From Lytechinus pictus (Eukaryota): DNA of 64,000 bases. Below the pieces are notes generated by a model. That model did not search any database. It had not been told where the DNA came from and was given only the letters and a program-made list of their open reading frames with translations. Location of the stretch: contig NC_087251.1 of the NCBI RefSeq assembly GCF_037042905.1, positions 30,878,001 to 30,942,000 on the forward strand, written 5' to 3'. A program made the translations under genes and the position numbers. This document shows positions 1-64,000 of the stretch, piece by piece. Numbering within the stretch: the stretch's first letter is position 1; each line of letters opens with the position of its first letter.

Positions 1-1
1 C

Positions 2-3000
2 GAGAAATACAATACATTTAACATCCATTCTAGCGACATTGTAGATGTGCCCAAAAAAGAAGATAGTGATGAAAGCGATGTTGGTCCTCCATCTAGTTTT
101 TCTTTCAAAAGTGAGGATGAGATTGATCCTGAAGCTTACAGGAACATCCTGAACAAACTCCATGCCAACCCTGAACTCCGGGACAAAGAAGGTGCCATTC
201 AGCAGGAGATGCTGAAGATCCTCCGTGACCCTGAACTGAAGAAGAACTTACTTATCAAGGCCCATGAACCTAAAAGGGACATCTTGTCACCTTTCAGATC
301 GCAACATCCAGCACCTGGGGATGCTGTGCACATGGATCAGGCACAGGGTCACGTGGACGATAATGTTGATCTACAGAAACTGGATGCCATGCAAGATGAA
401 TCTGTGCCACTTGACGATTCAGATACAGCTATACCCCCATTAGCTACGGGACCTAATGTTGTAAAAGGAAGACCAAGTAGCCCTCTTGATAAAGATGAGG
501 AAGATATCAATTTTGTAGATCCATTAGCTCTCTTACAGGAAGACACAGAAGAACCTCCTCTGTCCATTAATGAAAAGATTGATATCGCAGAAGAGATCCT
601 GAAAACCAAGGACTTCTCAAGTGAAAACCTTCAACCACCGGTGCCGCCTGACGATCCCTATGACCCTGTCAAGCTTGCAGCCAAATTGAACACGGTCAAA
701 GGCTCAAATCCTGCTGTCTTTGGGGATCCGGCCCAAGAGGTTTTTAACGATGATCCAGCTCTGTCGGCTCTCGAGGACCAGAACGATCCAGTGGAGCAGG
801 AGAGCCAAGAACCGTCATTGAATCATTCCCATGTCACAATGCCCTCAGACACAGAACAGGTAGAAGATAAAGTAGAAACCATTGATGATGAAGAAGTTCC
901 TTCTCCACACTTAGATTCCCATCTACCACCTGGCGTGGATACCAGACCGAATGTTGAGGAACTGGCTGACAGCAGCTATGGGGAGCCTGGATTACGCACC
1001 AGCACACGGGTGAGTTTATTGAAATATCTCAGATGGGATTGGCCTATACCTGTTTCAAAGATCACGCCTCTTCATAATTACATGGGAACAGAGGTTTTTT
1101 AGCTGGGCAATTTCATGAAATAATCAACTGTTATGTATGACCAACCCTCATTTTAGTCTATTCTTACTTCACTTTGCAAATGCTCAAGCCAGGATAATTT
1201 TAGAGTATTATTACAAATGTTCATGTGAATTTAGAAAACAGAGCCAGTCCAAATTATAAAGGTTCTGCATATAGTGGGTTGGACATATGTACATATACAT
1301 TATGGAATTGCCCAACATAGTTTTTTTTTATTCATGTGTAATATGTATGTTCACTTTATGCTTTAAAATCATATATGTTACCCAGCAGCTATTCTCAGGT
1401 TTACTCTGGTTACTTTCCATAATATGTTCTTAATATTTAGATCCAGTTGATGTTTTCATTCTGCTATATTGGTGTATATATTTGGGAGCAGGGTTTCTCA
1501 GTAGCTGTCTCATTTTTCATATGTATTCATTTTATGATTTTAAATAATACTCAATGCATTATGTTACAAATTTTTACAAATTTCACGCAAATTGTCTTTT
1601 ATCATTCTTAAAATCTACAACTGTAATTTTTCTTCCAACTTTTCAACATGCTAGAATCAATTAACACTTCATATAACCCATATCGCTGAATTTTCACTTT
1701 TTATAGATATGTAAGTGTAATTTGGACACTACTTAAGTAAAATTAGAAAGGAAAATAAAAAACATGTTTCAATTTTTAACATATGTTCATGAATATCCTC
1801 TAGACTGCATAGCAAACTAGAGATAAATTAATATTCTTTAATTTGATCACCATAAGAAAAATAAATCATTCATGCATAAATAGATATGGGTTTATGGTTT
1901 ACCCTTTCATTCCTCCTGTGATTCATGGAAAGGGTTCAAATGTTCCTCTGTAATTCATTATTATTCCATCTTCCCATGAAATTGACAATCTGGGGCACTT
2001 CAGAGCTTTTGTCAGAACTATAAATCCATCAGACACTTATATACTAACTCTGTTGGAGGAGTCTGTACATTTGACTGTTCTGAATAAAAAAAATGGCAGT
2101 CGAAATTCTTTGGATCATCATTATTATCCATATAGTTAACCACCCAGCAAGAAAAGGAGTGTTAATCATGGTAGTGGGACTTGCATGGTCAAATACTAAC
2201 TTTGTTGAAGAAGTTGGTGCATTTGAATGTTCTGCAACTATCACGCTTTCTATCATCATCATATTTAATCTTCCTGGAAGATAAAGGATGTCTATCTCTG
2301 GTAGTGGGTCCTCACAATCAAGTTTGCCTTTAATCATTCACTGATTAGTTTCCCCTACAGGTTGACGAAGAAGAAACCCCAGAGGATACCGAGCATGTCG
2401 ACCATGACCATCCTTTGGATGAAGAGAATGCTGAGGATCTAGAGCATAGCAATCCTTTTGATGGAGATGATGTGGAGGAGAGACCCGAGGATGCACAGGA
2501 GAGACCTGATGATGTGCAGGAGATACCTGATGATGTGGTCCTTGATACCGGTGTCCAAGATGAGGACAATAGCCATGAAGGAGAGGGCTTCCATCACCAG
2601 ATCTACACCAGGGAGGAGAATGGGGAGCTCCAGGATGATGGGGTTACGATAGAAGAAGTACCAGAGCACCAGGAGGAACAGAATGGAACGGGTCCAGGAG
2701 GTGATTGGTTTGGGGAGATGTTGAGGAATCTGGAGCCGGCCATAGAAGAACTGAACCGCTCCATTCTCAAGCCCATGTTTGAAATGGTGAATATAAATTT
2801 GCACTAAATTTGAACTTATTCTCATTTGGGGTTTTTGTTTTGTTTCTTTTGACAAGTACACAGTTTGATTTATGTGTTATAAGTTTTAAAGATTTATAAG
2901 GCAACATGTCTGTGTTATGTGTAGGAATCGATGCCATATTTCTCATCTCATTGTGGGTCTCGCTTATTTGAAAGTAGCTAAACATGAATCATGATTGTTT

Positions 3001-6000
3001 TAACTTTGTAAAGCTCTTTCTATGTTGAGATACACTTTTACTATTTGTTCACTTGGTTATTGCTTTTAAAGAGTGCTAAAAACTAAATGTGATATAGTTT
3101 GAAGTCTCAGTTGTCATTGATAACCTACATCTGCTAAAGCCAAGGTAATTATGTTGTATTACCGTAGAGTGCTTAGACACTTCTGATTAAGTCAGTGTTA
3201 AGCACTATACGTGTACATATATAAGCAAGTATAATAATAATTATTGTTATTATGATTACATCATTATCAGTCATGTGTGTAAAGTTGCCTTTCATTTGTT
3301 CAACAGTTGCCTATTGAGTTTCAGCGTGCAATTCAACAGCCTCATTTTCTTGGTATTCCATGGATGTTCATCATCATCTTTGACGCTTCCATGTTCACTT
3401 TCTTCATGCTTATATTCTGCTTTTGGGTAAGTTTGGCTCTGTATCTTTTGAATCTTGCAATGAATTAAAAGAGTACCTTATTTTCATGAGCTCATATCTC
3501 TTTACGCACCTCTTCTCTTGGTGTGAGAGGAAACCTGACATGTAGAGGTAGGTAGGTAGCTTTTTATATATTACATAGCAGTTTAATAGCAGTCATCACA
3601 AAATGTACATTTACTTCCTATGCTTAATTGTCTTACTTAACAACTTGAAATGGGGCTTAATAAAAACATGCTCAAAATTTGTGGTCTTGCACTAATCAAG
3701 ATGAATGCAAGAATGAATAGAACACTTAAATTTTCAGCATGTCTATTCAGCTCCATATTAAGATTTGGTCATACCAAATATCTTTTCATAACAAATTGAA
3801 TGAATCAAGTATTGCAAATTTAGAAAAAAAAATGTTCATAATCTGTTACAGATAAAATTTAATCTCTCTGACTACAATTTCTTCCCCTTTTCCAAACTTA
3901 TACAGGTATGCAGTTCACGAAGAAGTAGAAGTAAGTGGTTTTCCTTTGATTGTCTTAGTGTTGTTAAGGGTTAGAATGTTATGATGGATTTTGGGTGATA
4001 ATTGAGGCTGAGGCATGTTTTATTTATTTCGTTTTTTTTTTTGGGGGGGGGGCGTGTTTGTGTTGGGTACATGCTGTCAAAGATCTTAGTGATTATCCAA
4101 TGTTACAGGTCACAATATGAAATTGGCTCCTTTTTATACGCCCGTCCTAGACAGGACGTATTATGATATCATGCTCGGTGTCCGTCTGTCTGTTCGTCTG
4201 TATGTCTGTCCGTCCGTTTACTTTTCCTTGTAAACGCGATAACTTCAGTTTGAATTAACCTAGGCTCATATAATTTGGTGTGTATGATACTAATCATACT
4301 AGCATAGGTCCCAGGAAGCCTATTGATTTTGACGTCCAAAGGTCAAGGTCACTGACATATTTTCATCTTACCCTTCTGCGGTCCTTGTGAATGCAATAAC
4401 TTCAATATAACCTAACCTAGGCTCATATAATTTGATGTGTATAATACTAGCATGGATCTTAGGAAGCCTATTGACTTTGAGGTCAGGTCAAAGGTGAAGT
4501 CGCCACCTTCTACTTTTCTTGCTTGACCAATAACTCCATTCTCCATTTTTCGTGTTATAGGCGGGCGTATTATGTGCTCGCCTTAGTGACACTCTTGTTG
4601 CAATATTTGAACATTTATTTCTGAGATTCATCTAAAAAACTTCACCCATTAGTTATGTTATGGTAGGAAGTGTGGGGACAATCGGTTCTGCTTTGAGGTG
4701 GGTGTTTCATAAAGCTGTTAGTAAGTTAAGAGCGACTTTAAGAACGACCGGTGAACCTTTCTAACGCGCTAAATAATCACCAATGAGATTAATGATGAAT
4801 AATATTTACCACAAGAAAGGATCACCAGTATTTCTTAAAGTCACTCTTAACTTATGAACAGCTTTATGAAACAGCCACCGGGAATAAATATCATTGACAA
4901 TAGTACTTTGGAATATGTCCTAAAGGGTGTATTGTTTGAATATGCTTTATTAAAAAGATTTTGACTGTCAAATATTTTTTTTAAATCAAACTCTTTATCC
5001 GTGTGATGATCAAGACATCATCATCATCACATAAGCATTCTGTCTGTATTGCCTACTGTTAGTTATCCAGGAGAGACTAAGTCGTGAAGTTGATGTACTC
5101 ATCGCTCAGAAGGCTGAAGTCATGGATGCACTTGATATGACCAACACTCAGTTCCAGAAACAGAACCTAGAATACTTTGAGCTGAAGACCTCGACTGAAC
5201 GTACCGGCAGTGACAAGTCAAAGTTAGAGGTATTTATAGCAATGATATGTAGTTTGCTTTTGCTGTGATATACATAAATGTGATATACAAAAACTTGTAC
5301 GTATGTATGACCACCTATATATTGGATCTTTCTGAAACAATGTGTTTCTTATTGTCATAGTTCATATGAAAATTGGTAACATTTAAATTATCAAGGCTTG
5401 AGCACTTTGTGAAGTGAGGTAAGATTGGAGAAATGTATGGGTTTTATATACACAAAAGATCAATTATTTTAAGGAATTACCTAGAACGAAATTTCGCTTC
5501 AAGAAATGAATACACTCATAATTCTCTTAACGAAATTTGATCACAATCATACAAAATAAAAGTACCAGTAATAACAGAAAGAACAGATGAAAATCCCCGA
5601 TTTCTTGTAGTAATGTTCATTGATGTCATTGACTGCTTGTATGGGTTTGTTAAGTGGTTCAAAGATGATAATAAAATGGTTTAGATTTCAAGTTGTTATT
5701 TAAATGTGACTTTTTACTTTCCTATATTCTAATTTAATGGCATATAATTCATAAATACACATGATTTTTCTTTACAGACAAAATACAAGGAAATAACTCA
5801 CACCTCTAAAGAGCAGCAGAAAGAGATAGAACAGATAAAAGCAACTATTAAAAAGAAGACATCAGAGCATGAGTCTAGTCAACAGAAGGTACAACATTGT
5901 TCTCAGATACTTTGCAATAATTCTGAACTTTCAAGTTCTTCTCATTTTGTTTAAGAAGATGAAAATAATTTACAAATAAGTTTTATAAGAATCTTTTATA

Positions 6001-9000
6001 GGTATGTAGGAATACGGCTCAAATATAAATGCCAGTTTGGTAACAATCTAAAAATGTGCCAAGTACATGATTCCAGGAGTAAATGGGCAATTGCTGAGAA
6101 ATAAGCATGCTGTTCCATCCAAATATCTGGGTCTTTTTGTGAGCAATAATAATGGTACACTTTCCTACATGTGCTTATGTGTGTCATTGTGGTCATTTTC
6201 ACCTGAATTTTATTATTTTATGAAGTTATGTTTATGTAAATAAATCAGACCTAGAGCCACCATGGTATGCTGACAATTAACCTTGATTTTAAAGACTTTC
6301 TACAGGTACGTAGTTTTAAGGAACTGTTCAGTTATCATCCACTTGAAAATGTTATTAGGTGATTAAGTGGATTCAAATAATTTTTGAAAATTTGTTAGAG
6401 GTTTGGTAGTCTCTAGTCACCCCTATTGCTTTTGACCATCATAAACTTGATTTTGAAAAATGTTTTGAAAGTTGGCATCGATTTATTGCATGTGGAAGTA
6501 ATCCCTTGTGTTTTTATATTGCAGATTAAATCATTAGAACAGCAAGTAAAGAAATCACAGAAAACCATTTCAGATTTGAATGGTCAGGTGAATGATGTAA
6601 GTTGCATATAGTGATATAATACCCACCCCTCCCTTTTTTTCTGACTGATATTATCCTGTTGATTGAACATAAAAACCAAAAGTGTATTCAGGTGCCCATA
6701 ACACAAAACTTGATGATTATTCATAGAGTTGATTTTTGTCATGTAATTAATCATAACAATTCATGATCATTTGCTAAGCTTAGTGTTGTAGACCCCAAGA
6801 ATTCTGTTTCATGGTAATTTGCATTTATCTCATATAATAAGACACATCAGTGCATATACTATTGTAAATTTGAAATGAGAATCTACACCAATGTTGAAAG
6901 TGTGTTATGTTTTGAAAAGATTCAAGTGAATGAGTTATTTTCATACTTTTTCCAAATAATACCATTTGGTATCTGTAGTTTTAAAGCTTGTTGCTTTGAT
7001 TTGTATAAACCTCAAACATGATGTGAATTCTTACATGGTAGTGCATTAAAGTTGTATTTAATTAGACCTGTAAATGAATCTGGATATGTTCTGATCTCAC
7101 TTCACAGCTGCAAGGAAAGGTGTATGCTGGTGAGGAAGAATGTTCTCATCTTGAGCACAATATTGGTACATTAGAAGAACAGAAACAACAACTTGATACC
7201 AGCAAAGAAATGGTGAGGATACCAGTCTTTCATGTAACCTTTTATTACATGATACTTTTGAAGAAAAAAAAATGACATACCTCTCATACTTTCATCACTA
7301 TCCTGTTTTTCTGCATTTATTAAACTGCATGTGTAAGATCTTTTCCCTTCGAAATTTTCTGCTACAAATGGGAGGGTTCTACTCCAAATGTCATTTGTGA
7401 ATGTATAAGGGCTTTGAATAATGATAAGTCTATTTATATAGTGGGCACGTCGTGGTCTAGTGGTTCTGACTCTCGCCTTTCAAATAGAGGTTCATAGGTT
7501 AGAATCCTAGCCATGGCGAGTTTTCCTTCAGCAAAGAATTTATCCACACTGTGCTGCACTCGACCCAGGTGAGGTGAGTGGGTACCTGGCAGGATTGATT
7601 CCTTGAATGTACGAGCGCTGAAAGGCAGCTCGAGCTAAAGCCGGGGTAATAATATTAATAATAATAATGCGCCTTGGAATAGATTGTTTCTATATGGCGC
7701 TATACAAATGCCTATTAGTATTTTAGTGCAGCTGATCTAAGAATAAACTTGGCTGTATTTATGTATCATATTCAGCAGAGCTGTCATATGGTTTATACAT
7801 CCCTTACATTCAAATGGTATGTAGAAAAACCGTACAAACTTCTTTTAATGAATTCATGGTTATCTTTTCTCTTGACAGCTTGAAGATGAAATTAAAGGAT
7901 GGAATGAAAGGTGAGTTAAACCATTTTTGTTGTTGTTGGTTGAATTGAGTTTAGATTTTCCAAGAGATAAAGATTTCTTTCTTCAAAATTCCATATGCAA
8001 TGCCAGCAACTACTCGGATGAAAGAATATTAATTTGATTCACTTTGCTATGAAATTGATTAACTTTAGTAAGATGCATGGTATAGATGATAATCAATATG
8101 TGTACCATATTTAAATAACAGAGATATGACTATAAAAAAGTTTTGCTAAATGATTACCATCTGTTTTCTAGACATTGTCATGACACATTGGATATAGATA
8201 TGTGTGATAGTTTAACAGTATTATGGTATGGTATTATTATTTATTATTGATTTTATATACTTGCAGAGTCTCTGAACTTTCAGAACAGATTAAATTGATT
8301 ACAACAGAGAAGAAAGATATGGAGGAATCATTAACATACAAAGACAATGAAATAGAGGTAAGTTTGGGAAATTTGCAAAGAAAGAAAATCATGCTAGAAT
8401 GGTCTCTGAAAAATCAATATTGTAGTTGCTTATAGTTCACAGCCTTTTAGTATATGATAAAACACAATTACTATTGGAATACATGTGGGACAAAATGGAG
8501 TCATTAATTGTCTCCAGAGCTCTTTTACTGGCATCTTAATTAGATAATTTGATGTAATTGTCATAGAAATAGTTGTGAGAGAAAGTTTATATATTTATGA
8601 TACTTAGTTAGTCTTGTTTGTTGTAATCTAATGGATTAAGTGAGATGGAAGTAATGCAATGCAAATCAATATCACAATTTTCTGTTTAATTCTAGTCTCT
8701 TTATATGATATATTGCAATACATAATAAATGAATCTTATATTTGATACAGATATTGAAACACATCATGAATAAATGTTTTATTTATGATACAGGTATTAA
8801 AAGACTGTCTACTACAACTCAAAGGATTGGAACATATACAAAAAGAAGGACCAGGTATGAGGGCTATGTATTTTGTAGTAATTTGAAGATTACATTCCTA
8901 TCTAACCCCAATGAACAAACAAACAAACAAAAATAAACAGAAGAATTATGAAATAGAATAGCAACTGATGTTATACTTATCTTTTTATTTGGAGTTGTAT

Positions 9001-12000
9001 TCATTTTGTAATATTTTATATCACTTTTTATCCGTTGTCCATTCGAATCTTATTGATGCATGCTGATAATGGATGAAGGTTTACAAAAATACTTTTCACT
9101 TTGGAGATAGTAAATGATTTCAATTTTGCCTAAAACATGGTGATTTGGTTGTGTTTTTTACTTGATTGCTCAGAAAGCCTGAATGCTTGGAATATCTTCT
9201 ACCTATGAACAAATTTATCAATCCTTTAACATTGATATAACTGTCTTGTGTTCTTTGCTTTTGCAGAGGTTGACTCGGAATCTAGAATACAACAGCTTAT
9301 GGATGTTACAAGAGTAAGAAAACTTTCTATTATAAAACTAATATTTACGATTTTTTATTCTTACATTGTGTAGAATCGCTTTACTTGATTTGAAAAATAG
9401 TCTACTTTCAGTGATGAAATCATTTTTGGTGTGTGTGTGTGTGTACGTAACCAGGCATTTGTTTTGCCTAACCCCTAAAATTTACCTATGACACGTGATG
9501 AGCAGATATAAGTGAATCATATAATGCCTGGGCCCCGTTGCATAAAAGTTGCAATTTATCTTTGCCATCCAGCGGTAACTTCCATGGTAACGATGCTCAT
9601 CAGCCAATCAGAATCAAGGACTCTATGCAAGTTACTATTCGATGGAAAAGTTACAAAACTTTCTGAATCAGGGCCCTGGTCTTGGTTCTGTGATGAGGAT
9701 GATTTATTAAAAAAACGTATCTACACCTCTCTCTTATAAAAACAAATAATATGCATAATCTACCTGAGTTACCATTGAAACAATCCAAACACTCTCGACT
9801 TCCAATGGTTCATTTTGTGCATAGTTATTACTACCAATGCCCTCACCAACTTATCATTAATTCCTTTGTAACAGGTGAATGCTAAGCTATCTCTGATTCA
9901 GAAGGAGCGTGATGAGATACAACAGAAATTAGATGATGAGGTGAAGTGTGGACGAGATCTGGAATCTAAGGTAGGAATGCTACATCACGAGATTGACGCA
10001 CTGCGTATGGAACATTCCAAGGCTCAGAGTAACCTAGGTGAAACTAAGACGAAGATGGAGGTTCTCCAGGAGTACTTCAAGGGAAAGGAAGTCGAACTAC
10101 AAAGGTAAGAAATATTTCTTGTACTCTTTCATATTTCATTTTCCCTGTTTAAACTATGTCAAACAAATGAAGGTATAGTTAAATCAAAACAGTGCAATTT
10201 TTACAAAGTTATATATCCAACACCATATGATTTAATAGGTTATATTTCAAATTACCAGTTTCAAAGTTAGAAAAAAAAAATCTTATGGTAAATGTATTTT
10301 TTTCTTTACATTGTTACTGTGTGATATACTTAGAATTCATTAAAATCTTAATAAATTTTGAATCTTCATGAGATTCATAAACTTGAGTAAATGATGTCTA
10401 AAATTGGAAATATGACAAATAAGGATTTACATAGAAATACATGCAATTCTATCCTTTATCAGCATTTTTTTTTAAAGGAGACAGACATCACCTGTCACTG
10501 CAAATTTAGATGTTTATGCTTTTACAATTTTTGCTTTCATCTTATATGATATTTTAGAAAGATGAATAATGACTCAATAATAAACTAGTACAGTGTATTA
10601 ATGCCCAAAATTGGTTGCATCATTTTTCATTTCAATGGGTTTCTATCTATTGTACCAGGATAATCATTTCTTTAGAATACATGTATTTCACTGTTAATTT
10701 ACATTTCTGTTCATTTTTTTTCCATAGGAAACTTGGAAGAGAGGAAGCCTTGAAACTACAAAGTGAAGAACAGCTCACATCACTAAGTGAAAAGGCAATA
10801 AATGCTGAAGTAGATTTGAATAATTACAGGTAAAGTGCTCTTATCAAAACGCAATAAAATTATAATAATTTTGATTATTGGGCAATTCCATAAAATAATG
10901 AACCATTGGCCCTATTCTTTTATTTTAATTTCATAACTATAGCCATGATAGTTTTGGAGCATTTCAACATTCCATATGAACTAGAAAATGGGGACATATC
11001 ATTTCAGGAAAGACTCGCACATACGGGGATGGTTGTACATTTTATTGAATCACCCAATAATGGAAGTAATGATAATGCAATTTCTGAAGTGCTTGCATCC
11101 ACTCTGCATTGTGTCCAAGGGGCCATTGTTGTTGTTACCCTGGTTGAAGCCTAGCTGCTTTCCCAGTAAAAAAAGCACTTCAAGGAATAAATATTCCTGC
11201 CAGGTACCCTTCACTTCACCTGGGTCGCGTGCAGCTCAATTTGCTTAAATTTGTTGCTCAAGAAGACAATGTTATGTCTGGGATTCAAACCAACGGACCT
11301 CGAAAGTGTACTGAAAACAAAAATAAGTTTAACAACTATTCACTGAATAAAGCAAAAGTTTAACAATTGAAAAGCAGTCAGACAGATTCATAATAACATA
11401 ATACATAAAGACATTATCTTAGATCCCGTTTCTATTCCAGGCATGAGACCAAACATGAATATTTGTAATAATTCAAGCTCTCCTAACATGACTGCTGGAA
11501 ACAAATGTGAATGAAAGTATTTACTTTGTTTTATATGTTTGTGTGTTTTTAATTGAGGCAGTTCTTTCAATGAAAAAATCTTTTCAGGTATGAAAACACG
11601 TTTATGGATTATTTTACAATCTTTATCACTCTTTTCTTTGCCTTATTTTTCAGACAACAAATTGCAGATCTGAAATCAGAATTGGAGAAATCTGAAAGAA
11701 ATTATAAAACTCAGGTAAGGTTTATGGAAGTTCAGTTATGGAATTGGGTTACATGTGTGGGTGATTATCTTATAATTTGTTCCACTTTGGAATATTGTGA
11801 TCTGCAATCATTTTATCATATATTGCTTGATGTGGTGTATCAGTAATGTATAGTTCATGTTTCAGTCTTTATTTTGTCTTTCCAGATTGCTGCACATGAA
11901 AAGAAGACACATGAACACTGGGTAAGTGAAGAAATCCAACCAGATTGCTTTATTTCATTTTCTTCAATATACCCCCACATGTCTCCAAGTTGAATCTATA

Positions 12001-15000
12001 TTTGAGTTAATAACCCTTATATTTTATTTATTGTAATATGCAATTCCCTTATTCCTCTTTAACATTGATGTCACATGTCTATTATTTGTAATGATCTTAA
12101 CCCTTTGATATTTTATTATTATAATTGTAGACATACATTAATAACCAATTGTCAATGTTTCACTCGATTTTCTATATATTTCCTATAATGCCATAATTGA
12201 TTCATTGCTATCATTTCAGTGGGGTTTTTTATCAGTGAATAAATTATACAATTAGTATTTTTATAATTAGTAACTGTTCCCTTTTGATAACTTAAATATT
12301 TCAGTTGTATTCATTTAAGTAAAAAAAATGTTTATTTATGTTACCAAGCATTGTTATCTTTGACTCAGATTTTGACTTTATTTTCATGTATGATATGATG
12401 ATTTTTGTTGTTCTTTGTTTTCATCACGTCATTGATGAAAAACAGTTTTATGCTGATCTTTTGTACCTGAATAAATATGTTCTAATAAATAAATAGATAA
12501 ATAAATATTTCATTTATTTCTTTAATAGATATAAGTGTTTACTGTTTTAGAATGAATAAGGAATATTTTTTAAAGCTGTGGCAGATCCAGGTAGGGGCAC
12601 ATTCGGTCCGTGCCCCCCCCCCCCCTTTGAGAGGCACAAAAAAAATTGAGGGAAATATGCCATGCGTACGAAATTTTTTTTTTGCTTCCCTCCCCCTTCC
12701 TTTGGAAAATCCTGGATCCGCCCCTGCTTTTAAGAATAGACAATTTCTTGGTGTTAGTAGATGAATTATGAGTAATGGAAAATGCAATATTCTTGTTAAT
12801 GTTATTGCTCTCATTTCCTCCATGACATACAAGTTGTCTTCAAGAACGGCAGAAAGAGAGCTCCAGGAGGCAAAGAGGGAAGCTGCTTCATTAAGACACA
12901 GGTAGGGATAGATCTTTCCATTTTATACTTTCAAGTCATTTCTTTTGAGAATTTTCATGATGGATACAGCACTCATTGGCCCGTATTCTCAACAGAGGTT
13001 TCAATTGTACCATGGTACAAAACCATGAACTATGCAGGTATTGTGTATATATGATTACACTTATTTCATAGCGTACACTAAGATAAGTCTAATTATAAAT
13101 GCAGGCCTGCCAACTACTCCTTTTTTTCCAGGAGTTACCCGTTTTATCAACCAAAAAGAGAAACACTCTGTTTTTCCAATTATTTCAGATAAAAAATAAA
13201 TCAGCCCATATACGTATTTGTGTGGTGGAGTATGCAGACATGCCAACTGTTCCCTTTTTAGAGTGTTTGTTCCTCTTTTTTGCTATGTATACGCCAATAC
13301 TTTTTTTTGTATGATTTGTTACTTTTTTTTAAATTTCCGATCATGGAGTATGTGTTATTTGTTAAATGTCTGTAGATTAACAGAACTAGAAGGAAGGCGA
13401 GCTACATCTGAGAATGCTCCTCTCGTCAAACCTCAGGCTGCAGCACCATCACCAATGAGTGAGTACCTTCATCATAAACAGAAATATCATGTCATGAAAG
13501 CCAGCAAGGCAATCTAAGCAAATTCATTGAAAGATGACAAAGTTTGTGAAGTGAAACATTAGATAATGAAATGCTATAATTTTGCTTAGGTACCGAGACT
13601 GATCTATGGAATGAAAAAGCTGTGATCTTCACTAAAGTATCCAACTGAATGAAGGAATATAGTAATACCATGTAATTTCAATTTACATGAATTTGTTGTG
13701 ACATAATAGATTTGGACATCATGTAATTTGTGCCCTTTATTAGATTAAAAAGAGAGGATTGTAACATGCTATATTTGGTTATTTTTATATTTTTCCAAAC
13801 AGGAGTAGTGTCTCCATCATATGGACCAGGGTGAGTATCTATAGTATGTATGATAAAACCGATCACATTAAAAATAGAAATAATAAATACCGACTGTTTA
13901 AACTTATCCCCCCTCCACTGACACTTGGTGTTTTGCATGCACTAGCATATGCTAAATTATGAGTGAATTAATATCATCACTGGATGAAATTATTAGATTG
14001 ATCATCTGTTTAACAACCCAAGCTGGTGTCATTTGTTTGTTTGATATGTTCTTCAATTCAAATTACGTATAATATGCATTTCTCATATAAAATATTTTGT
14101 TGTATAATTCTTGCATATTCTAATAATCAACACTTTTTATGGTCAGAAAGTAATTATTTCCTTGCATTTAAACTTTATTCTGCTTCTTCCCTTACAACAC
14201 AGTGACCGAGGCAGCAAAATGTCCAGGAGAGGTGTGTATGTATTCCCTTTATCATCTATATCAGTGGATCTTGTTAAACATTTTGAATTCAAAAATTTTG
14301 GGGGATGGAATATGAATTGTGTTTGTAACTTATGTACAGTAAACTCTGACTGTAACAAATGACAAGAAATAGTAGTTGATATATTTCAGTTTAATTGTAT
14401 TCAAGAACGGTTGCTGGGCTTGCAACCAAGCATCTATGGATTGGGTGTGTATTGAATCTGTCTATAGAGGAAATGACTGCTACCATGCACTGTTCCAATG
14501 GTTATGTGTCTAAGAAAGAAAAATCAAGGAAATTACTGATTTTGCATTTATTTGCTGTCAGGTTAAGTGTATTTATTACAACACCATTAGTTTGATATGA
14601 TGTATTGTAAAAAAGTATTTTTAAGTTTATTTGATGATCAACTCTTATATATTGTTTGCTATGTATCTGTATGCACAGGTCCAAGCAGGAACAGTATGAT
14701 AGAAGCAGATGCACCATCGCCACCATTGATTGACCCTCGCCATAGAGGTTCACCAGGGTCCAGGCCCAGGATGTCCCCACCCATGATGGATCGAGACATG
14801 CCACCACCCCACCCTGATGACTACCTGCCACCCCCAATGCATCGGGATATGGGCCCCTCCCCTTACAGAGAAGTCTTGCCACACCACCCAGACTTTGGTC
14901 CACCCGGCCCGGGACCTTACAACGATTCCTACGGTCCACCTCCGCCTCATGGACCCCCTCCACATGGTGGTTTCTCTCCAGAGTTTGGACCCCATCCTGA

Positions 15001-16986
15001 TGATATGGATTTTGGCCCCCATGGACCCCCACCAGGAGACTTTGGCCCCCCTATGAGATTCCCTCCCCCTGGGAGGGGCGAGTTTGATCTTCATGGCCCT
15101 CCTCCACCAATGCCGATGGGTCCTGACTTTGACCCCATGTTTGGACCTCCACCACCCCATGGAATGGATCCCATGCATGGTCCTGGACCATTCCCAAGGA
15201 ATGGTCCACCACCTTTTGATAGAAGAGGCCCTCCCCCTGGTTAGTAAAAAAAACGATTGATTATTTAATTCATTAGTTGGGAACGATTCTCTCTCTCCCC
15301 ATCTCTCTTTCCCATTTTTATTGTTTCATGATTGGGGATTTTCTGCCCATCAGCATCTTTGATGTGAATGTGTGATTCTGTGAAACCTATTCCTTGTGAG
15401 AAAATAAATGTAGCGAGGAATGATGTCTCAGTAGTTGAAATATCAGCTATCTTTTTGCAAGGAGGGTTTGCCATCTGACATTATAGTTGTTAAAGTTAAC
15501 ATTGTTGGCTTTTAATCATGTACAAACTTGTAAAAAGGTAAACTTGCATAAGTCAGCCCTCTGTAAGTCGGTTCGTAAGTAGAAGCAAATTTTTTGACGA
15601 GATTATTGTCAAACGTGAGTTACAATTCAAACAGATTTCTGTGGTCCTAATATATATACAGTTGAGGCCAGAAGTTTACATAGACCCAGGAAATTCAAAG
15701 AAAAGTTGACACTTGCCAAACATCATAAAATTACTATATCTTATAAAATATTTGTGCTATCATGACGAATTTGATATCAAACAAATGAGTATGTCATGCC
15801 CCTTCATCACATTGCTTTGTCATCAGGAGCTGAAAAATATTTAGGTGTCATTTCCCCCAAAAAAATCTTCATATTTTAGACAAATCAAAATAAAAACTTG
15901 ACAAAAACATTTAATATTGGTGCTAGTTACTTCTCAACACAAACATTTCAGATTACAATTTTTTGTTCAGTGGTGACATATGATAAAAAAATGTAATATA
16001 AATCATAGATTTGACATTCATATATTTCTATGAAACGATGTCTGAATATAATAACAAACAATATAATACATTTGGCATGAATATGACTTTTTTTCTTCAA
16101 AGAAAATTCCACCTGAAATATACTTTAATCCTGATGGCATCCTAATAATGTGAAAGAGCTTAATACGCTCTTTCATTTGATACCAAATTCGTCATAGTAT
16201 TTGCATTTCTGGAAATATAGTAAATTTTACGATGTTTGGCAAGCGAACAAATTTCACTGAATTCCATGGGTGTATGTAAACTTTTGGCCTCAACTGTAAA
16301 TGCTAAAACTTATATCTTATTTGTCATCATTAATTTTCTAATCTTTGGTTTCTATTGCAGCTATGAGACCTAGCAGTAGATCAGGACCTGGGGGTGCACC
16401 TGATGGACCAATGGGTGGTCCTAGAACGTCATCACCAATGGTAACACCTGATGGTCAACGGGTAAGAACTAATCCCTTATTGTTGAGATACCAGTGGAAC
16501 TGTGCCTAATTTTTTTTTTGGGGGAGGGAACATTGTCATTATAAATGGAGAAAGTTAGCAGTACCTTGTAGCTTCTGAAAGTTTGAGGGTGTTTTGTTAA
16601 AACCTGTCAGTCATTATTTTATGTTACGTGGGTCTCTCTTTGTCTTTACTTGCATTATTGAATAAATATCTGCTAGTTATTTTATGTATTTTACAGTGTT
16701 TTTATTGTAGATTCAGTAAATTATTAGAGTCTATTTGTTTAAATTTTTCTATTTTTCAGTTTGAATATAATCATTCATTCATTCTTACTTTCATTGATTG
16801 ATTCATACATTTTTTTTCCTACTTGATAAAATTCAAACACTTTTCTTGAAATATGTACTTCACTGTGAGTGTCAAGAGGTCACTTTAAAGTATCAAACGT
16901 AATTTATTTCATACTTGTGTTGTTTTTTTTCTTTTCAGGGGCCTCGAGGTCCACCTCCTAGACAGCCTTCCAATATGCAGGCATGA
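2..16986 (+). CDS. MIA3: TANGO1/MIA3 (cTAGE5/MIA2-related) ER exit-site cargo receptor, 5' part outside window, 23 visible exons
   Basis: Phase-consistent GT-AG exon chain: <2-1009, 2361-2786, 3307-3426, 3906-3930, 5063-5229, 5778-5888, 6525-6596, 7108-7212, 7879-7910, 8267-8357, 8794-8854, 9267-9313, 9875-10104, 10728-10829, 11654-11714, 11886-11921, 12834-12901, 13376-13458, 13803-13830, 14203-14231, 14679-15239, 16361-16461, 16939-16986 (TGA). Encodes an acidic luminal region, TM segment LGIPWMFIIIFDASMFTFFMLIFCFW, coiled coils with IQQLMDVTR and [37 protein letters not shown] (resembling MIA3/cTAGE5 as I recall them) and a PPP-rich C-terminus. Confidence 0.9.
4131..4598 (+). mobile_element. 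Non-autonomous Helentron/DINE-like (HINE) element
   Basis: T-run start TTTTTATACGCCC, (GTCY)n microsatellite near 4180-4215, internal tandem duplication, inverted subterminal GGGCGTAT near 4563, short 3' stem-loop ending CTTGTT. Confidence 0.65.
4697..4880. mobile_element. Palindromic MITE (PIF/Harbinger-like)
   Basis: GGTGGGTGTTTCATAAAGCTGTT ... AACAGCTTTATGAAACAGCCACC terminal inverted repeats. Confidence 0.6.
7443..7725 (+). mobile_element. tRNA-derived SINE (Deu-core type)
   Basis: tRNA-like head (GTGGTCTAGTGG box A, degenerate box B GGTTAGAATCC), GGGTACC core, TATTA-type tail. Counterpart at 56394-56678 in the duplicate. Confidence 0.8.
9528..9678. mobile_element. Harbinger-like MITE
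   Basis: GGGCCCCGTTGCATAAAAGTT ... AAACTTTCTGAATCAGGGCCC inverted ends. Also present in the duplicate near 58838-58990. Confidence 0.55.
15659..16296. mobile_element. Non-autonomous Tc1/mariner element
   Basis: TIRs CAGTTGAGGCCAGAAGTTTACATA / TATGTAAACTTTTGGCCTCAACTG, flanked by TA on both sides. Confidence 0.85.
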
Positions 16987-17235
16987 GAGAGAGAGCTGTT
17001 TAGAGTGATACACCCACATAAGCAGCTTCCATCTTCAACAGTTTGATATCAGTATGAAAGATAGAGCCATCGCTGATATTTGTGGAATAGTAGCACCGAA
17101 GACTTCTATTTATAAAAAAATATATGTGGAGAAAGGAAGAATCTTTGTTAAGATTGATATTATTACATGTAAAACATGGTTTCCTCTCATCACACATTCT
17201 GTGTCACACATTCAAGGCTTGCTTACTTAACAGTA

Positions 17236-17412
17236 CAGTCAAACCTGTGTTAGTGGTCACCTCTCTATAGTAGCCACCTGCATATAGTGACCACTAGGAC
17301 CAATTCCCATAAAGGCAGATTGTGTGTATAAGAACCTGGCTATAGCAGCCACCCATCTATGAAGGCCACATTTGTGCTTCGCTTGGGTGGGCACTATAGA
17401 CAAGTTTTGTTG
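17236..17412. mobile_element. pogo/Tigger-like MITE in the presumed 3' UTR
   Basis: TA-CAGTCAAACCTGT ... ACAAGTTTTGTTG-TA degenerate TIRs with internal GTGGTCAC/GTGACCAC-type repeats. Confidence 0.6.
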
Positions 17413-19514
17413 TATGTTGATATTTATAGATTGTGGTGGGTGTTTTACATAGAGTGAAGCCTGACTGAAAGTCATGCTGAAGTGCCTACGTGCACATATG
17501 GGTTATATACCACAGTTGGTTTCAAGTGTGACTTTTTGTCAGATTTAAATCTTTGTGAAACATTGCTGAGTGTTTATGAGGAAGAATTTCAGTAGGGAAA
17601 ATGAAAGTTTGATAATTTCATAATAATTGTAATGCAGATAATTTATTTAGAGAATTGAAATACGAGTTGCAACAATAGATGCATTTACCGCTGTGCTAAA
17701 ATATTTAGATCATTTTCGTTGCATTATCTCTATTGTGGCCACTATCATATTTGACAGTTTGTAATATTGAGTGATTTCAAGTACTTTGTTTATGTTAGTG
17801 TTGGTGTTAAGAGCATGAAGGAATGTTGAGAACTTAGCTTCAACATTTGACAGTCATTTGAAGCCATTACCGATGGCTCAGCACCTTTATGCAGTTAAAC
17901 AAAAAAGTTTTGATGATGAATGAGTGAGAAATTAGTGAGAAATGGAACTCAGATGTCGTATAAAGACTGTAAAATCTGAAATTGCCTTGAAAAATCGAAT
18001 GGAATATGTTATAATTGTCTAAGATGTATTAATTTGCAATGATTTGCAGTCATTTTTAACTGTAAGGATTATTTTATTATGTTCTCATTATCTGGAGATT
18101 TTGAAGACGAACATGAATACTTAATTTGAAATTATTTCTCAATCCCCAGAGTTTTAGTGAATGGTGAAATTATGTGTAAATTGTCATTCACTGTGATATT
18201 CTTTTCTGCAGACAATGTTCCACAAAAATACTTCATAATTCTGTGGTCAATTCTAACACCAACTTACAACACTGTATTTGAACTCACCCACTCACCCAGT
18301 ATGTTAAATTCAACATTTTAGGCAAGTGAGCCTTAACCTTGTTAACAGTAAGCTAGTCTATATTTATTTTTGATTGCCAGTATTGTCTTGAGGTAAATGA
18401 TTTTTTTTTTCAAACTTCTTGAGACTAGTTATTCATAAAGATTCATTTTATCATTCTCGTCTAATTATGATATTGTAATTTTCCATGTAAGATATTTTTA
18501 AATGCATTTGGGCATGCACAATGCTTATGCTAGTTAAAGAATATAGTCCCTTTCTAGGAGTTACTCTGTGTATCATTTTGAAAGTGCAATGAAGATAGGT
18601 TGATCTGAAGTTGTTAGCATTATTTCATATCATTGGACATTTTCTTTGTGAAAATGTGTTTTCACTGAGTATTTTTTGGAGGATTTGAGTAGTTATTCAA
18701 TCCGGAATGAAAGTTAATATAGATTACAAGCTTGCATTGAGACACTTGTAGAATGGTAGCCTTTTGACAAGACTTTTTTTTTTACCATTACACGATAATT
18801 GACAAAAAAATGGCCCAGTGATTAAGACTGCAAACAATGAATTGGGTGAGCCATTTATATATATATTGCCAGTTGAGTAAATACTTGAATATTCATTACT
18901 CTGTCCTGGGGCCCACAATTACGACAATTGACCAATCAAAATGATCGTCTCTAACCCCTCCACAATGATATTCATTGTTAATGTCTATGGGTTGAGCTGT
19001 CATGAAAAACGGCTCCTAATTGGGTATTATCATATTGGTAGCAGATAAGAAATGAGATGCAAAAAGGCCACCTTGCTGTGCTCAGTAGTATAGTCTTTCC
19101 ACTTCAGACCCTTTACATTATACAGAGGGAGTTCTTGACAAAAGGCTACTAGAATTGTGATGAAGCAATGGGTTATTCTATCAGACTACTTTATAGAACA
19201 AAACAGCAACCTCTATCACTCTATTTTATTTCTTAGTTGAAATTAAACTACTTACCCATTAAGTGCCAAATATATATTTTCCTGTTGTGCTTTCCTGCTC
19301 TACAATATTTCTGTATTCACTTGAGGCTAATCTTGAGTGCTAACATTTTGGATAATCTAGAATTATTAAATTTAGTTCTTAAAAGTTTGGTGCTCAAAAT
19401 GTAATAATTAGAAATTATTTGCAGCATAATAGAGAAATGGATAAGCACAATTTTTCTGTTTCTTTCTCTTTCATCTTGATGTTTCTTTCTTTTTTGTGTA
19501 AATTTCCGGAGCAT

Positions 19515-19700
19515 GGTGAGGTGAGGTGAGGTGAGGTGAATGGGTACCCGGTAGGAAGAAATTCCTTGAATGCTTGAGCGCCTAGGCAGCTCAGCTAAAG
19601 CCGGGGTAATAATAATAGCAGGGCCCGCTGGTAGAACAGTTTTCGAAACTGAAGTGGCTACCCTGGGTAAATATACCTATATTATTATTATTATTATTAT
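19515..19700 (+). mobile_element. 5'-truncated SINE fragment
   Basis: GGTGAATGGGTACCCGG core, AGCTAAAGCCGGGGTAAT and (ATT)n tail as in the 7443 SINE. Preceded by a (GTGAG)n expansion. Confidence 0.7.
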
Positions 19701-20557
19701 TGATAAAGCTATCAGTCAAAACTTCCCTGGACATGTTGAAATATTGAATTAAAGAGATGAAATCTCAAAATTATACTTCAGATTTTGTTTTACTGGTCAT
19801 TGTTTGAGGTAGAAGTTTATTTTGTGTAATAAACATGGTTTATGTTCAGTTGGTCTACTATGAACTTGGTCAAATTGCCATTTGATTTACACTTGATCTA
19901 ATACCAGCTTAGTCTGATTCCCATTTAGTCTAACTCTCATATCCACTTGGTCTCATTTCAATTTCGGTTACTTCTTATTTTTTAATTTGTCAAAATGAAA
20001 TTTGATTCATAAACAGTTCATCTAACAATATATATGGGTATTAGCCGAAATGGGGAGAGGCCAACTGGAAATCAGACAATGTGGTAAATGGGCAAAATAG
20101 CAATTAGACCAAGTGGTTAGTAGATGAACTGCTGGTTGTAGATGAAGTAGGATGAGACCATATGGAAACTAGATGAAGCGGATGAGGGCCAATCAACAAT
20201 TTATAATGTCTATATATATATATGTCCCAGAGTCTGAGACTGTTGATAGAGCAATTTGACCCTATACCCCCCCCCCCCCCTCACCACCATTTGAATTTCA
20301 GTTGGCAATTTACAAGAATTTTTTATATTTTTAATTCCATTGAACCTCAGTAGCCTTACAGGACCTATTGTAAGTTGGTCACGCTGCATTTTTACTTACC
20401 CATTTGTGACTAGTCCACCCTGACAATAAGTTAGTTTCAACAAGAACATAGGTTTGAAAAAATATGTATTTTTAATTTTTTTTTGCAAATTGGAATAAAA
20501 TGGAAAAAAAATCTTGGCCTTTTAGAGATTTTGTGATTTTTTCAAAAGTCTTATCCT

Positions 20558-20856
20558 GGGCCCCGTCTTACAAAGAGTTACGATTGAACCAGTTACGATT
20601 GATCCAATCAATCGTAATTCTATGGAAATCCATCAGTGTCATAAATTTTTCTACAGGAAATTTTCAAAATATCCTTTGTATATATGAAGGAGATCACACC
20701 AAATTGTCAAAATTCAAGAAATCAATGAATTTATGGATATACATTCATATCTATATTTTTTTTAATAATAAACATGCATTTTATATGTTGACTTTGCTGG
20801 CTTTCCATAGCTGCGATTGATTGGATCAATTACAACTCTTTGTAAGAAGGGGCCCT
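20558..20856. mobile_element. Harbinger-like MITE
   Basis: GGGCCCCGTCTTACAAAGAGTT ... AACTCTTTGTAAGAAGGGGCCC inverted ends, CTG flanks. Confidence 0.65.
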
Positions 20857-22927
20857 GGTCAGTTTGCAATGAGGAAAACAATGTCACACTATTCTGTATT
20901 TTGTTAAATGAAATATTTATTTGATGATTTAAAAGGGACTTCCCCTACATCACAGAAGATAATGATTAAAATGATTTTTTTTATTTTTCATGAAGTATCA
21001 AACCCAATTTTGACATTATAAGGGGCCATCTATGTGCCCTCCCCCCACCATGCTCCAGGGGTCAGTTTCATAAGGAGATACAATGATACTAACTTTGCCG
21101 TTATTGTAACTACCATGGAAACCTTGATTATGATTGGCTGCTGAGCCTCGTTACCATTGTTATTCACAATGACAATTATACCGTACTAGTAACTTTGTGA
21201 AATTGCGGGCCCCAGCTTCCTACACCTATCAAGAGATAATATTGGATTTTTAAATTGAAACTAGATCTTGAATTCAAGCTCACAAAATTATTTTAATAAA
21301 TGAATTTGACAAGATCCAAACCACATCCCCAAGATTCAAATGCAAAGTTCAAGGAAATGTCAACAAAAATTTAAAGAACCCTTTCCCCCTATCATCAGCT
21401 TGTAATTGCAAACCATATGTACCTTTCAAAATTAAATTTCCATCATGATAGTATGATGATAAATCAATTTCTATTAAACATATCAATGCACAAAAGATGG
21501 TCAAGTGCACCCCAACAAAAAGTTTATTTTAATGAATAGAAAAAAATTAACAAGCATAATGTTGAAAATTCATTAAAAATCAAATGTAATATACAAGAAA
21601 GATGTGATATTTTAAATTTTACTTATTTTCACAAAACAATTATTTACACACTTCGGGTGATAAGCAAATGAGAGCTGATGATATACAGTCCTTTGGGGGA
21701 AGGGTATCATATTTCAATTTTTGCACATTTGACAATTAGGAAGCTCTTCATGGAATCACAGTTGGTTTAAAAGATGGGAATTCCACATGTTCAAGGAGGA
21801 AAGAAACCTTTTTTCGATTAAGAAGAGAATTAGACTTTTCTATTTATCAAATATACAAAAGAAATAGTGAGTGGGTATGTGGCATTCCCTCATTTGCATT
21901 CTGATAAAGATGTACATATATATGTTATGTGAAATTAAGTGAAACTTATATTGTAATTTTTTTGGGGGGTCTTTTTAACACAATTTTAATCTCAATTGTG
22001 ATTGTTTGATGTTTCTCTATTCATTTAAATCAAAGTTTTGTTGATATAAAGAGATGGAGTGAGAGAGAGGGGGGGGGGGTGGTGAATAGATTGAGATATA
22101 GACACAGTATTTTATATATCACCCCCCCCCTCTTTAATGCCCCTCATTTTGTTTTTCAATTATTGGGGGTAAATAAAAATATAGTTTGCCAGGTTAGATC
22201 AATGTCCCTTAATGCTTACTAGTTTATTCATATTTTCTCACTCTAAAGCTCCCTGGTAGCTAGACAAGCGCTTCAAGTGTATTTTCCATAGAGGGTTTGT
22301 CACAATATGGCACAACTCATATCACGGCAAATAACAGAAAGATGGGGGGGGGGGAGAGCGAGAGGCCTGATGAGATGGGACAGGATCGAGACTGGAACAG
22401 TTTGTAGATCCTATGAAGTATTATTTTCGTAGGAGTGGTATGACGGGGAAAACCCCCTTATCCAATGATTGAGCAATGAGGAAATGACCGCAAACAATGT
22501 GTATTACCCGCGATGATCATAAATTAACTTTTATCGAAATTTTGGTAATATAAGTTGTTGTCTTTTTTAGCTATTACAACTTGAATTAGCTTGCTAATAT
22601 TTCATGTTGCACAACTGTTTGTAAGTGCCACGCCTTTTTCTGCAAGTTTTCCAAGTTCGAAGAGCGAGGTGATGCAGGGCGGCGCACGAGATAAGAGGCT
22701 AAACGCCCTCTTGAGTTCTAAAATTTACAGTAATTCTGGACGTTCATCGTATTTTCGGGAACGATAATGGTTACACTTTCTGCATGTTTTGAAGCTTTTT
22801 GAAGAAAAAGTAAGTATTATCGAGACGCTAAGTATTATCTTCGGATCGGTAATTTAAATTCTATCATATTTTCTTTTGTTTGCAGGCAAGAATTTCTTGA
22901 TTTGAATGTAAAATTTTATGTTTTCCC

Positions 22928-22976
22928 TAACCCAGAGAGCTCCCGCCCGCTGCGCGGACGGGAGCTCTCTGGGTTA
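22928..22976. mobile_element. 49-bp hairpin micro-element with 9-bp TSD
   Basis: Perfect 18-bp inverted repeat TAACCCAGAGAGCTCCCG around a 13-nt loop, flanked by TGTTTTCCC at 22919-22927 and 22977-22985. Confidence 0.8.
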
Positions 22977-25637
22977 TGTTTTCCCCAGGTAGCTAGCAGT
23001 CAAGCCGCAGCGCCCGGACAATCGCACGCATTTATACAACTCGTATGCACGAAAGTTTTGTCTCTGCATATGTAATGAGCAATGACAGACCTGGATTCGC
23101 AACATAATAACTCTGGAAAGAAATGACACATTTTCATGAAATCTTCGGGGTTATGGAGATAAAACTATGAAATTTCATTTGTCTAAAGACAAATCTTAGG
23201 TGAATTATAGAAATACTTGAAAATCTAAGAGATTTATCGGAGCAAAAAGTGTACTGGACTACTGCTACTCGTTTACAAAACATCTTGAAAATTAAGTTCT
23301 TTATACACGATTCACCGAAATAATTGCTTCAGAGTATCAATAAACCTTCTTTCTAGTAAATAGTACCCATAATGTAATATTCTACGATCTATACCAGTCA
23401 GGAGCTAGCAAAATATAACCAGTGTTCCAAAAGGCCGAAGGAAAAATTGCTCGCCGTACGAACGCGATGTTTTGATTGGCATCCCGCCGGGGGTTCCCCC
23501 ACAATGCTTCACACCAGTTCCGTATAACTGCGAGCGAGGAAAACAGTGCGCGCCCGCCGAGTGTCCATTGTGATTAACCGTACGGTGTATTTCATAGTGA
23601 GTGTACCCCCGTTACCAAAAGCCCTCCGACTTACGTTATTGTACCACTCGTTGACTATTGTGTCTGTATCACTTTTGGAAGTGAGTCGTCGTCTCGGGGT
23701 CTTTTTAGCAGGGCGTTTTAGAAGTTATGGTATTTGTCTGTTTGTATTGCCATCTTAGTGTTCTTCGTATAACATGTACTGATCGATGTTTGATACTGTT
23801 TTTTTTTAATACTCCAAAAAGTGATAAAGAAATGAAAACCAAAGTTCAACACCGCAAATTCACGTATACATGTAGTTTAAGCAATTTTATTTTACCCATG
23901 ATGATATAGCCATACTATTGGCATGAAATTATTAAATCTCTTTGGTAAATTGAAACTTTAATCCAATGCAGTGATGGATCCCGATGATAGGGGAAAAGTC
24001 CTCCCCCCCCCTCCAAACCCCAAAGGATTTTTTGTGGGGGGGGGTGGGCTTGACAGTAATAAATTTTTAGAAATGGGGAAAAAATTACACCCCCCCCCCC
24101 TTAGGCTATGCACACAATGCACTCTTTTTATTCTGAAAATACACCCTTGCCTTGTAAATCATATTTCTAAAGCATCATTAAGAAAATCATTTAAAACACC
24201 CCCCCCCCCTCTCTCTCTCTGACATGTTTCTTTCTCCCCTTTTCTCCTTGTTTTCCTCACTCTTCTTTTTCTAGTATCTCTTTCTCACTCTCACCTCTTA
24301 TATTTCTGTTATTTTTTTCCTCACACACATACTCCATTCTCAACCGCACATAGGCCTATCAATTGAAAAATAATGGGTAAATCAGGCACAAAAAGAGCGG
24401 TGTACTAGATGGAATTAAATAATGCTCCAAATGGCAAGACAACTTTTATTAACAGCTGACAGTGGATGAGCATGCTTGCAAAAACATATATACATTAAAA
24501 ATACTGTACATCTCGTGTGAATACCCGACTTGTCACAATTTACATGAGGTATAGGAATGCTGGAAATGTTATCGTATGGGCCTTACCACATGGCCCATGG
24601 TAACTACATCATATACTGTAGTACAAATCACAAAGTTGCTTCTACGATGCATTTCCCAGGAGCGTTGTAATAATAATATCAAACAGAATAGTACTTGAGA
24701 CACTTCTAACAGCTTTGGGAGAGAGAAAAAAAATCCAGGTATCTCCACTTCTTTACCAACTGGTGTTTAAAAGGAATGTTTGTACAAACTTCTTTCTTCT
24801 TTACTACTTGTACTTCACACACAAATTTGAAACTTAAATCGTTCTAGAGAAAACAAGTTAAATATTACATACAAAAATACATGAAAAAAATATAACCTTT
24901 TTATAGTAACATAACAAGTTTAAGAATAAACATACTCTTTATAAAACTTTGTATCAGAAGTCGTTCAAGGTAGAATACAATCAATACACTATGCTTAAAA
25001 AAATCACATACTTTTAGACAATATACTGTATTGTAAAAAGAACCATATACCAGTAGTCCAGTCAAGCCCCCGAAGCTACCGCCATTTTGTTTAATCCATT
25101 AGAAGCTAAAATAAGCCCTCATTAATATTAATTTCGTACGATGCTCCCTCGTCAACTGTGGTTTTGTACGTGTATTAGACAATACGCACATCAGCGCAAT
25201 GACAAAGGTCAACTTGGCAAATTCATTAATGTATTCATTTTGTTACGCGCTCGTGACGCGAAGGATTCAGCGAATCAAGCAAGCTCAAATCTGAGACGAT
25301 ACGTTGCGCTCTATAAAGTATCGATATCACAAGCGATATCACTTATAAACAAAGCATTGCTTGTATTGCGTCTTATCTTATAGGCCTTTGCTAATTCCAA
25401 AAGGGAAGATGAAAAGGGTAGATCGAGTCGTGATTAGGTAAAGAGGTCTCTAGTGCTTTTGCCATCCCTAAATCGTAATAACCATACTTGTAACTCATGA
25501 TGAAACGGGCCCCTATTTATCATGTTTAATACATTTCCTGTCCCCTTTATTCTCCAGCATTTCTTACTCTGTTTTTTTTCTTCCATTTAATCATTTTCCC
25601 ACTCAAAATTCTTTTGTGCCGCCTTTCTCCTATATAT

Positions 25638-26460
25638 GTAGAGCTCATTTTCAAAAGGGGTTAGGTCCATTTTTCATCAAACTTGATTCTTATGTCTTAA
25701 TGTAAAGATTTTTAGTAGCTATATAAGATGATACCATAGAAAAGTTGAAATTCCTATTAAAAAGTGAACTGATATGGCAAAGAAAAATCACCTTTTTTCA
25801 AAAGGGGTTAGGTCCATTTCAGTTTAGTTGCAAAAGGGGTTAGGTCCACACAGACTTTTTTTGGAAAATAATATCTTAAAATATATGAAGACAAGTAGAT
25901 ATCTTTTATACCCAATTTCATGTTCTCATGGTAGCTAGGGTATCATGAAAATTCAGTTTCGCATAAGAATATTGCAATATGGGAGAATTAAAAAAGAATT
26001 ATTTTCTTGGAGTGGACCTCACCCCTTTTGCAACTAAACTCTTCTGAAGAACTCATTTGTCAAAAGGGGTGAGGTCCATTTTTCATATATTTTTATTGTT
26101 TTCTGTCTCTAAACCTCAAAATTTTCAGTCACTCTGATGATACCAAAGAAAATTTGAAATTCAAATGAAAACGTGAATGGAAGTGGCAAAGAAAAATCAC
26201 TTTTTTAATCAAAAGAGATTGGATTCACTTCAATTTACTTGCAAAAGGGGTTAGGTACACAATGATATTTTTAAAAGTATATAGAAAAAAATTGAAGACG
26301 GGTAGATTTCTTTTATACCCAATTTTATGTTCACATGATAGAGTAGTACATCATGACAATTTAGTTTCTCATAAGAATATTGCAATAAGTGAGAATAAAA
26401 ACATGGTTTTTCTCGGAATGGTCCAAAGTGGCCCTAACCCCTTTTGCAACTAAACTCTTC
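25638..26460 (+). mobile_element. Dimeric non-autonomous DNA transposon with 4-bp TSD (Sola-like), copy A
   Basis: Two ~410-bp units with repeated AAAAGGGGTTAGGTCC motifs, termini G(T/A)AGAG...CTCTTC, TSD ATAT. Confidence 0.7.
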
Positions 26461-26607
26461 ATATATTTCCTTCTTCTTTTCCCACTTGTTATCTGTCTCC
26501 TGGTTTCCATAAATCTTGTCTTATTTCTCTTCCACCCCTTTTGTTCCTACTTCCCACATTCTAGCTCTCTTACCACCCCCCCCCCCTCTAAATTATCTCT
26601 TCATATG

Positions 26608-26786
26608 CAGGGGCCGCGGAACGGTTTTCAAAGTGGGGGGGGGGGGCTGAGCCAAAAGTGGTGGGGCTGACCATGCTAAAAATCACAATTTTTAATTTTT
26701 AATTTTAATTTTTACGTTTTTGTACACGGTTTTGGAAAAAAGTGGGGGGGGGGGGGCTGAAGCCCCCCCCGCTTCCGTGGCCCCTG
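26608..26786. mobile_element. hAT-like MITE
   Basis: CAGGGGCCGCGGAA ... TTCCGTGGCCCCTG TIRs with 5-bp direct flank ATATG. Confidence 0.65.
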
Positions 26787-28667
26787 ATATGTGCCCCTCC
26801 ATTTCTTTCTCATCTCTTTTCAATCCACTTCTCATCACTCTTTCCCTCTCTCGATCTTCATCTCATTTTGAATTTTGCAAATTCCAAATCCCTTTCATTT
26901 TAGCTCTGTACAAATACTATATGAACACAAATGAAAGACATAAATGAATTCTCTGGTTAGTGGTGAATTTTATTAATTAGCCCAGGCGCGGATCCAAAAT
27001 TTTGTGGGGAGGGGGGCCCAAATTTGACCTGATTTTTGGCGCCCATGTGTACTTTTCGAAAAATGGCGCCCCCTCCCTCCCGGCCAGGCTAACTTAAATG
27101 CCTTGAATGTATTTTGAATTATCTTATTACATAATCACATAAAAAAAGGCAATTAAAGACCACTTTTTTTATGTGTTCTTGAACAAAAAAATCCATGAAT
27201 ATATAATGTAATATCAATTGGAGCGCGAAGCGCGAGCGATTTTGGGGGGTCTCAATTTGGTTTAACTTCTCACCAGAGTAGGCCCTACTAGAATATTGTG
27301 TGAACGGGAGCTGTAGTTTCTTTACTAGTTGTTTAGAATAGCCCTTATTAATATCAATGATAACCTCTTGGGAATAATGCAATCTCGAAGCAATCGACTC
27401 AATCTCCTCATCAGTAGCGAAGCTGTGATTTATTCAGCAGGGTTGCACGGGGGGGGGGGGGGGTGCTTGTTGAACTTTTGTAGAGGGCACCAAGATAAAA
27501 CAATAAAAATAAAATGGGGGGTAGAAGTTAAAGAAATTCCGAAATTTTATTCTTAAAAACACATTGAGGTATCTCACAAGGCCTAAATAAATAATGATAA
27601 CGCGAAGCGCGATATATTTGACATAAAATTTGGAAAATAATATTATATTTCACCATAATCCCTTTCCTTTTCTCTCTTTTTTTTCTTGGTCGTGATTTTT
27701 TTTTTTTTTTTTTTTGGGGGGGACAAAACGCCCATGTCCTAACAGTCATTTCCTAGCTTTACTTTATAAACAACATTAATGTGCAATAATCTCATAAGCC
27801 CTATGCGAGGAAAAAAAAATTAAATTTCATGTATTTTGACCTGAAAATTGAACATTCTGGGCAATGTTTGTGAAACTGAACAAGATGCGTATGTAACTAG
27901 ATAATTACTACGAGCGCGAAGCGCGAGCAGAAATTTTTAATGTGCGTTCTGACCTGGTCGAAAAGGGACCTGTTAAGGAAGTTTTGCAGTTAGCCATTAA
28001 GACAATACATATTTCAACGATTAAATAATGCGACGCGAAGCGCGAGCTGAACATTTTTGATATTCCAACCTAAAAAATTAGATTTCAAACCCCCAACGGG
28101 ACACTCGATTCATGTTTTGTCACTCATGAAAAATGATGGGTAGTTTTTGGTATCTTCCTACATTAATAATACGAGCGCAAAGCGCGAGCAGAAAATTTTG
28201 ATATTCTGATCTAAAACTGGATAATTTTAGCACGTTTTTAATAAGATCAAGATGCGTATCTCGATAAACATGCATGCACGTGTTTTAGAGTTAGACAAAA
28301 TCTGGGCATTCTGAATACATTTCATTTTTCATCATGAAAATCAATAATGCGAGCGCGGATCGCGAGCTGGAAATAATATTTGAAATTCCGATATGAAATG
28401 GGTCAATTTAAGCAATATTTAAAGCACTGTGTATATAGGGGAATTGTGAAGTGGATGTGGAAAGTACTTAATAAATGATTCGAGCGCGAAGCGCGAGCTG
28501 ATATTTTATTATTTTTTTAAACTAGGATCGAGACATTTTAGGCCTAAGGACATTTTGTCATATAAAAATGATGCCTATCTTTTATTCCTCTTCCTAGAAC
28601 GTGTCGATATTTTTTTTTGAAAAAGGACAATTTAGTTATGAATTCATAAAAATTGTATTTCATATTT

Positions 28668-30437
28668 GAAGAGTTTAGTTGCAAAAGGGGTTAGGTCCAC
28701 TTTGGACCATTCCGAGAAAAACCATGTTTTTTATTCTCACTTATTGCAATAGTCTTATGAGAAACTAAATTGTCATGATGTACTACCCTATCATGTGAAC
28801 ATAAAATTGGGTATAAAAGAAATCTACCTGTCTTCAATTTTTTTCTATATATCTTTAAAAAAATTATCATTGTGGACCTAACCCCTTTTGCAACTAAACT
28901 GAAATTAATCCAATCTCTTTTCATAAGGTTCATAAGGTAGTATTTATTGTCCAGATAAATAAATAAGTGGAAATTTGCATTTTTACATGGTATTGAACAT
29001 ACATAACATAGCATAGAAAATGAACATATTTACAGAAAATCGAACAATCACATATAGTCAATTATGATATACACGTGCAAATACTACCCACTGGGTAGCA
29101 TTTGAAAAAAATACTGTTATTGATATTAAAATTAAGATTGAAATGGAAATCTGAACTGAAAGTTAGATATCGGATATTGAATTGAAATTGCATTAGAATT
29201 GTAATAAATCAGTACTATAAATCTTCACAGCATTGTCCACTTGTAATTGTTATTGTTATCAGTATTTACATATTATTTTTATTTTCAATATTGTTGTTTT
29301 AAAGAATTAACATCAACTACCCGACAAGGTAAATTTACATTATTGGGCATATCATTATTCTTATACAATCCCTTCCTCATTCAGCATTCGGATTGAGCTT
29401 GGCACGATCGAATGAGTTTAAGAACCTATTTGTTCGACAACGTGCCGACCGTAGTCTATTATCAGATCTCATCCTTTCGTAGTTTACATTCAATGGGTGA
29501 TCATTATTGTATAGTATCTCTTTTGCCTTTTCAAGTATTCTGTTTCGGCATACATCAGTGAGGTTAAGGTCGGGTCCTGTTATTTTTTCTGCTTGTCTGA
29601 CCATTCTACTTAGTATATTCAGATCTTTTTTGCGCCAGCTTGTGAACCAAACCACACAATCAAATATGAGGATGCTTTCAATAAGTGATCTATAGAATAA
29701 AACCATTATGGTGCGGTCAACATGGAATGACTTCAATTTTCTTATGAAATACATCCGTTGTATTGCCTTCTTGTAAATTGAATTGCATTGATCTCCCCAT
29801 TTTAATCCATCGTCAATAATGGTACCTAAGTATTTGAACTTATGAACTATTTCAATTTCCTCTTCATTGATTAAAATTGTGATTTTTCTTTGCCACTTTC
29901 ACTCACGTTTTCATTTGAATTTCAAATTTTCTTTCGTATCATCAGAGTGACTAAAAATTTAGAGGTTTAGAGACAGAAAACAATAAAATTTATAAAAAAT
30001 GGACCTAACCCATTTTGACAAATGAGTTCTTCAGAAGAGTTTTGTTGCAAAAGGGGTTAGGTCCACTCCAAGAAAATAATTTTTTTAATTCTCCCAGATT
30101 GCAATATTTTTATGCGAAACTGAATTTTCATGATACCCTTCCATGAGAACATTAAATTGGGTATAAAAGAAATCTACCTGTCTTCATATATTTTATGATA
30201 TACTTTTCCAAAAAAATTCTGTTTGGACCTAACCCCTTTTGCAACTAAACTGAAATGGACCTAAACCCTTTTTAAAAAAAAAAGTGGCTTTTGTTTGCCA
30301 TTTTAGTTCACTTTTTAATAGGAATTTCAACTTTTCTTTGGTATCATCTCATAGAGCTACTAAAAATCTATACATTGAGACATAAAAATCAAATTTGATG
30401 AAAAATGGACCTAACCCCTTTTGCAAGTGAGCTCTTC
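28668..30437 (-). mobile_element. Dimeric Sola-like element, copy B (inverted relative to copy A, LINE-interrupted)
   Basis: Reverse-complement match to 25638-26460 with its own 4-bp TSD ATTT (28664-28667, 30438-30441). Confidence 0.7.
28922..29866 (-). mobile_element. 5'-truncated non-LTR retrotransposon (Rex1/Babar- or CR1-group-like RT C-terminus plus 3' UTR)
   Basis: Translation EIEIVHKFKYLGTIIDDGLKW...KKAIQRMYFIRKLKSF...FYRSLIESILIFDCVVWF...RCRTNRFLNSF. Interrupts copy B at a site that is contiguous in copy A. Short CCTTATG(A) repeated tail. Confidence 0.85.
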
Positions 30438-30641
30438 ATTTATTAATCTAATAAGCCTAATGAGTGCGTGAAATCTGTTGACAGTGCATGAGGCCTGAAA
30501 AACTGGATATTTTATATTTTTTGTAATCATGAACAGCATTCATGGGTTGATACATTTATAGCAAATAATGCGAGCGCAAATCGCGATCCGAAATTTTTAA
30601 ATGGGGGGAATTCAAGTAGTTTGTTACAGAATATATAGGTA

Positions 30642-33600
30642 CAGTGACGTACCGTGGGTCACGGCATTGGGGGGGGGGCACCACCACAAATTTGGTGTCA
30701 CTTAGGGACCGCGCTCAGTTGCCAGGTATGCTGACCTAATAGAGAAATTTTAAGGACATGCAATGCCATTAAACGGATAAGTATGTCACTGATTAAATAA
30801 TGCGATCGCGAAGCGCGAGCTGAAAATTTTTGATATTCAGACCAAAAAGAGACATTATAAGCAAATTGTTTGTAATCGTGATACGTACCTGTCTCGCTAA
30901 ACAAACAATGCGAGCGCGAAGCGCGAGCTGAAATTTTTGTATATATTGACCCCAAACAGGGACATTTTAAGGACTTTATTTTAGGTATCCATTAAGAGTA
31001 TAAATATCTCAGCATAGTCATCTAATGATAGTGGCATCCTTTGCTGATTTTGTTAGAATTACATCTAAACATATGAAGCACTTTTTGTTGTCATAGTAAT
31101 CATGATTATCATATGCATCTCACTAATCAAATACTGCGAGCGCGAAGCGCGAGCTGAAAATTTATGAAATTCAGACCTGAAGAGGGGCATTCTAAGGCTT
31201 GTTTGTAGGAATTCACTAAGTCCTTACGTATTTCACTAACCAAATGATGCGAGCGCGAAGCGCGAGCTAAAAACTTTTGATATTCAGATCAGAAAAATTG
31301 ACATTTTAAGAACTGATTTTAGGAATTCATGAAGAGCAGACATCTCACCAATCGGCTCGGTGTAAAAATGGCAGAGGCAATAATGGCAGAGGTAAAAATG
31401 GCAGAGGTAAAAATGGCAGAGGTAAAAATGGCAGATGTAAAAATAGCAGAGGTAAAAATGGCAGAGGTAATAATGGCAGAGGTAAAAATGACAGAGGTAA
31501 AAATGGCAGAGGTAAAAATGGCAGAGGTAAAAATGGCAGAGGCAAAAATGGCAGAAGTGAAAATGGCAGAGGTAATAATGGCAGAGGTAAAAATGGCAGA
31601 GGTAAAAAAAATGGCAGAGGTAAAAATGGTAGAGGTAAAAATGGCAGATGTAAAAATGGCAGAGGTAATAATGGCAGAGGTAAAATGGCAGGGGTTATAA
31701 TGGGAGAGGTAAAAATGACAGCTCTAGGTAAAATATGGCCAGTCTTAAACCCCCATGCAATGAATTGTCAAAAAGCCCCCGCATGTACATACATTAAATA
31801 AGAAGTGCATGTCACGGTTAGGCATTTCATCATCATTATGTCTTCATCGGCCTAACAATGCTATTTACGAATTCGTTGGAGGTGTACCGTGAACGCTTTT
31901 TAAAAAGAAATCAAACGACAGATTTTTTTTCATTCAATTTATCAGGAGCAAAATGAAACTGCACTATTCTCATTCATCATTTCATAACATTCCTTTTTGT
32001 CTGGCTGGTTTCTTTATATCTTTTTCTTATGCCTATTATTGCCATTGTTGTAAGTTGTTATATTTCTTCTATGCCCCCAGGAGGGGCCGTCAAAGAAATA
32101 AAATCATTGTCATTGTCATTGTCATTGCCAGGTTTACCGATGCAAAAAGGAGGAAGAGTAGACATAAGAGAGGTGGAGAGACAGAGTGGGTTACGGGGGC
32201 GGGGAACAACATAGAGAACATAGCGGGGAAAGCTTAGACCTTGAAATTGTCACGAATGATTGTGGTTAAATATTATGTCCTTATTTGTAATGTCGTCTGT
32301 ACTATTCTTTTTAAATATTTGAATGACAATAAGCATGCGTTCCCAGGCTTGGCACTGAATATGTAACTGATTATGAAAATCAATAATAATCCTGTTTTGA
32401 ATGGTAAACCAATTTGGGGTCGATCGAGGGGGACCGTCTGGTTCAGATTCTTTGCATAAAAGAAGACCCTGAACCTTAACCACTGCATCCAATATGATAT
32501 AAACGCCTTGATGGTCATAACCCTTGGAAGCGGAAGTACTGTTGGGTATTTTGTACACCATAAGCAGCACCCTCTTGGTAATTAGCTTGGTATGCTAAAA
32601 TGTAGAGATTTGATACAAATCTGTTATTTTTCAAACATAAAAAAAAAACATTGTTTATTATCTAATTGTTATTATTTTTGTTGTAATTCGTTTTCTGACC
32701 TAAAAGAACTTCATTTAGTTGAAATAATTTTTGTGTAATTTTCCCCCTTAACCAAATCCCCTTTCATTTTGGATTGAAAACTTTTTTTTCTCGGCTTTTT
32801 AACAAACCGGTACCCCATTTTTCAATAACTTTTCAAAAGTAAGTGGTGCTCACTCAAGCGGAAATATTTTTCGACAGTTATATCGTCATTTGTTTAAATG
32901 GATCTGTACCAATATTAAAATGTGGAAAAATCTTCAGGATTTTACATGCGGGGGCATTTTGACAATTCATTGCATGGGGGTTTAAGACTGACCATATTTT
33001 ACCTAGAGCTGTCATTTTTACCTCTCCCATTATAACCCCTGCCATTTTACCTCTGCCATTATTACCTCTGCCATTTTTACCTTTGCCATTTTTACCTCTG
33101 CCATTTTTGCCTCTGCCATTTTTACCTCTGCCATTTTTACCTCTGCCATTATTACCTCTGCTATTTTTACTTCTGACATTTTTACCTCTGCCATTTTCAC
33201 CTCTGCCATTTTTACCTCTGCCATTTTTACCTCTGCCATTTTTACCTCTGCCATTTTTACCTCTGCCATTTTTACCTCTGCCATTATTACCTCTGCCATT
33301 TTTATTTCTGCCATTTTTACCTCTGCCATTTTCACCTCTGCCATTTTTACCTCTGCCATTTTTACCTGGCACCCACCAATCAACTAATGCGAACGTAAGC
33401 ATGGACAGGAAATGTTTTATATTAAGACCCTAAAATTGGGCAATCACTTTAAGTAGTCATGAAAAAGAAGCAAATGTCACTACATAAAACAATAATAACT
33501 CGAAATGTGAGGAAATATATTTGGTGTATATTGATTTGAAAACGGGAGGTTTTAGTACAACATGATTATACATCTCGTTAAACAGTCCACGCGAGCACCA

Positions 33601-33761
33601 GGAACAATGAAGACATAGGCCCTGAGCAAACTGTTTCATAAAGTCATGAACAAAATGCTTCTTATGTAAAATAATTATGATAAAATATAACATTATAATA
33701 AACAATAATTTTTTTTTTGGGGGGGACGTGTCCCCCATGCCCCCTGGTAGTTACACCACTG
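30642..33761. mobile_element. Nested hAT-like non-autonomous element
   Basis: CAGTGACGTAC ... GTTACACCACTG ends with 8-bp TSD TATAGGTA (30634-30641, 33762-33769). Confidence 0.75.
31354..33373. mobile_element. Foldback (TU-element-like) transposon with 15-bp tandem-repeat inverted arms
   Basis: ~430-bp inverted arms (31354-31787 and 32943-33373) built of (AAAATGGCAGAGGTA)n plus a non-repetitive inner domain. GG termini. 8-bp TSD CACCAATC. Confidence 0.85.
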
Positions 33762-33944
33762 TATAGGTATACAGAAATCACCAATCAAAATGCGAGCGCA
33801 CAGCGCTAGCTCATAGGCCTTCATTTTGACAATCAAGACACCTGAAAATGAATATTTTGAGAATCTTATAGGAAATACACAAAGATAATAGGTAGGCCAA
33901 CAACATTTTAAAGTTTCGCTTAATTTCACAAGTTATATTCAAAT

Positions 33945-34400
33945 CCTTGTCGGTATGCAAATGAGGAGACTGATGACATCACTCACTCACTACTTCTTTT
34001 TGTATTTTAGTATATGAAATATGAAATATTCCATTTTTCTCTGTTGTCGTGTGAAACAACGATTAATTCCTCCCTGAACATGAGCAATTAGCATTGTTTA
34101 ATACTAAATGGTTCAATCAAGTTGGTTCATATTGTAAAATCTGTAAAAAATGAAATATTGTAAAACTCTAACAATAAAAGCAAAGGAATTCGTGAGTGAG
34201 GGACATTATCGACTGTCTCATTTGCATGTCACTGAGTTGTGCATATCACTGTTTTGTGAAAAATAAGCAAAATTTTATAAATGTCATAATTTTCTTATTT
34301 TACATCCGATTTTGATGAAATTTTCAGCATAATGCTTGTTCGATTTTTCTCTATTTATTCAAATCAACATTTTTTTTTGGGGGGTGGACTTGTCCTTTAA
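33945..34400. mobile_element. Kolobok-like MITE, right half (degenerate relatives near 21495-22040 and 51530-52075)
   Basis: Ends GGGGTGGACTTGTCCTTTAA with internal ATGCAAATGAG / CTCATTTGCAT palindromic arms. Confidence 0.5.
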
Positions 34401-34999
34401 GAAATGAATGCGAGCGCGAAGCTTTTTCAGTTGTCAGATTAGAATATAAAATATTTTCAGCTTGTGCTTCTCGTTCGCATAAAAAAAAACCTGTGAGGTT
34501 GAGATGCGTATATAACTAAACAGTGATGCGAGCGCGTAGCGCGAGCTCAATTTTTTATATACTGACTTAAGAAGGACTCTTTTAAGGTATAATTCCTATT
34601 CTAAAAGTTTTTCCTTTTTCTCTTCGTCTTTTTTTTCTTTTTTTCCCCTTTTTTTTGTTGCGCCACCATGGGGGGGGGGGGCAAAAACTTTTCCCCCTGG
34701 ATCGGCCTATGTATATTGACTTGAAAAACACTAACATTTTAAGGACTTATGTACGTGTGATCGATGGAGAGGATACACACCTCACTAATCAAATATTGCG
34801 AGCGCGTAGCGCCAGCTGAATTTGATATTTACCCCTTTTCTGACCCTGAACAGGTTACCTATCTTGCAAAACAAACTTCAAACTCGAGCACATTGATTTT
34901 TGTCTATTATCGTAAGAACAGGATATTTTAAATCAGCCGCATTAATTTAACCTTTTTGGGCAGGAAATAAATTTCACTATAAACAGGCAATACGAGCAA

Positions 35000-37835
35000 T
35001 GTTGCGCCCCTGGTCGAACATGAATTTGCATGGAGCCCCCTAAGTTCAAGGTCAATTTAGCGCCCTCGGTTGAACATGATTTTGGCGCCATGTGAAATAT
35101 CACTTTGCCCTCCCCCTTCTGAAACATGTCGCCTTATGGTCAAACATCAAATTAGCGCTCCCCTAGTTCGAACATCAATTTGGCGCCCCGCTAGTTTGAA
35201 CATCAATTCGGCGCTCCCCTAGTTCGATCATCAATTTGGCGCCCCGCCCAGTTCAAACATCAATTTGGCGCCCCCATCTAGTTCGAAAATTAGTTCGCCC
35301 CCTCCCCCTTGTTCAAACATCAATTCGGCGCCCCATAGTTCGAACGTCATTTTGGCGCCGCCTAGTTCGAACATCAATTTGGCGCCCCCCTCGTTCGAAC
35401 ATCAATTTGGCGCCCCAAGTTCGAATAGCAATTCGGCGCCCCCTAGTTCGAACATCAATTTGGCGACCCTAGTTCGAATATTCAATCGGCGCCCCCCTAC
35501 GTCGAACATCTATTTGGCCTCCCTAGGTCGAACATCAATTTGGCGCCCCCAGTTGGAACATCAAATTGGCGCCCCTAGTTCGAATATCAATTCGGCGCGC
35601 CCTAGTTCAAACATCAATGTGGTGACCCTAGTTCGAACATCGATTCGGCGCCCCCCCCCCCCCCTAGTTCGAGTATCAATTCGGCGCCCCTACATGTAGG
35701 TCGATCATCAATTCGCCCCCCCCCTTCCCGTTCGAACATCAATTCGACCCCCAGTTCGAACATCATTTTGGCATCACTTCGAACTGAATTTGGTTTCCCT
35801 AGTTCGAAAATCATTTCGCCCCCTAGCTCGAGTATCAATTTGGCGCCCCCCTAGTTCGAACATCAATTCGGCGCCCCCCTAGTTTGAGTATCAGTTTGGC
35901 GCCCCCCTAGCTCGAACATCGATTCGCCCCTCCCCCCTAGTTCGAGTATCAATTTGGCGCCCCCAGTTCGAACATCATTTTAAAATCCCTTCGAACATCA
36001 TTTTGGCGCCCTCCTAGATCGAATATCAATTCGGCGCCCCAACATGTAGGTCCAACATCAATTTGGCGCCCCATAGTTCGAGTATCAATTTGGCGCACCC
36101 TAGTTCCAACATCAATTCTGAGCCCCCCTAGTTCGAGTATCAATTTGGCGTCCCCCTAGTTCGAACATCGATTCGGCCCCTCCCCCCCCCCCCTAGTTCG
36201 AGTATCAATTTGGCGCCCCCAGTTCGAACATCATTTCGACGTCCTCCTAATTCCGAATATCAATTTGGCGCCCCTACATGTAGGTCCAACATCAATTTGG
36301 CGCCTCTAGTTCGAATATAATTTCGGCCCCCCTAGCTCGAGTATCAATTTGGCGCCCCCTAGTTCCAACATCAATTCTGAGCCCCCCTAGTTCGAGTATC
36401 AATTTGGCGTCCCCCTAGTTCGAACATCGATTCGGCCCCCTCCCCCCCCCCTAGTTCGAGTATCAATTTGGCGCCCCCAGTTCGAACATCATTTTAACAT
36501 CCCTTCGAACATCATTTCGGCGCCCTCCTAGTTCGAATATCAATTCGGCGCCCCTACATGTAGGTCCAACATCAATTTGGCGCCCCTAGTTCGAATATCA
36601 TTTCGCCCCCCCCCCCTTGCTCGAGTATCAATTTGGCGCCCCCTAGTTCCAACATCAATTCTGAGCCCCCCTAGTTCGAGTATCAATTTGGCGTCCCCCT
36701 AGTTCGAACATCGATTTGGCGCCCCCTTCGTTCGAACATCAATTTGGCGCCCCAAGTTCGAATAGCAATTCGGCGCCCCCTAGTTCGAACATCAATTTGG
36801 CGACCCTAGTTCGAATATTCAATCGGCGCCCCCCTACGTCGAACATCTATTTGGCCTCCCTAGGTCGAACATCAATTTGGCGCCCCCAGTTGGAACATCA
36901 AATTGGCGCCCCTAGTTCGAATATCAATTCGGCGCCCCCTAGTTCAAACATCAATGTGGTGACCCTAGTTCGAACATCGATTCGGCGCCCCCTCCCTAGT
37001 TCGAGTATCAATTCGGCGCCCCTACATGTAGGTCGATCATCAATTCGCCCCCCCCCCCTTCCCATTCGAACATCAATTCGACCCCCAGTTCGAACATCAT
37101 TTTCGCATCCCTTCGAACTGAATTTGGTTTCCCTAGTTCGAAAATCATTTCGCCCCCTAGCTCGAGTATCAATTTGGCGCCCCCCTAGTTCGAACATCAA
37201 TTCGGCGCCCCCCTAGTTTGAGTATCAGTTTGGCGCCCCCCTAGCTCGAACATCGATTCGCCCCCTTCCCCCTAGTTCGAGTATCAATTTGGCGCCCCCA
37301 GTTCGAACATCATTTTAACATCCCTTCGAACATCATTTTGGCGCCCTCCTAGATCGAATATCAATTCGGCGCCCCTACATGTAGGTCCAACATCAATTTG
37401 GCGCCCCATAGTTCGAGTATCAATTTGGCGCACCCTAGTTCCAACATCAATTCTGAGCCCCCCTAGTTCGAGTATCAATTTGGCGTCCCCCTAGTTCGAA
37501 CATCATTTTAACATCCCTTCGAACATCATTTCGGCGTCCTCCTAATTCCGAATATCAATTCGGCGCCCCTACATGTAGGTCCAACATCAATTTGGCGCCT
37601 CTAGTTCGAATATAATTTCGGCCCCCCTAGCTCGAGTATCAATTTTGCGCCCCCTAGTTCCAACATCAATTCTGAGCCCCCCTAGTTCGAGTATCAATTT
37701 GGCGTCCCCCTAGTTCGAACATCGATTCGGCCCCCTCCCCCCCCCCCCCTAGTTCGAGTATCAATCTGGCGCCCCCAGTTCGAACATCATTTTGACATTC
37801 ATTCGAACATCATTTCGGCGCCCTTTTGGTTCGAA
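35000..37835. repeat. ~30-bp minisatellite, consensus CTAGTTCGAACATCAATTTGGCGCCCCC
   Basis: Continuous tandem units. A higher-order repeat of ~1.34 kb is shown by near-identical ORFs 35949-36143 and 37284-37478. Confidence 0.95.
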
Positions 37836-37839
37836 CATC

Positions 37840-38680
37840 ATTTTCTTTCCTCCTCTTCCTCTTTTTTTCTTCTCGTCCTTCCCCTCTTCCTCTCTCCTTT
37901 TCTTCTTTTCTTTCTCTCTTTTTTTTATCTTCTTTCCTCCCTCTTCCTCTCTCCTTTTTCTCCTTTTCTTTCCCCTCTTCCTCTTTTTTCTTCCCCCTCT
38001 CCCCCTCCCTTTTCTTCTCTTCCTTTCCCCTTTTCTTCCCCCTTCTCTATCTTTTTTCTCTTCTTTCTTCCCTTTTCCTCTCTCTCCTTTTTTGCCTTTT
38101 CCTTTCCCTTCTTCCTCTCTCTTCCCCCCCCTCTTCTTTCCCTGCTTCCTCTTTTTTCTTCCCCCTCCCCCTCCCTTTTTCTTCTCTTCCTTCCCCCTCT
38201 TCCTCTTTTTTCTCTTTCTTTCCCCTCTTCTCCTATTTTTTCTTCTTTTCTTTCCCCTCTTCTTTTTTCTTCTTTTCTTTCCCCTCTCTTTTTTCTTCTC
38301 TTCTTTCCTCCCTCTTCCTCTCTCTCCTTTTCTTTTCCCCTCTTCCTCTTTTTTCTTCCCCCTCTCCTTCCCCCTCCCTTTTCTTCTCTTCTTCTTTTTT
38401 CTCCTTTTCTCCTCTTTTTTCTCTCTCTCTTTTTCTTCTCTTCCTTTCCCCTCTTCCCCTCTCTCTCTTTTTTTTCTCCTTTTCCTTTCCCTCTCTTTTT
38501 CCTTCTCTTTCTTTCCCCTTTTCCTCTCCCTTTTCCTTCCCTTCCTTCCCCCTCTTCCCTTTTCTTCTTTTCTTTCCCCCCCTTTTCCTCTCTCTTTTTT
38601 CTTCCCTTCTTCCCCCTCTTGTTTTCTTCTTTTCTTTCCCCTCTTTTTTCTCTTTCTTTCCCTCTCTTCTTTTTTTTTGC
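37840..38680 (+). repeat. ~840-bp polypyrimidine (CT-rich) low-complexity tract
   Basis: Almost exclusively C/T on the plus strand. Confidence 0.95.
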
Positions 38681-38888
38681 CGAAGGGGGGGGGGGGGGGC
38701 CAAGGCCCCCTCGGCCCCCCCCATGGATCCGCGCCTGAATTAGCCATAAAAAATATCACATTATCAGAGGATTAAGCTTTACCTTTTTCTTAAGCGTATG
38801 TTAATACTTTGAACAAAAAGAATTTTGTTTTTGTATGCTGGGGCAGCGATCCTGGGGAGGGGGGGGGCACAGTTCCCCCTACTTCTTC

Positions 38889-39236
38889 GGAAGCGTCGTG
38901 GTGTAGCGGTTCTGACTCTCGCCTTGTAATCAGAGGGTCGTGTGTTCGAATCCCACCATGGCCTAGCGTCCTTTGGCAAGGCGTTAATCCACACTTTGCC
39001 ACTCTCCACCCAGGTGTTAAATGGGTACCCGGTAGGATGTGAAAGCCTATATGTAGTATGCCTAGCAATTGAGTCTTTGAACTCTTGTTGGAATGCTCCC
39101 CAGGGAGTGGAGAAGGTGCATACATTGTATGCGGGCATGCAAGGATCCGATGACCGGGGTAATAATATGTCTGTAAAGCGCTTAGAGACGTCGTTCCGAT
39201 GTGTTAAGCGCTATATAAATGCGGAATATTATTATT
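38889..39236 (+). mobile_element. Full-length tRNA-derived SINE
   Basis: GTGGTGTAGCGG box A, GTTCGAATCC box B, AAATGGGTACCCGG core, AAGCGCTATATAAAT...(ATT)n tail. Confidence 0.85.
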
Positions 39237-40019
39237 CTTTAAGCACTGAAAAGTGCCTTTTTATGCAAGAAAAATGCCCCCTCACGAACGTGTACTGTGT
39301 CCCTTTCACCTGACGAGAACCTGTTTTAGGTGTTACCAAGTGCTCTTCCTTAATTGTATGCAATTTTTTAACCCCAAAAAAGCCCCCCCCCCCTCCTGGA
39401 ACGTGTTCTGTGCCCTTTCATCTGAGGGCCCGTTTCATGTCTTAAAGAGTGCCCCCTCGCCTTCTTGTAAGTGCCCTTTCTCGAATCACTGCCCCCTTTT
39501 ACCCAAGAAAAGTGCTCCTAAAGAACTTGTTCTGTGCCCCTTTCACCTGAGAAGGACCCGTTTTATGGCCACCATGACGATTGCCCTTTGAAACAAGAAA
39601 ACAATATTCTCATTTCGATAATATACTTATGAAGGAAATCCTTTGTGCATTAAGTTTAATAATTCATGAGTGGGGGTATATAAGCAGTTTCGTACAGATG
39701 GAGGGGGGGGGGCTTGAAGGACTCTTGCCCCCCCCCAAAAAAAAAAAAAAAAGAGAAAAGGGTGAAATATATCATTCTGAATATTTTAGATTTTCTTTTT
39801 TAAAATGTCAAAATTTTGCTCGCTCGCAACGTCTTAAAAATTTCACGTAATACAGCATTTTCCCTATGCCCCCCCCCCCCACTTTCAACTTCACTCCACC
39901 GCTCCTATTTGTATGTTTATAGCTTCTCCTTTTGCAACCAGTTTTAATGAAAATCAACAAGAAATTTCATACGTCATGAATTTGGGGTTGTGATAATAAT
40001 TTTTTTCTTGTTGAAAAAT

Positions 40020-42900
40020 TGGACTTGGAAAAAAAAAAACTTTTCCATCTTCATCAAGTGGTTCCTAAGTCAGACTCTTGAATTGTTGGATTTCTTGAAT
40101 GAAAACATCTGTTACACCAGTCCTGCAGATTGAAAAAATAGAGAAAGAAAATCAATGAATTTAAATTAAAATTGTCGTGATTTATAAAACATAAATGTTT
40201 TAAGAAAAGTGAGACTATACATTTATATGATTCTTCAACACATAACAGGAAATCTTACTTCTACTAATTATAAACTTGTACTTCCATAAAGCATATCACT
40301 TAACCTGTTCTATACAGTTTACATACCACTCTCCATTATAACTACATGTACTCTATGAAAAAAATGTCAGAGATTTCTCATAAATATGAATATATGAATC
40401 AACATATGTAAATTATATAAATAGTCAGAATTAAAGTTGATATGACTTGTTGCACAGAATATTTTGATCTGTGATTAAAAACGACACTAACTATAATCTA
40501 AAAACAAAATTGAAATGGGTTTTTCAAAGGCAGGTCTATTTGTTGCAAAAAAAATGTGAACAACCTCCATTATCAACAATATTCACTAATTAACTCACTC
40601 ATATATCTGCTGTAGGTTGTATTTCTCTTTGTGGTCTAGTCGCTGTTCTATTAGGCCTACTTCACCAATTATTTATCATCATCAATCACCTCCATGGAAA
40701 TTGTAAAACTGCATCATCCTATTGGACAAAATGTAAAATAACAAGATTTAAAAAAAATCGTAAATCTACAAATATGAAATATGAATATCACACTAAAGAA
40801 TGAATAAAATGAATTTTTGTAAAATATGGAAAATAGATATTGCTTTGTTTAAAACAAATAGGAAATAAAAAGGCCATTTAATTACTAGTAGATCAAGGAC
40901 ATGATCTTACCGGTATTTTATAAATTTGCCCAAGGTACATAACTTTTGGCATTGGTTCTATTTTAGACTCGAGAGCCTGTATATTTAAGAAGTGTCTATA
41001 TTCATTACAGATCCTACCTCTTTGTGGCTCGGATTATTTTTATTTAATGTAAACATGGTTAACATTCAATGCATGTAATGTATCTGTAATTTTGTATGGG
41101 TTAGTTTAAGTTTTATACCTGGATGAGAATCTGCAAAATGATGCATGCACGTATGAATGATCATCATCTTGAACCATATAGGTAGACCTCTACTGTTTTT
41201 CTTGTTCTTCAGACTCAACCTGTTTGTGAAAGAAAAGAGAACAATAATAAGAAGTGATCTTTTTCATGGCCGTATGTATAGGGGGAGGGGTTTGGGTAAG
41301 AGCTGAAATGTGAAACCTTCATCAAAAAGAGAATTGCATGACATCCTTCAATTTTACTTTAGAAAATGCACAAAACGGCCCTAGGTAATATTGGTCGCTT
41401 CTGGCCCTCGCTTTCTGAATTTTAGGTTTCTCTAAATTTTTTCACATGTCTGCCCCCCCCCAAAAAAAAAAAAAAAATCTGGATCTTTTTATTTCCGAAT
41501 CTTATTTCATTTGATTTTAACATAATTTCATAATCTCATGCACTAGGTCTAGATCTATTTAGTCTAGATCTAGTCCAACAAGACTCAGTGCTGTGCGACA
41601 GCATTCATGTATCTAAATTAGGTCTAGATCTAGACTAACGATGGACTATCGATCTATCTAGACCTAGAAAGTAAAGCTTCGGTTCTAAACCGAGATCTAG
41701 ACCCTAGGCCTATATCGGTTTAGAAATTTTTGATGTCTGACTCTGACTTTTATTCCTGGCTAAGACTTCATTGCCATTATTGACCAAGAGTAGATCTAGA
41801 TCTAGTCCTTGGTCCACTGACAGTCAAACTCGTACATGTAAATGGAGTCGTTTAGGCCCAGACCTAGATCTAGGCCTAAATTACAGACCTAGATCATAAG
41901 CCCTGGGGGTAAGTGTCGAGGGTTGGGAAAGTATAAGTTAGACTAGATTTGAATTAGGTAGGCCTATAGCTCTTGTCTTGATAGCATCGATGAATAAATA
42001 AAAGTAAAGTAGCCTAGCCCTAGTCTAGATCTAAAGACTAAAGTAAGTAGGGCCTAGGATTAAGAAGATCTAGGCCCTAGATCTATTGATAATAAGACAA
42101 ACATGCAGAGCAGCATGTTATTTCTAAGACCGAGTCTAACTATATATTTATAAATAACAATAAGAGTTAAAATGGGTGGGGGCTAAATGCAGAAGCCTGA
42201 AGTTATGCAAAATAAATTTGATATCTGAAACAAAGTGAGGACTGAGGATTGACACAATGACATGTCAATGACAGGCGTATCTTCATCCATACTCCGCTTC
42301 ACAGTTTATTCCTGACTGAGTCTCGATCTACTGAAGATAGATGCAGATCTCCCTCTAGATCTAACGTTACAGTGTACAAAAAGAAGCCTCATTCTTCTTG
42401 TTTTAATCAATCGTGGGTTGGTCCTTGTTGGAGGTTAACCAAACCAGCCCGATTATCTCTCGATTCCCAGCCGGCTAGGAGCCCGTACAAAATACATGTG
42501 GTTAACACAGCGGCATAACGGCATAACCACAACACTGCAAGCAACATACAGGCTGCACTGCCACTGGGCGACGATGACAATCTAACTTCAATTTCAAAGA
42601 CCAAATTCTGCTTTCCTTTAACAGAAGATTAATAGCAAACTCTCTAATTTGTTAAACAAATAACCTAAGATCACAAAATACAGTGTGAAATGTGTAAATA
42701 GTCCACTGAATTCATGTGGTTATATCAATTAATACGTACTCACCGGAGTGTTCGTATAGGTCCATTTTGTGTGTGGAAAGAAAAGTTTCAGAATGAATAA
42801 ATTAAATGACGTAATGAGGTCAAATGAATAATTAATTCTGTAACACGATACCACTAGTATCGATGACAAAGAATCGGGGAAATCGCGTATTAATGACGCT
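40020..42900 (-). ncRNA. Possible spliced non-coding transcript (both ends uncertain)
   Basis: Minus-strand splice signals define a first donor at 42744 (CCG/GTGAGT), exons 41219-41119 and 40718-40599, and an acceptor at 40122. No sustained ORF. CCAAT/CpG-rich region upstream at 42850-43040. Confidence 0.35.
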
Positions 42901-43809
42901 CTTAGCCAATGAAAAGGCCGGATTATGAATATCTTCATGCTCATGAATGTCAATGAGGGCTTATTTTTGTCTTCAAATGATCGCGGTAGGCGGAGCCTAT
43001 CTCATTTGTTTTGTGCTGAACGCGCACGCAGCTTTCGGTCTAGTAATATATTATAAGGTCTTTGAGTCCAGTACATTGGTTTTTCAGACCATAACACAAA
43101 TGATGTCAATTCTCAAGTATGTGTACTCTATCTGCACTGGTTATCTGGAGTAAAAAAAAAAGTGTACACTTGTACACTTTATAACTGTGACTGAGAATGA
43201 TGTATTCAAAGTGTTATTTCTTCATGTCACAATGTCTACCTTTAAGTACCATCTTTACTGACACTGTACATGGCAAGATACCTCTTATACTTGCATTTAA
43301 ATTGTTAAAAGCAAGAATTCTAGCACTTTCTTTGGCAATTTCTTTTAAATAGAAACAAAATAAAAGAGACAATTTAAATGTGATTTGCATACACATTTTT
43401 AAATGAAAACTACATAAAAGAATATATCATACTTTTTCTGAAATAAATTATGTAACAAGAATACATAATCTTGAAAGAAGAGATGTTGTTCACATATTCC
43501 CTTTTTGATTCACACACATGTAAGAGAATATTTGCTAGAATATTTCCTGATAAAACAAGTAATCTTAGAATGTACTTTGGCAAACTTTTAGATACAAAAT
43601 AAATAATAAATATGTTGTTGTAAAGTGAATGAGTTACATGCATACATCTCTTTGAAAGTCACGCATGAAACACAATTTGGACATCATGTGAGGCTTGAAC
43701 AATAACATAAAAGAATGAAAATAAAATGACTGTGATGAATATTCTATAAAATATAGAATTAAACTTCAGCCACAAAACCAAACAATGGTTAAATATAAAA
43801 CATCAAGCA

Positions 43810-46800
43810 TCATATTTCCATATCTTCATATTCAGAGTCCGTGCTTTTTCTGTCATATTCTTTTGACAGGATATCAACTTCCAAGCCACTTTCAATGTCT
43901 TCATCATAAAGGATACTTAAGGAACTGCTCACAATAGAATCATCATCATCATCACCATCATCATCCTCAACATCATCATCGTCATCCTCAACATCATCAT
44001 CGTCATCATCGTCATCATCGTCATCATCATCATCATCATCATCACCAGCATCATCACTATCATCACGATCAGCTGAATATTCTGTTATGGTGTCACATGT
44101 CGGTGTAGATTGCATTGGTATAGTTACATTAGGAACATTTTCACAGTGTTTGCATCTACAACCAGGGCCACATTTTCTTTTATCTTTAACACATTTACAA
44201 AGCCTATTTATACATTTGCTCTTAGAACAAGCACAGCCTCGAGTAAGGTATATAACATTTTCTCTAATGCGATTGATATTTTCTTCTGTATCCCAAATAA
44301 TACTAACCTTGTTCTTATCATCTTGATTTGTTACATTATATCCATACAAAGAAATGTTTGGGTATATAAAAATTGGAGAATTAACTTCATCCCATACTGT
44401 TGATACCCAACAACTCCTTAACCAGTGAAGGTTCAATGCAGAATTAGAAGGGAGCAGATCATCTTCATATTCACCTTTCCATGAAGCTAAACGTACTATA
44501 TCCAGAGCCTTATGATGTCGTGATATAATATCAGAATCTTCTATGCTATTGTACAGATCAATAATCGAATTGTAATTATGAAGACAAGAACGGTTAACAT
44601 GGTAATATATGCACATAATAAGGCGATAAAAAGACATTAAACCATCATCTGAATTAACATTCAATTCAGTTTGAGCTAAGTGACCTTGTGTATTACTGTA
44701 GCATCCAGTAATAAAATGAGCATGTTGGAAAAACAATTTAAAAAAGGTAGGCTTCCCTATATGCGCAAAGTATGAAACAAAATCACAACCTGACGTGATA
44801 TACAAAACCTGTAGAATCTTCCGAACATTTAACTGTTTATTTATCATACTTGCCAAATCAGAATCATGGTCACATGCAGACTGTAATGAATTGAGATTAA
44901 GATATTTTTCATCCCCCGCTCGGGCACTATATTGCACTGTGACATGTTTATTACCAAAGTTCAAGGGAAGTCCTATCATACCGATATCTCGATCAATAGA
45001 ATATATGAGAATATTATTGCAAGGAGTACTATTTACATGTAACCAAATCTGTGTATCACTTTCCTCGTGATTATGGACAATATTATGATGATCAATGCCT
45101 TGCTCACTTATTGAAACACCTGTCCACTGACTAGAACTCTCAATTCCGACATGAAATCCTCCAGAAGTAATAAAAACTTTACCACTGTTTATTTCAATAT
45201 AATTTTTTACAAGCTCAATAAATTTATTTGACAAATAGCGACATAAGGTGTGTTTATTCTGGCGTACTTTAAGAAAATTATTCCACTGGTTTGGAAGAGG
45301 GACTTTGTCATCAAGTGACTCATAAAAATAACATTCTTCTTCAGTTTTATCCCTTCTGCTACGTTCTACATCTTTTGGAGAAATACCCTGTGTTCCTACT
45401 TGATCAAAGAGGATCCTGACTTCTTTTACATCTTTCTTGAAAAAAGACAACACCCATCTAGCTACCAAAAATTGTGCATATTCCTCAAATGTTTTTAGAT
45501 TTTTCAGGGGAGAACTATATATTATATTCATGCCTTCTATAATCACACATGTATTAGACACAAACTTGAAAGACGGGGACACTATTTCATAATTAGATGA
45601 GTATCTTTTGTTAAAAAAGTCATAAATAACAGATTTGGTACCTTTGTGTGGTAAACCATCCTGGTTACAAATAGCCCTTGGGTATTCTGCAAACTGACAA
45701 AGTTCAGAAATTGGAGTTTTAGTTTCTCGAGAAAAGGCGATTGATCTTTTGTAACAGCGGGTAATAAGTTTCTTCTCCTTTTCAAGATCAGTTACTTTTT
45801 TCCGCCGTAATTTCTCTTTAGCAAATGTCTTTAATTGGAATTTTCTTTTCACAGGTTTTTTAACAGATGTATCATTTAGAATTCTGGTCTTACAGTAAGA
45901 TTCATATGAATCTTTACCTATTTCCCTATATGACATGAGACTTTTTTGTTGTGCAGGGGTAGCTTGAACATTTGAGACAACATGGTATAAACTGGCATCT
46001 TGAACAGAATGAAACATGGATGTTTTGCATACTGCATCAAAATATAATTTAACATTGCTGAATTCAGACTGAAAAACTGACCAATTTAAATCCCTATGTA
46101 AGGTTTCACTATTATTAATCCCTAATTGATCTTCAAATGTTCGCAATAATTGTGCTTGGTATTCAATACTACCTACTAACTGTTCCATGTGTTTTGGGAG
46201 ACCACCTGACAATGCCATCTTACAATCCTTATTAATTAGCATCTCGTGTGCCTCATCTAATGCTACAGATGAATAATTTGTTCCCTTGATATTTGACACA
46301 AAAGAACCATTCTTGAAATGGTCTTAAACATAACAAGGCAAGGCATGCAAAGTACTTATATGTAATGGTATTAAACGTGAATAGTTTTGCCGATCAAAGG
46401 CATGAAAAAGGGGAGCCATACTCTTAAGGGCAGCCATTCGTAAGTCCCAATTTCTTTCCCTAATGGCTATATACAAACTAATATATGCTAACATGTCTTT
46501 TCGTAAAAAACCATTCCAAAATCTAAAAGTTTCATATTTTTCAGACATATCACTGCAAAAAGTTGAAAATTCTTCCATGAAAGGAATCATTGTCACTTGT
46601 TTAAGGTTATTTTGTGCATCTACAAATTCATTCACCCCACTAAACTGGCCTTTATTGAAAGATAACTTTAATAAACAATCATTAATATCCGAAATAAACT
46701 TGTCATTGGAAATATCTATTTCCTTCCCAGCTCGATACTCCAAAAAGCATGATAATTGATTCATGAAAATTGCTTCATACACTTGCATTAAAAACCTATG

Positions 46801-49230
46801 GGTTCTTTTAAAGTTTGAACATGAGGCTAAGCTTTGTAATGTCATTTTTTTATGAGATGCTTTGGCAAAATCTTTTAAGCCAGCTTCCCAAAATACTTTA
46901 ACTATCACTTCCTGGAAGTTTTTAAGAACATGCCAGTCTCCAAGAAAAGGAATAACCCAATCTAGTGATTGACCACACTCATGCTTAAGATCATACAATA
47001 ATCTAACAGTAGCACCATCACCAGCAACAATTAAATGATTCATTTTTTCATTTATACAAAATGATTTCTGGAGGTGGAATAAGGCCTTCTTGATGGTAGA
47101 TGGAGAGTCAGCTTTCTCATTCAAAATATACAAATATGAAAATTTTGATTGCTCAGTGTATTTGTCACCTTCCAATGCTAATTTAGATTTAAAACTAGGT
47201 ATTATAGTGTTCTCTCCTGATTTTACAAATGTATATCTCTGTGCAATATAAATCACCATATTCAAGAGGATATAATCTGCAGATTTGCCCTCAGAATCAG
47301 ATAAAAAGAAAATATCCTCACATAACTGGTTCCTTATATATGTTTTATATTGAGGAATAGAAAAATCGCTTTTACTAGGATTATCACTATCTTGAAAAGT
47401 GGGCAATTTCCTGCGGACACTTGGTTTTTTTAATTGTTTATTTTCTGACGAAATATTACTATTATCATTTTTATCATAACTCCATACTTCAGATGAATTC
47501 AATTCCTCGGAAACTGGTTTTGGTTGCTGGGCCATAATGGAAGTGCCATGGTAACTTCGTGAGGAATCTGCTACTACTGCAGCAAAGGAAGCTAATTTAT
47601 CGATATTGTCTATTGAAACACATGTTAAATAAGAAAGGTCAAGATTGGATAAAACACCTGAACCCTCTCGGATATCTTGAATCCTTTGCAGAAATCTTAC
47701 CAAAGTGTCATCAGAGCATGACAATCCTAATCTATTCATTATTTCTACCAATTTTGTTGAATGTGATATACGTTTAATTACATTGGCAATAATGATGTGA
47801 AATGGATAGTTGTTTTCTTCATTAAGAACAAAATGCATTACAAAAATTAAAGCTATTCTCCTTATTTTTCTTTTTTGACCAGCTGCACTTTTATCACTAG
47901 GGAAATCCAAATGTTTATCAAGAGTAGAATACATCATTGTATTATTATAATATTTCAATTCCTCAGTACTGGCTGTTAGAAGACATATACAATTCCAGAC
48001 ATAGGGGTGAAACAGAATATTAGCAGCCCCGAATTCAAAAGTTTGAAGTGAGAGAGGATTTGACAAAAAAATGTCATTTATATCCTTAGCTTGCTTACGA
48101 AGGTGAGTATTAAAAGTTGAACAAATGTCATTAAATTGAGAGACAACAAAAGAACTTTCTTCTTTAGGCATATCATATGAAGTATCAAGAGATGAATCTG
48201 TTTGCAATTCACATTTGTTTCTTTGAGCTCTTATCTTGGCACAAGAATTATGCCATGACTCAAGCATGTCAGGCACTGAAATATTATGCACATATAAAAA
48301 GGTTCCTTTTTTTAGTGCTAATGTGTGAACACACAAAATGTCAGAAAATCTATCAAGAATTTTTGATAATAACCACGGTTTTGACCTTAATGCCCTACCA
48401 TAGAGAAGATCACTCTTGCATGCTTTCTTCACAGAAACATTATAAAAATCAAATGCATCTGATAATAAGAAGCCATTTTCAGCTTTGCATATTTCACTTA
48501 CAAATATTAAAGTAGCATTTAAACATTTTGAAATGATATCTTTTATATCTGTTTCTTCAGAATCTTCTTCATATTGCATTGATATCTTCTGAAGTTCATT
48601 TTTAACATCATCGAGTGATTTTATTTGTTGGCCTTTACGATTTGCAAAACAATAACATGAAGAACAAATAAAGTTATCTTCTTTTATAGACAGATTTTCA
48701 TTAATCTGGCTTAATTTGGCAATGCCTTCGGTGGATAAACAAGTGCTTACATATTTCTTACCACTTAGCTGACAATCACAAGCAGCACAAATGTTGTTCT
48801 GCTTCAGAGAAAAATTCAAAAAGCGCGCCCTGTGACATTTACAAAGATATATAGTTTCAGGTATGTTTTCAAGTTGCAGTGAAAATATTTCATTAAACTG
48901 GGAGACACTGCACTGCGTCTGAACTGCACCAGCTAAATCACAATCTAAATATACTGACAAAAAGCATGAAGAATCCTTCATTTTTTTTCTACTTTTTTCT
49001 GGTGTATAGGACTCATTCTTCAACTTTTTTGAATATTTTTGCCTGCAACTGTTACATATACAAGACAAATCTGAAATGTCTGTAAACTTTGATTTGATTA
49101 AATCTTTTAGCATTTCAGACTTAATTAAATTGAAATGGGTGTATTTGTGGGATGTTTTTTGACAAAGGCTACATGGACCACATGAAAAATTTCCACAGGG
49201 CTGCTTACGTTTGGTAGGCTTCTCTTTCAC
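43810..49230 (-). pseudogene. AcademX-type transposase (Zn-finger N-terminus, DDE core, XPG/PIN nuclease, Cys8 finger, acidic tail) split by one in-frame TAA
   Basis: ORFs 46324-49230 and 43810-46299 share a frame (PCYV*DHFKNGSFVSNIKG). Motifs SIDNID, YHGTS, VAGDGAT, LGDWH and VALDEAHE (candidate DDE region). IIEGM, LFD, ERSRR, HEESDTQI, SIDRD and SGCDFVS (XPG/FEN-like). CACSKSKCINRLCKCVKDKRKCGPGCRCKHCEN (Cys8). This domain order is the described AcademX architecture. Confidence 0.8.
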
Positions 49231-49745
49231 CCCAACGAAACATTTGTATGTTTGTTACACAATATTGTACGAGGTGCGATTGAAGGTGGAACAGGTGGAG
49301 GACGGGGATCAGGAGCTAGAGGAGAGATAGAAGGTGGAACTGGTGGTGGATGGGGATCTGGCGCTAGCGGTGCTATTGAAGGCGGAACTGGTGGTGGATG
49401 GGGATCAGGAGCTAGAGGTGCGATTGAAGGTGGAACCGGTGGTGGATGGGGATCAGGAGCTAGAGGTGCTGTTGAGGGTGGAACCGGTGGTGGATGGGGA
49501 TCAGGAGCTAGAGGTGCTATTGAAGGTGGAACTGGTGGTGGATGGGGATCAGGAGCTAGAGGTGCTATTGAGGGTGGAACTGGTGGTGGATGGGGATCTG
49601 GAGCTAGAGGTGTGACTGGACGAGTGACACGAAGAGCCGAGGATCTTACTTGTGGAGAATCACATGTGTTCGAAAGAGCTCTATTTGTGACTGATGGTTG
49701 GTCATAGTGATGTTGGGCCAGCAAGTGGACATCCTCATATTTGAT
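49227..49745 (-). CDS. Proline-rich repeat exon upstream of the transposase frame
   Basis: Acceptor TTTTTCATGTTAACCACAG/ATC at 49745. Seven 48-bp (16-aa PLAPDPHPPPVPPSIA) repeats. The stop overlaps the transposase frame by a 1-nt shift at 49227-49230. Confidence 0.6.
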   Translation of the reverse strand: MKYEDVHLLAQHHYDQPSVTNRALSNTCDSPQVRSSALRVTRPVTPLAPDPHPPPVPPSIAPLAPDPHPPPVPPSIAPLAPDPHPPPVPPSTAPLAPDPHPPPVPPSIAPLAPDPHPPPVPPSIAPLAPDPHPPPVPPSISPLAPDPRPPPVPPSIAPRTILCNKHTNVSLG

Positions 49746-50136
49746 CTGTGGTTAACATGAAAAAAAAAAACATTTAGACAAAAACATTAGTAAAAGTGAA
49801 AGAAAAAATGTTCCTTACAAGTCAATCTCATGCACAGAAACATTTCTTAATCAAGTTAAATTAAATGTTTTTTTTGTTGTTTTTTTGCAGTGCAAGATCA
49901 TTTTTAATGACACCTAAAATGGTGACAATAAATGGGCTTTACCGATTTCTCAGGCAAACAGAGCATTAAGGCCAGTCTAAACTGCATCAATGGAAAAAAG
50001 TTAGGAAAGTGTAAAAAAAAAATTGTGGTCATGCATTTTACTAGCCTAACTATCATTTAAAACACCCTGCCCCACTTGCCCCTACCCCCACAAAATATAA
50101 TAATGCCCAGCCACCAAAGTTAGTAGACCTAAATAC

Positions 50137-50836
50137 CTTCTTCCTTTTCCGGTGTTTCTTGATCCTCTGCCGCCTCCTCTTCCTTTCTCTGGCCTTCTTG
50201 CGTGAAGTAACATAAGGAGTAGGGGACTTGGGGAGTGGGGAACGGGAGCATGTGTGGTAGCATGATGATTGTGCTGGGAATGTTGTGTATGGAATAAAGC
50301 TCGGGTTCTTAAATGCTGGCTCGTGATATTTAGGGGGAGGAGGGAGCAACACTGGATCTTGTTTTTTTACAACTTTCTTTTTTTTTCTCTTTGGTTGTTC
50401 CACCTTCGGTTTAACATAAGGCTTTCCATATCGTTCCCTTTTTCTGTATTTTATAAGGGCTTTTTCCTTTTCTGAGAGGATTGGTTGTTGAACAGTTGAT
50501 TTTGAGCAGGAACTTCTGGAAGTATTATTCAATTTTTTTAATTCTTTAGGTATTCTAGTGGTTTGCTTGGGTTTGAAGTTTTGGTAGTAAACAAATTGAG
50601 ATATTAAATTTGTGAATTCAGAAGCAAGTGCTGCCTTCCCTTCAAGAGTTAGATGAACACCATCAACATAAAAAAACCTATCACTGCACAAGAAGGGGGA
50701 AGTGGCATCTACCACATAACAATTAAAAAAACTTGAACACAATTGGTGTAAATTATTATTATAGTATCTTGACTTTGTGTATAAATCTATAGAATCGCCA
50801 AATCCAGTAACTTTTAAGGATGAGCACTGGGGCAGC
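50137..50836 (-). CDS. Exon encoding an SGNH/GDSL hydrolase-like segment plus basic (NLS-like) region
   Basis: Acceptor TTTTTCTGTTCACATTACAG at 50836. Translation LPQCSSLKVTGFGDSIDL...YNNNLHQLC...VVDA...FFYVDGVHLTLEGKAALA. Phase-0 donor AAG/GTATTT at 50137 matches the phase-0 acceptor at 49745. Confidence 0.6.
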
Positions 50837-50961
50837 CTGTAATGTGAACAGAAAAAGTAGTCTTACATAAGTAAAACCTATATTATTTTACATCGCAATT
50901 CAAATCAGATTGAGCTAATGAACATAAAAATTTCATGATGAAAACATGATCAGGCCTTATA

Positions 50962-51323
50962 ATAATAATAATAATAATCCGCTTTTATATAGCGCTTAAT
51001 CCATCGGAACGACGTGTCTAAGCGCTTTACAGATATATTATTACCCCGGTCATCGGATTCAATCAGTCATTCCCGCACACAATGTGTGCACATCCTCCAC
51101 TCCCTGGGGAGTATTCCAGTCAGTCGCCTGTGAGGCGCACACAGTACTGGACAAGCTACAATGACTTTCACATCCTACCGGGTACCCATTTAGCACCTGG
51201 GTCGAGAGTGGCAAAGTGTGGATTAACGCCTTGCCAATGGACGCCAGACCGCGATAGGATTCGAACACAGAACCCTCTGTTTACAAGGCGAGAGTCAGAA
51301 CCACCACACCACGGCTCCTCCAC
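50962..51323 (-). mobile_element. Full-length tRNA-derived SINE
   Basis: Same family as 38889-39236 on the minus strand. (ATT)n tail. TSD GCCTTATA at 50954-50961 and 51324-51331. Confidence 0.85.
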
Positions 51324-52794
51324 GCCTTATATCATTTTACATCAAGAGACATCTATTCCACAGAAGAAGGAACAGTTTCAAGGCACAGCTACAGATTTCT
51401 GAATGGTATAAAATTGGGCACATATCCAATTTGATTGATGACTTTGAAGATAATATGCTTGCGAATTTGATTCCTAGAAGCTTGAGATTGACATGCAAGG
51501 AAAATATTTTTTTGTTCATTTCAACATAAGTAATGCTAAACATTATTAATTAGTATTTTATGCCTGTTGCATGTTGTCTTCCGCATTAAAAAAAAAGGCA
51601 TTTTGAATAATTTTTCTGATCAAAAGTTTGTTTTACAAAATAGCAGAGAGAATTTAAGATATTGGCAATGTTTTGAGGAAAATCCATTAAAGATTAAGAA
51701 AGTTTTTAGAACACAATTTTTTTATTTGTGATGTCATATACGAGCAGCTGCCCAATAAACATGTTATATAATGGGCATAGATTTTTAATTTTTCAATGGT
51801 TTGTGATGATTTTTGTCTCTTCCAGGAACAGTTGTGAAATAATTTGTCTATTGATGAAGGTTAAATAAAAAATTCTGAGAAAATTACATGTACATTGCAC
51901 TAATTTTTTTGTTACCATATACATGAGAAAGCTGCTAGCAAATGATAACAAAAATAAAAAATTGATTTTTTTTTTTTTTTTACTTTTAATTGGTTGGATT
52001 TAGCTTGAAACTTGACATATATTTTTTTCTCTTTTTTTTACAATAACTTTTTTTTCAGGTTGAAGTTCTCCTTTTATTAGCTTAGATTTTGAACTGACTT
52101 AAACTCATTTCTAATTCATAACTCATTCATTCTGCATACTATTTACTGATAATAGATAAGCTCTCATAACCTCTTACTTTCTTAGATAAGTTTGTGCATG
52201 AAGTCAGAAAATAATTTCTAAAAAATAATGTCTGGTCTACTACTAAGAGCTTGAGTAGCACTCGTTATGTCCAGCAAAAAATTGCACATCACCGAGTTTA
52301 GCATTGGGGCGATTTCGCCCCCCCCCCCAGAAAAAAAATGCATAGTATGAGCCCCAGAAAATCCCAATTTTATTGACATGCTTGACTTAAATTAGCCCCA
52401 AAACCTTACCTATATTTTGTATAAGAAAACTTTGTTTGCCTGGAGTCTAAACATGAACATGCAAAGCAAAGCCAAGGCCCAAGTTCTGAAATAATTTCTC
52501 AGTTAAAAATATAATGCATGATCATCATCATCTAACCCAGGGAGCTCCCTGGGCCGGGTTAATCATCATCATGCTCAACACAATGACAACAGCAGAACAA
52601 CATAGGCCTAATTTACAATTATTTTACAGCAGAAGGTATCCTCATGCCATAGTCTCTCACTCTCTCCACTCTCATTTTCAAAAGTTAAATCAGCTCAGTG
52701 CCTCAGAGATCAAGTACAGTACAGATACTACAAGTAAGTTAGATTTAACGTAATCAAAGCAGTCTAACATTTTTAAAAAGACGAGTCGACCGTA

Positions 52795-52975
52795 CCCCCA
52801 TACTATCGATAACAAAAACATAACACGGAAATACACGTACGGGACTAGACACTAGTTATTTCGTTCACAAAACCCAACGTCGACGTCACAGGTTTTCGCG
52901 CGGTTTCACCAATTCTACAAAGCAAACGAAGGCTACTTCCGGTCAAATTTGATATTTTAGTCACTTTTCAAACTG
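52795..52975. promoter_or_regulatory. Candidate bidirectional promoter
   Basis: Local CpG enrichment with TATCGATA (DRE-like), GACGTCAC (CRE-like), TTTTCGCGCG (E2F-like), CCAAT, ACTTCCGG (ETS-like) and TTCAAA (CHR-like). Splice donors diverge on both sides (minus near 52795, plus at 53050). Confidence 0.5.
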
Positions 52976-53017
52976 GTTTTTAAGAGAAAAGAGCTGGTGA
53001 TTCGATCAAAATCCCCG

Positions 53018-53050
53018 ATGGCATCACAAAGCAACATTTCATCTTTTCAG
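53018..53050 (+). CDS. Candidate novel first coding exon (MASQSNISSFQ) for the duplicated TANGO1 exons
   Basis: CCGATGG start, 11 codons, strong donor CAG/GTAAGA in phase 0, matching the phase-0 acceptor at 54063. Confidence 0.45.
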
Positions 53051-53073
53051 GTAAGAAGTTTCCATATAAAACA

Positions 53074-53357
53074 GTTTTTTTCAGACCCGGTTGTTTAAAA
53101 AATTATAATATTAAACAACCGGGTCTGGAAAAAAAGACTTTGGACTTATATTATAATTTTTTAAACAACCGGGTCTGGAAAAAAAGACTTTGGACTTATA
53201 TTATAATTTTTTAAACAACCGGGTCTGGAAAAAAAGACTTTGAACTTATATTATAATTTTTAATTAACCGGGTCTGGAAAAAAAGACTTTGAACTTATAT
53301 TATAATTTTTGAAACAACCGGGTCTGGAAAAAAAGACTTTGAACTTATATTACAATT
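53074..53357. repeat. 49-50-bp tandem repeat (5 units) preceded by an inverted partial unit
   Basis: Unit TTAAACAACCGGGTCTGGAAAAAAAGACTTTGGACTTATATTATAATTTT starting near 53111, 53161, 53211, 53260 and 53310. Inverted copy at 53074-53110. Confidence 0.95.
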
Positions 53358-53520
53358 TATACTTTGCACTTTTATGCTATATGAAGGCATTTCTATAGGA
53401 TTTTAGTTCAGAATGATTCACAATGTTTTGGAAAAAGGTAGGGGCTGAAGTTCCCCCCCCCCCCTCCCTCAACTTCCGCAGCCATACTCTAAAATGTTTT
53501 ATCCTTGTCACAATGCATCG

Positions 53521-54011
53521 GGAAACTGTCCCCATCCCCTTGTTGAACGAGCACGATTTTATGTTGTGAGGGGACGGTATCACGAGTATAATATACTGTT
53601 GGAGCTATCCCCACTGCGTGCCAAACGAACTGTGTATCCCATAGCGTGGGGACTGGATCACGAGTATACTATACTGTTGAAACTGTCCCCACTGCGTGCA
53701 AAGTGAACCGTGTATCCCATAGCGTGGGGACTGGATCACGAGTATATATACTGTTGAAACTGTCCCCACCGCCGTGAAAATCAAGCTTGATTTCCCGTTG
53801 AGTGGGGACTGTATCACGAGTATATAATAGGGAGAGAACCCTAGTGTTTATATACAATGTGTTTCATTTGTGTGTGTTATCATTTTGCCACAGAGTTGTG
53901 CGAGAGTTGGAGACTGTGTTCTGGAGAAAGGAAGTGATTTTCATGCGTTCTGGTAGGTGTGATTCTAATAATCCCCACTTTAGGATTTGGGGACTATATC
54001 ACGATTATGCC
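53521..54011. repeat. Repeat-spacer hairpin array ending in a transposon-terminus-like sequence
   Basis: 43-44-bp repeats GGGGACTGGATCACGAGTAT..ATACTGTTGAAACTGTCCCCA at 53570, 53648 and 53726, partial copies at 53521, 53804 and 53989, separated by 34-35-nt spacers. Confidence 0.85.
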
Positions 54012-54062
54012 TTCTAATTTAATGGCATATGATTTATAAGTACCCATAATTTTTTTTTACAG

Positions 54063-57000
54063 ACAAAATACAAGGAAATAACTCACACCTCTAAAGAGCA
54101 GCAGAAAGAGATAGAACAGATAAAAGCAACTATTAAAAAGAAGACGTCAGAGCATGAGTCTAGTCAACAGAAGGTGCATCATTGTTCTCAGATACTTTGC
54201 AATAATTATGAACTTTTAAGTTCTACTCATTTTGTTTAAAAAGATGATAATTTACAAATAAGTTTTATTAGAATCATTTATAGGTATGTAGGGATGCTGC
54301 TTAACCCTAAAATGGTTGGATCAACCCCCCCTCAACATTTTCTGCGATCATTCCGCCGCACTAAATTTTTTGACCGCGCCACTCGCAGAGTTTATACTTT
54401 TAAGTCTCGTGCATCTTTTGAGACCAAATTTACGATGCCTGGGTACGAGGTTCCGAAATTACGCAACATTTCGTAAGCGCATGTCAGACCAAAAATTGTT
54501 CCAAAACGTGATTTTGTGTACAAAGTCAATGCAAATTGAGTTTTCTCATCTTATTCTTAAAGATATGATTATTTTTACTTTACACAGCTGAAAGCAATTA
54601 AGGTTGTGCAAAAAATCTGGTGAAAAAAACTAAGAAAAACAAAAGGTTGAAAAACAAAGAAATACATAAGAAATTCATAAAACAATAAAATACATAAGAA
54701 ATTGATTTCCAGACCAAAGTTTTTTTCAATTGCCATTGTTAAGAATGCTACAGAGAATATTTTTACCAAAAATTAGCATTCTAGGAGCTTTATTTAGTGA
54801 ATTAGAGCAAAAAGTATGATTTATGCATAAATTAGCATAATTAATTCATATAAAATAAAATCTCATTATTTTGGAAAATTTTACCATACAGCCTTGTAGA
54901 TTACATCACACACTACCAGCGTGCAAATTTTTGCGGCGCTTGCGCGATCGGCGGCCGAGATCTCGGCCACAGAACAGCCAAAAAAGCCCAGCCTAGTTAG
55001 GGTTAAACATAAATGCCAGTTTGGTAACAATCTAAAAATGTACCATGTACATGATTCCAGGAGTAAATGGGCAATTGCTGAGAAATAAGCATGCTGTTCC
55101 ATCCAAATAGTACACTTTCCTACATGTGCGTATGTGTGTCATTGTGGTCATTTTCACCTGAATTTTATTATTTTATGAAGTTACGTTTATGTAAATAAAT
55201 CAGACCTAGAGCCACCATGGTATGCTGACAATTAACCTTGATTTTAAAGACTTTCTACAGGTACGTAGTTTTAAGGAACTGTTTAGTTATCATCCACTTG
55301 AAAATGTTATTAGGTAATAAGTGGATTCAAATAATTTTTGAAAATTTGTTAGAGGTTTGGTAGTCTCTAGTCACCCCTATTGCTTTTGACCATCATAAAC
55401 TTGATTTTAAAAAATGTTTTGAAAGTTGGCATCGATTTATTGCATGTGTAAGTAATCCCTTGTGTTTTTATATTGCAGATTAAATCATTAGAACAGCAAG
55501 TAAAGAAATCACAGAAAACCATTTCAGATTTGAATGGTCAGGTGAATGATGTAAGTTGCATATAGTGATATAATACACACCCCTCCCTTTTTTTCTGACT
55601 GATATTATCCTGTTGATTGAACATTAAAACCAAAAGTGTGTTCAGGTGCCCATAACACAAAACTTGATGATTATTCATAGAGTTGATTTTTGTCATGTAA
55701 TTAATCATAAAAATTCATGATCATTTGCTAAGCTTAGTGTTGTAGACCCCAAGAATTCTGTTTCATGGAAATTTGCATTTATCTCATATAATAAGACATA
55801 TCAGTGCATATACTATTGTAAATGTGAAATGAGAATCTACACCAATGTTGAAAGTGTGTTATGTTTTGAAAAGATTCAAGTGAATGAGTTATTTTCATAC
55901 TTTTTCCAAATAATACCATTTGGTATCTGTAGTTTTAAAGCTTGTTGCTTTGATTTGTATAAACCTCAAACATGATGTGAATTTTTACGGTAGTGCATTA
56001 AAGTTGTATTTAATTAGACCTGTAAATGAATCTGAATATGTTCTGATCTCACTTCACAGCTGCAAGGAAAGGTGTATGCTGGTGAGGAAGAATGTTCTCA
56101 TCTTGAGCACAATATTGGTACATTAGAAAAACAGAAACAACAACTTGATACCAGCAAAGAAATGGTGAGGATACCAGTCTTTCATGTAACCTTTTATTAC
56201 ATGATACTTTTGAATAAGAAAAAACGACATACCTCTAATACTTTCATCACTATCCTGTTTTTCTGCATTTATTAAACTGCATGTGTAAGATCTTTTCCCT
56301 TCGAAATTTTCTGCTACAAATGGGAGGGTTGTACTCCAAATGTCATTTGTGAATGTATAAGGGCTTTGAATAATGATAAGTCTATTTATATAGTGGGCAC
56401 GTCGTGGTCTAGTGGTTCTGATTCTCGCCTTTCAAATAGAGGTTCGTAGGTTAGAATCCTAGCCATGGCGAGTTTTCCTTCAGCAAAGAATTTATCCACA
56501 CTGTGCTGCACTCGACCCAGGTGAGGTGAATGGGTACCCGGCAGGATTTATTCCTTGAATGTATCAGCGCTGAAAGGCAGCTCGAGCTAAAGCCGGGGTA
56601 ATAATATTAATAATAATAATGCGCCTTGGGATAGATTGTTTCTATATGGCGCTATACAAATGCCTATTATTATTATAGTGCAGCCGATCTAAGAACAAAC
56701 TTGGCTGTATTTATGTATCATATTCAGCAGAGCTGTCATATGGTTTATACATCCCTTACACTCAAATGGTATGTAGAAAAACCGTACAAACTTCTTTTAA
56801 TGAATTCATGGTTATCTTTCCTCTTGACAGCTTGAAGATGAAATTAAAGGATGGAATGAAAGGTGAGTTAAACCATTTTTGTTGTTGTTGGTTGAATTGA
56901 GTTTAGATTTTCCAAGAGATAAAGATTTCTTTCTTCAAAATTCCATATGCAATGCCAGCAACTACTCGGATGAAAGAATATTAATTTGATTCACTTTGCT

Positions 57001-60000
57001 ATGAAATTGATTAACTTTAGTAAGATGCATGGTATAGATGATAATCAATATGTGTACCATATTTAAATAACAGAGATATGGCTATAAAAAAGTTTTGCTA
57101 AATGATTACCATCTGTTTTCTAGACATTGTCATGACACATTGGATATAGATATATGTGATAGTTTAACAGTATTATGGTATGGTATTATTATTTATTATT
57201 GATTTTATATACTTGCAGAGTCTCCGAACTTTCAGAACAGATTAAATTGATTACAACAGAGAAGAAAGATATGGAGGAATCATTAACATACAAAGACAAT
57301 GAAATAGAGGTAAGTTTGGGAAATTTGCAAATAATAGCCAATTTTTATAGAGCGCTTTTCCCAGAATGGCTCAAAGCGCGTTACAGCATATTATTACCTC
57401 GGTCATTGGATTCATTTCAATCCTGCACGAAAAGTGCACAATTTCCACTCCCTGGGGAGCATTCCTTGCATTCATCGCAGCCTCTTTATGGCGCTGGCAA
57501 AATCAAACATACAATATCTTTCGCATCCTACCGGGTACCCATTTAGCACCTTGGTCAAGAGTGGCAAAGTGTGGATTAACGCCTTGCCAAAGGACGCTAG
57601 ACCGCGGTGGGATTTGAACACACGACCCTCTGTTTACAAGGCGAGAGTCAGAACCACTACACCACGGCTCTTCCACGCTCTGCAAAGAAAGAAAATCATG
57701 CTAGAATGATCTCTGAAAAATCAGTATTGTAGTTGCTTATAGTTCACAGCCTTTTAGTATATGATAAAATACAATTACTATTGGAATACATGTGGGACAA
57801 AATGGAGTCATTAATTGTCTCCAGAGCTCTTTTACTGGCATCTTAATTAGATAATTTGATGTAATTGTCATAGAAATAGTTGTGAGAGAAAGTATATATA
57901 TTTATGATACTTAGTTAGTCTTGTTTGTTGTAATCTAATGGATTAAGTGAGATGGAAGTAATGCAATGCAAATCAATATCACAATTTTCTGTTTTATTCT
58001 AGTCTCTTTATATGATATATTGCAATACATAATAAATGAATCTTATATTTGATACAGATATTGAAACACATCATGAATAAATCTTTTATTTATGATACAG
58101 GTATTAAAAGACTGTCTACTACAACTCAAAGGATTGGAACATATACAAAAAGAAGGACCAGGTATGAGGGCTATGTATTTTGTAGTAATTTGAAGATTAC
58201 ATTCCTATCTAACCCCAATGAACAAACAAACAAACAAACAAAAATAAACAGAAGAATTATGAAATAGAATAGCAACTGATGTTATACTTTTCTTTTTATT
58301 TGGAATTGTATTCATTTTGTAATATTTTATATCACTTTTTATCCGTTGTCCATTCGAATCTTATTGATGCATGCTGATAATGGATGAAGGTTTACAAAAA
58401 TACTTTTCACTTTGGAGATACTAAATGATTTCAATTTTGCCTAAAACATGGTGATTTGGTTGTGTTTTTTACTTGATTGCTCAGAAAGCCTGAATGCTTG
58501 GAATATCTTCTACCTATGAGGAAATTTATCAATCCTTTAACATTGATATAACTGTCTTGTGTTCTTTGCTTTTGCAGAGGTTGACTCGGAATCTAGAATA
58601 CAACAGCTTATGGATGTTACAAGAGTAAGAAAATTTTCTATTATAAAACTAATATTTAAATTTTTTATTCTTACATTGTGTAGAATCGCTTTACTTGATT
58701 TGAAAAATAGTCTACTTTCAGTGATGAAATCATTTTTTTGGTGTGTGTGTGTGTACGTAACCAGGCATTTGTTTTGCCTAACCCCTCAAATTTACCTATG
58801 ACACGTGATGAGCAGATATAAGTGAATCATATAATGCCTGGGCCCCGTTGCATAAAAGTTGCACTTTATCTTTGCCATCCAGTGGTAACTTCCATGGTAA
58901 CGATGCTCATCAGCCAATCAGAATCAAGGACTCTATGCAAGTTACTATTCGATGGAAAAGTTACAAAACTTTTCTGAATCAGGGCCCTGGTCTTGGTTCT
59001 GTGATGAGGATGATTTATTAAAAAAAAACGTATCTACACCTCTCTCTTATAAAAACAAATGATATGCATAATCCACCCGGGTTACCATTGAAACAATCCA
59101 AACACTCTCGACTTCCAATGGTTCATTTTGTGCATAGTTATTACTACCAATGCCCTCACCAACTTATCATTAATTCCTTTGTAACAGGTGAATGCTAAGC
59201 TATCTCTGATTCAGAAGGAGCGTGATGAGATACAACAGAAATTAGATGATGAGGTGAAGTGTGGACGAGATCTGGAATCTAAGGTAGGAATGCTACATCA
59301 CGAGATTGATGCACTGCGTATGGAACATTCCAAGGCTCAGAGTAACCTAGGTGAAACTAAGACAAAGATGGAGGTTCTCCAGGAGTACTTCAAGGGAAAG
59401 GAAGTCGAACTACAAAGGTAAGAAATATTTCTTGTACTCTTTCATATTTCATTTTCCCTGTTTAAACTATGTCAAACAAATGAAGGTATAGTTAAATCAA
59501 AACAGTGCAAATTTTACAAAGTTATAGATCCAACACCATATGATTTAATAGGTTATATTTCAAAGTAACCAGTTTCAAAGTTTAAAAAAAAAAATCTTTT
59601 GGTAAATGTATTTTTTTTCTTTACATTGTTACTGTGTGATATACTTAGAATTCATTAAAATCTTAATAAATTTTGAACCTTCATGAGATTCATAAACTTG
59701 AGTAAATGATGTCTAAAATTGGAAATATGACAAATAAAGATTTACATAGAAATACATGCAATTCTATCCTTTATCAGCATTTTTTTTTAAAAAGGGGACA
59801 GACATCACCTGTCACTGCAAATTTAGATGTTTATGCTTTTACAATTTTTGCTTCCATCTTATATGATATTTTAGAAAGATGAATTTTATAAAGATTAATA
59901 ATAAACTAGTACAGTGTATTAATGCTCAAAATTGGTTGCATCATTTTTCATTTCAATGGGTTTCTATCTATTGTACCAGGATAATCATTTCTTTATAATA

Positions 60001-63000
60001 CATGTATTTCACTGTTAATTTACATTTCTGTTCATTTTTTTTTCCATAGGAAACTTGGAAGAGAGGAAGCCTTGAAACTACAAAGTGAAGAACAGCTCAC
60101 ATCACTAAGTGAAAAGGCAATAAATGCTGAAGTAGATTTGAATAATTACAGGTAAAGTGCTCTGATCAAAACGCAATAAAATTATAATAATTTTGATTAT
60201 TGGGCAATTCCATAAAATAATGAACCATTGGCCCTATTCTTTTATTTTCATTTCATAACTATAGCCATGATAGTTTTGGAGCATTGGAGCATTGCAACAT
60301 TCCATATGAACTAGAAAATGGGGACATATCATTTCAGGAAAGACTCGCACATATGGGGTTGGTTGTACCTTTTATTGAATCACCCAATAATGGAAGTAAT
60401 GATAATGCAATTTCTGAAGTGCTTGCATCCACTCTGCATTGTGTCCAAGGGGCCATTGTCGTTGTTACCCTGGTTGAAGCCTAGCTGCTTTCCCAGTAAA
60501 AAAAGCACTTCAAGGAATAAATATTCCTGCCAGGTACCCTTCACTTCACCTGGGTCGCGTGCAGCTCAATTTGCTTAAATTTGTTGCTCAAGAAGACAAT
60601 GTTATGTCTGGGATTCAAACCCACAGACCTCTGATTGAAAGGCAATAGTCACTAAAGTGTACTAATAACAAAAATAAGTTTAACAATTATTCACTGAATA
60701 AAGCAAAAATTTACTAATTGAAAAGCAGTCAGAGAGATTCATAATAACATATTACATAAGTACATCATCTTCGATCTAATTTCTATTCCAGGCATGAGAC
60801 TAATCAATTATTTGTAATATTTCAAGCTCTCCTAAAATTACTGCTGTAAACAAATGTGAATGAAAGTATTTGCTTTGTTTTATATGTTTGTGTGTTTTAT
60901 AATTGAGGCAGTTCTTTCAGTGAAAACATGTTTTCAGGTATGAAAACATTTATAGATTATATTAAAATCTGTATAATTCTTTTCTTTGCTGTTTACCTTT
61001 TTTTTTTCAGACAACAAATTGCAGATCTGAAATCAGAATTGGAGAAATCTGAAAGAAATTATAAAACTCAGGTAAGGTTTATGGAAGTTCAGTTATGGAA
61101 TTGGGTTACATGTGTGGGTGGTTATCTTATAATTTGTTCCACTTTGGAATATTGTGATCTGCAATCATTTTATCATTGATTTTGTTGAATCCCACAATGC
61201 AGAGTACAGATGGTTGTAAAGATGTGAGGGTGAAGTTTATATTTGTGTAATACCATCAAACGAGAAAATTGAAGACAAGTTGTTTCTATTTTAGAAATAG
61301 AAATATGCAGTGAACTATATATTGCTTGATGTGTTATATCAGTAATGTATAGTTCATGTTTCAGTCTTTATTTTTGTCTTTCCAGATTGCTGCACATGAA
61401 AAGAAGACACATGAACACTGGGTAAGTGAAGAAATCCAACCAGATTGCTTTATTTCATTTTCTTCAATATACCCCCACATGTCTCCAAGTTGAATCTATA
61501 TTTGAGTTAATAACCCTTATATTTTATTTATTGTAATATACAATTCCCTTATTCCTCTTTAACATTGATGTCACATGTCTATTATTTGTAATGATCTTAA
61601 CCCTTTGATATTTTATTATTAAAATTGTAGACATACATTAATAACCAATTGTCAATGTTTCACTTGATTTTCTATATATTTCCTATAATGCCATAATTGA
61701 TTCATTGCTATCATTTCAGTGTTTTTTTTTATCAGTGAATAAATTATACAATTAGTAGTTTTATAATTAGTGACTGTTCCCTTTTGATAACTTAAATATT
61801 TCAGTTGTATTCATTTAAGTAAAAAAAATGTTTATTTATGTTACAAAGTAAATAATAAATATTTTATTTATTTCTTTAATACATATAAGTGTTAACTGTT
61901 TTAGAATGAATAAGGAATATTTTTTAAAGCTGTGGCAGATCCAGGTAGGGGCACATTTGGCCCGTGCCCCCCCCCCCTTTGAGAGGCACAAAAAAAATTG
62001 AGGGAAATATGTCATGCGTACGAAAGGTAAAGTGAGGACCTTTAATTTTTTTTCCTTCCCTCCCCCTTCCTGTGGAAAATCCTGGATCCGCCCCTGCTTT
62101 TAAGAATAGACAATTTCTTGGTGTTAGTAGATGCATTATGAGTAATGGAAAATGCAATATTCTTTTTAAATGTTATTGCTCTCATTTCCTCCATGACATA
62201 CAAGTTGTCTTCAAGAACGGCAGAAAGAGAGCTCCAGGAAGCAAAGATGGAAGCTGCTTCATTAAGACACAGGTAGGGATAGATCTTTCCATTTTATACT
62301 CTCAAGTCATTTCTTTTGTGAATTTTCATGATGGATACAGCACTCATTGGCCCGTATTCTCAATAGAGGTTTCAATTGTACCATGGTACAAAACCATGAA
62401 CTATGCAGGTATTGTGTATATATGATGACACTTATTTCATAGCGTACACTAAGATAAGTCTAATTATAAATGCAGGCCTGCCAACTATTCCTTTTTTCCA
62501 GGAGTTACCCGTTTTATCAACCAAAAAGAGAAACACTCTGTTTTTCTAATTATTTCAGATAAAAAATAAATCAGCCCATATACGTATTTGTGTGGTGGAG
62601 TATGCAGACATGCCAACTGTTCCCTTTTTAGAGTGTTTGTTCCTCTTTTTTGCTATGTATACGCCAATATTTTTTTTGTATGATTTGTTACTTTTTTTTA
62701 AATTTCCGATCAAGGAGTATGTGTTATTTGTTAAATGTCTGTAGATTAACAGAACTAGAAGGAAGGCGAGCTACATCTGAGAATGCTCCTCTCGTCAAAC
62801 CTCAGGCTGCAGCACCATCCCCAATGAGTGAGTACCTTCATCATAAACAGAGAATATCATGTCATGAAAACCAGCAAGGCAATCTAAGCAAATTCATTGA
62901 AAGATGACAAAGTTTGTGAAGTGAAACATTAGATAATGAAATGCTATAATTTTGCTTTAGTACCGACCAAGGCTTATTTATGGAATGAAAATACCTGTTA

Positions 63001-63838
63001 ACTGCTGTGAACTGCACTAAAGTATCCAACTGAATGAAGGAATATAATAATACCATGTAATTTCAATTTACATGAATTTGTTGTGACATAATAGATTTGG
63101 ACATCATGTAATTTGTGCCCTTTATAAGATTAAAAAGAGAGGATTGTAACATGTTATATTTGGTTATTTTTATATTTTTCCAAACAGGAGTAGTGTCTCC
63201 ATCATATGGACCAGGGTGAGTATCTATAGTATGTGTGATAAAACCGATCACATTAAAAATAAAAATAATAAATACCGACTGTTTAAACTTATCCCCCCTC
63301 CACTGACACTTGGTGTTTTGCATGCACTAGCATATGCTAAGTTATGAGTGAATTAATATCATCACTGGATGAAATTATTAGATTGATCATCTGTTTAACA
63401 ACCCAAGCTGGTGTCATTTGTTTGTTTGATATGTTTTTCAATTCAAATTACGCATAATATGCATTTCTCATATAAAATATTTTGTTGTATAATTCTTGCA
63501 TATTCTAATAATCAACACTTTTTATGGTCAGAAAGTAATTATTTCCTTGCATTTAAACTTTATTCTGCTTCTTCCCTTACAACACAGTGACCGAGGCAGC
63601 AAGATGTCCAGGAGAGGTGTGTATCTATTCCCTTTATCATCTATATCAGTGGATCTTGTTCAACATTTTGAATTCAACATTTTGGGGGGATGGAATATGA
63701 ATTGTGTTTGTAACTTATGTACAGTAAACTCTGACTGTAACAAATGACAAGAAATAGTAGTTGATATATCAGTGAGCAGGCCAAGGTCACCAGAGCCCTC
63801 CTTACAGAACAAAGGATTGAAGGGGGGTGATACACATG
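54063..63838 (+). CDS. MIA3: 5'-truncated duplicate of TANGO1/MIA3 (cytosolic coiled-coil exons), continues beyond window
   Basis: Exons 54063-54173, 55479-55550, 56060-56164, 56831-56862, 57219-57309, 58101-58161, 58578-58624, 59188-59417, 60050-60151, 61011-61071, 61386-61421, 62205-62272, 62745-62827, 63188-63215, 63588-63616 (plus candidate 63773-63838) mirror copy-1 exons from 5778 onward. All GT-AG sites and the frame are intact. Homology starts at 54012 (= 5727). Confidence 0.85.
54305..55002. mobile_element. piggyBac-like non-autonomous element, present only in copy 2
   Basis: TTAA-CCCTAA ... TTAGGG-TTAA. The corresponding copy-1 site near 6018 is empty. Confidence 0.8.
56394..56678 (+). 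mobile_element. tRNA-derived SINE shared by both gene copies
   Basis: Counterpart of 7443-7725 at the same intronic position. Confidence 0.8.
57332..57680 (-). mobile_element. tRNA-derived SINE, present only in copy 2
   Basis: TSD TGCAAA (57326-57331, 57681-57686). Empty site AATTTGCAAAGAAAG near 8370 in copy 1. Confidence 0.85.
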
Positions 63839-64000
63839 GTGAAAATACTTGCTTTTAGTTTCATGACGAAAAAAAAAATTATTTATTTATTTATTTTTCA
63901 TTTCAATTTGATTTATATTTAGATTATTTTGATTGTATTTATGAACTGTTGCTGGGCTTGCATCTATGGATTGCATGTTATTGTATATGTCTATAGAAGA

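Follow-up and report, generated by a model that had tools for sequence, protein, structure and literature searches.

P elements are said to form tandem direct duplications by alternative transposition, through hybrid-element insertion (reportedly Gray 1996 and Preston 1996), and the sea urchin foldback transposon of Liebermann et al. 1983, reportedly named TU, is said to combine long, internally repeated inverted arms with an 8-base target duplication. In maize, transposition of reversed Ac ends yields direct duplications, and a terminus without a matching target duplication at the duplication joint is, in the excerpted account, the mark of alternative transposition (PMC3744419). Reversed Ac ends also generate chimeric genes, in which the 3' exons of a gene stand in frame behind a foreign promoter and first exon; there a paralogous host gene supplies the 5' part, and functional alleles are among the products (PMC1592236). 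In Drosophila buzzatii the foldback-like Galileo, whose long inverted ends contain internal repeats, lies at natural breakpoints of inversions that involve two elements and exchanged target duplications (PMC2775673, in part). On the side of the affected gene, TANGO1S and cTAGE5 lack the luminal SH3-like domain of TANGO1 and keep its coiled coils and proline-rich tail, TANGO1S also retaining the membrane segment (bioRxiv 10.64898/2026.04.28.721365, in part), whilst a Drosophila transgene, Tango1-CYT, consists of the whole cytoplasmic part without signal peptide, luminal or membrane domains (PMC5379956, in part).

Here we describe a locus of the sea urchin Lytechinus pictus in a window of 64,000 nucleotides (the whole stretch of DNA analysed), in which the 3' exons of TANGO1, about the last third of the gene, are directly duplicated and the joint is an exact transposon end. 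In contrast to the maize Ac and P-element cases this would be a natural animal allele whose mover is a non-coding foldback, lying within another transposon and now reduced to one arm, and the copies would come from different alleles rather than sister chromatids. The 5' part of the chimera, which is putative, comes from a transposon rather than a host gene as with reversed Ac ends, and compared with Galileo there is a duplication instead of an inversion and one arm instead of two elements. A literature search combining TANGO1 and sea urchin returned no publication on this locus by title or abstract start.

Results

Table 1. Features of the window and of the duplicated units.
Feature	Coordinates	Strand	Remarks
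TANGO1/MIA3 copy 1, 3' part of full-length gene	1..16986	+	luminal, membrane, coiled-coil and proline-rich exons
Copy 1 membrane exon	3307-3426	+	
Copy 1 stop codon	16984-16986	+	
Duplicated unit A	5727..22996	+	collinear with 54012 onward and L005:1-8234
E1 left arm	22997..25062		sharp terminus at 22997
Insert nested in E1	25063..43064		repeat-rich, 18 kb; 8-base direct repeat at bounds
E1 transposase-like reading frame	43810..49254	-	one interrupting stop; 976 + 837 codons in register
SGNH-like upstream coding exon of E1	50053..50862	-	weak Pfam match, E 0.045
CpG-rich promoter-like stretch of E1	52801..53017		CpG observed/expected 1.68 at 52801-53000
Candidate 11-codon first exon, part of E1	53018..53050	+	strong donor
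Single right arm of E2	53075..54011		palindrome centre to exact terminus; young non-coding foldback transposon
Unit A' (TANGO1 copy 2)	54012..64000	+	continues into L005
Copy 2 exons 1-5	54063-54173, 55479-55550, 56060-56164, 56831-56862, 57219-57309	+	
Copy 2 exons 6-10	58101-58161, 58578-58624, 59188-59417, 60050-60151, 61011-61071	+	
Copy 2 exons 11-15	61386-61421, 62205-62272, 62745-62827, 63188-63215, 63588-63616	+	
Miniature transposon, copy 2 only	54305..55004		TTAA-flanked
SINE-like insertion, copy 2 only	57330..57680		6-base direct repeat
Exon-like segment	63773..63838	+	66 nt, AG/GT, phase 1-1, frame-keeping, open frame

The window, which contains no N, carries in order unit A, a 31-kb insert and unit A', the last running into an intact BIRC6-like start (Table 1). 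Unit A begins in the intron before the first duplicated exon and ends 68 bases before the start codon of the BIRC6-like neighbour, whose exon matches BIRC6 chains over residues 6-59 (E about 6e-5). Past the window, its extension L005 contains three further copy 2 exons, followed by the 3' UTR and the start of the BIRC6-like gene, so that the duplication passes 63838 and runs via the 3' UTR into the next gene's promoter, ending at about 72,200 in extended coordinates. Aligned with P0001, the S. purpuratus ortholog, the tail of copy 1 is identical at 537 of 612 residues, and the segment 59188-59415 of copy 2 matches P0001 at 84%. With SH3_2 at residues 45-100 and a hydrophobic segment near residue 1289 of P0001, copy 1 is, judged by sequence, the TANGO1/MIA3 ortholog, its predicted SH3 exon being placed upstream of the window. 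The 5' side of copy 1 (4900-5760) is single-copy in the assembly except for a dispersed repeat. Neither a second TANGO1 5' part nor a second BIRC6 start was found in the assembly, a result that neither supports nor excludes a mis-join, and upstream of 54012 there is no homology to copy 1 and no left copy of a target duplication.

An Academ-like transposon in broken form, here E1, makes up the insert, and both the promoter-like stretch and the mini-exon belong to it. Three other loci (C2, C4 and C5) start to match at the same base as its left terminus and have unrelated flanks, and the C2 copy goes directly from 25062 to 43065, with an 8-base overlap. Between 22997 and 53079 the insert forms a single coherent element and is collinear with the copies at C5 and C2. 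Its transposase-like frame has Pfam matches to DUF6589 and a CXC/TCR domain, with relatives on C11, C3, C2 and C12 of 57-58% identity in unbroken frames of 1744-1854 codons, and the upstream coding exon is 31% identical over 129 residues to the matching exon of an intact relative (L053). In AcademX elements, which end in terminal inverted repeats, a single large protein combines transposase, nuclease and cysteine-rich domains; a search by sequence in solved structures gave no match for an E1 nuclease. The right end of E1 is lost at this locus, and a motif search of the C2, C4 and C5 stretches did not reveal it either; for AcademX a target duplication of 3-4 bases is described in the excerpted source (PMC10045372).

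Over 35 bases the promoter-like stretch matches the promoter of the intact relative (L053:1286-1320; 80%, E 0.018). The two share a motif, oriented toward the transposase, which we take to be ETS-like. A second copy of the promoter region lies on another chromosome (C5:55746936-55747293, 87%), where the mini-exon is identical and no TANGO1 follows it. By these matches the putative chimera's first exon and promoter are transposon-derived, the C5 element being collinear in the transposase region as well. Selection on the mini-exon found no support, since the 60-base identical run over it is no longer than chance would give (P = 0.19, 20,000 shuffles). Cross-species conservation of the promoter was rejected: the sequence of run X9 differs from the window at 16/430 bases in the promoter region, which is nothing special beside 18/342 in the foldback. 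A native second E1 gene after the mini-exon was also considered and rejected, as no continuing frame appeared among the L050 open reading frames or on reading L004 by eye, a copy that is heavily interrupted. In the intact relative L053 no donor was found at the place matching that of the mini-exon.

The initial annotation had proposed that an ATG at 53018 opens an 11-codon exon spliced in frame to a TANGO1 copy without a membrane anchor. The ATG, the 33-nt exon and the GT donor after 53050 are all present, and the donor is indeed strong: it scores 11.8 bits, top of all donor-like sites in 43065-54011, on a matrix built from 22 donors of the TANGO1 gene whose real donors have a median of 9.2 bits. 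The start context is not strong, having C at -3. Joined to the 18 duplicated exons, the mini-exon opens a frame of 630 codons that ends at the normal stop, itself past the window in L005. Across both copies AG precedes 36/36 exon starts and GT follows 34/34 internal exon ends; two alternative pyrimidine-rich acceptors (53481 and 53893) lie between the donor and 54063. The membrane segment is absent from copy 2, as had been claimed (highest 19-residue hydropathy 0.21 versus 2.36 in P0001), and so are the first 64 cytosolic residues past it (P0001 residues 1309-1372). At that hydropathy copy 2 does not qualify as a TANGO1S-like short isoform, which would keep the membrane segment, as cTAGE5 does.

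Reads of four runs (X1, X22, X24 and X9) were mapped on 52300-56200; among 24 runs listed, 20 contain part of 52700-53080, no RNA run on record being among them, and only X1 half or more of it. The account below uses the four mapped runs and leaves aside shares of 0.21-0.34 in others. In favour of expression, contigs of X1 are identical to 52357-53050 (0 differences, three records) although most unique TANGO1 intron bins have zero depth, and one low-depth X1 contig stops exactly at the 53050 donor with one unaligned base. An X9 contig passes unspliced through the donor up to 53079. X22 and X24, from other animals, show zero depth at 52431-53085, having been sampled at about 6 in 100 and possibly not carrying E1, and at 56129 they have the copy-1 base in 12/12 reads. 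The predicted fused message did not emerge: no 53050-54063 joint occurs among 15 of 53 joints listed for the four runs, where a weak joint could be missed (24 of 617 loose ends and 16 of 1275 pieces were also examined) and a contig with 30 or fewer bases per side of the joint might escape mapping. The main spliced TANGO1 contig of X1 (depth 67) has the copy-2 lysine base at 56129; its alignment begins at 54057, a start that agrees with the end of the usual upstream exon and not with the mini-exon, and the contig could be a mosaic from the assembler collapsing variants. Two weak searches of protein records did not turn up the fusion: none of seven short homologs (8000 scored candidates) was labelled from this locus, and the three echinoderm ones inspected do not begin with the mini-exon. 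Expression of the fusion is unproven; the mini-exon may be spliced to copy 2 at low level in carriers.

Within the window the copies differ by the seven synonymous and two non-synonymous changes (E>K at 56129, R>M at 62247) that had been counted by eye, and over all 18 exons by 18 synonymous and eight non-synonymous changes and one in-frame 6-nt loss, giving a pN/pS of 0.125 (p = 3.5e-7 versus neutrality). Overall the TANGO1 copies are 2.0-2.6% apart, which is the level of sea urchin heterozygosity (1.31-4.4% in the excerpted source, PMC13672419), so the synonymous bias is best read as inherited from two alleles. Polarised with P0001, four of the amino-acid changes are derived in copy 2 and two in copy 1, with two ambiguous; changes on both branches support a two-allele origin. 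The copy-2 base at 56129 in an X1 contig that fits the full-length gene does the same, as does single-copy sequence present in copy 2 and missing from copy 1: the 63773..63838 segment, a candidate exon within a 153-base stretch that copy 1 lacks, occurs once in the assembly and not at all in P0001.

The transposon arm at the joint is much younger. E2, of which the arm has 70 matches (best 40 of 151 candidates scored), has relatives with paired arms of 800-940 bases and internal tandem repeats in the arms, and 8-base target duplications flank 5/5 of the elements with both exact ends visible, among nine examined; on these sequence features E2 is classed as a foldback transposon, which resembles the element of Liebermann et al. 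by description. No transposase was found for it outside the interior of the long C6 copy. The arm is 99.0% identical to the C17 copy over 941 bases and, dated from the closest of 14 loci, differs from the C17 and C3 copies by 1 substitution in 647, against 230/8990 in the introns of the TANGO1 copies (Fisher p = 3e-6), being about 17-fold less diverged, which supports a recent join of already diverged alleles. It shows no mosaic, although at 0.15% divergence one would be hardly detectable, and an equally young-looking arm would result from gene conversion or if the element had inserted late at an older joint. Both copy-2-only insertions, with closest relatives 84-92% identical for the miniature transposon (best 40 of 4205 candidates scored) and 97-98% for the SINE-like insertion (best 40 of 3516), these clocks using 40 scored candidates each, look older than the junction and so again support two alleles.

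These data bear on the earlier reading of copy 2 as an older paralog which selection has preserved, an expressed chimeric gene for a soluble TANGO1 fragment. The open frame, the intact splice sites, the low pN/pS, the position of the strongest donor in 11 kb beside a CpG-rich promoter and the X1 contig ending at that donor are all what such a gene would show, but we now hold it to be very improbable. The junction element is far younger than the divergence of the copies, which leaves the synonymous bias without support as a mark of a preserved new gene; the mini-exon is unchanged in a transposon copy without TANGO1 and conserved no more than by chance, the intact related element has no matching donor, an X9 contig runs unspliced through the donor, and neither the joints listed nor the short homologs inspected point to a fused product. 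The low pN/pS is equally accounted for by allelic origin, and nothing shows selection on the fusion. The caveat entered at the outset, that the bias could reflect two formerly functional alleles, is the better fit given the young arm.

We therefore favour, with somewhat better than even confidence, a recent tandem duplication at a transposon end that joined two different alleles of the TANGO1-BIRC6 region. The starting point can be seen in the sequence: the Academ-like element stands on the copy-1 side, 68 bases upstream of the BIRC6-like start codon, and the foldback lies at its inner end. The right end of this foldback, still joined to the left chromosome part, would then have inserted into the TANGO1 intron of the homolog (hybrid-element insertion), duplicating 17 kb and restoring an intact BIRC6 start, and the left foldback arm would later have been lost at a short T run. 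Copies joined in this way would start out with 2-2.6% divergence and show the synonymous bias that normal alleles have; the 11-codon exon belongs to the element itself, and its phase agrees by chance, as it would one time in three. At either end the insert stops at an exact transposon terminus, which supports a duplication made by a transposon, and the right junction, 54011/54012, is the exact E2 terminus without a matching target duplication, so that by sequence the joint bears the described mark of alternative transposition.

After hybrid-element insertion a complete foldback would be expected at the joint, and the missing left arm needs a further event. Alternative transposition also predicts a reciprocal deletion with the same target site; here one arm remains, and the assembly contains no second haplotype. 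If, instead, an unequal crossover paired a foldback within E1 on one allele with another in the TANGO1 intron of the second allele, a half element on the E1 side would be no obstacle, and the allele-like copies and the exact terminus without target duplication would be explained; the duplication would be real and its consequences the same. Ectopic recombination yields almost the same product, and Galileo elements make natural rearrangements in this way (PMC2775673, in part). It requires, however, that another insertion took place less than 17 kb from the first, of which there is no sign, and we consider it, too, unlikely.

A further reading is that the chimeric locus does not exist, the assembly having used the 0.9-kb foldback arm to connect two haplotypes from a single animal: the first would have E1 and a half foldback at the BIRC6 promoter, the second a normal TANGO1 gene with a foldback in its intron. 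Assemblers often cut long reads at palindrome centres, and the arm starts at such a centre; the divergence of the copies is that of two alleles, and the copy-2 lysine base sits in the contig that fits the full-length gene. Against this, the window has no N, and the coherence of the insert and its collinearity with C5 and C2 leave 937 bases as the only route for a join. Although C17 and C3 offered at least four near-identical arms (0.15-0.16%) as partners, the join is local and collinear. We consider a mis-join unlikely, on a par with the unequal crossover.

Discussion

The anatomy of a chimeric transcript proposed in the initial annotation, with a transposon promoter, a strong donor and the right phase, is borne out, whilst selection, expression and a dominant-negative action are not. 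The last does not sit well with Drosophila, in which the cytoplasmic part of Tango1 reaches ER exit sites and rescues the knockdown (PMC5379956, in part). By this analogy the fragment, if made, would more likely help than block ER export, with the difference that copy 2 lacks part of the cytoplasmic region contained in the fly transgene.

A bolder reading, which we hold to be rather improbable, is that of a gene at birth: one transposition would have fused two alleles, a two-way transposon promoter would drive a spliced transcript that encodes a soluble TANGO1 tail of 630 residues, serving as an extra scaffold at ER exit sites, and the same event would have repaired a transposon-broken BIRC6 promoter. 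If true, TANGO1 would here occur naturally without a membrane anchor, and the locus would be a clean example of a duplicate whose allelic divergence at birth mimics selection.

More generally, the locus illustrates a natural trap, in that in highly heterozygous animals a young two-allele duplicate can show a strong synonymous bias without selection on the new copy, and the transposon arm at the joint is the internal clock that exposes the false signal. Should the fused message be confirmed, the locus would allow one to ask in a natural setting whether a TANGO1 tail lacking the membrane segment sustains secretion in the way the fly transgene does.

Results and Discussion

Layout of the locus and the chimeric frame

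Judged by sequence comparison, the gene in the window is the sea-urchin TANGO1/MIA3 orthologue, since a 76-codon exon gives an 84% match to S. purpuratus protein P0001, which has an N-terminal SH3 domain. Self-comparison of the window showed that 5727-14471 recurs from 54012 onward; past the window end the repeat reaches position 8234 of the downstream stretch L005, its counterpart in copy 1 extending to about 22,996. The order is thus copy 1 (A), insert and copy 2 (A'), with A' leading into a BIRC6-like first exon and A ending, where the insert starts, 68 bases before the BIRC6-like start codon position. The 812 Mb assembly has one TANGO1 5' part and one BIRC6-like start.

As the initial annotation proposed, an 11-codon mini-exon reads in frame into the duplicate. 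Together with 18 duplicated exons it gives 630 open codons and no hydrophobic segment, and its donor, described in that annotation as strong, scores highest of all donors in 43065-54011. Two further acceptors lie between this donor and 54063. Position -3 relative to the ATG is a C. A recount of coding differences in the window reproduced the 7 synonymous and 2 non-synonymous changes reported earlier, whilst all exons together gave 18 and 8 respectively, with one in-frame 6-nt loss (pN/pS 0.125).

Coordinates of features at the locus and of related elements elsewhere in the assembly
Feature	Position	Remarks
Copy 1 (A)	5727-22996	
Academ-like element E1	22997-53079	
Motif resembling E1 left terminus	23391-23413	400 bases into left arm; recurs at L004:296-316 (C5 copy stretch), same direction, directly after that copy's mini-exon
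Nested 18-kb insert in E1	25063-43064	8-base direct repeat at its bounds; repeat-rich; missing from C2 copy of E1
Exon-like pieces and promoter-like stretch in nested insert	near 40050-40125, 41190-41225, 42740-42900	minus strand
Mini-exon (33 nt)	53018-53050 (+)	
Part of mini-exon	53034-53049	16/17 bases match L053:1085-1105 (minus strand, upstream of intact related element); score equalled in 5/500 shuffles, match picked post hoc
Foldback arm E2	53075-54011	
Copy 2 (A')	54012 onward	
Joint-adjacent part of copy 2	54012-54304	vs 5727-6022: 19 substitutions over 293 bases (6.5%), well above the duplication-wide 2% average
Exon-like segment (66 nt)	63773-63838	frame-keeping, serine/proline-rich, single-copy DNA; in copy 2, not copy 1
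Long foldback member	C6:8989149-8998872 (L037, L032)	9.7 kb; 8-base target duplication
Long foldback member	C8:41694007-41711340	about 17 kb separating arms
Intact E1 relatives	C11:9109735, C11:9280845	identical-score matches, 1854-codon frames, 171 kb apart; apparently a very recent transposition or duplication

The insert as source of promoter and mini-exon

E1 has its left end in common, to the base, with copies on C2, C4 and C5. DUF6589 and CXC domains lie in a frame on its minus strand that is interrupted by one stop, and intact relatives show 57-58% identity. The element is called Academ-like here as a candidate member of that group. The C5 copy is collinear to 53079 and contains the promoter, the mini-exon in identical form and its donor, before passing into unrelated repeats; the length of the identical run over the mini-exon is within chance. 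Since both parts occur in the C5 copy, and the CpG-rich stretch has a short motif in common with an intact relative's promoter, oriented to the transposase (E 0.018), promoter and mini-exon are transposon parts older than the fusion. A motif acting at the DNA level in the E1 family may lie partly within the mini-exon.

The foldback arm and the origin of the duplication

E2 is a single arm of a foldback family, running from palindrome centre to exact terminus; the long members on C6 and C8 may hold the foldback transposase. All five foldback elements seen with an exact terminus at both sides have 8-base target duplications; at the joint in the window none was present on the left side. An exact transposon end without a matching target duplication is a described mark of alternative transposition (PMC3744419). 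Ectopic recombination yields an almost identical product (PMC2775673) and is here an improbable source. We lean towards hybrid-element insertion, in which the foldback's end would have inserted into the homologue and the left arm would have been lost afterwards; a haplotype mis-join via the foldback arm seems unlikely, and an older paralogue under selection very improbable.

The arm shows 1 difference in 647 bases from the C17 and C3 copies, the closest of 14 loci compared. The two TANGO1 copies differ at 337/16,735 bases over the whole duplication and at 230/8990 aligned intron bases, and published sea-urchin heterozygosity is 1.31-4.4% (PMC13672419). Two copy-2-only insertions look older than the joint because they show 84-92% and 97-98% similarity to their best scored relatives. 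Copy 2 has a 153-base single-copy stretch, absent from copy 1, with a possible 66-nt exon inside that may be a cassette exon which one allele has lost by deletion. Both branches have amino-acid changes (four derived in copy 2, two in copy 1, two unresolved). Most simply, the two copies would have been distinct alleles before the joining event; this dating would be weaker if foldbacks underwent gene conversion, or if the arm inserted late at an old joint.

Transcript evidence

None of the sequencing runs listed as matching is labelled RNA. Four (X1, X9, X22 and X24) were compared with 52300-56200 for the predicted reads joining 53050 to 54063: ordinary TANGO1 joints were seen in all four, whilst no joint from 53050 was among the 15 of 53 joints listed. 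X22 and X24 (raw, stranded) had zero depth on 52431-53085 and carried the copy-1 base at 56129, the E>K site, in 12/12 reads; this says little because they were sampled at about 6 in 100, with TANGO1 depth about 3-19, and the animals may be without the element.

X1, taken as RNA by guess, contains a spliced TANGO1 contig and three contigs identical to 52357-53050 (depth 3-6), most unique intron bins being at zero. One of these stops exactly at the donor with one base left unaligned; at a bin depth of 3.41 (4.66 x 96/131) there is no space for another aligned contig. This end fits donor use, including a fork to two acceptors with the same first base, as well as a minus-strand start or plain dead end; another contig has the same one-base overhang. 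The copy-2 base at 56129 is found in the main X1 TANGO1 contig (depth 67), whose alignment start nevertheless fits the normal upstream exon. Since mini-exon depth is 7% of that contig's, the lysine variant is most likely present in full-length messages, as for an allele. In X9, which has another organism label, a contig passes through the donor unspliced. In our judgement, a spliced fusion message in carriers is less likely than not, and a fusion protein unlikely.

Significance

If made, the protein is predicted to retain most coiled coils and the proline-rich tail, without the 64 residues after the membrane segment. In TANGO1 proteins the coiled coils and the tail bind TANGO1 family and COPII parts (bioRxiv 10.64898/2026.04.28.721365). 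The initial annotation suggested a modulator or dominant negative; an extra scaffold would be likelier than a dominant negative, because in the fly a knockdown is rescued by a Tango1 cytoplasmic fragment, which is found at exit sites (PMC5379956). None of the eight papers listed for TANGO1 and sea urchin deals with this locus, judged by title and the first lines of the abstract. On the copy-1 side the Academ-like element (22997; compared with L005:8245-8314) is inserted 68 bases ahead of the BIRC6-like start codon, so the BIRC6 promoter was probably damaged in the ancestral state of the carrier haplotype, and the duplication gives back an intact one. Duplications and chimeric genes made by transposons are of known kinds (PMC3744419; PMC1592236), and this locus is a new, well-marked natural case of them rather than a new kind.
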